Shown one piece after another: positions 1 to 64,000 of a stretch of 64,000 nucleotides of DNA; position 1 is the stretch's first letter; every line of letters starts with the position of its first letter. The translations under genes and the position numbers were made by a program. The stretch is from Euglena gracilis (lineage: Eukaryota). Where the stretch lies: assembly GCA_039621445.1 (NCBI GenBank), contig CP154954.1, positions 33,147,455-33,211,454 on the forward strand, written 5' to 3'. Below the pieces are notes generated by a model that saw nothing but the letters and a program-made list of their open reading frames with translations, made no database searches and was not told the origin of the DNA.

Positions 1-2836
1 TGGCACTCCCATTTAGCGATCCCGCCGGCCCACGACGACACAGACCCCCTCCCTGCGCTGCCGTCCGGTCTGTCCTTCCCAGGGTCGTCTTTTTTTTTTG
101 ATTGGGGACGGGAGCACTGGAAGGCCCATCCCTGGACAGAGCCCTGTCGTTTGCAACGACAACCGCCTTTACCACACGCCCAGCTGCGGACCAAAATGGC
201 GAGAGGGCTTCTGCCTGGAGGGTCGGTGTGCATTCTTGTTCATCCAGTGTTTCAAAGTGTCCTTGGTTGCTTGGCCTGCCAGCTTGGTGCCTTTCCCATG
301 GCATCGTCTGGGCTCTGACAGAAGGGCAGCCTTCCAACAGTATCCAACAGAAAAGAAGCGACCCTCATCTTGACCCTGTGCTGTCCCATTATCATTGTGT
401 GTCATGTGCCTTTTCCTCTTGCTTCCTCCCTTCCTAGCTTGGCTCTTCGCATTGAGATTCGAGAGTTCGTTTCATTGTTTCTGACGCTGTGTCCAATGGT
501 TGCAGCCTCGAATTCAACAGACCTCTTGCAGCCACAGATACCTCCCAAAGCCGTCCTGTTCACGCAGCTACACACACCACCAAAGGCTTTGGCCAGTTGG
601 AGATGATCACTTGTTGACCGAGGAGCTTTTCCCCAGCCCAAGAATTCCTCTGAAATACCCAAAGCCCTCGAGAAAAGCGACGTCACAAATGTCCAGCTCC
701 AGTCTGAAGTCACACCTCCCCCACCGTAAGGGGCAGGACTTTTCTTTTTATTATCCAACGGCCAACAGCCAATCCGGGGCTCGGGCGGGTTCGAAAATTG
801 AAGCAAATCGAAATTTGTATTCTTTTGATGTTTTCGGCGGATGGACGATGGTCCAAAATTGCTAGAAATACAATCGTTCCCCGATGTGAACTGGTTTTTT
901 GCCAAGGGATATCGAACTCTTGCCCATTTCCCTGGGGATTTTAGTTCAATCTGCTAGGACAGCGGAGTTTCTTTTCTGTTAACAGGCTGGAGGCCCCAAC
1001 TTGGCTCAAACAGAAAACACACCGCACTCGCGTCATGACCCAACGAAGGTCGCCATTGCATTGCCATCGCCAGACAATCGACTGCTGTTGGCTGTGTGTT
1101 CCCACTGCCTTTCCTTCACCATCGTTCTGACAGAGCAGCCAGAAATGGGTTCTCTTGCAATTTTTCTTCACCTCCTCTCCAAACAGCACGTCTCTTTCTC
1201 ATTTTCTCTGCAGCATTTGCGTTTCTGTCGTGTTCCGTTGCATTGTTGTGCTCAGTATGGCATGTCATGTCCATGACCCAGCGGGATATCTTTCTGTGGT
1301 CAGCAATGCGGAGTTTGTGGATCAGGCTTGTTCGGGCATCAACCCATTTATAACCCCCCCCCCTGGCCCAATTACCAAACCGTGATTTACAACCCCACCC
1401 AGAGGGAAAGAACGATGAAGAAGCAATAGACAAAACATGCTAAACTCCTCAGTGTCCGAAAAAACAGGTGTGGTGGGCATGCCAACCTCCCAGGTTTTGG
1501 CAAAAAGAACCATGAAGTTACCCAAAATACCTTGTTTGCCCCCCCCCCAGGGCAAGAATTGGGGGTCATTTTGAACCTCTTCCCATTACACACCAAGGCT
1601 CAATTTATAACCACCCCCCCTTACCCCCCCCCCGCCCCCCCGGACCGACCACCAAACAGGTTCTTATAACCCCTGGGGGGATTTAAGTGAGGAGGTTTTT
1701 AGAGCAAAGGAAGATCATTTTCAATTAAATGCCATTCTAGCGCCATTTTTGAAGTAGAAAAGCTCCAGTATGTTTTGTATTTGCATATTTCGGGAAGCCT
1801 CAGAGCTTCACAAAAGTTCAACCCTCTCCAATCAAATACACATTTATAACATTTTCCGGCGCAAAAAAAAGGTTTTTTATCCATTGTCATGCTGTTATGT
1901 GCAGGGTGTTAATGGAGCGTTGTTTTGTACAGGGGGAGGGGGGCTCAGATCACCCCCCCCCCGCCATTTGGGCTGAGTGGGTTCCGGGACCCCCAAGGAA
2001 CCAAATTTGTATTTTGAGCCGGAGAAGTCATGCGTTGGATATTTTTTTTTGTTTTTGCAAGAAATCACCATTATGGGGCATATGAGCCCAAGAATTTTTT
2101 CGCTTCGCACCAGTTTTTTCCCAGGGGTATCCAGAACCATACATCTCCCCTCCCCTTGCTCATTTAATTTGGCGTCCAATTTGCTCTGTAATGGACGCCT
2201 TTCCAAATGCTACCATACGAATTGAATGAGCAAATTGGAACCAAATTTAAATGAGCATGTGGGTAGGGGATTCTATACCTGATCGACAAATCCAACACCA
2301 GCTTCCATATTTGGGGAGTTACGTTGCCCTCTTCAGTTCCAGTTCGGTTGTCACAATTTTTGTGAATCGAGGTTGTGGCGGAAGCCAAAATGTGTGGTGC
2401 TGGTCGGCATATGTGTGTCCCTGAGAACAGCCTGCAGCTGAGCCCCTTCGTCGAAGCTGTAGTCCCCGGCCCAGGCCTCCCTTCCTTGGACCACAGGTTT
2501 GTCCAACTCAAAACGTTGAAATGGTGGAGGGGTCATCCCCCTCCCAGCCTGAAGCTGAGGGTTTCTCCTCTTCAGAGTTTGTGTGAAATTCGACCTTGTG
2601 TCATTTGCTTTTCCGTTCACTGCGCTTTAAAGTACGATGTTTCCCATCATTGTGACTTTTCCATAATGATCACCGCAGCCCGAACGGAAACGGTGACAAT
2701 TGGAGCAAGTCCCCTGTTATTATGATAAAGGCAAGCGAGGGAAAGAACTGGCTGGGTAAGTTGGGCTGGGAAGGAGTATGGGGAGAAGTATGCAGATATG
2801 GTGTGGCACACATGCACACACACAAATGCAGAAGGG

Positions 2837-2837
<1 letters not shown>

Positions 2838-2896
<59 letters not shown>

Positions 2897-3003
2897 CACG
2901 CAAATACACACACAGACACACATGCATGCAAACACACGCACAAACACACATGGACAAACACACACACACACACACACACCCACACCCAATCACACACACA
3001 CAC
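2838..3003. repeat. (CA)n/(GA)n microsatellite
   Basis: Directly visible CA and GA runs. Confidence 0.95.
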
Positions 3004-3037
3004 CCAATCGCCTTTTTGGCATTTATCCAACCACATC

Positions 3038-6000
3038 ATGGCGAAATGTGTATTGTACCCCAGACCATTTGTGACAAGCAGACCACCGGCTGGAAGGGAG
3101 GGCTGTGAGGCGTCTTTCCGGGAGCTGCAGGAGGAACGCCAGCGAGAGGCCATCCGCCTCCGGCTCCACGCCCCCCCACCCCGCCGCTCCGCCGACCCGC
3201 CCAATCCCCCCCCCCCCCCCCACACCTGCGGACACATTGGCATCTCTACCAACCCCCCCCCCCGCTGCCCACAGATCGATTTTCGGCACTGCCGGTTCCA
3301 GCATCAGTACACCAACTGACCCACCGATGCGGCGGTGCAGCAGTGCTTGGCAGGACACAAACGTCCCATACACTGGGGGAGACCCCGGGCCTTTTGGTTT
3401 GCTTTTTTTTTTGGTTTTGATGGCGAAGGTGGTCCCGTTTCCCAATAAACCCGAAATGGCGAGGCCGGCACACAAAATGGCCGCCCGGCCTGACCGCGGC
3501 AGGGTGGCCGCAGGACACGGAGTTCGCGGCGCAGCTGGCGTCGGCGAAGCAGAGCGCGGAGCAGCGCCGGCAGGCGAAGCGGGAGGCAGAGGACCGGGAC
3601 TTCGAGGAGCGCTTCGCGAAGTTCCTGGCGGACCAGACCGGCTTCGTGCGGGACCTCCGGCAGGAGGTGAAGGAGGTGTGGCTGCTGACACGGGAAGCTG
3701 GAGGGGCCGCTGACACGGAAAGTGTTCTTGATTCGATGCGCTGAGTGCACACAGGCGCAACTTCGGTCCGAAAGTGACGGGAAAAAAGAAATGATGAGAT
3801 TGTTAAAAATTATTTGATTTTGTGGCATTTTTCCCCCGTACCCTTTCTAACCCCTCCCATTCAGACTGATCCCCCATTCATACTGACTCCCCCCATTTAT
3901 ACCGACCGCCGTGAAGGAAAGAAGAAGAAATCCATTTATATATAACCCCAACCCCCTCTCTTGCATCCGGTGCACCAAGGTAAAGCACAGAGAGGTCTCA
4001 GAAAACACAAACAAAAACACTTAGGCTCACGCCAGCGTTTATTTCTGGCGAAATGTGAACAGTGGATAATTGCTTATTGGGGGTGGATGACAAACTGGGA
4101 GAGAGGATGAATGCACGTCACCTCGTCCCCTCCCCCCCCCCAGTTGGGCATCTTGACCCATTTATACCGACCTCCCATTTACACAGACCCCCCCCGAGAT
4201 TTCAAGCAGTGTGAAAGTGACATACCGACCCATCGGTGTGAATGAGGGGGGGGGGGTACGTCTTTTGGTGGCAGTACGTAGTCAAATTTCACACACAAAG
4301 TCGGGGACAGACATTCATTTAGTGTGGTACACCAAGGTTGTCATTTTGTGGTTCACTGTGGACACCACAAAAATTTTTGTGGTTCACCTGTGGACACCAA
4401 AAAATTTTTTGTGGTTCACTTGTGGACACCAAAAAATTTTTTGTGGTTCACCTGTGGACACCAAAGTAATATTTGTGGTTCACATGTGGACACCAAAAAA
4501 TTTCCAACGCCTCTGACATTTGCATCATTTTCTTTCTCATCAACAGCAATGAAGCAATCTTCTTTGAACATGTTTGACTCAGGCGGCGTAAGTGGACCTA
4601 CAATTCTGGAGCTCTAAAAACAGAAGAGGAAGCGGAAAACCACTTCCAAAAAAGGGTCATATTTTTCGATTTTTTTTGAAGAGGTTCTGATTTTGGCCAA
4701 TTCCGGTGGACGTTTGGCTCACAGTAGAGACCTATACAGTCGAAAACAGACCTGAGAAGGCCAATTTACTTTCGAATTCTGGTAAAATCAACAAAACCAA
4801 TCAAGAAATACATGAACAGGAGGAACAGACAAAAACAAGCGTTGTTTCTGCTGCCGTAAGCCCCGAAGGAACGAAACAGAAAAATTAAAAAATGGAAGCG
4901 GTAAATATTACATTCCGCTTCAAAAGCAGGAGATGTGCAACGAAAACTGAACGCAATGAATTATACAGAATGTAATGTAAAAATATGCATAATGTTTGCA
5001 CACCAAAAAGGAAGCGTAAAACCGCTTTGAAAGAATCCGTTAAAAAAAATGTTATGAATTGAAATGATCAACAATGATCACCAAACGATATTCCAATCCC
5101 AATAACAACGAAGAACGTTAACATTTATGAAATTTATGAAGATAACAGAAACTGGACAAACGGAACAGAAATTGAATGTCATTATCCAAAGTGCATAATG
5201 CAAATACGTCAAACCACGTGGAGACAGTTGCACGAGTTACGAAAGGTAGAACAGGCGAAACGATACAGACCTTCTGTTCACTTCCCCGTGCTTCACTTGG
5301 AAGGACATTTCGACATGACATTGGCGTAAAACCTGCAAAAAAAAGCAGAGCAAATATGAAGCGGTTATCCGCTTCCTCAGGCTGACATAATACCTTTTAA
5401 TTATCTCATATTGCCAAACTGCAAAAACCAGAATGAGGCTGACACTCACCCTTCTGAATGAAAAACTATACTGAATGTGGTCTTTCATTGAATGGTCAAG
5501 TTGAAGATCTGACACCACAGCAATGAAGTGGCTTTCCGGCTCCTACCTCAAAACAAAGCACATGGCATTGCCGATTTTTCAGTCACTTTTTCAGGCACTG
5601 AGGCACTCAACTGACATCCACAATGCCCCAGAACGCTCCTAATGTCCACAGCCATGCCAAAGCCCCACGATAATGTCGCGTGTTTCTGCTTCCATGAAGC
5701 GGAATTCCGCTTCATCGACGCCAGTATTTAACTTTTTGATGGTATCCTTGTTGGGTAAGTTGTCTATAGAGCATGTCTGCTTGAGAACTCTCGATAGCAA
5801 TCTGTCCAATTCCAACTGCCACGCTTCGTGGATTGAGCCGGGGCCAAGGCTCAGAATGTGGTTGAGGTGTCTAAAGATCAATCCGCTTTTAGGTGTAAAT
5901 TTTTTCTTTCGATCCTCAATCAATTTTTGTGGACTACAAATTTTTTTGTGTACATCACAAAAATTTTTGTGGTTCACATGTGGACACCAAATATTTTTTT

Positions 6001-9000
6001 TGTGGTTCACCTGTGGACACCAAAAAAAAATTGTGGTTCACCTGTTGACACCGAAAAAAAATTTGTGGTTCACACGTCTTTTGTGAACCACACTAAATGA
6101 ATGTCTGGTCGGGGATATGACACATGGTCAATTTGGGGTTTGTTTTGTAATATAAAAAAAACAGCAACAAAAAAAGCACTACAAGACCATTTTGACCTCT
6201 TCTTTTTTGACTTTTTTGCCAGAAAAGTTTTGTCACAAGCGGGAAAAAGTATTCCATTTTCTGTGAAAACCAGTACAGTCCATAAGGGACGGGAAAGTTC
6301 TTCTTTATTTTTATTTCTTAAGGACCCCCCCTTTGGGCCAAAAGGCCAGCAAATGGCCGGACTCAGGCTTGAATGGTGTCGAAAATCAAAGTCAAAAAAC
6401 ACGTTTTTTGACGTTTTGGGTGGGTGGGCGCTGAGCCAGAGGTGTGGAATCAATTTTCTTCCGCTGTCGATCTGTTCTTGCCGAAAAATGCCAAATTTCC
6501 TTGCCCATTTTTTTTGTGGATTTTTCATTGCATGTGCTGGGACAGCGGAGTTTTTTTTTAATTTTCTTATGGTGCACCAATTGTGCCAGTGAGTTGTGTG
6601 TGTGTGCGCGTGTGTTGTGCAAATTTCTTCTGAAGGAAGGGCGGGGGGGGCAATGGGAAGGCAATTTTGACCACAGGAGTCGGGTTTGGGGAGGGGGGAG
6701 CGTAACACCATGCCCCCAGCACCGAAGGCGCTTGGCCCCCAAAATGACCGTTTTCCAGGAAACTTTTTCACCACCAGGATGCAACATTGACCCCCGTAGT
6801 TGTTGCTTTGCACTGCCTCCAGACCCTGTCGTCCCACCCACCGCAGCTGGACGATCAGCAACAGAGGAGGAAGGAGGCGCTGCACGAGGGGTGGGCGCAG
6901 TCGGTGTACCGCCCAGGCTTCTTTTTATCGACGACCCACCAACACCAGGGTTGCTATGGGATATGGGTTGCCATGGGTAGTGCTATGGGATATGGAGGGA
7001 GGGCACTTTGAAAGCCCTCACAGCTCGGTGGGCATTTGGCTTTGGGGTAGGTTAAGCTAGCACACACACAACACACACATGCACACAACACACACACGCA
7101 CACGCAACACACACACACACAACACAACATAACACACATACAACGCACACAACGCACACACAACACAACACACACACAACACAACACAACACACACACAC
7201 ACAACCCACACAACACAACCCGATCACAACACACACACACCCCGGCGTGGAAGGCGCTGGGGGGCCCGAAAATGGCCAATTTTCTGGGAAGATTGCCTAG
7301 GCCCCTGGTGTGGGCCAACCCCCGCAGAACCAGGCACACCACTGCCCCCCAGGGGGTGCGAAACAGACGCCGGGCCCCGCCCGATCCAGTCGGAGATCCT
7401 CGCCCGCGTCGAGGCCAGCCCCGCCCACGCCATGGGCGCGTCCCGCGGCCGCAGCCGCGGGGACGGCGCCGCGCCGGCCGCCGCATCGCTCGGCGCGTCC
7501 GGCAGCCAGGCGACCCTGGACCGGTCGATGCAGGAGCGGCTGGACCGCATGGCGGGCTCCATCAAGTGCCGCCCCGCCCCGCCCCACCCCGCCCGCCACA
7601 CTCCCAAAAAAAAAGTTTTTTGGCTTTCTGTGTGACCAAACACCATTTAGAATGCTATTTTTTGAACCATGCGGACAGTTTACAGATAAAAAATGGGGCA
7701 TTTGTATTTTTTTAGGGGTCAACCTTTGACCACAGTTCCTGGAAGCATTGACCAGACACTATTTTTAAAGCGAAAATTTCGAAATATTTCAAGGTTTTTG
7801 GGGGGTTTTTTGATATTTTTAAGGCACCTTAAGAATTAATACCTGCCCGCCCTGCTGCCCCCACTGCTGCCGGCGCAGACACGTGAGGCTTCCACTCGTC
7901 GTGGCGCCATCGACTGCCATTTGCAGCTGTCAGTGGGCCGGAACCGCCGCCATCCCATCCCTGTCCATAAGCATCCATTAAGCCTCCCTCCCCCAGGCTG
8001 ACCGACCAGCCAAAGTGATCCCCCCCCTTTTTGACGGTTTTTGTGGGTGTTATCGCCAAAAAAAATTTCGCTTTTCATGTGACCAGCACCACTTAAGGTG
8101 CTAAATCTTTTAAAGCATTGTAACGGATTTCAAATTAAAAAATGGGTATTTATTGGGGTATTTCTAAGAGTCAGATTTTCGCCATCAGTTCCTGGAAGCA
8201 TTGACCCCCCCCCCAGCACTCCCATGGTTGTCTCTGGGGTCACCATGCGCAATTACCCTGCAGGTACTCCGTCAAGGTTCAGGACCCGCTCTTCTCCTCG
8301 CTGGGGACGCACTTCGACGAGGAGTTCAGCGCGCTGGCCGGCGTGCTGCTGAAGCGGAAGGGCCCCGAGTACCGCAACCTGGCCTCACCGCTGGAGTACC
8401 TCCGCCCCGAGGCGACCCCCAACGGCCGCTACTCCGAACAGGTGTGGGGACGCCGCCTTATTGATGCTTTAAAGCATTAAGCCCCCGGTGTAATCCAGGT
8501 CTTGAATTGGTGGCAAAAAGCAAACTCCCTCCATAAAGTGCCCACAACGAGGTATTAGCAGCGTCGATGAATATAACCTGTTTATCATGATCCAGTTATA
8601 ACTTAATAATAATAAGTAAACCCCCCCCCAAATAATACCCCCCCGGGGTATTATTTTTTCGCCCGAAGTCCCGGCCCGAGGGGGGGGGTATTATTTGGGG
8701 GGGGGGTATTATTTTTCCAAAAATTTCGAAATTTTTCGAAGTCCCGTAAAACCCAAAATAGCACCCAAAACCCCCTTTGGGGTCATTTTTTGCACTTTCT
8801 TGTGAAATTTACCATTTTATGGAGGTCAGATGAGCCAGAAAAATTGATTTTTTTTCGTAATTTGTTGTCAGAGATTGTGGTTTTTACCGACATTTTCAGG
8901 TCAAAAATCCGGGCCTTCGGCCCGGAACAGGGGGGGGGTATTATTTCGGCGGCCGAAGTCGGACCCCGAGGGGGGGGGGGGGTATTATTTGGGGGGGGTA

Positions 9001-12000
9001 TTATTTGGGGGGGGGGGTATTATTTGGGGGGGGTTTAACCTATATAATAACCAAATGATGAAAGAAAAAAAAACAGCAATTATGTGAATAAGGCATCCTT
9101 CCAACGCTCCTCATGGGGGTCCAGCCAGCCAGAAGCCTTTTCCCGGCGCTCAGGAGAAATATTTTTAAAATAATTTTTCAGCCTTTTCTCCCATAAAAGC
9201 ATTTGGTTTCTATCTAAAGGGCGGCAGGGCAGTAATGGATTTATTTGCTTTATTGGATGATATCAGGGCCCCCTGAGAGGGGCAACTCAGAGGCTGCAAA
9301 AATTTGGGTTGGCCGGAAAATGAGGGGGAAATTGGCTTGGCCAACCTCCCTATAGGGGCCCCCTTGTCTGCAGCTGGCCGGGCTGGGAAAAAATTAAAGC
9401 GGCAAAAAGGGGCGAACCAGCAAATTATGATATTTTTATGGCAGGTGGGGGGGGGGGGGTGGGGGGGGGGGGGAAAGTCACTCCGGGGGGGGAGGTACCC
9501 GGTGCCCATTTTCCCGGAATTCGGCCCCGCAGCACCCAGGAAATGCGCCGGAATCGGGCAATTGTGGCCAGGTTCAGGGAGAATGAGTGATTAAACCTCC
9601 CCCAAATAACTTTGCAGTGCCCTGAAGCTTTGCGTGCCCAAATAACTTTGCAGGGGGGGGAAGGCCGAAAAGATCGGTCCAAATGATTTTGCCCCACCCC
9701 TTTTCAAGGGAAAACACGCGAAAATTAATGCACGTTTTTGGGAAATCAGGAGGAACTGAAATGCCACAATGTTCCATTATTTGATGAATCAAAGCATTAA
9801 ATTATATTACAAATATCAATGAACAGCACATGACAACAAATTATTTTTCGGGAACGTGGCCAATCGGTCCATCGTGGTTTTGGGTCCTGCCCAAATAGCT
9901 TTGGAAGGGGCTGGGCCAAAAAGATCGGTCCACTAATTTTGCAGGGGGCAAAGTTATTTTGGGGGTGGTTATTTTGAGGAATAGGGTTAGGGTAAGGATT
10001 GGTGCGCCAAAAATTGGCCATTTTTAGGGACCAAGCTAGGCTGGAAGTCAGGTCCCCATTTCGAAATGTTTTTAAGAACACAATCCGCCAAAAAACTGCC
10101 TGAATTCGACCTAAATTGGTCGGTCCGAAATGCATTAAATTCCCCCAAAAAAGGCCAGGAAGCTCTCTGAGAGTCCGGCCGTTACCCTAACCCTATCTTG
10201 AAAAATAGCCCAAATTTTCCCCAAAGGGTGGAACTCGTGTACCACCATCCCCCCCCAGGCTGACTATCGCCCCCCCCCACCGGGGGGGCCTAAGGTAGGT
10301 GGCTGCCATTTTTATTCCCAAATCTGAGATGGCCTGCCCATTTCCGCCCTATTTTCCCCCCACTGGTTTCTGGAGGAGGTCGTTAAGGGCACGCCCTGGT
10401 GGGTGGGTCACCCCCCCGGGGGATCAGGGTGGTCCATTGGGGACAAGGTATTTTTTTTCTTGCTGAGGACCACCCCATTGGCGGCTGGCCTGAACAGGGT
10501 TAGGATGAAGCAATAGTAGATTATAACGTCGGCAAACGTATTTTCCGATGCTTTGGGTGGCAATGGTCTATTAATACTAAAAATCAGAATTTTTTTCAAA
10601 GTCAATTTCCCTCGGGCGAGTGGGCATTTTTCCCCGGGCCCAACACCCAGCTTTTTTTCTTTTTGAGGGGGGGGAACCCCACCACCCATGACCCCCCCCA
10701 GGATCATTTTCAACGCGAGAAAAAAAAACTGTGCTGGCATATTTAACTGAAAATCCACCGGGCAAAAGGGGGATTTTGAGATTTCTCGGCAAACCCGGGC
10801 CACCCGGTATCGTCCCCCAGCCTCCCATTCGCCCCAGAACACGCGGCTCCACCAGCGGCGGCGCGTGGCCAATGCCCCCCGGGACAAGCTGGCGCTGCCG
10901 GACCACTACGCCCCGGCGGTGCTTACTTCAGGGCGGGGGGGGGGGGGGCGGGGATGAGAGACAATTATGTTCGGCAGAAGGGTTGGGGTTCGTGTTGGGA
11001 TTTGTTGAGACGAGTGGTCGCATGTGTGTTGGATTGGCGTTGGGGTGAGCGTCGGGATTGGTCGGTTTCGGAACGAATGACCGACGTGCTCGGCTGCCTT
11101 CCCCGGCCGACCGGAGCCAGACCTCCGGTGGGACACCAACCGCGGACCATGACGCCTCCGGGGGATGCCCCGGCCACGTTTGGAGTTCCGCCGGCCGCCG
11201 CCGAGCCGTCCCTGGAGGACACCCGGGTCGCCCTCCGCAGCGAAGTGGGAGGTGGGCCCAGAGCGCCTCAGAGCAGCCTCGGGAGAGGCGTATACAACAG
11301 CGCATTGCCGTGGGTGTTCGATTTGAAAAGAATACAAACGAACACAACCCCTGTGGAAGCTTTGATATGGCAATGCAACCCAACCCCCCAACTGGAGCGC
11401 CAAGAGGACGCAGAATGCAGAATGTGGGCATCCATGAACAGAAAAGTTCCTGAAAAAAAAATTCGTCAAAAATTGATGTTTTCTGCCAGAGTAGTAGCCT
11501 CAAAATGCGGTTTAAGAATTTTGGTCAAAATGCCTTAAATGGCTTTGAAATGCCTTCAAACATTTGGTCTGGCAAAATTTTCTCCAACCAAGCAAAAATG
11601 AAAACTGCAAAATCTCAGCAAATAAAGGCCAACTCGGGAAGAAAAATGATTTCTGGCATTGCTGGAACATTGTCTATCCAACCAAATCTCAAAAGAAATG
11701 TGTCTTTTGACTCTTTTTTTTTGATTCTGTGAAACGTGCAAAATCCAAAACGTTAGTTTGCCCCGACAACCCTTTGACTGCCCTGGAAAATACCGCTGTA
11801 AAATGCCTTAAATGCTTTAAAAAGCCTTAAGAAATGCTTTAAAAGGCCTTAAAATTTGAAAATTTTTGCCTTGAAAAGTAATCCCTGGTGGCCATCCAAG
11901 AGGTGAGTGACAGCATCAGTAATATCTGATAACATGAAAAAAACAAACAGATCAAGGAAGTACCAGAAATTACAGGCGAAAGGAAAATATTTGGTGTTTT

Positions 12001-14493
12001 AAGCTTGGTAATCTGGTACCTCAAACGATAAATTGAATCTCTTTGGCCAGCCAATCAAAATAAGTTGTGGCTCAATGGGCGAGGGAATATAACAAGGAAA
12101 CTTTTTGTACAAGATGAATGAAGAAAAACATTCCGCTGACCCCCAGAATAACAAGCCTCCCTGACCCCTCCTGCCAGCATTGGATACCCCTCAGGCTTTC
12201 TGTGTACAAACATCATTGGCAGGCATATTCTTAATGGCCCCTCCGGGGGGGAGGGGCGTCCAAAACATCCAGGCAACAGATTGTGTTCTGATGAGTCAGG
12301 GGGGCCTTCAGCATACCCCCCCCCCCTATGTCCAACGACCCCTGTATGTCCAATGACCACCCCCCCGGTCAGAGGACACCTTTTCAGAGGTTTGACCAAA
12401 TTTTTGGTCCCGGCGCTTCACGCCGGGACGAAAAATTTTGCCCAAAAATTGGCCAAAAATTTGGCCAAAGTGCCATTTTTGACACTTTTTGGACAAAAAT
12501 TTGTCAAAATTGCCCAAAATTTTCGGCGCGAAGCGCCAGAAGGGAAAATTTGGGCATTTTTGGGTGGGTAGGGACCCGGGTACCCACCAACTTTCTTTTG
12601 ACCCCATGTCCAACGACCACCCTCCCGGTCAGAGGACACCTTTTTGGTCACTACCCTATGTCAACGACCACCCCCCCCCCCCCGGTCAGAGGACAGAGGT
12701 TACCGGTCATTGGACATAGGGGGGGGGGGTAATTGTGCCTGCTTTCCCACTGGCGATGTGACAGCGGTTTCTCCTTTGGGGAGGTGCGCACTTTTTAGGG
12801 AGGTAGTTTCGGACCCCTTGGGGGTGCGCATTTATTTGGGCACTGCGCTTAATTAGGGCACTGCGCTTAATTAGGGCACTGCGCACTTTTGGGGGGGGTT
12901 TAGGCCCAAGTTAGGCCGCATTCCGGACGAATTTTGGCTGAATTCGGGCACTTTTTTTTTGCCTAAAAATGGGACCCAATTTCTGGCATAACTTTGTCCC
13001 TAAATTGGACCAATTTTTGGCGCACCGATCCAGCCCTGACCCTATTCCTAAAAATTAAGTGCCCATCCTACCTGAATCCACTGCCGGTTGCCCTGAAACC
13101 GCGCACTTCCCCCGTGCCGCGGGCAAGCACCTATATTTAAAATGGCCAAAAATGGCCGGAAATGGCCGAAAATGGCCGAAAATGAAATTTTGGGCTCTAT
13201 AGGTGGGGGTCCCGAAAATGGCCGAAAATGGCCGAAAATGGCCGAAAATGAGACAATTGTTGCAATTTTTTTACATTTTTTTTTGCCTAACAGTTTCTTT
13301 TTCCCTGAGGGGCAATTTTCAGTGCGACTGATTCTTATCTCTGTGCAGCCTTTCTTCTTTTGTTATCATGCCTGGCCCTGCAACACATGCTGCTCAAAGA
13401 ACCACCTCCGAATGGGTTATTTGGGCCAAAGCCGATGGCTTTGATGACATTTCAGAAAATTGTGGTGACAAGGTGCAACCAGGCAAAGTATGTGATGCGT
13501 TTTTTTCTCCGTTAAAGGTGTGATTCCTGCATCAGGTTTATTGCACACAAGTGGATGGGATCTAACAGTGCCACCATCAAACAATGTTGCTTGGGGTATC
13601 AAGTTGGAATAGGTGAGGGGAAGTTGTTTGTGAAAAGTATCCACGCCAAGAGGCTTGAAGAGAAAAGCACCAGTTTTGGTGTTGCCATCCACCATTGTGG
13701 TTAATATGTCATGTGCCAACCACTCTCATGTAGCGTCCCAAGAACCCCCAGCAAAAAATGACCAAAGTGGACAAGAGCCTCTCTGGCAGGAAAAAAGAAG
13801 CTTATTCCCAAAACCTTATATTTGCATATTGCAACAAAAAACTCTTTGACCTCTTTAATCCCTGAGCACCCATTCCAAACGGACCTCCTTGGATGCGTTA
13901 GCTTGTCACAACTGCTTTCATGTTGACTGAATGACCAAAATGCATTGTAGGTATGAAAGAATTTTAAGGCAGCTTTACCCCCCACTTGTAGGAAAAAATG
14001 GCCGAAAATGGCCGAAAATGGCCGAAAATGGCGAAAATCTGGGGGTCAACTATAGGTTGTTGCCCGCGGGACCGAAAAGTCGGACCCAGGTCACCCCCCC
14101 CCCGGGGGGGGGAGGCATTAAGAATATGGCTTCCATACACATATTGGGGGATCAAACCTCCAGGACCAGAAACTAAAACATTTTCTGCTGCAATTTTGCC
14201 CTCATTTTGCCCAAGTCTACTTTTCTCACACAAAATTCCAATGCGCTTTAAAAAAAAATAATGCCTGATGGCAGCCATTGACAACAACAACCCCCAGCTC
14301 AAAATGCTGCGGGCCAACCCCTCTCGTCCACAGAACGCCGAAGGGCCGCCTCAGACCGGGGGGCTGCATCACGTACCAGGGAAGCGCTCTGCCGGGGAAG
14401 CGGATGGTCAGCCACTCCCCGACCGCCCCCGGGCCCCGGCCCACCGGCCGCAAGGCCCTGCAGGGGCCCCCCGACGGCCTCGGGTCGCTCTAG
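3038..14493 (+). CDS. Multi-exon gene for a hypothetical coiled-coil protein with weak FAM228-like similarity
   Basis: GC-rich exons join in frame: ~3038-3170 (MAKC...ASFRELQEERQREAIRLRLH), ~3275-3318, ~3513-3675 (DTEFAAQLASAKQ...FVRDLRQE), 6847-6910 (LDDQQQRRKEALHEGWAQSVY), 7379-7565 (RPIQSEILARV...), 8264-8441, 10838-~10918, ~11077-11309 and 14334-14493 (ending GLGSL-TAG). The FVxD...RRKExLHxxWxxxVYxPIQxxI pattern recalls FAM228 proteins (from memory, not searched). The start codon and some junctions are uncertain. Confidence 0.65.
4308..6107. mobile_element. Non-autonomous hAT-like DNA transposon, 1.8 kb
   Basis: 25-bp TIR CAGACATTCATTTAGTGTGGTWCAC (24/25 match). Perfect 8-bp TSD GTCGGGGA at 4300-4307 and 6108-6115. 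Subterminal GTGGTTCACCTGTGGACACC repeats at both ends. Confidence 0.9.
6911..7378 (+). other. Non-conventional intron (gene 1)
   Basis: C|gccCAGGC...GCCGGgcccc|G, with no GT-AG. Removal gives in-frame VYRPIQ, and the ends can base-pair. Confidence 0.75.
7060..7240. repeat. Degenerate (CA)n/(CAACA)n microsatellite
   Basis: Directly visible. Confidence 0.9.
8617..9037. mobile_element. MITE with TAAACCCCCCCAAATA termini; related copies at ~16673-16866, ~46297-46386 and ~51762-52177
   Basis: Inverted ends TAAAC(C)nAAATAATACC / GGTATTATTT(G)nTTTA, internal GGGGGTATTATTT repeats and no 8-bp TSD. Confidence 0.7.
12314..12731. mobile_element. MITE with TA(C)nTATGTCCAA termini (possible TA target site)
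   Basis: TAC11TATGTCCAACGACC ... GGTCATTGGACATAG11TA inverted repeat, with internal direct repeats of the terminal motif. Confidence 0.75.
13124..14062. mobile_element. hAT-like element with (AAAATGGCCG)n subterminal repeats
   Basis: Ends CAAGCACCTATA / TATAGGTTGTTG. TSD GCCGCGGG/CCCGCGGG (7/8). Confidence 0.7.
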
Positions 14494-17318
14494 GCCGCTG
14501 CCCACCGCCGCCAGCCCCAACTCCGTTTCTATCCTGTGTGTGTCCCATTTGGGCGAATGCCTCCCTTCAGCCCCGATGCCTTTGCGTCTTGCTCTTCCTC
14601 AGTTGTCTTTGAGAGGGATTCATTTTTGTTCATGTCCCCTCCGTACAAACCACATTGCTGTTTGCGAAAACAAAACTGTTGGTCATTTTCAAGAAGAGGA
14701 GGTGAATTTCAAAAGACAATTTGTTTTATTCCACATCAGTTTGTTTTGCCCGTTGAGAAAACAGCCGCGCCAAGGAATATGTGACACCACTCCCACATTA
14801 TGTGCCCTCCCTATGTCGTTCCCGCTTGTTCTGGGACTCATCACGCACAGTCCTGACACTCATCCGCATGCAGGACCGAGGGGGGGTAGCTTCATCCACC
14901 CCAACCACCCAACCCGTGGCTGGCCAGTGCGGGAGAAAGGGGGGCGAAGACGGGAGGGCTGGGCCTCCCTTCCCACCATTTCCCCCCGGCTCTCACGTCG
15001 GCACTTCACAGAGCACCGCTCCCTTCCCTCCCTGCCCCTCCACCCTGCCTCCTCTGACCCACCGCTGTCCCTTCCTTTCCCACTAATCGGGTTCGCGTGG
15101 TGCAGATGGTAACCACCCCTTTTGCGCATTTCATTTCGGCACACTGGACACACCCGGCAAGCCACTCTGTGCAATGATGTGCATTGCAAACAAAATGCAT
15201 CCTTTCGGTGTGGGTCGGTCCATCGCCATTGAAGTATGCCGTGTCCAGAAACCAGATGCCACACGCTGAGCCATCCTACGTTAGCCTCATTGCCCACCTT
15301 TAGGTCAGAGCTACACATGCGCATGCACACACACACCGAAACAGACGCACACACTACAGAGCTTGAAAGGAGGAGTCACACCTGCAGAACAACTATCCTT
15401 CTTTTGCCCACTCCCTCATTTTTCTCGCATAATCAACCAACAGTTCCCCATGTGTGTGTGTTTCTCTCCCTCGGTCATCAACAAGGGTTTGTACATTCTG
15501 TATGGAAGTCAGCTGAGATTGAACCCCTCTATGGGAGGAGAGGGTTGAGTTGTTTTGCAGTTGGTACCCTTGTTTCCTTTTTCTTTACAGGAGTAGAAAT
15601 TTTGTTTGGGGTGTGCCCGACCTCCACAATCCCGGAAGTTCACCGCCATTTGACAAATCAACATCTGCGTCTGGATTTCAGTCCTGCTTTTGACGGTGGG
15701 CAGAGTCACAAAGTCACCATGGATGACCGAGAGCTAACCAAGGTTGGACCAAGTCCAACTTTTCTGTGCTGTATTTGTTCATCGCTCTGACCTCCTCTTT
15801 CCTTTAACACCATCGCCTCTCCCGAACCCTTCTTCTCTTCCCTTTAAAGTTTTTGTTCTGTCCAAAAGCACACGTACGTTTTTTTAAGGGGGAAAAAGAA
15901 AGCAGTTTTTTGGAAGACCTGGAACTGGACAAATTAAATTAGGAATTGCCTTTTTTGAAGCGACATTTTCAATCCTGATAATATTCCCACCAGAACCCGA
16001 CTTCAGGACCAGGTTTTTGAATAGTGCTGAGCTCTTAAAGGGACTTGCACGTAATACAGTATGGAGCATAACTTTTTGAACGACTTTTGCTCATAACTTT
16101 TTGAACGCCCCCAAAAAAATTATTTAAAAGTCAAGACTGGGGACACTTGGAGGCACAGCACTGATCCTTTTGGCTGCAAACACTTTTGCCACCACTAGAG
16201 CAATTGTTTGTGACAAATCAGGCGCAGTGTGACCTGTCAGTACACCTGTCGGGTGTAGCCACCCTTGGCAAGCTTCAAACAGGACAGACGGCTAGGCATT
16301 GAATCATACAGACGCAAAATTTGTGCAGCAAAAATGGATAGACGGCAGTAAAGACGACCATTGCAAATTTTACATTATTTCTGATTTACAAATCAGCATA
16401 AAAACAGTTTTGCCGGGTACGGGAGGCCAAAAAACATCGTTTCGGGCAAAAAAAAAATTGTTCGGTTTTTTTCGACTTTTTTGACCCAATGGCATGTACA
16501 AAATGGACAAAATTGGCCGAAAAATGGCCGTAACTCGGGCTAGGCGGGGAGTTGCACCACTTTTGAGAAATTTTAGAAAAATTGATTTTTTGACCCCAAA
16601 AAGCGGCCAAAAACGGCCAAGTCGCAAGCCTGCCCATTGCGCTGTGGCGCAATGGAAACACATGTTGACACATAAACCCCCCCCAAATAACACCCCCCCG
16701 GTGTGTTATTTGGGCACCCGAACTGGGGCCCCGGGGGGGGGGGGTGTTATTTGGGGGGGTTATTTTTACATAGAAAACCAAAGGAAAACAGGGGGGGTGT
16801 TATTTGGGCGCTCGAAATTGGCCCCCAGGGGGGGGTGTTATTTGGGGGGGGGTATTTGGGGGGGTATGTTGTTATTGTTCTGCAAATGCGGCAATGGTCA
16901 CCCACATGTTGAATTGCAAAAAATTAAGAAATTTGCGCCAAAGCACAAAGCATTTATTTTTTCTAATGAAAAAAAATCGTTGCGCCAAAGCGCAATTGCG
17001 CAATGGAGTCCCCTCGTTTCATTACCCGGCGCTTTGTGTTCATGCACCCTGGGACTCAGGCGCGCTGTGCCCGTAGATTGTGGAGTTCTAAGTCGTTGGT
17101 TTCGTCCCCAGGCCTGGGGGGTGCAGGGAGCCACTAATGCGGGCCGTCTCGAGTCTCAGGCCTGGGTGTTCGAAAACAGAAAAAAAAACTGGCATTGCCC
17201 GTCGGCGTAAATTTACAGTCATTTTCAAAGCTAAGTGCGAGTTTGGCCGCCTAAGAACAGGCCATACCCAGTGCGTCCTTCAACATCAATGCGCGTGTGT
17301 GCACATTCCCCTTCCCAC

Positions 17319-17630
17319 CAGGGCGGTCCATAAGGGATGGGAAGTTTTTTTTTCCCTTGAGGACCGCCCCTCAATGACTGCCCTTAGGCCCAAGGGACAA
17401 CGGCCGATCCGGGGATCAAACGGGGGGTGGGCAAAATCAAAAAAGTCGAAAAGCGCATTTTTTAACGTTTTGGGTGGATGGGCGATGTTTCAAGGATGCC
17501 AGAAATCCTCCCCCCCTCCCCGAAGTCGACCCATTTTTGCCAAAACATGGCTATTTTTTCGTCCTTTTTTTAATGAATCCCCCATTGGCTGTGCTGGGAC
17601 AGAAAGGTTTTTTTCGTTAAGGACCGCCCG
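17319..17630. mobile_element. MITE, CAGGGCGGTCC family
   Basis: TIR CAGGGCGGTCC / GGACCGCCCG. Perfect TSD CTTCCCAC at 17311-17318 and 17631-17638. Confidence 0.85.
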
Positions 17631-18565
17631 CTTCCCACAGCCTGTGTTCATTCCAAAAATGCACACCTGCGCATTCTTTTGGAGTTTCCAAAAATGCGCA
17701 CGTGCGCATTCTTCAGCCTTGACACTCAGTGACACTCAGTGATGATGAATGTAGCATTGGTGAAACTAAAATACATCATTCAGATGAATGAACCAATGTT
17801 CAGGTCATGGACGTCAAGACTCATCATTTCCTGGACAATGCCAAAGGGTGAAACCCAAGTCTCAACCCTTCAAATGGCCCGTAAAACCACGAATCAGGGC
17901 TGACAGCAACCGACTTGTCAAATTTTTGGTGGCGGTCGGACAGCGAAACAGTGCCCATTTTGGGAGGTTTCCTCCCCCCCCCCCGGCTTTGGGTCAAGGC
18001 TGTTGTCAAGTTGGCAAGGCACCTCCAAATTGGTGGGCAATCAAAGGAAATGACTGGAAATTTGTGGCCAGGTGAAGCTGGACCTGACAGTCCCTAGAGG
18101 TCCCTGCGCATTTTTAAAAGGTCCACAGCCCTTTTGGCCGTTTGGGCTATTTTGAGGCCAAGAAAAGCTGAAAAGTTCAAAATGTTTAAAACGGAGGGGA
18201 ATGAAACATCTGAAATCCTGAGGGCCCTCTGGTTTGGCAAAAAATGGCAGAGTTGGGCACCCAAAATCTCAAAATGGATATTTTGCTATTTGCTTTGGAC
18301 AGGGGATCGACGCAGCAGGGTCAAAAATTTGCAACTGCCGACCCTGCAGGAGCATCAGAAGACAGAGGAGAAGCAGAAGAGATCAATGTGTGGACAATTG
18401 CGAATTCAGGTTGTGAGCTGAAATGATGACATGGTATGACGCGAACTCATGCGCAAACTATCTGAATGTGTTTTGTGTGTTCTGTTTGTGTTTCCTGTGT
18501 TTTGAGAACGGTTCTGAAGCGCTCAAAAAAAACAGCTGTAATTATAAGAGCGAGAAAAAGGCATG

Positions 18566-18637
18566 GGGCGTGTAGCTCAGTGGTAGAGCGCCCGCTCCGC
18601 ATGCGGGAAGTCCAGGGTTCGATCCCCTGTTCGTCCA
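18566..18637 (+). tRNA. tRNA-Ala, anticodon CGC (variant C33, possibly a pseudogene)
   Basis: GGGCGTG TAGCTCAGTGGTAGAGC G CCCGC-TCCGCAT-GCGGG AAGTC CAGGG-TTCGATC-CCCTG TTCGTCC A. It folds as a cloverleaf with intact A and B boxes, the G3:U70 alanine determinant and discriminator A. Confidence 0.9.
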
Positions 18638-19311
18638 AAATAAATTGCCATCTTTTGTTCCGTTGTGCCAATTCGGATTTCACAGCCTCCGCGAACCCCT
18701 GAAGCCCTGCGTGCCAGTCCTCAGACGCTTTTTTTTTCAAACTCCCAGTCAGCTGAGAACACCGGAGGACATTCCTCGCAAGGCGTGAAACATCGAAGCA
18801 CATCAAATACGACGTCCCCTGTCGTGATGGTGGCTGGTCGTTTGCCACCCTGGCCCTGGGAACCTGGGGGGGTTTGGGACCAAAGAGCGCCAAACTTCTG
18901 GGGCGAATTGTCAAGAGGAACACCACCTGGGACCAAGGAGAAGTTCGTTCTGCCCGCCATACTACCAACTAGCTACCAACTAAGCTACTAACTAGGCTAC
19001 CAAAGCAAGTAGTGCAATTCCGGCAAGTCGCAGAACTCTTGCGGCCGAAACACATCCTTCGCTAAAAAAATGCACGCAGCCCCTTTCTCATCACTCAGAT
19101 ACCCATCGCCAATAAATCGTTAAACACGCCCTGTCGGTGAACTTGGCCCCAGGGCCACGTAGCCAGCAACTACGACGCCGAAGGACACCGCCCAGGTTGA
19201 AGGCGCAGCAAGAAAAGCGTGGCGCACTGCAGGCAACGGTAACAAGTGGGCCAAGTCCAACAAGTAATCCGCTCACCACTGCACCGCGGCCATGCTGCCA
19301 GCACCCCAATG

Positions 19312-19982
19312 CAGGGGGGGGGGGAATGCGCTGCGCATTTTTGTCAATTTTTCAAAATGCGCATTTTTGCGCATTTTTTTGCACATTTTTTCCATTTTCC
19401 CACTTTTTTTACACTTTTTGGAGGCATTTTGTCCATATTGTCCATGTTGTCCACATTGTCCATATGTCAAAAACAAATTTGACATTGGTGTTCTTGAACA
19501 CCGTTCTTCTGAACAATTCTATGTTGTCATTCATCCCTCTTTCCGCCAATAATCAAATTCTCCATTCTTCCCTCAGATTTTTTCACAAAATGGCTTCAAG
19601 TTCAAGGGCTGATCATCCAAGCTTTTGTTCAATGGAAATTTTATTCTTGGACAAAAGCTTGCTGCCAAGAAGCTGAGCAGATGGAGCAAAATGAAATGCG
19701 GGGGAATCCTACTCCCCTGGTCACAAGTAAGGGGCACCATGGCTGACATTGTTGGTTATGGTGAACGGAGAGTGACGCCTTGCTCATGCATTTTTTTTGG
19801 CCAAAATGCCTTCATTTCAGCTCTTTTTGGTGAGGTTGGTTTAATTTTGGGCTTATCGTTCGAAATTTTTCTAAGTCCTTTTTCCCTTAGAAATGTCACA
19901 ACTCAGCGCATTTTTTGCGCATTTTTTTGCGCATTTTTGCGCATTTTTTCCGAGGGCCGTCCAGCGCATTTCCCCCCCCCTG
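19312..19982. mobile_element. MITE with CAG(G)nAATGCGCTG termini
   Basis: ~22-bp TIR, a flanking 7-bp duplication CCCAATG, and subterminal GCGCATTTTT repeats. Confidence 0.8.
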
Positions 19983-20516
19983 CCCAATGCCCCATGCCAA
20001 ACCCCAAAGCAAGGCATCAAACGGGAACGCAGCGCGCACAACCGAACCATGAATACCTAACCCTCCCTATCCCTGAACGCGCCACTGCCAACCTGTCCAT
20101 GGGGTTTCCCCATCTGTATATAGCCTCCTTTCCTGATCATTTTCAAATACAGTAGGCACTGCCACTGGTCGGTGGATGCGGTTCGCTCCACCATTGCTGA
20201 TTCACAGTCAGCAGTTGGTGGACAGCAAGAGGGGAAAGCTCCTGAAGGAACGGCCTGCCTCAAAGAGACACGCTTTCACTCAATTTCCATATTTCATGGG
20301 TCGTTGATGGTTTCTTTTTGCGATTATTGTATTTTGGATGGGCCCATTTTTTTGTCATCCAAAGGAAAAATGCACACAAATTTGAGTGACGCCAAAGGAA
20401 ACGTGTGGAAATGGTTGGGCCACAGTCTCCTCCCCCCCAATGAATTTCAGAACAACTGAACATGTTGCGGTCACAGGGAGGACTGTGTCTATGGCTGCAA
20501 GGAGTTCTTTCCCATG

Positions 20517-20915
20517 CTCATCCCAGGTTCACCAGGCCCTGCCCCCAGAAGCCATCAGCACACATCGGTGAACACAAGGGCACACCCAGGTCCAGGTTGG
20601 CCTACGTCGCCCGTGTTCCACGTGTCATGTGGAGTGTGTCGAGTGTGTGTCCAGCCGCGCACTATACCACAGTCGTCGTGAAACAGCTGTAAACAGCATG
20701 ATACGTAATTGAAGCAGTATACAAGGGGGTGGTCCCTGTGGTCGTGTTAAATCCAAACAGCTCATTTTGTGGTGTCTACGCCCAGTCTGGAAGACGCACA
20801 GAACCATCCGGAATGCGCATTTGCGCACTCCGCTTCCAGAATGTGTGGATGCGCATTTTCACTAAAACTGTCAAAATTTTGTGACTCAACAAGAAAAGTG
20901 CATTCCCGGCCGTTC
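20517..20915 (+). repeat. ~400-bp dispersed repeat with an inverted copy at ~27222-27612
   Basis: Long near-identical stretches (e.g. GAAGCCATCAGCACACATCGGTGAACACAAGG) occur as the reverse complement at 27.2-27.6 kb. Confidence 0.85.
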
Positions 20916-21589
20916 AAGTCTTGCCTGAAAAAAAGCCAAACTTGCTTGCCAATTTTCTTGTGGGAGTTGGCTGTTTTTGCCGAGAGTTTGTGGCTTCATT
21001 TCTGTTTGGCCTGAATGTGCTAGCGGAGTTTGGTTTTTTTTTGCTATTTCTTTAAGGGCCGCCCTAACATGCATGCATCGCAAATCTCCTCACATTCCGG
21101 AACCCCCAGCTATCACTCCGTCATGCAGCGATGCCATGCTAGTTGTGGCGGAATGCTGCAGGATTTGGTGCAGTTCGTTCGCACGACGGTACAGTTCCTG
21201 GTCAGGTGGTCCAACCGTGCCTCTCCACTGTTGCAGAAATAGCCCGACAATCGAACTTTGCCAGGTCATAAGATTTTGTGGGGAGGAATTTCGCACCACC
21301 AGTTTTAAAGCTTGCATTCCGCAGCAGAATATCCTTAAAACAAAGAAGTCACAATCTGCTAAGGATTTCCTGCCTCATTTTTTTTGTATTTTCCAGTCCA
21401 AATAGAATTTGCATGCCGACAAAGTCCTCATTTCGTTTTCATTGCGGTACCTTTTCGTGATTTTTTTTGTTTTCTTGTTGGTCAATTCAGCAAAAGGATA
21501 GGGTTTGTCTTCTTTTCCATAAAGTTCAATTCCGCCATTACAGTGCGGCAACCATCAGCGAAACCGCTGAGGAAACCCCCGCCGCTGGG

Positions 21590-24500
21590 CGGCCGCGTGG
21601 TGCGTGGCGTTGGGGCCCTGAGCCCGTTGGAGCTGGCGCTGGACGGGCTGTGCCTCAGCCTCCTCCTGTGCTCCCTGACGGCGGTGTGGCGGGTCCCGGC
21701 GGCCCAGGCACCGGTGGCAGCCGACCGCTGATTCTGGTCCCCCAGAAGCCACAAATATTTTTTGGCGTCCATACGTGAACCACAAAAAAAATTCTGGTGC
21801 CCACAGTGAACCACAAAATGACAACTTTGGTGTACCACACTAAATGAATGTCTTTGTTGGAGTGCGTTGTGAAACGGACCGAAATTGCCGCAACTGCATG
21901 AAGGTTGTTGGGTGCTCGTAATTTGAGTTTTGGTCACCCTTCCATCCACTTTGCAGGAAAAAAGGAGCAATATTAAAGGCAGGTGAACGAGAAAATGCAT
22001 CTTGTTCAATGCTCCTTGGCCCACCCCCTCCTTGAACTCCCTGCAATCCAGCCCCACTTCCCCAGCCCCCTCCAGGTACCCCGGTCCCCCCGCCCTCCCC
22101 CCTCCCAGGCCCCGGCACTGCATTTGGTCTCGCCGGCACGAGTCGAAATAGGGGTGGGGGCTTATCCTAACCCAGCTCAGCAACCCTGATTTATAAAACC
22201 CTCCCTTGGGCCAATCAACCAAGACAGCGGATAACCCCTCCCCCCCACCTGGTGAAGAAAAACAAAAGAAAGGGTTCAGGGACGAATTCTTTTTCTTTTT
22301 GCCGCAAAGACCCAAAACTGAGTTCTCTGCAATTGTTATATGGCGGACCGCGAATATTTGGACTCGAGCCGACACACCTATCCATAATTAAAATAAACTT
22401 TAAAAATGCCTTTTCCCCCTGAATTTTTGAGAATTTTGCTTAAGTTTTTTCAGAACTTTGCTCATGGTCTTTAATTTTCTGCCGGAGTACTCCCACTAGG
22501 TGGGTGTGTCCCAAGAGCTGTCCAAGAGCGGTAGGGGGATGACTGCCTCTGGTGGCTGTCCAGTATCCAATCCATGGCGCTTGGGGAGTATTTTGGGTGT
22601 TGGGGCATCGAAAGGGGTGGAAGCTCAAACAATTGAGGAACTGGACAATGTTCCACGGGTGCCAGAACTGATGCTTTTTTCCGGGAGTTGGCTTGTTTTT
22701 GCCGAGAGTGTGTGATTTCACTTTGTTAGTGACCGAATCGGTCAGATAAATTTCCGCCAGTGATTCTTTAAGCTTATTTAAGGTTTTATGAGGCATTATG
22801 AAGCTTTTTGGCCAATGAAAATTAAGGTTTTTAAAAAAAAAATTAGGCTTTGAGAGGCATGTTTAAAAATGGCCCTACCTGGGATATTTAACCCCCAACC
22901 ACTTGGAACCCTGTGGTTTACTGGATCTCGTTTGGTGAGTCAGCCGAAGGGGGGAGGTTAGAAGTCAAGGTCTGAATGTTACCGCGGCAGACTCGCGACT
23001 AAGCTGTTTTCGGCCCTTTTTTTGGGGGTCAAAAAAAATCAATTTTTTTAAAATTGTCGAAAATGGTGGGGAGTCAATGGAAATGTCCGGTGACCTGAAT
23101 TGAAGCCCTTTGAAGCCCTATCTAAGGGTATTTTGATTTCCCTGCAACTCCCTGCCTAGCCCGAGTTACGACCATTTTTCGGCCAATTTTGGCCATTTTG
23201 TACAGTTTTGGCCTGTTTTGATTTAACCGTTGTGGGCCATTTTTGGGTCAAAAAGGTCGAAAAGTTTTTGAAAAAAAAATCGAAAAAATTTTCCCGAAAC
23301 GATGTTTCCCGGACCCGGACCCGGACCAACTGTCTTTGGCCCGAAACCCATGCATTTGGGTGCAAAAATTCATATTGAGCCTCAAGAGTGTCCTAAAATA
23401 CACCCGGCGTGAAGCGCCGGAATATTTTTTTCCCGCCCTCGCAGAGGAGGAGGGGGGTGGGGGGGACCCCCTTCCGAAACTAGGAGGGTGGGGGGACAAG
23501 GTTTTGAATAGTGCTGAGCTCTTAATGGGACTTGCACGTAATGGACAGCCGAAAAGACTGGCATTGCAAATATCGATTTACAAATTACACACCTGCAATT
23601 TACGGTTACTTACAGTAGTTTTTGAAAGGTTAAGAAGTCAGCGACCCCCCCATACCCCCCATACCCCTTTGCTTCGATTTTTTCGACTTTTTTGACCTGG
23701 AAATTGAGAAGTTTCGGCGACCGAAAACTGGAGGTAGGAGGCCCCCCCCCCCGAGATTCCCATACAAGCCTGGGGGTTTGATTCGCTGCCACATTTTATA
23801 AATTGAGCCGGAGCCAAGGTCCACAATTTGGCTGATGTGCCTCAAGATCAATCCGCTTTTAGTTGTAAACCTTGAATTTTTTTCGATCCTCAATCAAGTT
23901 TTGTGGGCAATAAAAAATTTTGTGGACTCCAAAAAAATTTTGTGGTTCACCTGTGGACACCAAAAAATTTTTTGTAGTTCACCTGCGGACACCAAAAAAA
24001 TTTTGTGTTTTTGAACCACAACAACAGCAGTGCAACCCGGCCTCACGTTGACATTTCATCTCAGACCCCCGAGTCCTACGAGGTTGGGGGAAGCACCAGG
24101 TTTTCAGCCGACCGATGGGCGGTCGGTCGCCCCCACATTCCAGCCTCGCAAGGTTGGCAGCGCTGTCGTGGCCTGCCGATGTCTTGCGGCAGGCAGCAGA
24201 GGACGATGGGAACGGCTTTCGGTGGTGTGCCTTTCCTTCCCTCTGCTGGAGTGAAAGGCGGGAGGCCACTGCCGCCTCTGGCAAGGCCCTCCGGGGCCAA
24301 AGCTGCCCACGCACGCTTTGATTCGACGCTGACCCTCAGCACGGTCGGGTCTCTCCCAGCCATTTTTTTAAAAAAAGTGAAAAAGTTTAGGGCTGTTTAA
24401 GTTCTATTGCCCAGGGGTGGTCCAAGGGCGGTCCAGGCATCGAATGGGGTCTGAAACGAGACAAAAGTTGGAAGCCCCATTTCTTCGAGTTTGGGTGGAT

Positions 24501-27500
24501 GGACAATGTTCCAGCGATCCAGCGATTCCAGAAAGCTTTTTTTCCCAATAGTTGGCTTGTTTTTGCCGAGATTTTATGTTTTGCATTTTTTCTCAGTTGC
24601 ATTTTCCAGAGTGATTTTTCTTCGGGTTGTTTGAGGAATTTTAAAGGCATTTCTCAAAAAGCATCCTGGTTTGTCCTCACAGGAGGCTACGACAGTTGGG
24701 CGTGACGCAGTTCTGCTACACGCTCTTCGACTGGGTTGCGGTGGTGCACCTCCTCCCCACCCTCCTGACGTGGCGGTGCTACGACCTCCTGCTGAACCTG
24801 TGGGAGTGGTGGGGTCAGGTGTGCAGATCCCCTGCTTCCCACTGCTGTTTTTTACGCGTATGTGTGTGTATTTGTAATTTTTTTTCCTTTTTTGTTCCTT
24901 GTCACCTGGAAGTTTATCCACAGACATTCCTCCAAGATTTGCATGTGTTTGCCAGAGATCCTATTTTCGGGTCTTTCCGCTGGTGTTCTGTGTTTGTTTT
25001 TCTGCCTGCCTGCCTGCGCCGCCGCCTCCTCCTATCCCCCGTGGCAGGAGCCGGGCTACAACCACAACCTCCGCTGGCAGTGCATCGTGCAGTTCTGGCT
25101 CGCGGTGCTGGACGTCCCATTCGTCGTGATGGCCCTCTGCATCCTGCCACCTGGGGCGGAGCCACCCCTCCCACAGCCCACCCATGCCTGCCAGCCTGCC
25201 ACAGTCCTCCCTTGCAGTTACCTGCAGCACCCCGGCTCTGCCCCTGCGCTGTGCCCCTGGGAGGCCGTCCTGTTCTTCCTTGAGGCCCGGCGCCGGTCCC
25301 GCCAGCACGAGCGGCACCAGGACAACCTGACGCCGTCGTTCCGCCCCCTCATCTGGAAGTATTTCTGCCACACGGTGTGCACCCCCTGTCCCCACCAGAC
25401 AATTGCTTAAGCACTGGCCGACCTTCCCCCCCCCCCCGGGGGGTGACTGGTTTTTTCGATTGACTGACTGGTTTTTAGCCTGGACCCCCTCCCCCCTCGG
25501 GGGGGGGGGGTCGGCAAAAAACCACTAAAGTGACCCGGCGCCGAAGGTGACGGAAAATGTTTGGCCTTTTTTCCACGTTTTTGGTCAAATTTTCTTTGGA
25601 TTCCAGAGTGGCTGACCCCCCAGGGGGGGGGGGGTAGTGACTGACTGGTTTCCCGAAAAAAAGTGATTGACTGGTTTTTCAAAAAGTGGAGGTGACCCCC
25701 CCCGAGGTCGGTAAAAAATTGTGTGGTCCCCACCCTAACAGCCATGTGGTGTCCGCCGCGGAGGGGTGGTCGTGCGTGTGTTGCATCTCCTGATGGGATG
25801 CCGCCTCGAATTGGAACCCACCCAGGGCAACCTCACACCTCAGCAGTGAATGGCCATTTGGGCCAATTTTGCGGCACTATGCCTGCCACCCCAAACAGAC
25901 AGAACCCCAAATTCCCAAAGGTTCCAAAGCACCCAAGGCTTTTTTTTTGGAATCTTGGGTTTGGGGGACACGGCCGGGGGCTACAGGGGTCAGGGGGCCA
26001 CCTCAGGGGTTTTCCCTGCGGGCATGTGTGTTGGAGAACGGGGGGACTGCGGTGGAAACAACTCGCAAAGTGCTGGAAAACGGTTCCCTTCCAGTGTTGG
26101 GACATACGTGCGCGCGCGCACACACACACACACAGACAGACACACACACACACACAGACACACACACACAGACAGACACACACACACACAGACAGACAGA
26201 CACACACACAGACAGACACACACACACACACACGCACAGAGAAAGACACACACACACAGACACACACACAGACAGACAGACACACACACACACACACACA
26301 GACACACACAGAGACAGACACACACACACACGCACACACACACCGACAGACACACACACACACACACAACACACACACATCCCCAGGTGTTCGACGTCCT
26401 GCTGCTGCCCATCGCGCTGGTGCTGCTGCTGACGGGGTACCGCCTCCCCCGGGTGCTGGCCGAGGCGCGGGGCCCCTGGCGGGACGGAGAGCTGTTCCAG
26501 TGCAAGGCCATCGTGTTTTACCCTCCAGAGCCCGCCAGACCCACCGCCCAGCGGAACCCCCGAGGCTGCGGCTGGGCTGTACCCAACCACAGAAATGAGT
26601 TCGGGTCTGTGTAATATGTGTCCATATGTGTGCCTCGACACGCACATGTGCTGGTCTGGGTCCCGATGCGGATGAGTGTGCCAAGGCGTGCCGTGCCCCA
26701 GACCATCCCGGCGGGCCCTGCCGCCACTTCCTGGGCCTCGTGGCGCTGGACGTCCCGGCGGCGCTGTGCGGCATCGTGGTGGCCCTCACACTGTGGCGCA
26801 CGAGGGCGCTGCTGGAGGACCTGCAGGTGCTCCGCCGAGTCCTGTCCATCCCCCATGCAAGCCTTGCCGGTTAGTCGGCTTGTAAACCCCCAAATGTTTA
26901 GCCCCAAAATGTAAAGCCCCCCAAAAAACGAAGCCCCCTGGGGGGGTTTGGTTTTGCCGCCTGAATGATCGGGAAAAGCAGGGGGGAAATGGGTGGATAC
27001 AACAATTTTTTCACCATATATACTCCATTTTGGACAAAAACACGCTTTGGGAGGAAATAGGACGTAAACAACGATGGTATGCTTGCTATAAAGGAACTCA
27101 TCCCCACTGACGTCACAAATGCTTCGCAGCCTTAGAAACAGGCGGTCCACAAGGGACAGGAATGTATTTTTTTCTTTTAAGGGCCGCCCCTTAGAAACCA
27201 CCCTTGGGCCAAAGGCTTAGACAGCCGGGAATGCACTTTTCTTGTTGAGTCACAAAATTCTGGCAGTTTTATGAAAATGCGCATCCGCCCATTCCGGAAG
27301 CGGAGTGCGCAGGTGCGCATTCTGGATGGTTCTGTGCTTCTTCCAGACTGGGGTAAACACCACAAAATGAGCTGTTTGGATTTAACACAACCACAGGGAC
27401 CACCCCCTTGTATACTGCTTCAATTACGTATCATGCTGTTTACAACTGTTTCACGACGACTGTGGTACGGTACGCGGCTGGACACACACTCGACACACCA

Positions 27501-30500
27501 CATGACATGCGGAACACGGGCGACGTAGGCCAACCTGGACCTGGGTGTGCCTTGTGTTCACCGATGTGTGCTGATGGCTTCCGGGGGGCAGGGCCTAGTG
27601 AACCCAGGATGAGGGCTGCAGTGCGCCGTGTGGAATGCAAACAGCAGGCATCCCGAGGAGGGTAACAAGCCCTCCCCCACCAACATCTGGTGTGTATTTA
27701 AACACCCCCCCCGCCACCCTCTGAATGCACACCACACACACACATCAAACATTCGCTGGCGCTCCCCCCAGGCCCTGCTTCAAACACACGGCACAGAACG
27801 TCCCCTCCACTCTAAACAGAGAGACCACAGTGCCTCTTTCCCCCGGAGCCGCAATAACCGTCCAACACTTCAGGAAAAGGCTGGGGCGGGGAGGGGGGGT
27901 GAATGCGCTCCTGCGCATTCATTGGGAACCACAAAACAGGGGGGACAGCAACAGGTACAACGGCTTCACCTGACCAGGGTTCGTCCTCGTGAAACAGCGT
28001 TTTGTGTCACACCTCCTTTGGCATACGGGGTTTCTCCTTGGTCGGCGGAGGTGCTAAACCACTATTTTCAAAACGAAAAAAGTCGTTTCACCCAGGAAAA
28101 AACCCAGGGGTCGAAGCTGGCGGTACCCATTTTGGTACCCATCATGTTCATATATCGACGACCGTATCTTGGGCCACGCTTTGTATGAACCGTTTGACTC
28201 TCAACTGGTGCACCCAGGGAGAGAGATGACCTTGGGTTCTGTCTGAATGAGAGTGTCTGTCACACACGTCGACCCACCCCCCATTATTTTGCTCGTTTCA
28301 TACGCGACCCTGACCCATCCCCCCAACCGGCCCCCGTGGTCCAGGCCGCCGCGGGGGAGAGCGACGCGTGGCGGGGGGTCTGCCTGCGGCACTTCGGTGG
28401 GCTGCTCTTCGACCTGCCCTTCATGGCGCTGTTTGTGGCTCTGCTGCCGACCGGGTCTCCCCTCTCCCCAGGGCAGAACGGGAATCGGCCGAACAGCCAG
28501 GGTGGTGGGTGGGGGGGGGGGGGGTCAACCACCAGGCATTATTTTTAAGGCGAAATTTCTCAAATTTTTTAAGGCGTTTTTTAAGGTTTTTTAAGGTTTT
28601 TAAGATTTTTTAAGGCATTTTTTTCCTCAGGTAAAATGCCAGACCCCGAAGATGGCCCAATGGCTTCAGACTCCTCTGTGGCTTCGGAACGCCCAAGGAA
28701 GAGAGGGCGAAGGATGGGGATCAGGGCGGTCCATGAGGGACAGTTATTGTCAACATGCAAGCAAATATCCTGAATAGGGTCAGAAATTTAAAGTAATTGC
28801 AATGAATAAAAAATGGATGGTTTCGAGTTTGAGTTCGAGTTCGAGTTTGTTGAGCAATGTGTATGGCAGCACACTGCATGGGCACGCGTTTGGTATTGCT
28901 CACATGAAGAAGTTTGATTATTTTCTCGGTGTTAATGAGACTATCCGGTGTGGGTGCACGGCCGCATTGCGGGTCTGCAAATCCGCGATTGCAGTTCGGA
29001 TATCCACTGTGTCATTTTGCCACTGTTGTTGCAAATTCTCAATCCTACTTGCTATATTCGAGATTTTGGGTGTGAAAGCTTGCAAATTCAGCAGGAATTT
29101 ATCCACAATGGCAAGATTTCTGCTATAAACGAGAAATTCTTTCTTCCAACTGCTGCACATGAGTGCGGGGATCAAAACTTTCGCGTGCTTGGGCAAGAAA
29201 GTGGGAAAAATTCGCGGAATCACAGCTCAATTGGAGAACGCGCTGTTTCGCTTTTTGAAATGCTGTGGCAAGTGTGGGAAACTGCTCCAGCGTAGTAAAT
29301 TGTCCCAAATCGGTATTTTTTTGTTGTTCATGCAACTTTTGCTGCAATTGCACTTTTGAGCAATTTGGGTTGACTCCTCTACGAATGTCTCAAGTAATTC
29401 AAATCAAGAAAGATGTGGTTGCAAGTTTTACTTTTTCTGGCCGTGTGTCATAGCCTTTGGTGAACCGAGGCCAAACGAACTGTGCCAGAAACCTTGGCGA
29501 ACAATCCGGTTTTCATGTTGGTTGTTCACAACCAGGCTCCTTTTTAGTCAGAAGCCCCCCCCCCCTGGGGAGGGGGGGTGGGTGGGTGGGTCTGGGCCGG
29601 ACCCCCCCCCCTGGGGGGGTCCCGCGCCGGAGGCGCCGGGTATACCTTTTCGGCGCAAAGCGCCGAAATTTTGAAAATTGCCTTTAACGGGCCCGATTTT
29701 GGGGGGTCCCCGCCCCCCCCCCCCGGGGGGTCCCGCGCCACCCTGGGTGGGGGGGGGGGACCCCCCTCCCCCCCAGGGGTCTTAAAAAGAAGCCTGTTCA
29801 CAACTGCTTCTGCATTGACTGGCTTTATGCAGGGTTTCAGACATGCCATTATTTGTTTGGTGCAAGAAAAAATTTTCTCAGGGATAATTTTTAAGGTTTT
29901 TTAAGGTCATCACAGGGAAGAAAAACTTCCCCGGGGTGATTTTTTAAAGGTTTTTTCAGGTTTTTAAGGTTTTTTAAGGCATTTTGACAAAAAATTTAAG
30001 GTTTTTTAAGTTTTTTAAGGTTTTTTAAGGCGCCTTAAAAAATAATAATGCCTGTCGACCACCCCCTCCCCCCACCCCCTGCATGGTGGGTGGGGGGGGG
30101 GGTCGACCCCCCCACCACCTCTTCCCGTATTTCCGGGAGCACCAATTTTTGGACCCTAAAAAAATTTTCCGGTGCCTTCGGCGCCGGGTTTTTTTTTGAC
30201 CCATTTTGGGACCCATATCGGGGGTCCCCCCAAAAACCACCCAAACCCCCATTTTTTCACACCTTCCAAAAACTCAACATTTTCTCAAAATGTTGATTTT
30301 GAGAGGTTTTTGAAGCAAAAAAATGCCATTGAAAGTCCAAAAAAGTTCAACGAGAAAAATTGTCAGTAAAATTTGACTGTGCCAAAATTTTGTCCACTTT
30401 TTTTGACCTTCGTTTTTTTCACCCCCCTCCTAAAAAGTACCAGTTTTTAGGACGAAAATTTTGAGATTTTTTGTGAAAAAATGTGGTTTTCCATCAAAAA

Positions 30501-33500
30501 ATCATGTGTTTTGGGTTCATTTTTCAAAAAAAATTTCAAAAATCTTCCCGGCCAATACCCCTGTTTTCCCGAAATCACTGAAAATGCTGTGGTGGGGGGG
30601 GGTCGACCACCCCCCCACCAGGTCTTCCCGGTCTGCCCTGCCTCTCCCTGGGCCCTTCCCTTTGCACTGCAGGTGACCCAAGGATGTCAGACAGCTCTAG
30701 ACACAACTGGAGGGGGGGGCGTTAAGGCATTGACCCCAGCCCTGGGTCTATTCTTTCGGCCCAGGAAACACCCCCAGTGAGACGGGTGCCCAAGCCACGG
30801 AGCCAGCCAACCACTAACAAACGCTGACTTTCCCCAGCATTGAACCCTTGACCACGGCACAGTTGCTGCCTGCGCTTGAGACCGCTGTACCCCCCACACC
30901 CGCAGGTTTTATTTCGTGCGGTTGGCGCGGACGCTGGCCCGCCGCACCCGAGGCACCGCCGACCCCACGCCCCAGCTGGACCGGGTCGAGCTCCGCCCGG
31001 AGCCCCCGACCTGCGTCGAGGGGAAGTGCCCCCGCCTCTTCCTGACGGCCTCCAAGCCCCCGGGGCTGGCCTTCCAGTCCAGCTACCTCCACCTCGACGA
31101 CGTGTGCCCCTCTGTCCACTGCTCTTCAGCGCCCTGATTCCAATGCCCGTTGAACCCGGAGGTTTTTTTCAAAGTTTCCGACCCAGGGGAAGGGGGGGGG
31201 GCAGCAACCCCAGCTGAGGGTTCGGGCCGAGTCGGTACTCCCTCAGAAGGGGATTCTTAATTTCAATGCAAAACGCAGAAAATTTTTGTGCCCCAAATGA
31301 CCTCGTCAAAGCGGGTCGGTAAAACCCGAACGGTATTTTGTGCGCAGGCCGCCAACCGGGGCCTCTGGCATCGGCTGGGCCTCCTGGGGTACTACCCGAC
31401 TATACTGCGGGCGTTCCTGCCCCTCAAGCTGTGCCCGAAGTACGTCTGCGCCGGCGACTTCGTGGCGGGCAGCGCCACGGTGGCCACGGTGGTCAAGCTT
31501 CCAATGAGCCGGTACCCGCCCCCGCCATGCCTGGCAACTGAAGTGTCCCCTCTGCTTTCAAGAACTGCGGGTGGTGGGGGGTGTTTTTTTTTGGTCAATA
31601 AGGGACAGGATTCTTTTTTCCCCTCCAAACCGCCCTTAGGCTTAATACCCAGCCAATGACTGGTCCAGATGTGGAACGGTGTCGAAAAGTTTTAGCTCAA
31701 ATAATACATCTTTTGATGTTTTTGGTGGACGGGCGATCGTCCAAGGATGCCAGAAGTATTTTTTCCCGTGAAGTCGACCTATTTTAGCCTAATATAGCTG
31801 CACAGCCATTCTTCCATTCATCTGGTGGATTTTTCATTGAATGTGCTGGGATTTGGAGGTTTTTTTTTCAACTTTTGAAAACCGCCCTGCCTCAGGGGTT
31901 CTGCTGATTCATAAAAATTTCGTCGCAGCGTCGGATGTCAATTCCACTTTCGGGCTTTGAGGGAGCACTCCGGACTCTTTACCCTGACGTTTCTGGTGCT
32001 TTCAGCCAACCCCGTGAAATTCTGGGGGTTGTCCGGAACGCCTGGCGGGCGTGGAAGAAGCCCTGTCACCTGTCCCCTGACATTTTTCTTTTCCTGGGGC
32101 TGTCGCTATGTATTTGCCCCCGTGCACCCGCCTCCTGCCTCAGACACACCTTCTACGACGTGCTGTCCAAGCTGGAACGATCCGCCCAGGCCATGTGCTG
32201 CTGCATCGACGGAGAGAAGTTCCCAATTAGAAGCCCCCTCCCTCGGGTTTCCCGCAAAAAAAAAAATCCAAATAACAGCCCCCTCCAGGGCGGCCCAGCG
32301 CATTGGGCCGAAAATCGGACAGAAATGAAGGGAAAACTTACAATGTCTAGCCGACAAAGGGAAAAAAGTTGAAACCGGATATCCTTGGACCAACGCCCAT
32401 CCACCCAAAAGTTCAAAAGATACATTTTTTGGCTTTTTTTAATTTTTGTTTGATCCCCAGACCGGCCCCAGGCCATTTGGCCAAAGCAGAATAGAAGACG
32501 CCCCCACAGGCTTTCCACACTGTACTGTGATTGAACAGCAAACCCGGGAGGACTTATAGTTGGGGGGAGGGTTCTGTCCGGAGGAGGAAAGGAACCAGAA
32601 AACCAGCCGTTTCACCCTCCGAACGTTCTGGCGTCCTCCTCCATCGGGTGGAGGCCACCAGCGCCCAACCCAAACAGCTGATTCCAAATCCAAGTTCTTT
32701 GAGGCAAATACTTTTTAAAGCTTTCCTCTTCAAAAAAGAAAAGGAAATCCCCCCCTTTGGTGCCATCTTTTTCTGATGAACATCAGGCTTCGAAGTCGAC
32801 GCTCTCCTGAGCTTTGCCCGCCATTTTCTTCACCCAGGGGTTCCCCACAGAGCTGGATGACTGCCGGTTTGGGTTCTGGCGCACGGAATTTGGAATATGG
32901 GACCTGCCACAACCCCATTGTTCAATTGGAGGTGCGGTACGGCAGCGGGCAGGTGTGTCTGGGAATAGTTTCGCAGTCTGCAGTGTGTATCAAGCTCACA
33001 CATCTCGAAACGCATGTTTTAACAGAGTTGCTGCCAATACAAAGTACAAATGCCAATACAAACTTTTTCAAAACCACGGTTCGTTCAATGTTCCCGCGCC
33101 AAACAGAGGATAAGAGGTTGTTGGTTAGATTTGATTGGCTTGTGTGTCCGCAATTGCGCGCATGGACATCGTTTTGCTTCCTTTTGGGAGTGGAATGATC
33201 TGGCCAACCTGTCACAGAACTCAATTGGTGAGTGGCAGTCCCATTTGTTCCTTTTTCTTTCGATGAAGGAAAAGGGGCTTTTTTTTCAAGGGAGGGTGAG
33301 GGACCGTAGGTGGTCCCCACCTGAGCCACACCCCCAATGGATTGCGTGCAGGTGGACTGGGTATGTGTCCAGCCAAAGATTTCATTGGAAATAGTCAGCT
33401 CTGAAAGTGTTTAAACGGCGTTTTGAAATAAGTTTTATAAGGTTTCTCCTGGGGTCCACGTTTGGGGGGGGGGGGCGGTGAACAAAAGGTAAACGCAACA

Positions 33501-36500
33501 CAGAGCATTGTGTGTTACTTGTTCGTCCATAGTCCGGCAAATGATGGCAAACTAAATGATGGGGGAAAATGACAGGAAATAATGATGAGGAAAATCCCAA
33601 TCTTGGCAAAATCAACGATGAGAGAATTCAACACGTCTTCTAGTGGTGTTTTTTGTTATTCTTCATCACAAAACAAACCCAAAAAGGAATTCATCATAAC
33701 CCAGTTTTTTTTGCGTGTGTGAAACTCGAGCACCACTGAAACTGGCTCCTCCAAAGGGTGCAGAAAAGGTACGGGGTGAAAAAAACAACGAGAAAAATGA
33801 CGGGGAATATTGGGTGTTTCTGTTGTTTTTGTCCGGACTGCAAATGCCTCAGAAGAGTGTGAAAAGGGGCAGATCCTGTGCCCCCCTGGTCCGTGCACAA
33901 GTAAAGAATGGGTGCCCGCCCATGGCCCCCTCCCTGGCCGCCGCCCCAATGACACGCCCTGGCCCTCTGTCGCCCGTGCTGCCCCGCAGGGCACGCTGCT
34001 GGCGGTGCGGTTCACGGTCCAGGCCTACCTGGCCGCGGCGCGGGAGCAGCGGCCGCTGGCGTACTCGCTGCCGCCGCAGGCCGGGGCTGGCCCCCGCCCC
34101 ACCACCCGGCTGTGCGACGTGTTCCGGCGGGAGGTCGCCGCGGCGCAGGCGTTGTTTTTTTGAGGCGATAAATTTTTAAGTTTTTAGTTTTTTTGATGTT
34201 TCTTCTGGCGTTTTAAGTTCTTTTTTAAGTTTTTTACAATTTTCGAAGTTTGGTTTTCCAACGGCGGTTCAAGAGCCATCCGGGTTCCAAATGGCGTCCA
34301 AAATATATAAAAAAATGAAACCCCATTTTTTTGAGTTTCAGCAGAGAGAATCTTCTAGCGATGCCAGAATCCAATTTTTCCCCTGGAGTTGGCTTGTTTT
34401 TGCCGAGATATTCGACTTCATTTTCCTCGGTCTAAGAGAAATTTTGCCAGCCTAATTGTTCAAGATTTTTTTTATGTTATTTTCAGTCATGTTTGCCTTT
34501 TTTTTATTTTTTATTTTTTTGATCGTTTTTTGAAGCTTTGTAAAGGCGCCTGAAAAAAATGACGCCTGCCGCAGAGGTGATGGAGCTGCTGCTGGACGTG
34601 GTTGCCGTCTTTGGGCTGCTGTTGCACAGGCCCACCTGGCTACCCTGAACCCTGCCGCCCCCCCGCACGTCACCGGCACAGCACAGGCTGCGGGACGGCG
34701 CACAGTCGGTTCTAAGGGATTTCGGTTCGCCCCACCTAATTTGGCATGCACCATGCCACCTGCCATACACCTCAAAATGGGCTCGGCAGGGTGCAATGTG
34801 TGCTGAAATGGCTGGCCACCTCGTGGAGCCGGAAAAAAGGATGAAACTATTATATAAACTACGCTTAAAGTTAGTAGACCGATCTTTTTCGGCCGGACCC
34901 CCTGCAACGTTATTTGAGCAGTAGCCAAAACCATTGATGGGTTGATTGACCACTTTTCCCAAAGCAAATTGTGGCCAAATTCTGTTTTTTTTAAGAACTG
35001 TGACACAATTTAATGCTTCCAGTCATCAGACAACAGAACATTGTGGCGTTTGGGATGATTTTTGCTCTAACCTTCTCCTGATTCTCCAAAAAGATGCATC
35101 ATTTCCCCCATTTTTCTTTGTGAAGAGGGTGAACAAAATTTTTGGACGGATCCTTTTTGGCTTCCCATCTGCAGAGTTATTTGGGCACTGAAAAGTGATT
35201 GGGGGGGTCACCAACAATCTTGCAGACATGGTCAGTCGACGCCGTTTGTGTCTACCACTTGTTTGGATGTTCGCACCCATCCAACATAAAAAATTGGTCC
35301 TGAGACGGAGTCCTTCTTGCAGACGACAGGCAAAGCATTATTCCCCAGACAGGAAAAGGTGGCCTCCTGGGAGTGGCTCCGAAGCATAAAGTCCTGTGGA
35401 GTGTGGTGCATTTTTGAGAGTCACCCGGGACATGCACTGCTTGCGAACCCCATCGGTGGCCCTGGCCCCAGTCACCGCCAACCCCTTCCGGGCCTGGTGG
35501 GTGTGGTCGCGGTTCCGCAACGGTGAAGAGGTGTGCTCCCTGCCTGTAGAATCCTCTGAGAATCCTATTCTGGATCAAAAGTGGGTGGAGGGGGCAGATC
35601 GCGCGTTTCTCGGTCTTACATCCCAGACAAAAATGACAGGGGGGGGGAATGACAGGGGGAAAATGATGGGAATATTTCGATTTCAGAAAATTAATGATGG
35701 GCAGTTCAACTTGTCCATATAGCAAAAATTGGCGCCCCCACTAGCCTTAGTCAGGGGTGTTGGGGTGAACCCGAAAAAGAAAAATCCCGTCCGTGGCGCC
35801 CTTGTCCCCCAAGATACATGATGTGATGCTGTGGCGCGTGTATCTGTGTATGTATGTGCATATGGTGACAAAGCTATCGTCACATTACTGCCCCGGGCAT
35901 TGGCCAGCGCCTGCCCCCACAAACAGGCATTCCGCCTGCGGCGCGTGGCCAAGTGCCTCGCCTCCACGTTGCTGGAAGCCAGTCGACATCCGTGGCTGTA
36001 CGGCAACCTCGTGTGCCGGCTCGAAGGAAAGGTCCAACCCCCATTCCAGCGTGCTGTTTGTTCAAGCCAGTTGGAGGGGGGGGAGTCAGCTCATGACGAT
36101 AGCTGGCCTGTGGCGAAAAAAAAGTAAAAACCCCCCAAACATAAGACCCCCGGCTTTATATTTTGACGGGATTTCAACCCTCAGGGGGGGAGGGGGGCTT
36201 TATATTTGGGGGGGGGAACAAACTTTATTTGGATGGCCTCTATGACCTTCGGCGGCCTTTAATTGTGGAAAAATACAAGTTTATTCCAAATTTCCGTTTT
36301 GTACCTCCCATTTTCCGCAAAAATGGGCAATTATTATCCAAAATGAAGCATTTTTGGTGAAAAAAAATGCTGCATCCACCTAAAATTTTTCAACTTTTCC
36401 TGAATGACATCATCGTCTGGCTTCCCAGCAGGGGGGGCTTTATATTTGGGCGGCAAACCCATACGCATTTTTTTCCGACGCTGGGCCAGCGCACTTTCCC

Positions 36501-39500
36501 CCCACCTGCCAAAAGCAAAATAAGTCCTCTCCCTCATTCGAAATCCTTCACACTTCCCTAAAGGATGAGTCAAATCCCGCAGTTGAGTCCAACCAGGTTC
36601 GTTTCGAAGTGCAGCTGCCCACGCCTGCCCTCAAACCTTCCGTTCCTCAACCCCCCCCCCCAATCAGGCGAAGCAGATCGCGCTGCAGCTGCCCACCCGG
36701 GCGGCCATCGATCGGCGGCACGAGCAGCAGTACGAGCGGCACCTCTCCACCCTCAATTCCCTCGCCCTGCACCCAGGGCTGTGGGGGACTCCTCGAAACC
36801 CTATGGTGGGGGGAGAGGGGGGGTCAACCCCCTCAATCCTGTGGTGGGGAGTGGACCCCCCCCCCACCACCACCAGGTTAAAAAGCAGCAAATTTTTCTT
36901 TCGGCGCCGAAGGAATTTTCTCCTGCACGGTGCTGTGGTGGTGGGGGGATCTGACCCCCCATCCACACAGCCTTGTCGGCAACTGCAGGCCCAGGGGGAG
37001 GCCTCGATGGCGGAGGTGTGCGGTGATGCGGGTCTTCCCAGGAGTCATCTGGCATGCCCGGTGTTTGTCCCATGCTGCTGCGACCACCCCCAAAAAACAG
37101 GCATCGGGTGAAAACAGAAGGCACGCTTTGTTCTCTGAGTGTGGGTCCTTGGTCTCGGGTGATTTCGTTTCTTCCCAGTGAAACAGGATTCCCCCTCCGC
37201 GAGGGCGAAATTCGCACCAGTTCTTGGGTCACCCCTTTCGTTCCCTGGGAGTTATTTCTCTTTGGTGTTGAAGCAGGCATTGGCTGAAACTGTTCCGGGC
37301 CTCGGTAACTGAGGAACTCGTTTTTAAGCATTTGTGTGTGGCCGTTGCGCAAGTGCGCAGCATTTTGCTGTCCCTCCAACCCAGCTTCGGTGGAATCCAC
37401 CCTTTTGTTCTTTTGGTCCATGTGCTTAATTTTATACCTTTGATTCCTTCTGGCGTCTAATGAGAAGGTTTTTCTCGATGTGCAGAACAAAACCTGTTGG
37501 CATCACCGGCACCAGTGGTCCCCTCCCGCCACTGTCAACACGGTTTTGCCGAGAACGTTCGCATCCACTGCCATCTTTTTCCACTGTGCCGGGACAGGGT
37601 TTTTTAGGACCGCCCCGCCCACCCCCTGCAGTGGGTTCGCGAGATCGGGGCCCTCCACTTCGGCCTGCTGAAGGAGCAGTGCCGGTGCCTGGACCGCCTG
37701 CTGCGGGCGCTGCTGCCGGCGTGTGAACCTGCCCACAGCCTGCCGCGGCTGGAGCACCCCCAGGGCGGCAGCAGAGCGGCCGGCGAGAAGGGCGGCCGAA
37801 AGCTCCACCGTGCCTCGGGGCTGGACCACAGCACAGGCGGATTCGTCGTGTAAAAGTGTCCTCAAGACTCCTCACCAGAAGGGCAGCAGTAAGACTCACC
37901 AGAACGGTAGCAGTAAGACTCACCCGAAGGGTCGGCAGGCGCCATGGTTCCCCATTCAGCCACGGGACAGATTTTTTTTTCGCTGAACGGCCCCTCTCCA
38001 AAATGGAGTGGCTCTGCAGCCATCATTCCCGGTAAACCCAGTTCTCAACGTTTGGAGAAAAGGGACATCCCCCACACCACAAACGCTTCCGCTTCCCGCT
38101 TCCCCTGAAGCGTGTCTCCCCGCGGCATTGCCGCCCTGCAAGCGCCATCCAGTGCGGTCATCGTGGGAAACACATGCACCTGAAAGCGGCCGAGGGGGCG
38201 CTGCTGAGTCTGCCACTCTGCTTGGGTGTGCCCCTCTGCCATTCCATCCTGCAATCAACAAAAACAAGTCGCCTGCGATTTGACCCCAATTTCCTCCCTC
38301 TTCTCTGTGGAAGCCTCTTTTCAAGCTTTTCCACTTCAAGTTTCTTTATTTATCGGCAGGATAATGTCGACGATCAGGAGGATGGATTTTGTGTCAATAT
38401 TTGTGTTAACCAAGCTAACCTCCTCCAAAGAAGAAGGCCACCCATGGGCCCACCAAGCAAAAAAATACAAAAGAACCCCCCCCCAATTTCAAGGCCTTTC
38501 TGGTGGGGGGAATTGCTGAAATCCTATTTTCAAGCATGAAATGATGATAATCCTGATTTTGGGGGGATTTTCGGACCAAAATGCTCATGCGAAACCTCAA
38601 TATAATCCAATTTTGCACATGTGCGAAACACCAAGCTGAAAATTTTCGGGTTTTTGGGACCCAAAAATTTGGTGCCAAATGAGATCTTGTTTCTGGGTCC
38701 ATTGCCAGAATCCACTGGGGGGGGGATTTTTTTATTTTAACCAACCTGGGTAGGACGATTCCGAGTCATTAAACTTTTAAGGTAAATTTTTTCAAGTTTT
38801 AAGGTATTTTCAGGCTTTTTAAGGCTCTTTAAGGCCCTTTAATCCACTATTTTACTAGGGCTGTCCAAGAGCGGTCCAGGCCAACGCTTTTGATTCTTAA
38901 CGTGGTCCAAGATCCATCCAGAAAAAAAACATTTTTTTGAGGTTTGGTTGAATAGACCACGTTCCAGCGATGCAGGAAATCGGATTTCCCCTGAAGTTGG
39001 CTTGTTTTTGCGGAGATTTTACAACTTCATTTCTGCTTGGTAGGAGAAGAAATCTGCCATTCCGATTTTTAAGGCATTTTAAAGTTTTTTGAGATTTTTA
39101 AGCGGTTTTTCAGGTACCCCAAAAAAACGTATGCCTGGCGGTTCCCCCACCCTGGTGGGGAACCCACTCCCAGGGCATTTGTTGTCCCTATGGCGAGTTG
39201 GCCCCACCCTTTGTCCCCACAGGGGAGGAGGAGGAGGAGAAGGAAGGGGCCTCTGATCAGGAAGTCCCTGCACCTTTATGCACCTTTCTGGGGAGTGCCA
39301 CGCTGTGCTTGTTCAACGGCGGCCACCGCGTCATTTGCAGCGCAAGTAACGTAGAATATCCCCCCTGCCCAAGGCCAGGCGTTTTCCCCAAATCAGACAC
39401 CTGGGGGGTATATTATTTGGGCCTTAGCTGGGGGTGTATATTATTTCGGGGGGTCTATTCTTTGGGCAATTTTTTCGACCTCAAAAGTCACCCCCCCCCA

Positions 39501-42500
39501 AATACAAAAAACCCAAAATACAAACCCCCCCAAAATATAAAACCCCCCTGGGGCGTTTGATTTGGCAACCAAGTATAATCATCCAAGCAATATACCCAGG
39601 GGGTATTTTAATACGGTGCCTGAAAAACCTTGGAAAACGGCTAAAATTTTTGGCCAAAATGATGCAAAATTAAAATGTGTTTAAAAATCATTCGCGAAAT
39701 TTTCGAAATATGAGCCGAAAAATGAAGGTGCAAAATCACCACAAAAGCAAGGCAACTCCAGAAAAAAATGATTTCTGGCATTTCTGGAACATTATCGATC
39801 CACCCACACTCAAAAAAATGGGGGTTTCAATTTTTTTCCCCTGATTTTGGACCCTGTTCGATCCTGGGATGGCCCTTGGACTTCCGGTGGAAACTAGACG
39901 TCTGAAAATCTTTAAGAATGCCTTAAAAACCCTTAAAAACCTTTTTTTGAAAATTTACGCCTGAAAAAATCCCTTGAATATGCACCCTCCCCGGCCCGGG
40001 ACTTCAGCTGCTCAAACAATATACCCCCGCCTGCCGCACCAAAGAGAGGGAAATCAAGCAAAGCTGCGCCGGAAAAATGCACTGGTGGTGGATGTGCAAG
40101 GCACCGCCAGAGATGCCCGCAGGGATCCCTTCATCGCTCCCCAGCTCCCGCGGAGCAGGTGTGGTGGCCCAGACGAACTTGGTTTTTTCGGGGAGGCACC
40201 GGGGCTTTTTTTAAAGTTTGATGCCTGGGGGATGGGGGTTGGACTGAGTGGGAGGGGGGGGGGGACTTTCCTCTGTTTTCGGTACGAAAAGCCAAAAACC
40301 TTTTGGATCCCTCCATTGACCCCCAAAAGTGGGTCCCCGACTGACCCCAGGGGTGGATCGGTGGGTCTGGACCTCTGGGACACCTCTGGGCCCCATTGCC
40401 GAACCCCAGATTTTATCCGTTCGCCTGCACGGGTCCCGCAAACCGGACTCCCTGTCTGTCCGAAGAGGACGAAGCCGCCCAGCTCAGCCGCCGGATGGCA
40501 GCCCTGGAGGCGGCCGTCACGGCGAGGAGGGCAGCGATTCTGGACAGCGGCCAACCCCACCCCGGCGTCTTTCGGAACCCTTGGCTTCCGCTTCGTTTTT
40601 CAATTCCGGGGCCATTTGTTCCCAGATCCAGGGCTGTGCGGGAATCCCCGAAACCCCAAGGGTGGTGGCTGGTAGGGTTCGACCCCCCCCCACCAGCCTT
40701 CCCGTGCTTCCGGGGATTTTCAGGTCAAATTTTCGCAAATTTTCAGGTCAAATTTGTCTTTTGGTGCCTTCGGCGCCGAAGGAATTTGCCTTGGGGGATG
40801 CTGTGGTGGGTGGGGGGTTATCGACCTCCCCCCCACCAGGCCTTCCCTGCCCAGTTGTGATTCGAAAAGTTGCACATATTCGTTGCTCAATTTTCATCCT
40901 GGCAGCCAGGATCAGCGGACGTCAGCGGCCTCACTGAGGAGGTTATGGCCAGTCCAGTTCCACGTCCTGTTGGCACCGAAACACTGCCCCCTTCTCCTCC
41001 CACCCGTTCTCCAGTGAGCAGTGGTTTAAATTGTTTGGTTGCGCCCGTTACTCAACTCACCAAAAAAGGGGTCCCGGCTGTGGTCAAACCACCAGCGCTG
41101 TCCCTGGCCGCTGGCGCCGGCCGAGCTGGACGCGGCGCGCGGTGAGCGATCGGCAGCCGCGGCGGCGCTGGGCTGGTTCGGGGCGGCGGAGTGGTCGAAG
41201 AGCCGGAGGGTCATCCTGTTGGGGCTGCAGCAGGCGGTATATGATTGCCTCGCAGCTGGGGTCCGATGCGATTCCAAGCCCCATCCCTTTCCCCTTTCTT
41301 GCTGCCCAAGGCTGCAAGCCGTGTCTGCCGGGGGGGGGGCGGATGGCACAGCTGATGGGCATGCCTGCCTCCCCCCCCGTCGATTGCAGGGTTTGTGTGT
41401 TGTGATTGCACACATATCTGCAGTCGATTGTGGAACGCCAGCTGCACTTGACGACTGTTGCATTGGGGAGCAGCTGTCAGACTACAGACAAACGTCAAAT
41501 TTCTCACCCAGTGACACCCCACCATCCACCATGTGTGTGTGTGTGTGTGTATTCTGAACTGACAGTCTGATTTGATGTGGGGATCGGCAGGCTCCGCATT
41601 GGCCTCCTTCCCCAGTGGGATGTGCCCTCGTCATCGTTCTCTCCTGCTACCGACTGCGGTGTGTGGCTGGGGAGTGGTTCATATTTTTATTTGTTGTCTG
41701 GCTGAAGGGTCATCAATGGGCATTATTTTTTCAGGCTTATTTTTAAGGCATTTTAAGGCATTGTGCAAATGACAGCATCTTTGTCGTTTTATAATTCCTT
41801 AACAACGTTGGTAATTGGATATCGCACAATATCGCAAATATCGCAATATCGAAAAATATCGCACAGGGGTGCAATATCTTGCAAGCATCGCGCAAAATAT
41901 CGCAATCATATTTTTTTGCCCGTAATGTCTAATTTTGTGTCAAAAACTCTTTAAATATTCCCTAACTTATAGCACATTTTTGGGTGACGTCAGCACAGCG
42001 AGTCGAAAATCCCCCATCCCCCCCGCGACGAATTCACGCCATCAAGCCCATTCACACTAAACCTCCACCCCTATTCGAAGCCCCCCGGGGGTCTGCAGAA
42101 AACCCGAGGGGGGGGGCTTCTAATTTGGCACCCTTTGTCTAAAGGACAAACCAACCGTCGGCTGGCGGCCGATCCGGGGATCGAACAGGGTCCAGATTTT
42201 AAATTTTGCAAGATGCGTTTTTTTCGAGTTTTGGGAGGATAGGCCACGTTTCAAGGACACCAGAAGTCAATTTTGTTCCCAATCTCGACCTGTTTTCGTG
42301 GAGATTTTTCGAGTTTTTCACCATTTTTCGGAACAATTTTGGTCAGCTTTGTCGGCCGGCCTGGTCAGGGGGGGGGTGGCTGTTATTTGAATTTTTGGAG
42401 GGAAACCCTATGGGGGGGCTTCTAATTGGGGCGTTTTAAGAGATATTCCAGTCATCCCAAACTTTAGAGATATTGCATACAATTTCATCACGTGTCTCAG

Positions 42501-45500
42501 TTGATGGCAGGGGGCTGTGGACCCCCCAGGTGAAGTTCACTGGTGAACATTCACCGGGGGAGGGGGAACCCTCGGCCGGTGAATTTCATTGGGGGACAAA
42601 ATGGTCATTTTGGATTGATGGGTCAAAGGACATTTACCAAAATTTCTGAGCACTTGCCAAAAATGTCATTTTTTGGCCATTTTTGGCCGAAAAGCGCTCT
42701 TGTGGTTAACTTCACGGTGAAGGTCACTGGTTGGGCAGGGGTAGGGGTCCAGGACCCTGGTGAAGTTTCAAGCCAGGTCACGCCCAGTCACATCCAGTCA
42801 CGCGCAATTCTCGATTGTACTGCAAATGTCGCAAGGGGTGCAATATCTCGCTAAATATCGCAACCCCCAAATGCAAGATCCATTGCCAACCTTGGTTCAA
42901 ATTCAGGATCGCCCCTGAGAGCAATCCTGAATGAATTTCCATTTATGGGTCGCAATATGTTTGGGTCACGGAGTGTTGCCAGGACAGAAAGGGCTCAGCA
43001 CCTTCACGGACCGGGTCGTGCGGTCCGACATGTCGCAGTCAAAGGCCAACGGCTGGTCTGGGAGTCAAACGGGGTCAAAAATTTAATCACCGAAAACCGC
43101 TTTTTTGGACGGTTTGGGTGGATGGGCGACGGTCCAAGGATGCCAGAAGTCACCTTTTCTTCCTGAATTCGACCTGTTCTTTTTTGTCAAAATTGGGCCA
43201 TTTTTTCGGCCATTTTCCCGGTGGATTTTGCGTCGTTGAATATGTTGGAACAGGTATTTTTTTAAGGACCTCCCTCGCAAATTCCTGCGGCAGAACATCA
43301 GTACATCAGAAACCAGACAGCAAACTGTCTTCGACAACACATTCGACCCAGAATGTTAAAGAGCCATCCGGGCATCGAACCAACGTCGGTCCAGGTTGAA
43401 AATCAAAAAGTTCAAACCCCCAGCTTTTTGAGTTTTGGGTGGATTGACGATGTTCCAGCGATGCCACAACATTTCCCCGTATTTCATTTGTTATTGCCGA
43501 GATTTTGCGATTTCTTTTGCTCGAAATTTGCAAATTTTTCCGGGTCCAATTTTTTAAGGTGTTTTGAAGTTTTTGAGGCGCCTCAAAAAAAAATAACACC
43601 TGCAGGGCAGACCAGGGCTGTCCCCCTCACGCCACTGCATGGGCGTCCCTTCCCTCGCAGGCCGTTCGTGGCGTCCCTGCAGCGTAGCCCGGACCGCCGG
43701 GGGCAGTGCTTCAAGTACTGCGGGGCCATCGTTGTGGACGGCTGGTACCTCGTCCAGGTGTGGCCAGGAGTGTGTCCAGGGGTGTGTCCAGGGGTGTGTC
43801 CAGGTGTGTCCAGGGTCCAGGTGTGGTGGAGGCCCGGCCGGACACGCCCACGGTGCCGGCAAAGGTGCAAAGGTGGTTGGTTCGAGGGGCCCACAAGAGG
43901 CATGTGCCAACCTGTTGGGGATTGAAAGTGCACGCGTTGTGGTGCACGATGCACTTGTCTGCTGATTGTTTGCTGGTGGCGAAGTGCCCTAAACTGCCCT
44001 AACCATCCGTCCCTCCTGGGAGTTCTTTGTCTACCCTTGCATCCAGGGATTTGAATGGAAATGTGTATCTTAGGGGAGGGATTCTATTGGAATAACACCC
44101 CCATTAAATGTTCAAGTGGTCCCCAAAGGGGGACCATTTGAACATCCAACCATCCAATAAGCAGGAGAAGTAAGTTGGGAGGGGTTTGTGAGTTTCTGCC
44201 CTCGAATTGTCCAAGAGTTGTAAGCCCAAGCCTGAAGAAGGGGCACACCCTTCGAAACAATCTGAAATGAATACTGAGAATGCATCCACATCCAGTGGCT
44301 TAATTCGACGTCTGCTGTGTGAGTTAAAAGGGGAAATGCTGTGTTGATTTCGCTTTGTAGGTCGTGCTGATCATGGCTTGTGTTCGATATTTCCTCCATC
44401 TGCCCGTCGATTTGATACGCACTGCTGTTCAAGGGGGCACTTTGAAGCAGCTGCGAAAGGTCTGCTGCTGAAATGTGGTCTTGTTTTGATCACTGCTACT
44501 CACACACACTTGCACACATACACCGATGATAGAGCTTTTTGTTGACAGCATTGGGATTCAATATCATATGTGTATGCCGTTGCATATGCAAACCTGCCAT
44601 GGATGTATTGATATATGCATCTTTTCATGGACACATTTTCGAGCGTGTATGCCAGTCGAAAGCAAACGTCTCTACGAAATGTTTCTATTTGTCTTTACAC
44701 CCCTTCGATCATCTCAGCTGTATTTGTGGTCAAGATAATACCCATTTTGATGCCCGAAAAATATCCATGAATATGTCCCAGCCATGTCTCCAATTTGCCC
44801 CTTTCATCCCACGTCAGGAGCCCAATAGAGAATAACCAAAGAGATTCAAACACATTTTAAAATCGGTCAGACCTCCAGATTTCTGGGGAGTTAGGCGCTC
44901 AAATGTGGTCGGTAAGAACTTCAAAACCCCCAAAATGGCTGGACCGTGGGTCGCAAACTTGGGTGCTGGGACTGTGGGTCTTTTTGGTCTTTATGACCGC
45001 CCTGGTGCAGCAATTTTCCATTTTGGAAGGTTACTTGGCAAGTTTTGGTGAGGCATGAATTTTGAATGAGGCATGAATTCATTTTGAGAGGGCAAACTTG
45101 GGGAAGGGATGACCTTTTTATGGCTATTTCACAGGCTGCAAAACGGAGTATACATGACATATCTTGATCCGCCAGCGATGGATTATGGCAGTATGGGATG
45201 GATGCACCCCAAAAAAATTCTGGCCCAGACCTACATTTGGTTGGACATTTCCAACAATCCCAACCTTAGCCTGTGCCTTCAATCAGAATAAGCCCAAGGA
45301 ACCTTTGTGGGGCAGGCCCTGTGTTTTGCAAAAAATGGTCCCCACACAAGCCTGAGCACGGATGTGGGGGATTTCTGTTTTTTTGCTGCATTTTCGCAAT
45401 CGCTGTGAAATTTGCCCTGCAAGTTGGGGTCATTTGTGGGTCAAAAAAAGGGGGGGAATGCTTCTCAAAAAAATCTGAAAGTAACCTTTCAATTATTTGG

Positions 45501-48500
45501 GCATGTCGCAGCCCCCCTCCTCCAAGCACTGCCAAAAATCTAGTGGGTGGTGTCGGGGGTGGAGGCCATTTTGCCAGTGGGGAGCCAACTTTTGCAACAC
45601 CTCTAACTCTCAGCTGATGCGGGCCTGCTTGGGTTTAGGTCAGGCCAAACGTTATGTCCCTAACCTAACCTTAACCTTGTCTGTGCTGCCAGTCATTCTT
45701 TGTGGGTGGTGTTTACGGTTTTTGAGCATTCTCATATATACATATATATATATATATATGCAAGCAAACAAATTGTAACTACAAACACATGGCCCCCCTT
45801 CCCTTTCAGTAAATCAACTCGGAAAAAGAACATGCCAATGAATACAAGTTGCAAGAGTGCATAAGATAAGAAAATTCAAAGTCACAGATGCATGCACATT
45901 AACCACTGCTGAGCACTCTAATGCTGCCAATGAATGTGAATTTGTTTTTGAAAATTGTTTTCGCGGATTTTTATCGCATTTTCCCCCCCACCCACCTCTC
46001 GATGGTCGCCGCAGGTGGTGGATCAGTACCGTGACGCTCTTTTTGCAGATTTCTTCTGGTTCATGGCGGCCTCTGCTTGCCTTGCGTTATTCAAGTACCC
46101 CCCAATATGGCGAGATGCTTTTGGTGGTTGGCTGGCTCCTAGCCCTACTGCGCCATTTGTCCGCCCACAACAAACAACGGCAACAGCATCAGCAGCAACC
46201 CCAGCGCCACCAATGCCCGTCCGGTGCCATGGTGTGTGACCGGAGATCGCAGGGCTGCCAATCAGTGCCTCCGGTGCAGGATCAGGCCAGGGACACTAAA
46301 CCCTCCCCCCAAATAATACCCCCCACTCGGGCCGGGACTTCGGGAGAAAAATAATACCCCGGGGGGTATTATTTGGGGGGGGTTCACCCTGCAGTTGCTG
46401 GTTTGGGTCCGGTCAAACTGCGTCCGGGGGAGGTTGCCTAGCCAGCGCCGGCGATAAACGGACAAGACAGTGCAACTAAGGGTGAGCTGTCAAACACAAT
46501 GGTGCACGCCACCGCTTTGTCGTTCCTCGAGGCGTTGTGTGTACCACAAGCAGCGGCCGGCCGCCGCCTCCGGGATGTGCAAAATGAGAGTCTGGCGCTT
46601 CGCACTGTCCTCCGTGGTCTGGGGCTTCTGCTGCCCCTGCTTCGTGCTGGACTCCCTGCCCTCCTCTCCTGCAGGTGTATTATGTGTATCGCATGAGGAA
46701 ACACGTTGGGTAGCCTATCTGTGTGCCAGCATTTGGCCTTACCGGATATCAAACCCTCCAATGGTAATTCTTGGGTCACGCTCAGGATTTGGTGGAATGG
46801 GGGAGTCCAGGGTGTAGGTTGCTGGTTGAAGTTTGTGGCAATGTTTTTCTGACAGCCACGAGCCATATTGCTGGTTGACGGAGAGCCATTTCCATTTTCA
46901 CATAACCAGTAATCTGTTCAGACCCCTGGAGGAGTCACACCAAGAACAAAAACCGCTCAAACCTTATGAGTTTGACCATTTATTCAAAAAAAATTATAAA
47001 AATTGGTGTCTTTGCCACCGGCTGGGCCACTTTTAGCACTTCTTTGCCAACCAGGAAAAAAAAATACAAACAAAATCAGCTTACCAAGGAGCTAATTCTT
47101 GGTCTCGCATGATTTCTCAACCCGTACCCAATCTTATCCCCCCAGGGGTCCAGTCAGCCAGCGCCTTGTTCCCAGCCAGGACCTCCCACCCTGCCACCGG
47201 GATGCAACCCCCTCCCCCCCCCGGGGGGTTCGAATGATTATCAGTTTTTTGCAACCCAGCGAAGCCGGGCTGGACCGAAAGGTTGACCCGGGTCAAAAAT
47301 GGCCAAAAATGTCATTTTTGAGCGGTTTTTGAGTTTCGAATTAATTTTGGCTGTCAAAAGCCAACCCAGGTTTTCGGGTGCCAGCTGGGTCCCGCCCGCA
47401 GCCGGCAGGCCCCCCCCCCCCCCGGACCCCACAGGGATACAGCCAGCACCTCTTCCAAGCCTGCTGGCTTGACCCCCCGGAGAGGTTCTTAAGAAATTGC
47501 CTGCTTGGCCCAATCATCCTGCGGCTCCAAAAAAAACTGTTTTTTTGTTCTGCTTCAAATCCCCCCAAACCACTTCCTGAACAACACAAAACAGCCCAGC
47601 CATTCTGCCAGCAGCAAGCACCGCCACAAACACACACCCCCCGCACCAACCCCCATCCCCCACCCCCCCCACACCCCCGACCCCAACCCCCACCCCCCCC
47701 CCCCACCCCCCCCTCCTAACCCCCCCCACCCAGCCCCCACCCCCCAACCCCCCCAACCCCCAACCCCCAACCCCCAAACAAAACACCCCACAAACCCCCA
47801 AACCAAAACAAAAGCAAAAAAAACCCACACCAACAAAAATCAACAACACCAAGAAAAAAAAAACCTTTTTGGGGTTGGGGGTGAACCCCAACCCCAAAAC
47901 CAAACAAAATGCATGAAATCGAAGTTCTGTTTTTTGCGGGGTTTTTTTGCGGTTGAAGTTTCTCCTTTTTGTGAGGTTCTTTGTTGCGTCCCCCCCCCCC
48001 CCGCCGCCCCCCTGGCGGCCCCCGGGCACCCCTGGCACAGTTCTGGGGGTGGCTGGTGGGGTGCCGGTTGGGCTGGCTGTACGGCGCCCCCGCGGCGGTG
48101 TGCGGGGCCCTGCTCCCCGCCGGGCACCTCCTGGAGTGTGTGGCCCAACCCTCCTACACACTCCTGCCCCTCTTTACCCCAACCTCCTTCTCACAGCCCT
48201 TCCCAGCTGCGTGGGTGGGGAGCAAACACAGTTTGTGAGCGTTGTGTGTGTGTGTGTGTTGGCTTTTTTTTTCGAATTCTGCTGGGAAGTGATTTTGATT
48301 TGCAAAACCACTGTTTCACTGTTTGGACCATTTTTCTCCCTTCTGGCCACATATTTGATCAATTTTCGTCGTTTTTGGGGGGAGCAATTATTTGCAGGTT
48401 TTTTTTAGAAGCAAGAAATGTCCCAAAATTGCAAAGATCGCGTTTTTGGGTTTGGGATTGTTGCTTTTTTAATTGAACCCCAACCCCAAAACCACTGCAA

Positions 48501-51500
48501 CAACCAAAAATGCATGAAATCGAAGTTCTGTTTTTTGCGGGTTTTTTTGCGGTTGAAGTTTCTCCTTTTTGTGAGGTTCTTTGTTGCGTCCCCCCCTTCC
48601 CCCCGCCACCCCTCTGCAGGGCTGGGCAGCTGTTCCTCGGCACGCAGCTGGGGTGGCTGGGGTTGGTGCTGGGGTGTGCCGTGGTCTACCCCGTTGCCGC
48701 GGGGGCGGAGGAGTGCTGCCGGGCGGCTCCCACCCGCCTCCCCCGGTCAGAGATGATCTTTTGTTGCCTTCGAGTTCCTGGTCGTCTGGCTCCTTCTGCA
48801 GCCTGATGAAGCCAACCCTCTCCTGGTGTGTCGGTCACTTCTTCTGCTGTCTGTGCATCGGCACCAGGCACCTATGGCCGACCAGGGCCGACCAGGGCCG
48901 ACCAGGGCCGACCAGGGCCGACCAGGGCCGACCAGGGCCGACTATGGTTTTCAGGACCCCCGTAGGTGGGGGTTCCGACCAGGGCCGACCAGGGCCGACC
49001 AGGGCCGACTTGCATGTGGTTGGCCGACCGAAGGGGAATGGATGAAGGAATTCGGCAGCTTTCCCTCTGGAACAAGCACCTCTGATGATGCTGGGCGATG
49101 CAGGGCGATGCTGGGCGATGCTGGGCGATGCTGGGTGATGCTGGATTTTTGGAGACCAGAGGTGGGGTTCTGACGCTGGGCGATGCTGGGCGATGCAGGG
49201 TGTTGCTGGGCGATGCTGGGCGATGCTGGCATTTTTTTTGTATATTTTGAAGAACTAAACCCATTTTTGGATAATTTTCTCACAAATCTCCAGTTTTACA
49301 CCCATTTTGGCCATTATGGATCAGTTTTTGCTAATTTGGGGGCTATTTGTCACTGATTTGGCAAATATTGGGCTAATTTGGGTCAATCTGAGCATTTTTA
49401 TGGCATTTTGGCCATTTTGCGCCCTTTTGCTAATTTGGGTCATTTTTCACAATCTTTTGTGGATTTTGTTGGCGTTTTTGGGTAAAATTTGGTTATTTCA
49501 AGCCATTTTAGGTCATTTTGGTTGCTTTTGGGGAGCCAATGGAGGCTTTATGGGGCATTTCCTTTTGATCTTGGCGAGACAATTCAGAAAATCATTGCAT
49601 CCCTTCACATTTTTTCTGTGACGGATACCCCCACCTATGGCCGGCTATTTGCCGACCAGGGCCGACCAGGGCCGACCAGGGCCGACCAGGGCCGACCAGG
49701 ACCGACCAGAGCACCAAAATGGGAAGTGACCATAGGTGCCTGATCGGCACGTGACGTGACTGTTCCTTTTGCTTTCTGGTTATGTTCAGCTCATTTAGAC
49801 ACAAGAATTTCAAGCTGGAAAATTAACTATCTTTCCATGCGCATGCTTCAGAGCGATCCTACTGGCCAGTGCTGTCCTTAAACAAATATAAAAACAAACT
49901 CCGCTGTCCCATGGGCAAGAAATTTTGGCATTTCTCAGCGAGAACAGGTCGACATCAGGAAAAGAATTGATTCCTGGCGTCCTTGGACCATCGTCCATCC
50001 ACCCAAATCATCAAAAAATGTGTTTTTCGACTGTTTAATTTTTGCTCCCGTTCAAGTCCCAGCCTGGCCCTTAGCCGGCCCTTTGGCCGAAAGGGGGGGC
50101 GGTCCTTAAGGAAATTTATAAAAAAACTTTCCTGTCCCTCAAGGACCGCCCTGCTACTGGCGTGCTGGTAAATTTGTGGGTTTTATATTTTTTTTTATTT
50201 TTCACCCCTGGAAGGATCATTGATCTGATTCGCCCGGGGGATCTACAGTTAGGGTTGGTTGGTCCGGTTCAGCCACCGCTGGAATTCCCCACCCAGCCAG
50301 CACCAATGACAGCGCCCCCCCCCCCAAAGACCCTTGGTTTACGTTTTGGTCCTCCGCTCCGTTGCTGAAAATACCAAGCAGAGAACGCCCAGGTCTTCTT
50401 TTTGGGAGGTCTACTTTTTGGATTTTTGCTGAATAATTTGACCGAAAAAAACCTCCCCAGAGAGAAAGGTCCAAAAATAGGTACAAAAAGGGCAATTTCT
50501 GGCAATGAACAAAAATTGTCTCAAAAAATGCTGCTTTTAGCACCTGCAAAATAGACAAAATCAAATAAGTCAAATAATCACCCATTTTCGGGCATTTTCA
50601 CAGTTTTAGGGAGGTCTATTTTTTTGGATTTCCCCCAAAAATCCCGAGGGTGGTTCTTATTCGGGGTGTCAGGTTTTGGATTTTTGCTGGAAATCGGCAG
50701 GGGAGTCTTATTTTGGGGGGAGTTTGCAACCAGCAGGTGGCCGAGTGGCTCATCATTCCCCCCACCCACATTGATGGTATGGTCTTCTTTCCTCTCTTTC
50801 TGGGTGTCATCGACGTCAGCGGCGACCCTCTGACCCGCTTCCCCTCTGCCTGAGGCTTCAATGCACACTGCCGCCCCCCCTCCTTCCCCCCACCATTCCT
50901 GGTCGCCGTGGCCCCTGTCCGATGCGCAGCCGGCCCTCGTCCTGTGGGCCTCGTCCCGCTCTCGGCCTCTGCCGCAGCGCCTCGCCGCTGCTGTGCCGGA
51001 GGAGGCGGCCATCCAGGCGAGCCTGCTGTGCGTCGGCCTGCACTATGTGGTGGTCAGTCTGTGTGAAGAGCAGCCGGCGCTTTGCGCCTCTGGGCATACG
51101 TGGTGTTGTTTTTTTGCTTTGTTTGACCAATCGCTCGGCTTTTGTGTTGTCGCGGTCTGTACTGCACAGTGTGTGAACCAGGGTGGTCCATAAGGGACAG
51201 GACGTTTTTTCCCTGTCCAAGGGCCGGACTGGCGAACAGGGCTTCGAAAAGTCGAAAAACGCAGTTTTGACGTTTTGGTGGATCGGCGATGGTCATTTAT
51301 TGTCCCCGAAGTCCACTCGTTTTTGCAAAAAATATGACCTTTTCTTCGCCCATTTTTCCTGTGGATTTTGCATTGAATGTGCCAGGACGGGAAGCCCTAG
51401 CACCTTTTTCCATTTAAAGACCGCCCTGGTGTGAACCCGAAAGAAAAAGACTCGCCAGTTTTTTTATCAGTTTGAAAAATCTGACCAAATGGCATATCCA

Positions 51501-54500
51501 CCCTGTCCTCCAGTTTTTGGGTACCTTTTAAGTTTGGGAGGGGAAGCCGTTAACTGATCGAGCTGCAGGGGAGGGCTTCATCCAGAGGGCTTCCCTTCAG
51601 TCGTGTTTTGGCGCGTCACGGATTCCGCCAAACCGCCACCTGCGGGCGTGATGACCTGGGAGCCAGAGCTGCAGCCGGGGGCATGGGCGCCTTTCGTCTT
51701 CCTGGGCAGCATCACTGGAGACGCTTTGACTGGCCTTTCTCGTGCCACCAGCAACGGTCAGTAAACCCCCCCCAAATGGTATTGCACCCGCAGCTCTATT
51801 GGACGGCCGCCTTCGGCGGCGGGGGGTGCAGCACTATTTGGACCCGCAGCACTATTGGACTGGGTGCCTCTTAGTCCCGGCCTATCACCACAGGCACCCT
51901 TTTTGTCTGCTCAATGTCCTTCTCTGAGGCTAGTGAGGTCGTGTGGTTCATCTTCGGACGACTTCTGTGAGTTTTTCGGGTGGGAATTTACCCCCTTTCC
52001 CCTCTCTGCGGATTAAAAAAGGTGCCTGCAGTAGGCTGCACCAGCTTCTACACATTTCATATTGCTATGTTTTGGGTGGGTGCAGCACTATTGGACGCTC
52101 GCTTCATCCGGCGGGGGTGCAGCACTATTTGGACCCGCAGCTCTATTGGCCCCGCAGCACTATTAGGGGGGGGGTTATCGTTTTTCTGAAGTCAAAGCAG
52201 CTGCATTCGGTGGGAAGAGCAAACCCCTGTGCGATTTCGCACCCCCCCCTTCGGCTTTGGTTTTGGTTTTGGTTTTGGGAGGGCGCAAGGGCCCAAAAAT
52301 GGCCATTTTCAAGGAAAAGTTGGCTAGATCGGCAGGCACCAGGGCCTAACAGTGACCCCTGGAGTGGGGGGGGGGGGGTGCCTGCTTTGGGCAGGCAGCC
52401 CATAATAATAGAAGGCAACCCCAGGGATGGCAACAGGAAGCCTGTTTCCAGGAAGTGCCATTTGCACATCTGTTTTGTTGGAGCCTTCGGACCACAAAAT
52501 CACCCATCTGTGCCAGCGAAGGTTTCGGATCGGCGTTCACAGAAATGTGCATCAGAGAAGCCAGCGGCGTTCGTCCCAACACTGGCCTGCCTGCTGCACT
52601 ACCTGTCCCCCACGTTCGCAGGTCTATCTTTTTCAGGGACTCTCAAACGTTTTCGGGCTCCCTCTTCCAGGGGTTTCTTTTTAAGGCATAATTTTTATAA
52701 AAAAAAGTTATAAGGTTCACCAAGGCATTTTTTAAGGTATTTTAAGGCTTTTTACGACATTTTTAACATTTTAAGGCGTCTCTTTTCCAAGGGAAGTCCA
52801 AGGGCCATCCCGGCATCGAACGGGGGTCCAAAAGCAAAAACGTCGAAACCCCATTTTTTCGAGTTAGGGTGGATTGAGAATGTTTTAGCGATGCCAGAAA
52901 TCATTTTTTCCTGGACTTGGCTTGTTTTTGTTTTATAAGGTTCTTATTTTTTAGGGGTTTTAAAGTTTTTTAGATATTCTAAGGCATTTTAGCCAAAAAT
53001 TTAAGGCGTTTCTTTTTAAGGCTTTTTTAGGTTTTTAAAGGCACCTTAAATACTGCCCCCTGCCCACCTCTCCAAATATTGAAGTGATTCCTTTCAGGAG
53101 CTGAAAAGTTGAATCGGCCTGCTGCTGGAGTGTCCATGTTTCAGTCAGAGAGTCATTTCTTTCTGCGTCACCAACTGCATCACCCCAAATCCCCCACCTT
53201 TAATGTTTTAATTGCATGTTGACCGACATTCCATTGATTCCAGTCAGAAGATGGAAATGCCGCCGCCGTGGAACATTCACGGATTCGGTCAATTTGGCCA
53301 CCGCACACCCCCAGGGTCCTCCGGGCTGCGGCCGTACACCCTGGGGGCCTCCTTGGCGGTCTCCTTCTTCGTGCCCACCGCCTCTCACAAGGGGGCAGCG
53401 TACCTGAGGGCGGAGCGGGTGTGCAATGTGTAACGCCTCCTTGCGAATGGGGCGGCCGAACACCACCGCCGTCAAAAGGGTTTTGTTGTGTGTGGGAGAA
53501 GTTGTGGGCTCAGGGTTGAGGATGGCAGCTCCGACCGCCAGCCACACACACCCTTCACAACAGATTGGCCTCCCGGTGCAACACATGCTCTTGCAAGCGC
53601 ATGAAAATCGCTGCTGGCCAGGCCTTTTTCCTCCGGCATTTGCCTGGATCCTACAACCTCGAGGTTGCCTTAACGGGTGTTTGTGCACGCAGCAGTGTAT
53701 GCCTCGCAGGCAATTGCTGACATCCATTTTGCGGGCTGAGCTGGAATGGGCTTGTGACATCTGGCGCCTCGATGGCAAATGGGTCAGCTGTCCGGGGTTT
53801 GAAACACCAGCGTCTTGTTGACAATTCAGTGCATGGCCACGCGAGTAGGAGACTCGCGTGGCCAATTCCAATTCCAATTCCGTCGGCACAGGGTTCAGAG
53901 CTGGTCGGCCAAACACAGAAATGAGTTCTTTTGTCACCTTCCCGGCTGTCCCCCCCAATGCTAGCGTCGCAGGGACCGACCCGTGGGACCCCCTCCCAAC
54001 CCAGCATGGCAAGCGTTTCGCGGCTTTGGGACCGCGAGGAGTGAGCCGGGTTGGTGCAAAGCCCTCGGTGCACTAGGCCGGCTGGCTTTCAAGGGACGGG
54101 TAGTTTTTTCACCAAGGACCGGCCTTTGAGGACCCCACTTTGGCCAGAGGGCCAATGGGGTGGAAAGTTAAAAACTTCAAACCCGCCTTCTTTTGAGGTT
54201 GCAGATGGATGGCCAACTCGTCTACGGATGCCGGAAGTCAGCTTGTTTTTTGCCAAAGCGGACCTGTCTTCGCCAATGCAGTTCAAATGTTGTCATCTTC
54301 ACCCTGGGTTGGAAGTGGAATGAGCCGAACGCCAGTTTTTTTTGCTCCTCAAGGACCGTGCGGAAGCTTTGGCTGATCCGGGGGGGGGCATCCAGAGGGG
54401 GAGGCCCACCGCACGGCCGCCGGAGACCACTCCAGCCGTGGTCTGACCGCCTTCTTGCATCTGTGCCTGGCGCTGTTGGTGGCCGTCCGCACTCTCCCCG

Positions 54501-57500
54501 CGCTGAGGAGCGATGCAGCGGCTTGGATGACGGGTGTGCTCTCCCCACTCCCTGTTCTAACCTCAAACCTCACTGAACTCCGAGATCGGGGTGAAGTGTG
54601 GAGGAGGTCCCACCTCCGTGCCCCTCTGGGCCCCTTCTTTCTTCAGCAAAAAGCAACTGGCGAAGAAAATCAAAATCTGTGTTACACCACCAAAATTTCA
54701 CACGCTGCAAATACATCGTAATCCCTGGGGAATGGAGTCCATTTCGGCTTAACCGAAGCTCTGTTATTGCGTGAAATGGGAATGGGGTCTGGTTTAGCAT
54801 TCTTGGCCGGAATGTCGCCAACACTCAGGTTTCTTTCTTCCAGCCCGAACACACAAAACCTGACTCATTTCTTGTCTCCATCTGTGACCAAAATCCAAAA
54901 AGTAATAAATGTAAGTGTCTTAATATCCTCCAACCAACGCATCGATACCCCATAGGGTTATTCTGGTGGCAACCCTGGGTGGTGCAGCTGCCTTTTTTTT
55001 TACATGTCGTGTTTTGTTGTTGTTGCTGCTGCTGCTGCTGCCGCTGTCGTTGCGGGAAATACGTCCATGGCACATGCCGTTCGATGAAACTCGGGCGCCC
55101 TTGTGATGGCCATCGCAGAGGCAGCATAGCTTACACAATACGTCCGCTTCGCCAGTCAGTTCCCAGAGCCGTAAGGCAAAACAAAGATATGACACGGGTC
55201 GAGTTCACGAAACGGCTGCAACGCTCATGGAACCCCAGAAACAAACATCCGCCCGAAGGGCAACAACAGCTTTCGTACGTTTCCCAGAACAACACACAGC
55301 GGCCTGGCGGCCCTGCCCCCTCCCCCCGGCATCGCCCGGGCAGCGCCGCTCCGTGCGCACCTTTTGCGTGTGCCCGTCCCCGGCCCAGTGGCCGCGGCGC
55401 TGCTGGCGTTGGTCATCGGCGGCCCGCAGGCCTGCTCCGTGCCGTGCGTGGGGCGGCTGCGCCGGCTCTCCTACGCCGCCCTCCTCGGTGTGTCCGCAGC
55501 AGAGCCGGGCACCCCACCCCTGCCAAGACCCTGGCAGGGGAGGGGTGGAGGGGTTTTGCAGGGAGCATGGCGAGAGGCTGTCGGGGGTTGGCCAACTGCG
55601 CTGGATGCTCTTCAGAGTGTGGTCGTCTGCCTCCGAGAATACTGATTTTTTTCACACCTGGCTTCAGGTTTCCCCTGTGATCTTTGTTCCCTGCTGGCAC
55701 TGGTGAAAAAACTGCCTTTTAAGTGCATTGGCTTCTCCAATCGTCTCCCACCGGAAAATGTTTACCCCAAAACTTCAAGGAGTGCTGATGGAGGCTCTGT
55801 TTGCTGTGCAGCTTCTGTTCTTGTGGCATCCCTGCCCCCCCCCCACAGTGGTGGCCTCCCGGCCCTTCATGGCGGCGGAGTGGGTCCGGTCCCTGCTGGC
55901 AGCGGTGGTCTGCACAGAGCTGGGCCTGGCGCTGCGCAGCTCCCTGCAGAAGGACGAGCGGCGGGCGTCGTTGATGCTCTCGATGGACGGCCTTCAGGTG
56001 CCGGCACCCGCGCTGCCGAGGAGGGCGGTGAGCGATGCGCTGCGTCGAGAATGTTTCCCACCTGTGCTCGGGGAAGATATATATATTCTGCAGTGCCTCA
56101 CGTCCATTCAGGAGTTTCTCCAAATCAATTATGGTTTCCCTTGCGGAAAAGGTGTTTTTTTTCACCGTAATCAAAATAGGTTGGATCAATTGGAATAACA
56201 ACAAATTCGCTAAAAACAAGGATTGGATTTTTTTGTAAAAGCAAAACCAAGGAGCACAAGATTGCACCCATTACAACAGCTGCAGCCAATTTAAGCCACC
56301 ATTTTTTGTCCGAATAGCCGAACATTATTATTAATTGGGCATCCCTTCTTTTTAAGAATGGAGACACCAAATGAATGTTCTGGGTGGTTTGGTTCCCCTG
56401 TGACCCCAAACGAGGGGTGGGGGGGTGACAAGTGAATCTTTTGGACCCAGAACCCTTGGGGTCCAGCAGACAGCACCTTTTTTCCAGCCAGCAGCTCCCA
56501 TTTGGGCTCAAGTGGAAACACAGTTTCTCTTGCCTGATAAGCAAGGATAGGCCAAATAATTTTCAAACACCCAGAAATGGCTTTTTGGGTGTTGTGTGTT
56601 CACCCCAAAAATTTGGATAAGAATTTCCACCCCGGACAGATTTGGGATTTTTGCCTGTTTCGAGTCACAGCTGGGGCCAGCCCAGCAGCCAGTAGGACCC
56701 CTGCAACCTGGAATACCCCTACTAAAATGGGGGTCAGCGCACCTTTTTCCAGCTGGCTGACTGGACCAGGGGTTTTCTCAAGGACCCCCCCGGGGGGGGG
56801 GTCCCACAGACCTGCTGAAAAAAGGTGCTGGCTTGAAACAAGGTGCTTTTGGAACCCCCCCTCCCAGGGGTGGGTCCAGGGGGGGTCCGGCAAGCTGGGA
56901 GCTAGTACCCCCAAAAATATACCCCCAAAAAAGCACAAATCCAGCTGGGTTGGCATTTTGCATCCAAGAACTGGAGGTGAAACCACCCTGAACTGCCATT
57001 TTTGGCCATTTTTGACCCCACTTTCCAAAATTTCGAAATTTTTTTTTCGAAATTTCAAAAAAAAGTTTTCGGTCCAGCCCGAACTTTTCTTCAGCGGACC
57101 CCGGGGGGTCCGTTGAAAGAAAGCGGACTGGCTTGGGAGGTGCTGGCTGGAGAAAAGGTGCTGGCTGGCTGCCCCCCCCCCTTAGATGCACTTTGGCTTC
57201 TGTCTGGTTTAAGGCCTGGCGCTGCATTCCGCTTCTGGCCCTTTCTTCGGAGCAACTCCCAATAATTGTCCGACCCCATATTCACTGGGACTTCAAACTT
57301 CCGTTTTGTGTTTTCCCCTCCCCCTTGGGTTTTCGGCTCCCCTTTCTGGCTGCTGCTGCTGTTGCTGCTCGATTTCGTTCCCAAGAGGTGCTCGGGGTGG
57401 TAAGGGGCCTACCTCCCCCCCCCCCCCCCCCGGTAGGGGTCCATCCAACTTGGGAAAACCCCTGGATTGGACCGCCTCCCCCCCCAAGAGTTCCTTAAGA

Positions 57501-59981
57501 AATCCCCTGCTCCCAGCTGAATGAGGGATGGCCACCAGATGGAGAACTCCCAGCACTCGCTCCCTGACACATGTGCAGTTGGCTTTCTCACACCCCTGTT
57601 TGCTTTCTCTGCGCAGAGTGCGCTGCTGCGCCTCGAGGAGCGGGTGTGGGCCGCCGGTGACTTTTGCGCCCCGTGGGCCGAGCGGCGGCAGTTGTGGGTG
57701 GCCCGGGTGGCGGTGTGTGCCGCCGGCGTTGGCCCCGAACCACCGGGGAATGCAGCTTTTGGCCAAAATGCGGCCGTTTTTTCGGCCATTTGTCCAGCGG
57801 ATTTTGCATTGAATGTGCTGGAACAGAATTTTTTTTGCTTAAGGACCCCCTTCCCCGGGGGCACTGTTGGCTCCGAAAAATTGTGCAGGGGAACAAGGAA
57901 TCTTTAAGGGCGTGAGTCCTGCAGCAGTAGGCACAAACAGTGGGGTATTTCAAGGCCAGTTGACATGACCGCCAATGATGGAGTAAACCCCCCCAAATTT
58001 TACCCCCCCCCCGAATGCAAAAACCCCCCAAATGTAAACCCCCCCCCTGAGGACCTTGATATCCTGCCCGAATATAAAACCCCCCTCCAGCGCGAAGCAC
58101 CGGAAGGAAAAAGTTCCGACAAAATATCTCCTGAAATTGTGATTTTTGGCAGATTTGGGAACAATTTTTACCAAAAACATGTGAAAATTGCTCCTTCGCC
58201 CGAAAAGTGAAATATTTGTACCCCCAAGGGTGGGCGTATTTGTGATTTTGGACCAAAGAAGTGACTACTGGATCCCGCCAGAAAGTTGGTCTTTCCGACC
58301 GAATATAAAAACCCCCACAAATATAAAACCCCCCCTGGGGGTGTTGGAATTTCCGCCCAAATATAAAACTGGGGGGTTATATTTGGGGCGGGTTTTACCC
58401 CCAATTTTTGCACAAAATGTGAAATGTTTGACATCGCCACCCTCTATGGAAGCCAAAGTCCAAAATAATTTTTCGATCTTTTAATCATTTTCGTGACAGA
58501 AAGGTCTTGTTCTGGGCAATTCCGATGAAAATGAACAGGGCTGCCTTTTTGCTATGAACGAAGTTTAAATACCCCGGAAAGGCAGGTCCAAAATGCGAGG
58601 TCATAGTCTCTTCCTTTCTGGACGTGTCACCCTGCATCGTTTCTGGTGGATACGTCCGCCTGTGACGAAATGGGGATGAGGGATGAATCATCAAGGCAGG
58701 CGAGAGGGAAACCGGGTCTTGTGCTTAGTCGGGTGCCTACCCCACGGGGGGGGGGTTCTAGGGGTAAGCACCCATCCGACCCCCCGGGGGGGAGTAGGGT
58801 TTTGGCAGGTGCCTGCCCACAGCAGGCACCCCCCTCCGACCCCAGCGCCGAAGGCGCCAGGAGCCCGGAAAGGCCATTTTCAATGAAAATTTTCTCAATC
58901 CCCCCCGGAACCCCCCCGGGGGGTGTGCCTGCTGGGGGCAGGCACCCTTTAGCACCCACCCCCCCCCCGGTTGGTAAGCACCAGCCTGAGGGAAACCCTT
59001 CCGTGCCTTTGTTGCCGCCCAAGCAAGTGGGTCAGGGCAACAATTCAATCTGTTGGGGGGCCTCCCCCAAAGAGCCCCCCCACCGCTTTTATGCCGAACT
59101 TCCCCGGGGGGGAGGGGGGTGGGGGTGGAACAAGACGACCTCCAATGGCTGGCGCAGCCGTCGGCTTCCGTGGCCCCCCCGCACCTCCCAGTCGGCCCGG
59201 CGCGTGGATCTGCTGGCCGCCCTGTTGTTGAAGGTTGAGAAGCACGTCCGCCTGCGCGGCCTCACACCCCTCTTCGTCAGCACCCGCCGGGTGTGCCTGC
59301 ATTGAAATGCAGTTGGAGCAGAATTGGCAGGTCTGCCCCCCCCCCACAGACCGTGTGTTATGACCATACCAGATTGCCAAGGTCTGTGTCTGACTCCACC
59401 CCCCGGGGGGTGACGGACTGGTTTTCAAAGTGGCTTTCTTTTTTTGCTCCGGGACCCCCAGGGGGTGGGGTCCGTCAGAATTGGCCGAAAATGGCCAAGG
59501 CGGAAAATTCTTGGAAAGTTGGCCGAAATCCAGTGATTTGGAGTCATTTTTGCCTGTGCAATCCTGACCCCCGGGGGGGGGGGGTGGAGTGGGCGACTGG
59601 CCTTCAAACGGTGACTGGTTATTGTTGGAGGAGGTTATCAAACCATGCATTTTTCCAGAGAACAAACAACAGAGAGGTGTCATTTGCGGAGCCAGGCCGA
59701 CCTCCCGTGAGGCTTCATTTGCATTTTGCTGGCCATGGCAATCGCCAGAATCATGAAAAAATTTCCATGTCAGAAAATGGCAAAGTTTTAGAAATCAATG
59801 GCCCGGGGTGGTGGGGCCGACCGTCCTCCTGCCGCAGGCGTGGCTGCAGGAGCTGGCCGCCCTGGAGCCCTGCACGGGTCTATCGGTCCATCTCCCAGCG
59901 GACCCCACCGCCGAGGCCCCCCTCGAGCGGCTGAACGTCGCCCTCCACCAGCTGGCCAACGCCTTCCGGGTGCCGCCGTGA
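21590..59981 (+). CDS. Very large multi-exon gene for an uncharacterised multi-pass membrane protein; possible extra 5' exons from ATG 17807
   Basis: More than 25 GC-rich exons, many joining in frame: 24683-24818, 25048-25148, 25251-25374, 26387-26522, 26726-26826, ~28345-28454, 30906-31101, ~33990-34142, 34574-34623, 35470-35530, 35927-36031, 36668-36770, 36981-37015, 37632-37757 and others. The last exon is 59838-59981 (AWLQELAAL...AFRVPP-TGA). Hydrophobic D-x-P...T-x-[WY]R units recur. A few junctions (39-47 kb, 21-24 kb) are unresolved, so a split into two genes is not excluded. Confidence 0.7.
25149..25250 (+). other. Probable short non-conventional intron (102 nt)
   Basis: 11-bp terminal stem GGGGCGGAGCC/GGCTCTGCCCC with Y|R at both junctions. 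Removal gives CILPCPWEAV. Confidence 0.55.
26118..26379. repeat. (CA)n/(CAGA)n microsatellite just upstream of an AG acceptor
   Basis: Directly visible. Confidence 0.95.
26523..26725 (+). other. Non-conventional intron (gene 2)
   Basis: ctcCAGAGCCCGCC...GGCGGGCCCTGccgcc|A. Removal gives in-frame [16 protein letters not shown]. Confidence 0.8.
28533..30054. mobile_element. Middle element of the nested stack (TTTTTAAGG-rich family)
   Basis: TIR CAGGCATTATT / AATAATGCCTG. TSD TCAACCAC/TCGACCAC (7/8). Confidence 0.85.
29533..29796. mobile_element. Inner 264-bp MITE
   Basis: TIR CAGGCTCCTTTTTA / TAAAAAGAAGCCTG (13/14). Perfect TSD TTCACAAC at 29525-29532 and 29797-29804. Confidence 0.9.
34143..34573 (+). 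other. Non-conventional intron consisting of one MITE plus 8 nt
   Basis: gcgCAGGCGTTGTTTTTTT...AAAAAAATGACGCCTGccgca|G. Removal gives in-frame [13 protein letters not shown]. Confidence 0.85.
34624..35469 (+). other. Non-conventional intron (gene 2)
   Basis: T|gcaCAGGCCCACC...GGTGGCCCTGgcccc|A. Removal gives [15 protein letters not shown]. Confidence 0.8.
36771..36980 (+). other. Non-conventional intron (gene 2)
   Basis: C|accCAGGGCTGTG...CACAGCCTTGtcggc|A. Removal gives LNSLALQLQAQGE. Confidence 0.8.
37758..38143 (+). other. Non-conventional intron (gene 2)
   Basis: cccCAGGGCGGCA...TGCCGCCCTGcaagc|G with a perfect 10-bp stem. Removal keeps an open frame (PRLEHAIQCGH). Confidence 0.65.
47620..47860. 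repeat. C/A-rich low-complexity tract
   Basis: CCCCCA/CCCCAA runs. Sequence quality here may be poor. Confidence 0.8.
48865..49742. mobile_element. hAT-like element with (ACCAGGGCCG)n and (GATGCTGGGC)n repeats
   Basis: TIR CAGGCACCTATGG / CCATAGGTGCCTG. Perfect TSD ATCGGCAC at 48857-48864 and 49743-49750. Confidence 0.9.
49867..50153. mobile_element. MITE, CAGGGCGGTCC family (reverse orientation)
   Basis: Ends CAGTGCTGTCCTT / AAGGACCGCCCTG. Perfect TSD CTACTGGC. Confidence 0.85.
51179..51428. mobile_element. MITE, CAGGGCGGTCC family
   Basis: Ends CAGGGTGGTC / GACCGCCCTG. Perfect TSD GTGTGAAC at 51171-51178 and 51429-51436. Confidence 0.85.
52668..53062. mobile_element. MITE, TTTTTAAGG-rich family
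   Basis: Ends CAGGGG / CCCCTG. Degenerate TSD CCCTCTTC/CCCACCTC (6/8). The interior resembles 34146-34568 and several other copies (11.5, 22.5, 24.4, 38.8, 39.6, 43.3, 61 kb). Confidence 0.7.
58713..58988. mobile_element. MITE, 276 bp
   Basis: Ends CGGGTCTTGTGCTTA / TAAGCACCAGCCTG. Perfect TSD AGGGAAAC at 58705-58712 and 58989-58996. Confidence 0.8.
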
Positions 59982-62784
59982 AGCGCCCTCTCCGCAAATC
60001 ACGCGCGGGCATGTCCCAGCCTTGCTGGGCAGGCAGCCGCCGTTGCACTCTCCGTTTGTGTTGCGTTGCGTTGCGCTGCGCATGTTGTTGCAGTCGTCAG
60101 CGAACTCATCGGAGTTATCTCCATCCGCAGAGTTGCTCTCGTGCTTTTGTAACCCCCCCCCCAATTAGAAGCCCCCTGGGGTAATTATTTATTTGGTCGC
60201 ACTGCAGAAAACCGGAGGGGGGGGGCACTTCTATTTGGTTGTCCCTGTTTTACCTCGGTCAAAGGGCAGCTGAGGCGGTCCGGGGATCAGACAGGGTGAA
60301 ATATTAAGATTTTAGAAAGAAAACGCATTCTTAATGTATTGGGTGGATGGTCGATGGTCCAAGGACGCCAGCTATCAATTTCCCCCCCTGAAGCACCTGT
60401 TTTTGGCAAAAAGCATGCACTGTGTTATTTGAAATTTGAAGTTACAGTTTGAACTGGAAAAATATCACCCTGCGGCTGTGACAAACTTTCGAACTCCTTT
60501 TAGCAAAAATGTGCACAATCCAAAAGAAATTCTCCCAGAATGAACAGAATGAACCACAACATGATGCAGCCGAATTTGTGCACAACAGCGTTTACCCGTG
60601 GATGCCACAATGGGATTTTTGTTACATGAATGTGGGGGACGGGGGTGGGAGGAAGGGGGTGAGGGAGGGGGTTGGGGTAAGCAGCAGGGCGGAGTGGCCT
60701 GCAGCCCCCCCCGCCTGCCCCCCCCCCCGGGTCCACCCAAAAGCCCGTCTTCCCTCTACCATTGACGTCGTCCTGCCATCCATTCCAACACATGTCAGTC
60801 CTCATCATTCTGGGCACACGTTGGATGATTCCAATGCACATTTGTAGCTGTGCTGCCTGTGCTTTGAAAATGCAGAAAGATTACTGTGGCTAATGGGTTA
60901 CCCAAGGCCCCGCGGGTCACGGGTGTTTTTCAAGGCCTTAAATAACCGGGGAAAAAAAACTGAAAAAAACCATTTGGCCAAAATGCCTTGGAAAAATTGG
61001 AAGCCCTTAAATAGCCTCAAAGAAATCATTTTTGCAAAATTTTCGAAATTCGAGCCAAAAATGATGTCGCAAAAGCTTGGCAAGAACAAGCCAACACCAG
61101 GGGGAAAAATCCTCGACATCCTTGGAACATTCTCTATCCACAAAACTCGAAAAAACATGGGTTATCGACTTTTTCAGTATTAAACCCCGTTCGATGTCGG
61201 GATGGCCCTTGAACTTCCCTTTTTGAAAATAGACGCTTTTAATTTTTGAAAATGCCTGAAAAACCTTGAAACACGCCTTAAAAAACCTTAAAATTTTTTG
61301 CAGATTTGCGTCTTAAAAATACCCCCTGCCTGCAGAGCCTTCGCAGTGCCTCGTTACCTGCAGGAATTATTTTTTAAGGTGAAATTTCTCAATTTTTTAA
61401 GTTTTCTGAGGAGTTTTTTAAGGTTTTTTTAAAGGTTTTTACAGCATTCTGAAATTTTCAAAGAGTTTTCAGGCATCCATTTTCCATTGGCGGTCAAAGA
61501 GCCATCTGGGCGTCGAACCAACGTCGGTCCAGGTTGAAATCAAACCCATTTTTTTGAGTTTTGGGTGGATAGACAATGTTCCATTTTTCTCCCCCAGAGT
61601 TGGCTTGTTTTTTCCAAGATTTCGCGACTTCTTGTTTGATCAAACTTCAAAAATTTTTCCAAGTTTATTGAGGTTTTTACTGTTTTTTAAGGTCTTATAA
61701 AGCGTTTTGCCCAAAAAAAGTTTTAAGGTTTTTTTGAGGTGTTTTAAGGCACCTTTGAAGAAGCAATGCCTTGTAACCTGCGAGCCTCCGCGGAGCCTCC
61801 TGCAGGTAATCAAAAGGACATCTTTTCCATTTTTGAGGTGGACCCGCAATCCCCGCCCACCATCATGAATTACTATTCAGCCTTGAGTACCACCACCATC
61901 CGGCTACTGTGACACAAACCAGAAAACCACCTCTCAATTCGATACCCCCAAATAACAAACCCCCCAAGCCCCCCCTCGATTCCTTGGCTAATGTGTCATC
62001 AGCAATGAGGTGGGTGGGTTTGTGAGAAAAGGGAGGGAAGAGGCCCTTGAACCTGCAATGGGAACAGGCAACAGTGTGGTGTGGGATGCGTTGCGTTGTG
62101 TGGTGTGGGGCAATGAGCTGTGGCGCGGTGCGGTGTGAGAGGTGATACAAACCCCGGTCACCCAGCGACGTCGCTTAGGCCCAGCGGGTCCAGCCAGCCA
62201 GCAGCTTTTTTTCCAGCCTCGGAACCTCCATGAACTAATTTTGTTTTGCTTTCCGTTTGCTTTGGGGTGGCTGGACAGTGACAAAATTTTTTTGCTTTCG
62301 GCAGGAATGGACCAAAAACGGGCAAAAAATTGCCAGTCCAAACCTGCAAAGTTGGCAGAAATTGCAAAGTTGGCAGTTTGGGGGGGGGGCGCTTTTAGTT
62401 TGCATTTCTTGGTCCCCTGTTCAACCCCTGGTGACCAGTTCCAGCCAGGGACCCCATGGGGTGGTGGGTTAGCCAGCAGCCTTTTTTTCCAGCCCGCCAT
62501 AATTTTCCATCCTGTTAGCTGGACCTTCGGGCACCAAGCGACGCCCAGGTTGGAGCAGCAGTTGGGGCAGCAGAGTTGGTGTATATCAACAACCTCTTTA
62601 CCAATCACCACAAGTGAACAGTGCATAAAGTGGGTGCCCTCCATCATGACCCACAATGTTGCCTTGGGTTGGTTGTCCATTGTCCTTTGCAGTGATAAGT
62701 TGCTGGGAACGAACGGTTTGGCAGTTGGCCATCCTTGGACTATGTCCACCGCAGACACACAAATGCCCACCCGGATGCTGTAGG

Positions 62785-63978
62785 ATGGCGTTGACTGCTG
62801 CACAGACCATCACCGACGGCTTGATGAAGGACATCATCACGCCAGGTGAGCAGGAACGATTTCCTTTTTTGCTGCTTCGCGGTTCCTTTTTTGCTCTGCA
62901 CAATAAACACAGGAAACAGTTCGTTGTGGGGCCAACCCCAAAAAAACAACACCCACGAACCCAAGGATTTTTTTGCATGACATTGCAAACCCTTTTGTGT
63001 GGGAATAAAAAAGACACGTCGTCTGGGGCAAACCCCAGGCTCTCTTTGGCAGTTGAGGAAGTGCAGACCCCCATAGCCCAGAGGGAGGATCTCTTGGCAC
63101 CTCCCCCGAAGTGGGCTGGGTTTTAGGTTGGAGGCACATCACACAGCCGGTCCAGGGGCTCGAAAGAAACCACTTCCAAGAAGGGGAATTTCTTTGGGTC
63201 AGATCCAGTGTTGACCCAACCAGGCGGCCCACATGGGACGAGCTTTTTTTTCTTGCCAAGGACCGCGCCTCAAAAACACTTGGACTTTTCAGGCCAACAG
63301 CTGGTCCGGGCGTCGAACGGGGTCGAACCTTAAAATGTCAAAGATATGCACGATGCATTCCTTGGCAGTTTGGGGAGGGGCGAAGGTTCAAGGATGCCAG
63401 AACTCATTTTTATCCCGAAGTGGACCTCTCTAAATGGGCATTTTTCCGCCATTTTCCCCATGGATTTACATTGCATACGGTGGGACGGGAAATTTCCGTT
63501 GCGCTCAAGGACCGCCCTGGACTCAGCCCGATCCCTCCCCCATTCCTGCTGTGAGCAGGGCCAGAAAAGCAGCCCCCTCCCCCAGACCAGGGGGTGACCC
63601 CACCATGTGCCAACCCTCCCCCCAAGGGTATTCCACCGGCCCCCCTGTGTCCCAGGGGACGGCGCGACGTTCCCCACCGCCGGGGAGACCGTGATGGTGC
63701 ACTACACCGGCACGCCCACGGAGCGCTCTGCGGGCCTCCGGACGTTCGGGTTTCTGCGAACCGCCGGGGACCGGGCGGCGCAGCTCGCACGGCCCCCGCC
63801 CTGCCCGCTGCTGGGGCCCCCCGGCCGGGACCGCCGCCCGCCTGCCCGGAGCGCGCCGTGGCTCAACTGGCGGCTGACGGGTCCACCTTCGACACGTCGC
63901 GGGGCGAGTGGGCCGACACCTGCAACGGCATCACCGTGTTGAAGAAGAAGAAGCCGTTCACCTTTGTCCTGGGCCAGG
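62785..63978 (+). CDS. FKBP-type peptidyl-prolyl cis-trans isomerase (FKBP12-like), 3' truncated by the window end
   Basis: Exons 62785-62845, 63656-63713 and 63866-~63978 splice to MALTAAQTITDGLMKDIITPGDGATFPTAGETVMVHYTGTLAADGSTFDTSR...KPFTFVLGQG. This contains the FKBP motifs PGDGxxFP, VHYTGxL, DGxxFDxSR and PFxFxLG. Confidence 0.9.
63714..63865 (+). other. Non-conventional intron in the FKBP gene (CAC...GTG variant)
   Basis: C|gccCACGG...CCGTGgctca|A. Removal restores the conserved HYTGTL. Confidence 0.75.
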
Positions 63979-64000
63979 GTATCTTCTGCTTTCCCTCCTG

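What the first reader, a model, noticed from the sequence alone, without database searches (positions are those of the whole stretch)
6906..7381. Intron ends match the TIR of a free, TSD-flanked MITE elsewhere in the window
Seen: positions +4..+17 of intron 6911-7378 (CAGGCTTCTTTTTA) match 14/14 the reverse complement of the right TIR of the MITE at 29533-29796 (TAAAAAGAAGCCTG). The 3' end AAACAGACGCCGG matches that TIR at 10/13. The flanks GTACCGCC / GCCCCGCC match 6/8. Inference: a second, independent MITE family has become an intron with the same 3+5 register, in a different gene.
Basis: partly seen in the sequence, partly recalled or inferred. Interest (0 to 1): 0.8.

Follow-up and report, generated by a model that had tools for sequence, protein, structure and literature searches.

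The report
Decayed MITE copy forming an intron
A 460-base stretch that interrupts a protein-coding exon is a worn copy of a small jumping-DNA element whose fresh relative lies 22 kb away, a concrete example of how Euglena-type unconventional introns may arise from transposons.

Summary
The 14-mer at 6914-6927 equals the reverse complement of the MITE terminus 29783-29796. The 3' end matches at 10/13, and the flanks at 6/8. Both share the same left/right asymmetry.

The window holds at least 8 CAG...CTG elements with 8-bp target-site duplications (target logo GTnnnnAC), which looks hAT-like. Removing 6914-7373 plus one duplication rejoins two GC3-rich exon pieces in frame, so the insertion made the intron.

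The "3+5 register" is the published euglenid nonconventional-intron code (N3-CAG...CTG-N5|purine). The 5' side, both Y|R junctions and the end pairing fit it. The 3' triplet is CGG, not CTG, a position where single substitutions abolished splicing in one tested intron.

In-frame conventional GT...AG alternatives exist (6904-7389; 6906 or 6900-7352).

Verdict: the transposon origin is well supported (about 0.8), but the way the intron is spliced is unresolved. This is a new member of a known, hypothesised kind, and a useful lead.

The parts
6847..6910 (+). Upstream exon piece. It ends at 6910 under the nonconventional model. A C-rich tract plus CAG at 6825-6846 precedes it.
   Evidence: GC3 is 0.89 over 6847-6903. 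The frame is open and continuous with the downstream exon after excision. Exon status is inferred from composition only.
6906..6913 (+). Left copy of the 8-bp target-site duplication, GTACCGCC. It fits the window's target logo GTnnnnAC at positions 1, 2 and 8.
6914..7373 (+). Decayed MITE copy, 460 bp. It begins CAGG and ends CCGG.
   Evidence: Left 14 nt match the MITE terminus at 14/14. Collinear terminal homology is shown. 7373 is the only partner of 6914 with inverted repeat of 10/13 or better and flanks of 6/8 or better.
6914..6953 (+). Left terminus and subterminal part: the 14-mer, a ~12-nt spacer, then a decayed CCCC/GGGG palindrome.
   Evidence: It scores 15 against the MITE's left 40 nt, the third best non-self locus in the window. 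The 4-way alignment A2 shows the shared spacer.
7060..7239 (+). CA-rich microsatellite core with no counterpart in the MITE. It accounts for much of the extra length.
   Evidence: family D2.
7236..7373 (+). Right half, collinear with the MITE's right ~150 nt. The last 42 nt are 30/42 identical to the MITE's last 41.
   Evidence: score 16 against shuffles 5.0+-2.6 (0 of 500 reached it). The terminal 42 nt score 17 against -8.8+-4.2 (0 of 2000); second best non-self locus in the window, in exact register. One search gives the alignment.
7374..7381 (+). Right copy of the duplication, GCCCCGCC. It matches at 6/8. Both differences lie in the part that is intronic under the 3+5 model.
6911..7378 (+). 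Intron under the nonconventional (3+5) model, 468 nt, phase 1, with borders C|G and C|G.
   Evidence: CCAGG at +3..+7, CCGG at -9..-6, purine at 7379. The terminal-10-nt fold gives -11.8 kcal/mol, reached by 0.2% of 2000 random pairs. The centroid fold pairs 6911-6922 with 7365-7375. Not verified by RNA.
6904..7389 (+). Rival conventional intron, 486 nt and in frame: GTGTA at the 5' end and CCCGATCCAG at the 3' end.
   Evidence: The E. gracilis consensus (GTGTG, C-rich tract plus CAG) comes from PMC11170887, section 7 and a passage.
7379..7565 (+). Downstream exon piece, followed by GTGCC at 7566.
   Evidence: GC3 is 0.98 over 7390-7569. Continuity with exon 8264-8441 is by phase. Inferred from composition.
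29525..29804 (+). Reference MITE 29533-29796 (264 bp) with a perfect 8-bp duplication, TTCACAAC. It is nested in 28533-30054, which is nested in 28469-30640.
6704..6761 (+). Related segment in the upstream intron, 45 identical of 63 columns to 7228-7290.
   Evidence: 0 of 500 shuffles reached the score.

Best explanation
The segment 6914-7373 is an old, decayed copy of the same miniature inverted-repeat element family as the young copy at 29533-29796.

**Proposed history and mechanism.**
- A cut-and-paste element making 8-bp duplications (hAT-like by its CAG...CTG termini and its GTnnnnAC target) inserted into a coding exon on the + strand. It duplicated an 8-bp target. This step is inferred from the anatomy.
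- Because element plus one duplication (468 nt) fills the whole gap between two in-frame exon pieces, the insertion itself created the intron.
- The host is most likely a euglenid. This is inferred from the splice-signal style, not shown.
- The most likely way of removal is the euglenid nonconventional pathway. In the pre-mRNA the two inverted termini pair and bring the ends together. The transcript is cut 3 nt before the 5' CAG and 5 nt after the 3' triplet.
- 3+5 equals the length of the duplication, so exactly one copy of the target stays in the mRNA and the reading frame is restored (borders 6910|6911 and 7378|7379).
- Later decay changed the 3' CTG to CGG and two intronic bases of the right duplication. 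A CA microsatellite grew inside.

**Sub-probabilities.**

| Claim | Probability |
|---|---|
| Transposon origin and creation of the intron | about 0.8 |
| Removal at exactly 6911-7378 by the nonconventional route | about 0.45 |
| Removal by nearby conventional GT...AG sites | about 0.35 |
For: **Shown by calls.**
- The left terminus matches the MITE at 14/14 and 13/14, the two best of 220 between-element terminus pairs.
- The right 42 nt are 30/42 identical to the MITE's right end. 0 of 2000 shuffles reached the score, and it is the second best non-self locus among about 128,000 positions, in exact register.
- The right 135 nt are collinear with the MITE (0 of 500 shuffles).
- Both left ends carry a ~12-nt spacer before the C/G palindrome that both right ends lack.
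- 7373 is the only partner of 6914 with an inverted repeat of 10/13 or better and flanks of 6/8 or better. The chance rate is 46/6000 for random starts and 6/334 for CAGG starts.
- The window holds real elements of this kind. With strict CAG...CTG ends, inverted repeat of 10/13 or better and duplication of 7/8 or better, 8 are observed against 0-1 in five shifted-flank controls.
- The 8-bp targets of 11 elements give the logo GTnnnnAC: T at position 2 in 7/11, AC at positions 7-8 in 6/11 (P = 6.5e-6), C at position 8 in 9/11.
- Precise excision gives an open frame with GC3 0.95/1.00. The unspliced frame has stops at 7009 and 7048.
- Third-position log-odds favour the precise-excision mRNA: +1.2 nats for 6904-6912, +1.9 for 7381-7389 and -1.2 for 7354-7380 as coding.
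- Fit to the nonconventional code: CCAGG at +3..+7, C|G at both junctions, purine at 7379.
- End pairing is -11.8 kcal/mol by the 10+7U+10 metric, reached by 0.2% of 2000 random pairs. The conventional models give 0.0.
- The centroid fold pairs the two ends.

**From papers.**
- The code 5'-N3CDG...CH'GN5-6|R is given in PMC12501133 (abstract and sections 10, 11).
- CCAGG at +3..+7 and CCTG at -9..-6 in E. gracilis are given in PMC11170887 (section 10).
- CAG/CTG at +4..+6 and -8..-6, TSD-like repeats and Y|R junctions are described in PMC11282704 (passages).
Against:
- **No homologue across the junction.** Nothing was found. Exon status therefore rests on composition and frame alone.
- **The 3' triplet breaks the code.** CGG at 7371-7373 violates the published code. 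Each single substitution in CAG or CTG abolished splicing of the intron tested (PMC12501133 passages shown).
- **The end helix is not canonical.** In the centroid and in the 10-nt metric the helix uses a shifted register with A6915 bulged, not the canonical CAG/CTG geometry.
- **The whole-intron fold is not special.** The minimum-free-energy fold does not pair the ends, and the overall z-score is -0.75.
- **Good conventional signals lie in frame.** GTGTA at 6904 with a C-rich CAG at 7389, and a C-tract CAG at 7352.
- **Weak individual signals.** The duplication is only 6/8, and the right terminus's 10/13 is not family-specific.
- **Small family sample.** Only one other family copy is in the window, no genome was available, and no consensus could be built.
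- **Unrelated middle.** 6955-7235 is unrelated to the MITE.
- **Inferences.** The host taxon and the hAT assignment are inferred. Merlin elements with 8-bp duplications are reported in E. gracilis (PMC8101967 passages).
Confidence: 0.6

Rival explanations
1. The origin is the same (a MITE insertion), but the intron is now removed by the ordinary spliceosome at nearby GT...AG sites. The candidates are 6904-7389 (GTGTA ... CCCGATCCAG), 6906-7352 or 6900-7352 (C-tract CAG). This would make it an 'intermediate' or hybrid intron. Conventional sites would have taken over, possibly after the 3' CTG mutated to CGG.
For: All three models are in frame and free of stops. GTGTA matches the E. gracilis 5' consensus GTGTG at 4/5, and the 3' sites have C-rich tracts plus CAG (PMC11170887, section 7 and a passage). 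Neighbouring inferred introns of the same gene look conventional: C-rich CAG at 6846 and 8263, GTGCC at 7566, GTGTG at 8442. The nonconventional code is broken at the 3' triplet.
Against: These models discard or add codons against the third-position signal, at about 1.2 to 3.1 nats per model. Their termini have no pairing, while the element's ends pair strongly. The prominent G at +5 is missing in GTGTA and GTACC. Introns with both motif sets are 0.8% of all introns in E. agilis (PMC12501133, section 11).
Confidence: 0.3
2. It is a nonconventional intron with other borders: 6899-7378. This uses CGG (6902-6904) and CCG (7370-7372) with a 6-nt 3' spacer and a purine at 7379. It fits the published code literally, as a CGG-CCG derivative.
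For: It is in frame (480 nt) with no stops. CGG-CCG introns were spliceable in knock-ins, and N6 spacers are tolerated (PMC12501133, abstract and section 11). A 6-bp helix is possible, at -5.2 kcal/mol.
Against: The pairing is unremarkable: 9.6% of random pairs do as well. It would remove four codons with coding-like third positions. Such a CGG in an in-frame position of a GC-rich exon is fairly likely by chance (my estimate, not computed).
Confidence: 0.08
3. The resemblance to the MITE is not common descent. All intron and element ends in this genome share a loose consensus (CAGGC...TTTTTA). That consensus could be imposed by the splicing code or by one transposase. On this reading the intron is simply an old nonconventional intron of unknown origin.
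For: Termini of unrelated elements agree at a median of about 7/14, and 26 of 220 pairs reach 10/14 or more. The right terminus is as close to element 34146-34568 (10/14) as to the MITE.
Against: 14/14 and 13/14 are the extreme of the 220 pairs. The similarity extends well beyond what the code needs, to about 40 nt on the left and about 135 nt on the right, with a shared left/right asymmetry. The code constrains only the triplets and pairing, not the sequence (PMC12501133, section 10).
Confidence: 0.1
4. It is not an intron at all. The element has disrupted the gene (a pseudogene or a retained insertion), or the two GC3-rich pieces are not exons of one transcript.
For: No homologue, Pfam family or transcript evidence supports the gene. 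The broken 3' triplet could mean loss of splicing.
Against: Both flanks keep GC3 of 0.9-1.0 and one open frame. That frame links by phase to the next exon at 8264-8441. A dead gene would be expected to lose this.
Confidence: 0.06

Closest known systems
Nonconventional introns of euglenids (code 5'-N3CDG...CH'GN5-6|R; PMC12501133, PMC11170887, PMC3935182, PMC11282704)
   Same: A 3-nt spacer then CAG at the 5' end (CCAGG at +3..+7). A 5-nt spacer at the 3' end and a purine starting the next exon. Y|R at both junctions. Inverted termini that pair. Direct repeats at the borders. No GT-AG at the proposed borders.
   Different: The 3' triplet is CGG, not CTG/CCG/CAG, so one tested, defining position fails. 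Excision was not observed. What this window adds beyond the literature I read: the border repeats are halves of an 8-bp target-site duplication, and a free copy with the same termini exists.
Introner-like elements with 8-nt target-site duplications in Polarella glacialis and Aureococcus (preprint 10.1101/2020.10.14.339549, parts 1-2 read)
   Same: A non-autonomous DNA transposon with inverted termini inserts into an exon and is removed as an intron. The duplication supplies the border positions. Several registers relative to an 8-nt duplication are known.
   Different: Those elements are spliced by the spliceosome at GH...AG sites. Here the proposed borders are GC...CC and the removal signal is the paired termini. 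Dinoflagellate origin was considered and dropped: the spliced-leader word gave 1 hit with 1 mismatch against 0.57 expected, and the splice-signal style is euglenid.
hAT-superfamily MITEs, and the maize Ds element spliced as an intron (Giroux 1994, seen only as a reference in PMC3935182). The hAT criteria are recalled from memory.
   Same: 8-bp duplication, short inverted termini starting CAG, target logo GTnnnnAC/nTnnnnAC, small non-coding elements, nesting.
   Different: No transposase was found: the 10 longest ORFs gave no transposase family. The superfamily assignment therefore rests on termini and target only.
Merlin transposons of Euglena gracilis (PMC8101967, passages)
   Same: DNA transposons reported in E. 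gracilis that also make 8-bp duplications and have near-perfect inverted termini.
   Different: Merlin termini are described as ending in 5'-GG. Here the inverted repeat demonstrably includes the outer CA/TG (CAGG...CCTG), because the perfect duplications abut CAG and CTG. The Merlin termini of E. gracilis are given only in a figure that I could not see.

Membership tests
Euglenid nonconventional intron | CDG at +4..+6 after a 3-nt spacer | tested here: met
   CAG at 6914-6916 with the border at 6910|6911. +3..+7 is CCAGG, the E. gracilis consensus (PMC11170887, section 10). The border itself is inferred.
Euglenid nonconventional intron | Complementary CH'G at -8..-6 (CTG for a 5' CAG) | tested here: not met
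   7371-7373 is CGG. A shifted reading is possible but is not the published geometry: CCG at 7370-7372 plus a 6-nt spacer, with A6915 bulged.
Euglenid nonconventional intron | Purine as first base of the downstream exon; 5-6 nt 3' spacer | tested here: met
   G at 7379; spacer GCCCC at 7374-7378.
Euglenid nonconventional intron | Base pairing of the regions after the 5' triplet and before the 3' triplet, bringing the ends together | tested here: met
   10 of 13 positions are complementary. Pairing energy is -11.8 kcal/mol, reached by 0.2% of 2000 random pairs. The centroid fold pairs 6911-6922 with 7365-7375. The minimum-free-energy fold does not.
Euglenid nonconventional intron | No GT/GC-AG borders in any compatible position | tested here: inconclusive
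   No slid position within the CCGCC repeat gives an AG 3' end (read). Three other in-frame GT...AG models exist.
Euglenid nonconventional intron | Observed removal from mRNA, with excision as a full-length circle | not testable with these tools
No transcript-derived protein was found.
MITE family of 29533-29796 | Same terminal sequence at both ends, same orientation and subterminal architecture | tested here: met
   Left end 14/14 and 13/14. Right 42 nt 30/42, in exact register. Shared left-only spacer.
MITE family of 29533-29796 | 8-bp target-site duplication | tested here: inconclusive
   6/8. Both mismatches lie in the copy that is intronic under the 3+5 model. The chance rate of the whole configuration is about 1-2%.
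MITE family of 29533-29796 | Internal homology | tested here: inconclusive
   The right 135 nt are collinear (0 of 500 shuffles). 6955-7235 is unrelated and holds a microsatellite.
MITE family of 29533-29796 | Many copies in the genome, allowing a consensus | not testable with these tools
   No genome is held. The metagenome pattern scan gave 0 hits.
hAT superfamily (non-autonomous) | 8-bp duplication, termini starting CAG, target nTnnnnAC (criteria recalled from memory) | tested here: met
   7 elements have perfect 8-bp duplications and 2 more have 7/8. Logo: T at position 2 in 7/11, AC at positions 7-8 in 6/11 (P = 6.5e-6).
hAT superfamily (non-autonomous) | Related autonomous element with a hAT transposase | tested here: inconclusive
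   The longest stop-to-stop ORF is 345 aa. The 10 longest ORFs gave no transposase family. A 64-kb window cannot exclude one elsewhere.
Spliceosomal introner-like elements | GT/GC/GA...AG borders supplied by the duplication and/or the element | tested here: inconclusive
   GT at the first base of the left duplication (6906) fits the 'GHN6' class, but the element ends in GG, not AG. The nearest in-frame AG sites are at 7351-7352 and 7388-7389.

The most novel reading that the evidence does not exclude
Euglenid nonconventional introns may be, as a class, insertions of hAT-like MITEs that make 8-bp target duplications.

- The enigmatic 3-nt and 5-nt spacers of the nonconventional splicing code would then be the two parts of that duplication, since 3+5 = 8.
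- This would explain why both junctions show the same pyrimidine|purine dinucleotide, and why most introns are 'slidable'.
- Nonconventional splicing would be an RNA-level precise excision that makes exonic insertions of these elements harmless at birth.
- This window would be a first family-level link: an intron and a free, perfectly duplicated copy of the same family. The free copy already satisfies the whole code (N3-CAG...CTG-N5|A).
Probability: 0.45. Interest if true: 0.8.

Novelty: new member of a known kind. Interest (0 to 1): 0.6.

Why it matters
The origin of the nonconventional introns of Euglena has been an open question since 2013. They make up 71.8% of introns in E. agilis. A MITE source was proposed then, when no transposons were known in euglenids (PMC3935182 passages). 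It was still called unclear in 2025 (PMC12501133 discussion).

This window shows elements with perfect 8-bp duplications and CAG...CTG termini lying outside exons. It also shows an intron whose termini belong to the same family as one of them. That turns the hypothesis into a direct test:
- a genome-wide census of this element class inside and outside exons;
- dating of copies by decay of their duplications;
- knock-in of a free copy into an exon.

It also offers a simple reason for the 3-nt/5-nt geometry of the splicing code. By itself this intron is a single, decayed and unverified case.

Tried and rejected
- **Whole genome.** None is held.
- **Homologues of exon 2 (7381-7569).** The search for homologous proteins with longer and near lengths found none. 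The search for related loci metagenome scan gave 597 pattern matches, none confirmed. The HMMER representatives search gave 1 hit: a low-complexity protein of 820 aa matched in 11 stretches, which is not a relative.
- **Pfam.** Scanning 8 exon-like ORFs gave only a sub-threshold EST1 match (E = 0.081) for 3421-3741. Scanning the 10 longest ORFs gave no transposase.
- **Translation across the intron.** I did not pursue it.
- **More family copies.** The pattern 'terminus-gap-terminus' in metagenome contigs gave 0 hits.
- **Dinoflagellate reading (my first idea).** The spliced-leader word had 1 hit with 1 mismatch against 0.57 expected. The borders and neighbouring splice signals fit euglenids better, so I dropped it.
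- **Rfam.** Only a tRNA was found.
- **Earlier findings of this scan.** Nothing by place, words or sequence.
- **Whole-length BLAST of intron against MITE.** It showed only the 14-mer. The wider homology appeared only with anchored and global alignments.
- **The 7-nt direct repeat CAGTCGG (6898-6904 and 7387-7393).** I considered it as an alternative duplication and rejected it, because no inverted termini lie inside it.
- **Papers.** Supplements were not opened. Datasets S7 and S8 of PMC12501133, named in its section 11 for the CGG-CCG and CGG-CTG derivative motifs, may bear on whether CAG...CGG introns occur.
Full report
**1. The observation.**

CAGGCTTCTTTTTA lies at 6914-6927 and is the exact reverse complement of 29783-29796, the right terminus of a 264-bp element at 29533-29796. 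That element has the perfect 8-bp flanking duplication TTCACAAC. The element's left terminus differs from the 14-mer by one base.

AAACAGACGCCGG at 7361-7373 is complementary to the first 13 nt of the 14-mer at 10 of 13 positions. The flanks GTACCGCC (6906-6913) and GCCCCGCC (7374-7381) agree at 6 of 8.

With up to two mismatches the 14-mer occurs five times in the window, against 0.81 expected; 1 of 100 shuffles reached five. The four hits with at most one mismatch are the MITE's two ends, 6914, and 41732. The last opens a TTTTAAGGC-repeat region like the left end of another element.

The 10/13 match is weak on its own. 131 sites in the window match at that level, against about 105 expected.

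**2.

Anchored alignments show that the last 42 nt of the segment (7332-7373) are 30/42 identical to the last 41 nt of the MITE. The score is 17, against shuffles of -8.8 +- 4.2 with a maximum of 7; 0 of 2000 shuffles reached it.

I slid the MITE's right 41 nt over every position of both strands. The best non-self loci were 12220-12261 (score 21, the end of another relative) and then 7332-7373 (score 17), in exact register with the proposed end. The next best scored 14.

The right 135 nt are collinear with the MITE's right 150 nt: score 16 against 5.0 +- 2.6, with 0 of 500 shuffles reaching it.

The left 40 nt score 15 against the MITE's left end, the third best non-self locus. When the 14-mer is held fixed and the rest shuffled, 19 of 2000 shuffles reach the observed left-end score.

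In a four-way alignment of termini, both left ends have a ~12-nt spacer between the 14-mer and a C-run/G-run palindrome that both right ends lack. The two elements therefore share orientation and architecture. The middle (about 6955-7235) is unrelated and contains a CA-rich microsatellite.

**3. The element class in this window.**

I scanned for CAG...CTG pairs with flanking 8-mers. With an inverted repeat of 10/13 or better and a duplication of 7/8 or better, 8 are observed against 0, 0, 0, 0 and 1 in five shifted-flank controls. With perfect duplications, 6 are observed against 0 in all controls. A seventh perfect case (25396-25725) has one CAC terminus.

Three of them are nested: 28469-30640 contains 28533-30054, which contains 29533-29796.

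The 8-bp targets of 11 elements give the logo GTnnnnAC. T is at position 2 in 7/11, AC at positions 7-8 in 6/11 (P = 6.5e-6 against the window's AC frequency), and C at position 8 in 9/11.

An 8-bp duplication, termini starting CAG and this target logo are what I recall for the hAT superfamily. That criterion comes from memory, and no transposase was found here. Merlin elements with 8-bp duplications have been reported in E. gracilis (PMC8101967, passages). Their termini are described as starting GG, whereas here the inverted repeat includes the outer CA/TG.

Among 220 between-element pairs of 14-nt termini, the two most alike are 6914 against the MITE's two ends (14/14 and 13/14). The right terminus at 7373 reaches 10/14 with both the MITE and element 34146-34568, a level that 26 of 220 pairs reach.

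For a random left end, the chance of having any partner with an inverted repeat of 10/13 or better and flanks of 6/8 or better within 40-3000 nt is 46/6000. For other CAGG starts it is 6/334. 6914 has exactly one such partner, 7373.

**4. It interrupts coding sequence.**

On the + strand, removing 6914-7373 plus one duplication (468 nt) joins two open segments in one frame, with GC3 0.95 and 1.00. Unspliced, that frame has stops at 7009 and 7048.

The upstream piece starts after a C-rich tract plus CAG (6825-6846). The downstream piece ends before GTGCC (7566) and links by phase to an exon at 8264-8441. That exon is bounded by CCCTGCAG and GTGTG.

GTGTG as the 5' consensus and a C-rich tract plus CAG at the 3' end are the published signals of E. 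gracilis conventional introns (PMC11170887, section 7 and a passage).

Under every in-frame model, at most 18 nt of the intron is not element or duplication. The insertion therefore created the intron rather than landing in an older one.

The gene has no detectable relatives. Its reality rests on composition, frame and neighbouring exons.

**5. What the '3+5 register' is.**

Papers on euglenids describe nonconventional introns as follows.
- They have CAG at +4..+6 and CTG at -8..-6, pairing termini, TSD-like border repeats and pyrimidine|purine at both junctions (PMC11282704, passages).
- In E. gracilis the consensus is CCAGG at +3..+7 and CCTG at -9..-6 (PMC11170887, section 10).
- A genetically defined code has been published: 5'-N3CDG...CH'GN5-6|R (PMC12501133, abstract and sections 10, 11).

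Its terminal pairing, by the 10+7U+10 metric of PMC11170887, is -11.8 kcal/mol. Only 0.2% of 2000 random pairs 468 nt apart do as well, and the ten other elements give -1.2 to -14.4. The centroid of the full fold pairs 6911-6922 with 7365-7375. The minimum-free-energy fold does not, and the whole-sequence z-score is -0.75.

Together with the conventional signals nearby, this makes a euglenid host the best guess. That is an inference; no marker gene was found.

The 3+5 split equals the 8-bp duplication. That would explain why both junctions carry the same dinucleotide (positions 5|6 of the target). It would also explain why one target copy remains in the mRNA.

**6. What does not fit.**

The 3' triplet is CGG, not CTG. 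In PMC12501133 each single substitution in CAG or CTG abolished splicing of the test intron (passages shown). The tolerated natural variants named were CGG-CCG and CGG-CTG, plus the engineered CTG-CAG (section 11). The signature was found in 61.2% of nonconventional introns, so exceptions exist. I could not see the supplementary lists.

The predicted helix uses a shifted register with A6915 bulged.

Four other in-frame models exist:
- 6899-7378 (CGG...CCG plus N6, literally within the code, but the pairing is unremarkable);
- 6904-7389 (GTGTA...CCCGATCCAG);
- 6906-7352 and 6900-7352 (C-tract CAG).

Third-position statistics modestly favour the precise-excision mRNA: +1.2 nats for 6904-6912 as coding, +1.9 for 7381-7389, and -1.2 for 7354-7380.

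No RNA evidence could be obtained.

**7. Context from the same window.**

After precise excision, three elements sit in coding-like, open frames:
- 6914-7373;
- 34146-34568, with GC3 0.95/0.90 and a perfect match to the code: N3, CAG...CTG, N5, G;
- 25396-25725, with GC3 0.90/0.80 and a perfect duplication.

A fourth (28469-30640) has a coding-like left flank only. Seven have non-coding flanks, including the reference MITE. The reference MITE with its flanks already satisfies the whole published code: AAC-CAG...CTG-TTCAC|A.

**8. Comparison and novelty.**

Transposon-made introns with 8-nt duplications and several registers are known in dinoflagellates and Aureococcus (preprint 10.1101/2020.10.14.339549, parts 1-2), but those are spliceosomal GH...AG introns.

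For euglenids a MITE origin was proposed in 2013, when no transposons were known there (PMC3935182, passages). It was repeated for diplonemids (PMC12621601, passages). It was still called unclear in 2025 (PMC12501133, section 12).

My searches of the held library found no paper that ties the 3- and 5-nt spacers to an 8-bp duplication, or that shows free copies of an intron's family. Subscription papers and supplements were not covered.

The kind is therefore known and hypothesised. This is a new, decayed member, with an unusually direct link to a free copy.

**9. Verdict.**

- Transposon origin and creation of the intron: about 0.8.
- The exact 3+5 nonconventional excision: about 0.45. Conventional removal is the main rival.
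- Interest is 0.6. A single unverified case is modest, but it makes a long-standing question directly testable.

Noticed in passing
window 34146-34568 (flanks 34138-34145 and 34569-34576): This 423-bp CAG...CTG element has inverted termini at 11/13 and a duplication of 6/8 (CCGCGGCG/CCGCAGAG). It interrupts a GC3 0.95/0.90 open frame and fits the published nonconventional code fully (N3, CAG, CTG, N5, G). It is the cleanest intron candidate of this kind in the window. Its termini are 10-11/14 like those of the focal intron.
   Followed up: partly
window 25396-25725 (duplication GTCCCCAC): This 330-bp element has a perfect 8-bp duplication and CAGAC-type termini (one end CAC). It interrupts a GC3 0.90/0.80 frame on the + strand (or 0.84/0.90 on the - strand).
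   Followed up: partly
window 28469-30640, 28533-30054, 29533-29796: Three elements are nested one inside another, each with its own 8-bp duplication (8/8, 7/8, 8/8). The outermost has a coding-like left flank and may itself be an intron.
   Followed up: partly
window, 11 element flanks: The target-site logo is GTnnnnAC (palindromic), with AC at positions 7-8 in 6 of 11. This points to one transposase type for several element families.
   Followed up: yes
window 4308-6107: This 1800-bp element has 30-nt near-perfect inverted termini, a perfect duplication (GTCGGGGA) and 32-bp subterminal tandem repeats. It lies in the intron upstream of the focal exon. A related repeat block lies at 23900-24036.
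   Followed up: no
window 48865-49742: This 878-bp element has perfect 13-nt termini, a perfect duplication (ATCGGCAC) and 10-bp subterminal tandem repeats (GCCGACCAGG and GCGATGCTGG blocks).
   Followed up: no
window 6704-6761 versus 7228-7290: A segment of the upstream intron is 45/63 identical to the interior of the focal intron. Related 'CCGAAAATGGCC' motifs recur at 12400-12560, 13129-14047 and 52289-52327. The family is broad and fragmentary.
   Followed up: partly
window 6898-6904 and 7387-7393: A 7-nt direct repeat, CAGTCGG, brackets the whole insert. It is probably chance, but it adds to the ambiguity of the borders.
   Followed up: partly
window 821, 6386-6557, 17440-17614, 31691-31866, 42201, 43084, 43405, 52835, 60309, 61542: A dispersed repeat family of a few hundred bases is present, about 60-80% alike (repeat finder families D9, D10, D14, D15, D17, D18). 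It is unclassified.
   Followed up: no
window 18566-18637 (+): A tRNA-Ala (anticodon CGC), the only Rfam or ARAGORN hit in the window.
   Followed up: no
window 3421-3741 (+): An exon-like ORF of the same gene gives a sub-threshold Pfam EST1 match (E = 0.081, 13.8 bits against a cut-off of 25). The gene family is otherwise unknown.
   Followed up: no

Follow-up and report, generated by a model that had tools for sequence, protein, structure and literature searches.

The locus considered here raises the question of whether a single transposable element, lying in a coding exon of Euglena gracilis, can by itself constitute an intron, and why its removal would leave no scar. The window, that is, the whole stretch of DNA analysed, comprises 64,000 nucleotides (64 kb) of contig CP154954.1. 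For the nonconventional introns of euglenids, which account for 71.8% of the introns of E. agilis (PMC12501133), a MITE-like origin and flanking 'TSD-like' repeats have already been proposed (Milanowski et al. 2014, PMC3935182; Milanowski et al. 2016, PMC4770533; Nomura et al. 2025, PMC12501133; review PMC11282704); as far as these accounts go, the origin is described as unclear, and the MITE idea, in print since 2014, has so far lacked an identified element. An earlier annotation made from the letters of the window (hereafter, the sequence-only reading) had proposed that one intron at 34 kb is exactly one hAT-type MITE plus a split 8-bp target duplication, a candidate introner system.

Host gene and reading frame

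Raw-read RNA runs with the same species label, placed on the window, reveal one + strand gene spanning 24.2–46 kb, and among the 15 of its 76 joints that were listed, eight are GT-AG and seven nonconventional. The part of this gene around the insert is read as follows.

33990–34142, + strand: upstream coding exon, 153 nt, reached from 32952 via a predicted GT-AG intron
34143–34573, + strand: predicted nonconventional intron, 431 nt, consisting of N3 (GCG), the MITE and N5 (CCGCA); the next exon begins with G
34574–34623, + strand: predicted exon, 50 nt, demanded by the frame
34624–35469, + strand: predicted second nonconventional intron with 3+5 geometry, stem CAGGCCCACC / GGTGGCCCTG, flanks identical at 0/8
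35470–35530, + strand: exon ending at the RNA-confirmed GT-AG joint 35528|35925 (cut +2)

The proposal that excision restores the frame is borne out: without 34143–34573 (431 nt), the sequence is stop-free from 32143 to 38226 through RNA-confirmed joints on both sides, and this frame is open only if 431 nt, or an equal length modulo 3, leave. The interior of the insert is absent from the main transcript contig, whose depth is 181.3 at 34016 and 34088 versus 3.81 at 34308 and 34316. Measured along this contig, the aligned piece ends at a distance from 34016 that fits an exon start near 33987–33990, and the contig depth sum in the bin 34605–35271 fits, by our own arithmetic, about 19–22 exon bases of the 34574–34623 exon. 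The joint 34142|34574 itself is absent from the 15 of 76 joints listed; we infer both these exact cut sites and the removal of 34143–34573 by the nonconventional pathway rather than the spliceosome. Read depth is about 6 on the 33990–34142 exon versus 13–16 on later exons, and one contig diverges at 34049 into sequence absent from the window, so that paralogues or isoforms exist. For the loose ends at 34049 and 41118, the consensus strings match nothing in the window at ≤3 mismatches; their origin is therefore a paralogue or some other locus, and they are uninformative on 34142|34574. A search with the 51-aa exon protein against longer proteins returned 187 candidates, none at E ≤0.001.

The insert, its family and the 8-bp target duplication

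The insert and its immediate surroundings comprise the following elements.

34146–34568, + strand: MITE copy, 423 bp, GC 0.34, about 80% identity to the family majority consensus
34146–34167, + strand: left TIR, doubling as the 5' half of the intron's terminal stem (repeat search and end alignment)
34547–34568, + strand: right TIR, doubling as the 3' half of the terminal stem (repeat search and end alignment)
34138–34145: putative left copy of the 8-bp target duplication (CCGCGGCG), 5 nt kept in the exon and 3 nt leaving with the intron
34569–34576: putative right copy of the 8-bp target duplication (CCGCAGAG), 5 nt leaving with the intron and 3 nt kept in the exon

As the sequence-only reading had it, 34146–34161 and 34553–34568 are complementary at 14/16 positions; both mismatches become G-U pairs in RNA, the other 14 being Watson–Crick, and a repeat search extends the arms to 34145–34167 / 34547–34569 (23 nt at 87%). 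Only short stop-to-stop ORFs occur inside the insert. Its interior had been described as common to other repeats of the window, and 12 BLAST matches to 34222–34460 lie outside it. The shared homology exceeds this interior, starting exactly at CAGG and ending exactly at CCTG in the alignment, the profile search and the 12 aligned ends, so that 34146–34568 belongs over its whole length, from first base to last, to a MITE family of multiple copies. By alignment and profile search, this family, with ends of the form CAGG...CCTG (end sequence CAGGnGTTATTTTTAAGG), has at least 10 long copies and about 18 fragments within the 64-kb window. All 12 aligned ends start at CAGG in a single column, with unrelated sequence outside it; the copies are 70–85% identical to the consensus (34146–34568 at 80%), and the TIRs measure 16–24 nt. 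The other copies for which both ends were placed, among them a deletion derivative, are the following.

28533–30054, + strand: copy K, 1522 bp, 24-nt inverted repeat, flanks TCAACCAC / TCGACCAC identical at 7/8; within GT-AG intron 28454–30904
52668–53062, + strand: copy A, flanks 6/8
39597–39976, - strand: copy B, flanks 6/8; within nonconventional intron 39255–40461
24357–24668, + strand: copy H, flanks 6/8; within GT-AG intron 24224–24681, its end 13 nt before the acceptor
61361–61773, + strand: copy D, flanks 6/7 at register 7, or 7/8 with the 3' end one base earlier
60918–61328, - strand: copy C, head to head with D, flanks 3/8
38715–39137, + strand: copy F, flanks 2/8
43218–43602, + strand: copy I, flanks 1/8
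7753–7845, + strand: deletion derivative L, 93 bp, the family's ends kept, flanks 1/8

Most copies in the window lie in larger introns (H, K, B, F and I), and a core fragment of the family is nested inside the nonconventional intron nc3, from which it might be supposed that an older nonconventional intron was invaded later by the MITE and that the CAG...CTG stem is the intron's own. Against this, homology to the other copies fills everything between the 3-nt and 5-nt spacers, leaving the intron without sequence of its own beyond 3+5. Such nesting is already contradicted by the alignment of the 12 family ends, and we accord it next to no weight.

The proposed flank match of the insert is likewise present, CCGCGGCG and CCGCAGAG being identical at 6/8 positions. 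An identity of at least 6/8 has a chance of P=0.0066 among 200,000 random site pairs within the window and of 0.0106 for 8-mer pairs drawn from exons of the host gene. The same flanks also score 7/11 at a register of 11, because they are of low complexity and 3-periodic, and 34146–34568 alone is therefore weaker evidence of a TSD than 6/8 suggests. This score at a wrong register, the P of about 0.01 for exon 8-mers and the divergence of the copy (about 20%) would all suit a chance match in GC-rich, 3-periodic coding sequence, the true duplication having decayed. However, some 5–6/8 is the retention expected for two copies at about 20% divergence, and both mismatches fall in the halves that leave with the intron (positions 6–8 on the left, 1–5 on the right), a pattern that selection on the exon halves would be expected to produce. 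We thus regard a chance match as quite unlikely, and it would in any case leave family membership and geometry unchanged; the flanking 8-mers probably represent a decayed target duplication.

Across the family, flank identity at the 8-base register reaches at least 6/8 in five of the ten copies with placed ends (34146–34568, 6; A, 6; B, 6; H, 6; K, 7), or in 6/10 if the 3' end of D is set one base shorter, whereas none of 90 non-cognate flank pairs does so (null P=0.0066). This count leaves out E and J, in which one end is not placeable, and an nc4-like copy nested in nc6, whose flanks match at 2/8 or 5/8 depending on a one-base choice of end. Summed by hand over the ten copies, flank identity is 39/80 at n=8 versus 21/70 at n=7 and 26/90 at n=9. 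Comparison with a null and with other offsets, run on the family copies of the window, thus gives an excess at n=8, and the family duplicates 8 bp of its target. With shared TIRs, multiple copies, a fixed 8-bp duplication, small size and AT-rich composition, 34146–34568 has the characters of a MITE. On the sequence-only reading, position 5 of the duplication would supply both Y positions of the Y|R junction rule and position 6 both R positions; a purine occupies position 6 in two of the six flank-matching family copies, 34146–34568 included (counted by hand).

A second, unrelated element with similar ends is also present.

4308–6107, + strand: M2, unrelated CAG...CTG element, 1800 bp, 20/20 inverted repeat, 8/8 duplication GTCGGGGA, subterminal tandem repeats

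Judged from its sequence, the 8/8 duplication of M2 suggests that a related kind of element may have been active recently. In an ab initio scan of the window for CAG...CTG inverted-repeat pairs (20-nt arms, at least 16 matches), 19 pairs were obtained, with flanks of at least 6/8 only for 34146–34568 (6/8) and M2 (8/8); most of the remaining pairs look like low-complexity chance pairs.

Probable removal as a nonconventional intron

Knock-in work in E. gracilis has set the nonconventional splicing code as 5'-N3CDG...CH'GN5-6|R (PMC12501133). At 34143–34148, GCG is followed by CAG; at the other end, CTG (34566–34568) is followed by CCGCA, N5 alone preserving the frame, and the downstream exon begins with a purine (G at 34574). 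Extended pairing of the ends is provided by the 23-nt arms at 87%, and the terminal helix of 34143–34573 appears in both the MFE and the centroid RNA folds with z = -2.2 (predicted structure). The element plus 3+5 nt, as claimed by the sequence-only reading, is thus what must leave the mRNA for the sake of the frame, in a geometry that is the published Euglena code (PMC12501133). Purines occupy all four junction positions of 34143–34573, and the G at 34142 and the A at 34573 deviate from the junction rules of Milanowski; such deviations are reported in 6/55 introns at each of the two positions (PMC4770533). The consensus of E. gracilis nonconventional introns has CCAGG at +3..+7 and CCTG at -9..-6 (PMC11170887), and the ends of the MITE family carry the same four letters. 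The intron shares with those of euglenids the CAG at +4..+6 paired with CTG at -8..-6, the 3- and 5-nt spacers and the terminal stem, as well as the purine starting the next exon and the direct repeats at the junctions.

We consider it probable that 34146–34568 is an old MITE in a coding exon that leaves the RNA, together with 8 nt, via the nonconventional pathway and without a scar. In the proposed mechanism, the source element would be an abundant, AT-rich, non-autonomous DNA transposon of about 400 bp, with CAGG...CCTG TIRs and an 8-bp target duplication, one copy of which, now about 20% off the family consensus, would have landed in a coding exon of a many-exon + strand gene. The nonconventional pathway measures its cuts from the paired triplets, 3 nt before CAG and 5 nt after CTG, and needs a purine as the first base of the following exon; the inverted repeats of the MITE would be the very stem that this pathway reads. 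Removal of 34143–34573 would then restore the pre-insertion coding sequence with no scar because 3+5 equals the length of the duplication.

The ordinary spliceosome might instead remove a GT-AG intron at 34134–34573 (440 nt; joint 34133|34574), as a GT is present at 34134–34135 and a CAG at 34571–34573, and GT-AG joints are common in this gene (8 of the 15 listed). Since 440 equals 431 modulo 3, such an intron also leads in frame into the RNA-confirmed exons; it would share its acceptor with the nonconventional reading but have its donor 9 nt further upstream, so that three residues would be lost from the protein. However, the donor GTCGC departs from the E. gracilis consensus GTGTG (PMC11170887), which is found in 5/8 of the GT-AG introns of the host gene, and the acceptor at 34573 is preceded by an A-run, with no adjoining C-rich pyrimidine tract. 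The ends of 34143–34573, moreover, form a 23-nt stem in exact fit to the nonconventional code. Spliceosomal removal is accordingly judged unlikely, and excision by the nonconventional pathway is preferred.

In six of the eight other RNA-supported nonconventional introns of the host gene, the removed length likewise equals the stem-bounded body plus 8, the exceptions being nc3 (a spacer total of 7) and the intron 39255–40461 (10). The flanks of the seven other standard-geometry nonconventional introns match at 19/56 positions, which is near background, and the matches bunch at positions 4–7, around the cut. This bunching would be understandable if the repeat flanking 34146–34568 were not a transposase TSD at all but a by-product of junction preferences, or else a footprint of double-strand-break repair or microhomology. 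Break repair is the published interpretation of the repeat at intron 4 of gapC in E. agilis ACOI 323, the one documented newly gained nonconventional intron, which has eight-nucleotide direct repeats (PMC4770533), and in E. agilis 84.4% of all introns, the conventional among them, lie between short direct repeats (PMC12501133). Against both origins, the same 8-bp identity is found directly at the TIRs of copies A, B, H and K, none of which is a whole intron, and M2 has 8/8; splicing cannot shape the flanks of these five elements. An origin of the repeat other than transposition is thus very unlikely in our estimation.

Of the candidate introner system proposed by the sequence-only reading, one putative member is seen here: 34146–34568 is the only whole intron among the 11 elements with placed ends, and the seven other standard-geometry introns show the 19/56 given above. 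One of the ten nonconventional introns seen in the host gene belongs to the MITE family, both counts being confined to the 64-kb window.

Affiliation of the family and implications for intron origin

The transposase that mobilises this family may be considered from its ends and duplications. Elements of the hAT superfamily have a terminal motif of the form CAGGG and a target consensus of nTnnnnAn. The family ends, CAGGG, match that motif, but T at position 2 with A at position 7 is found in none of the six family duplications and not in that of M2, in what is a small sample of a weak feature. A Pfam search covered 20 ORFs, ten lying in M2 and K and ten chosen from the 100 in the window that reach 150 aa; it detected no transposase, no hAT transposase or autonomous partner and no DDE_Tnp_IS1595 ORF; the sole matches among these ORFs, Sporozoite_P67 and EMP24, were both below cutoff. 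The described hAT features of 8-bp duplications and short inverted repeats of 10–25 bp (PMC3942097) fit the 8-bp duplications and 16–24-nt inverted repeats seen here, and subterminal repeats are a further likeness to hAT MITEs. The assignment to hAT made by the sequence-only reading therefore stands as to duplication length, short inverted repeats and CAGG ends, and not as to transposase (in 20 ORFs) or target consensus; hAT-like is our best guess. The same lack of a hAT domain in the 20 ORFs and of the nTnnnnAn pattern speaks for mobilisation by another superfamily, such as Merlin or another type with 8-bp duplications, and two Merlin families with 8-bp duplications have been reported in E. 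gracilis (PMC8101967). Merlin elements share the duplication length (8–9 bp) but have a conserved terminal 5'-GG (PMC8101967), whereas in 12/12 aligned family ends CA comes first and GG occupies positions 3–4 (5'-CAGG). A superfamily other than hAT is thus a doubtful but not negligible candidate. Among 74 metagenome loci that match a degenerate end motif, none was matched by the family profile, and these are therefore chance matches.

The present case is worth comparing with the introners of Micromonas, Aureococcus and other organisms (Huff et al. 2016), in which a non-autonomous TIR transposon becomes an intron on insertion (PMC11282704). In both, the target duplication supplies part of what makes removal exact; the introners are spliceosomal, the element itself providing one splice site while the other is co-opted out of a 3-nt duplication (PMC11282704), whereas here removal would be stem-measured and non-GT-AG, with the whole 8-bp duplication split 3+5, and a single intron of the MITE family is seen in the window. 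The published euglenid work, in the accounts cited, names no transposon family and ties no duplication length to the 3+5 spacers; what is added here is a set of copies with 8-bp duplications, one of which is an entire intron. The MITE origin is thus a published hypothesis, while what appears to be new is the family identified here, together with the geometry of 3+5=8.

It is possible, though we put it forward tentatively and with rather less than even confidence, that the 3-nt and 5-nt spacers owe their existence to co-evolution of the pathway with CAGG...CCTG transposons resident in the genome, whose insertion duplicates 8 bp, and that most nonconventional introns are decayed copies of such elements. 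If so, any such element inserted into an exon, whichever way round, would be an instant scarless intron provided that position 6 of its duplication is a purine, and the CCAGG/CCTG consensus, the many 'slidable' introns and the 8-nt repeat at a newborn intron would all be accounted for. What the locus offers to the question of origin is a transposon family whose ends are the intron stem, a measured duplication length of 8, and the sum 3+5=8, which ties that length arithmetically to the spacer rule derived from knock-in experiments. The hypothesis has thereby become countable, in that a peak of flank identity at exactly 8 bp is predicted in young nonconventional introns; empty sites should correspond to the element plus 8 removed, and a new element knocked into an exon along with its duplication should be spliced out cleanly whichever its orientation. 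Should the link prove general, it would explain how a genome tolerates massive transposon insertion into coding sequence, and would hint at a reason for the form taken by a second, non-spliceosomal splicing rule.

The transposon family at 34146-34568

The DNA of the window is nuclear and Euglena-like: its exons are short and GC-rich, its introns richer in AT. The insert at 34146-34568 (423 bp, GC 0.34) lies between flanks with GC 0.82 and 0.62. The sequence-only reading had described inverted ends and a partial flanking repeat here, correctly in both respects: the end 16-mers are complementary at 14/16 positions, both mismatches being G-U pairs in RNA, and 34138-34145 and 34569-34576 are identical at 6/8 positions. 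The inverted-repeat arms reach 23 nt at 87% in a repeat search, and both ends are paired in the RNA fold of the candidate intron (34143-34573). A first pass of BLAST marked only the interior (34222-34460) as repeated; alignment of the copies with projected flanks showed that both T-rich arms are homologous too, and a family profile search of the 64 kb retrieved 10 long copies and ~18 fragments. In an alignment of 12 ends, seven of them 5' and five 3' (the latter reverse-complemented), CAGG fell in one column in 12/12, followed by the common sequence CAGGnGTTAnTTTTTAAGGCG and preceded by unrelated sequences. The copy alignment, the profile and the aligned ends establish that 34146-34568 belongs to a transposon family over its whole length, and, because CAGG is aligned in every end with unrelated flanks, that the stem of the candidate intron is the inverted repeat of the family. 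Insertion of a MITE into a pre-existing intron is excluded by the same alignment, the stem being the element's own. As the copies are just 70–85% identical to the majority consensus (80% for 34146-34568), the family is, judged by divergence, old.

For the flank comparison, element ends were placed from the inverted-repeat alignment, and the n nt on the 5' side were compared with the n nt on the 3' side in 10 copies, excluding copies E and J, one end of each being not placeable.

Identity between the two flanks of each family copy at n = 8
34146-34568, the copy forming the candidate intron: 6
52668-53062, + strand, copy A: 6
39597-39976, - strand, copy B: 6
24357-24668, + strand, copy H: 6
28533-30054, + strand, copy K: 7
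60918-61328, - strand, copy C: 3
38715-39137, + strand, copy F: 2
43218-43602, + strand, copy I: 1
7753-7845, + strand, copy L (93-bp deletion derivative): 1
61361-61773, + strand, copy D: 1 (6/7 at n = 7; 7/8 with the 3' end one base earlier)

Random site pairs reach 6/8 with P = 0.0066, and 0/90 non-cognate flank pairs do so. Pooling the 10 copies gives 39/80 identical positions at n = 8, whereas n = 7 yields 21/70 and n = 9 yields 26/90; the sum of 44/110 at n = 11 is owed to low-complexity flanks of 34146-34568, A and K, so that the 6/8 at 34146-34568, taken alone, is weaker than it appears. Together, the flanks indicate that the family makes 8-bp target duplications. A second, unrelated element, M2 (4308-6107, 1800 bp), emerged independently when the sequence was scanned ab initio for inverted-repeat pairs of the form CAG...CTG; it has subterminal tandem repeats, a perfect 20-nt inverted repeat (20/20) beginning CAGACATTC and a perfect 8-bp target duplication (8/8), GTCGGGGA; owing to these perfect repeats, M2 looks like a young insertion. 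Fragments of the M2 family lie at 21749-21854 and 23786-24010, and the ORFs of M2 contain no Pfam domain.

Regarding the superfamily, the hAT assignment of the sequence-only reading agrees with the 8-bp duplications and 16–24-nt inverted repeats. A search of 20 ORFs found no transposase. CAGGG-type ends are also in agreement with hAT. Eight-bp duplications with short inverted repeats are described as hAT features (PMC3942097), and Merlin elements of E. gracilis likewise have 8-bp duplications, but end in 5'-GG (PMC8101967), unlike the CAGG of this family; a hAT-like affiliation is probably, though not securely, the better guess.

Several copies deserve separate mention. Copy K (1522 bp, 24-nt inverted repeat, 7/8 duplication) lies between long G-runs and C-runs within a GT-AG intron, and contig depth of up to thousands in 29936-30602 marks its region as a very high-copy transcribed repeat. 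At 28507-28524, many RNA reads (three runs) stop in long G-runs not matching the window, probably a homopolymer that is length-variable or mis-assembled. Copies C and D (60918-61773) stand head to head, 32 nt apart. Copy H ends 13 nt 5' of the acceptor of the GT-AG intron 24224-24681 and makes up 312 of its 458 nt; much of this intron is therefore transposon.

Transcripts and the exon model

Three raw-read runs and one contig run were aligned to 24600-44599, which is covered by one + strand gene, as GT..AG joints are read on + and first mates lie nearly all on - (stranded run X24); the loose end at 24682 matches 24194-24223 and that at 44461 matches 46017-46039, so that the gene extends past this stretch. 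Among the joints listed (15 of 76), 8 are GT-AG and 7 nonconventional; 34142|34574 is absent among them, and we infer it from depth and frame. A 3434-nt contig (depth 181.3) is present at 34016 and 34088, and the sole contig at 34308 and 34316 has a depth of 3.81. Per-bin contig-depth sums fit the exon model: 8271 versus 8348 predicted in 32604-33270 (for an exon of 43 nt together with a single contig of low depth), and room for ~19–22 exon bases in 34605-35271. If 33990-34142, 34574-34623 and 35470-35530 are taken as exons, the chain 32143-38226 is open in a single frame and crosses RNA-confirmed joints on both sides of the insert. Counting against the model are the read depth on the exon beside the insert (~6 versus 13–16 downstream), at least three haplotypes at 34016/34088 and a contig that departs from the window at 34049, so that paralogues or isoforms must exist. 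Transcript contigs diverge at 34049 and 41118 into sequence absent from the whole 64 kb; the gene thus has an expressed paralogous copy or a second expressed allele. A 31-nt GGA-rich micro-exon (39224-39254), found only as letters between matches in a transcript contig, has a CAG acceptor upstream and a GAT-CAGG nonconventional donor downstream.

The insert might otherwise be removed as a 440-nt GT-AG intron (GT at 34134, CAG ending at 34573), which would preserve the frame too; however, its donor GTCGC departs from the E. gracilis consensus GTGTG (PMC11170887), no C-rich tract precedes the acceptor, and the 23-nt stem is left unaccounted for, making this reading improbable. The candidate nonconventional intron 34143-34573 (431 nt), GCG-CAG...CTG-CCGCA|G, agrees with every term of the code 5'-N3CDG...CH'GN5-6|R defined by the E. 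gracilis knock-ins of Nomura et al., in which neither lengthening nor shortening the donor spacer by 1 nt was tolerated (PMC12501133).

Spacer geometry of the nonconventional introns

The spacer total, namely the intron bases outside the stem, was anchored on paired CAG-type/CTG-type triplets and is unchanged by sliding the cut. It is 8 in 6/8 other RNA-supported nonconventional introns of the gene, so that the stem-bounded body plus 8 is usually the length removed, in agreement with the published code (PMC12501133). The exceptions, both RNA-supported and breaking the 3+5 rule, are 7 in 32183-32909 (nc3) and 10 in 39255-40461. The former contains a family core fragment in reverse orientation (32308-32464), and the latter the full copy B.

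Target duplications and the origin of introns

A MITE origin of euglenid nonconventional introns was proposed in 2014 (PMC3935182) and restated in 2025 (PMC12501133; PMC12621601), and the text of a 2024 review mentions 'TSD-like' junction repeats (PMC11282704). Our literature search, covering the main text of articles, turned up no defined family of euglenid elements that acts as an intron, nor the 3+5 spacers equated with a transposon duplication length. The sequence-only reading had extended that equation to any CAG...CTG element of this kind, which would be born as a scarless intron; the evidence within the window does not bear the extension out. The seven other nonconventional introns of standard geometry match at 19/56 flank positions versus a background of ~0.28, with matches clustered at positions 4–7; they are GC-rich and, apart from one pair, not repeated in the window. 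Only 1/11 elements constitutes a whole intron. The 210-nt intron nc4 (36769-36978) is homologous nearly end to end (75–78%) to 40628-40844, a segment nested in 40542-41118, which is likewise a nonconventional intron of this gene, with flanks of the nested copy matching at 2/8 or 5/8, by one-base choice of end; this suggests a possible second, GC-rich mobile intron-like family.

The duplication had also been invoked for the pyrimidine–purine rule at both junctions. The candidate intron has a purine at 4/4 junction positions, and duplication position 6 is a purine in just 2/6 family copies with matching flanks, including 34146-34568, so that any purine rule would be a filter from splicing rather than a target-site preference. 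The E. gracilis nonconventional consensus, CCAGG...CCTG (PMC11170887), has the same four letters as the family ends; junction repeats make 69.1% of the E. agilis nonconventional introns 'slidable' (PMC12501133); and the sole documented newborn nonconventional intron carries eight-nucleotide direct repeats, read by its authors as break repair (PMC4770533). These three observations point the same way as an origin of such introns from elements with 8-bp target duplications.
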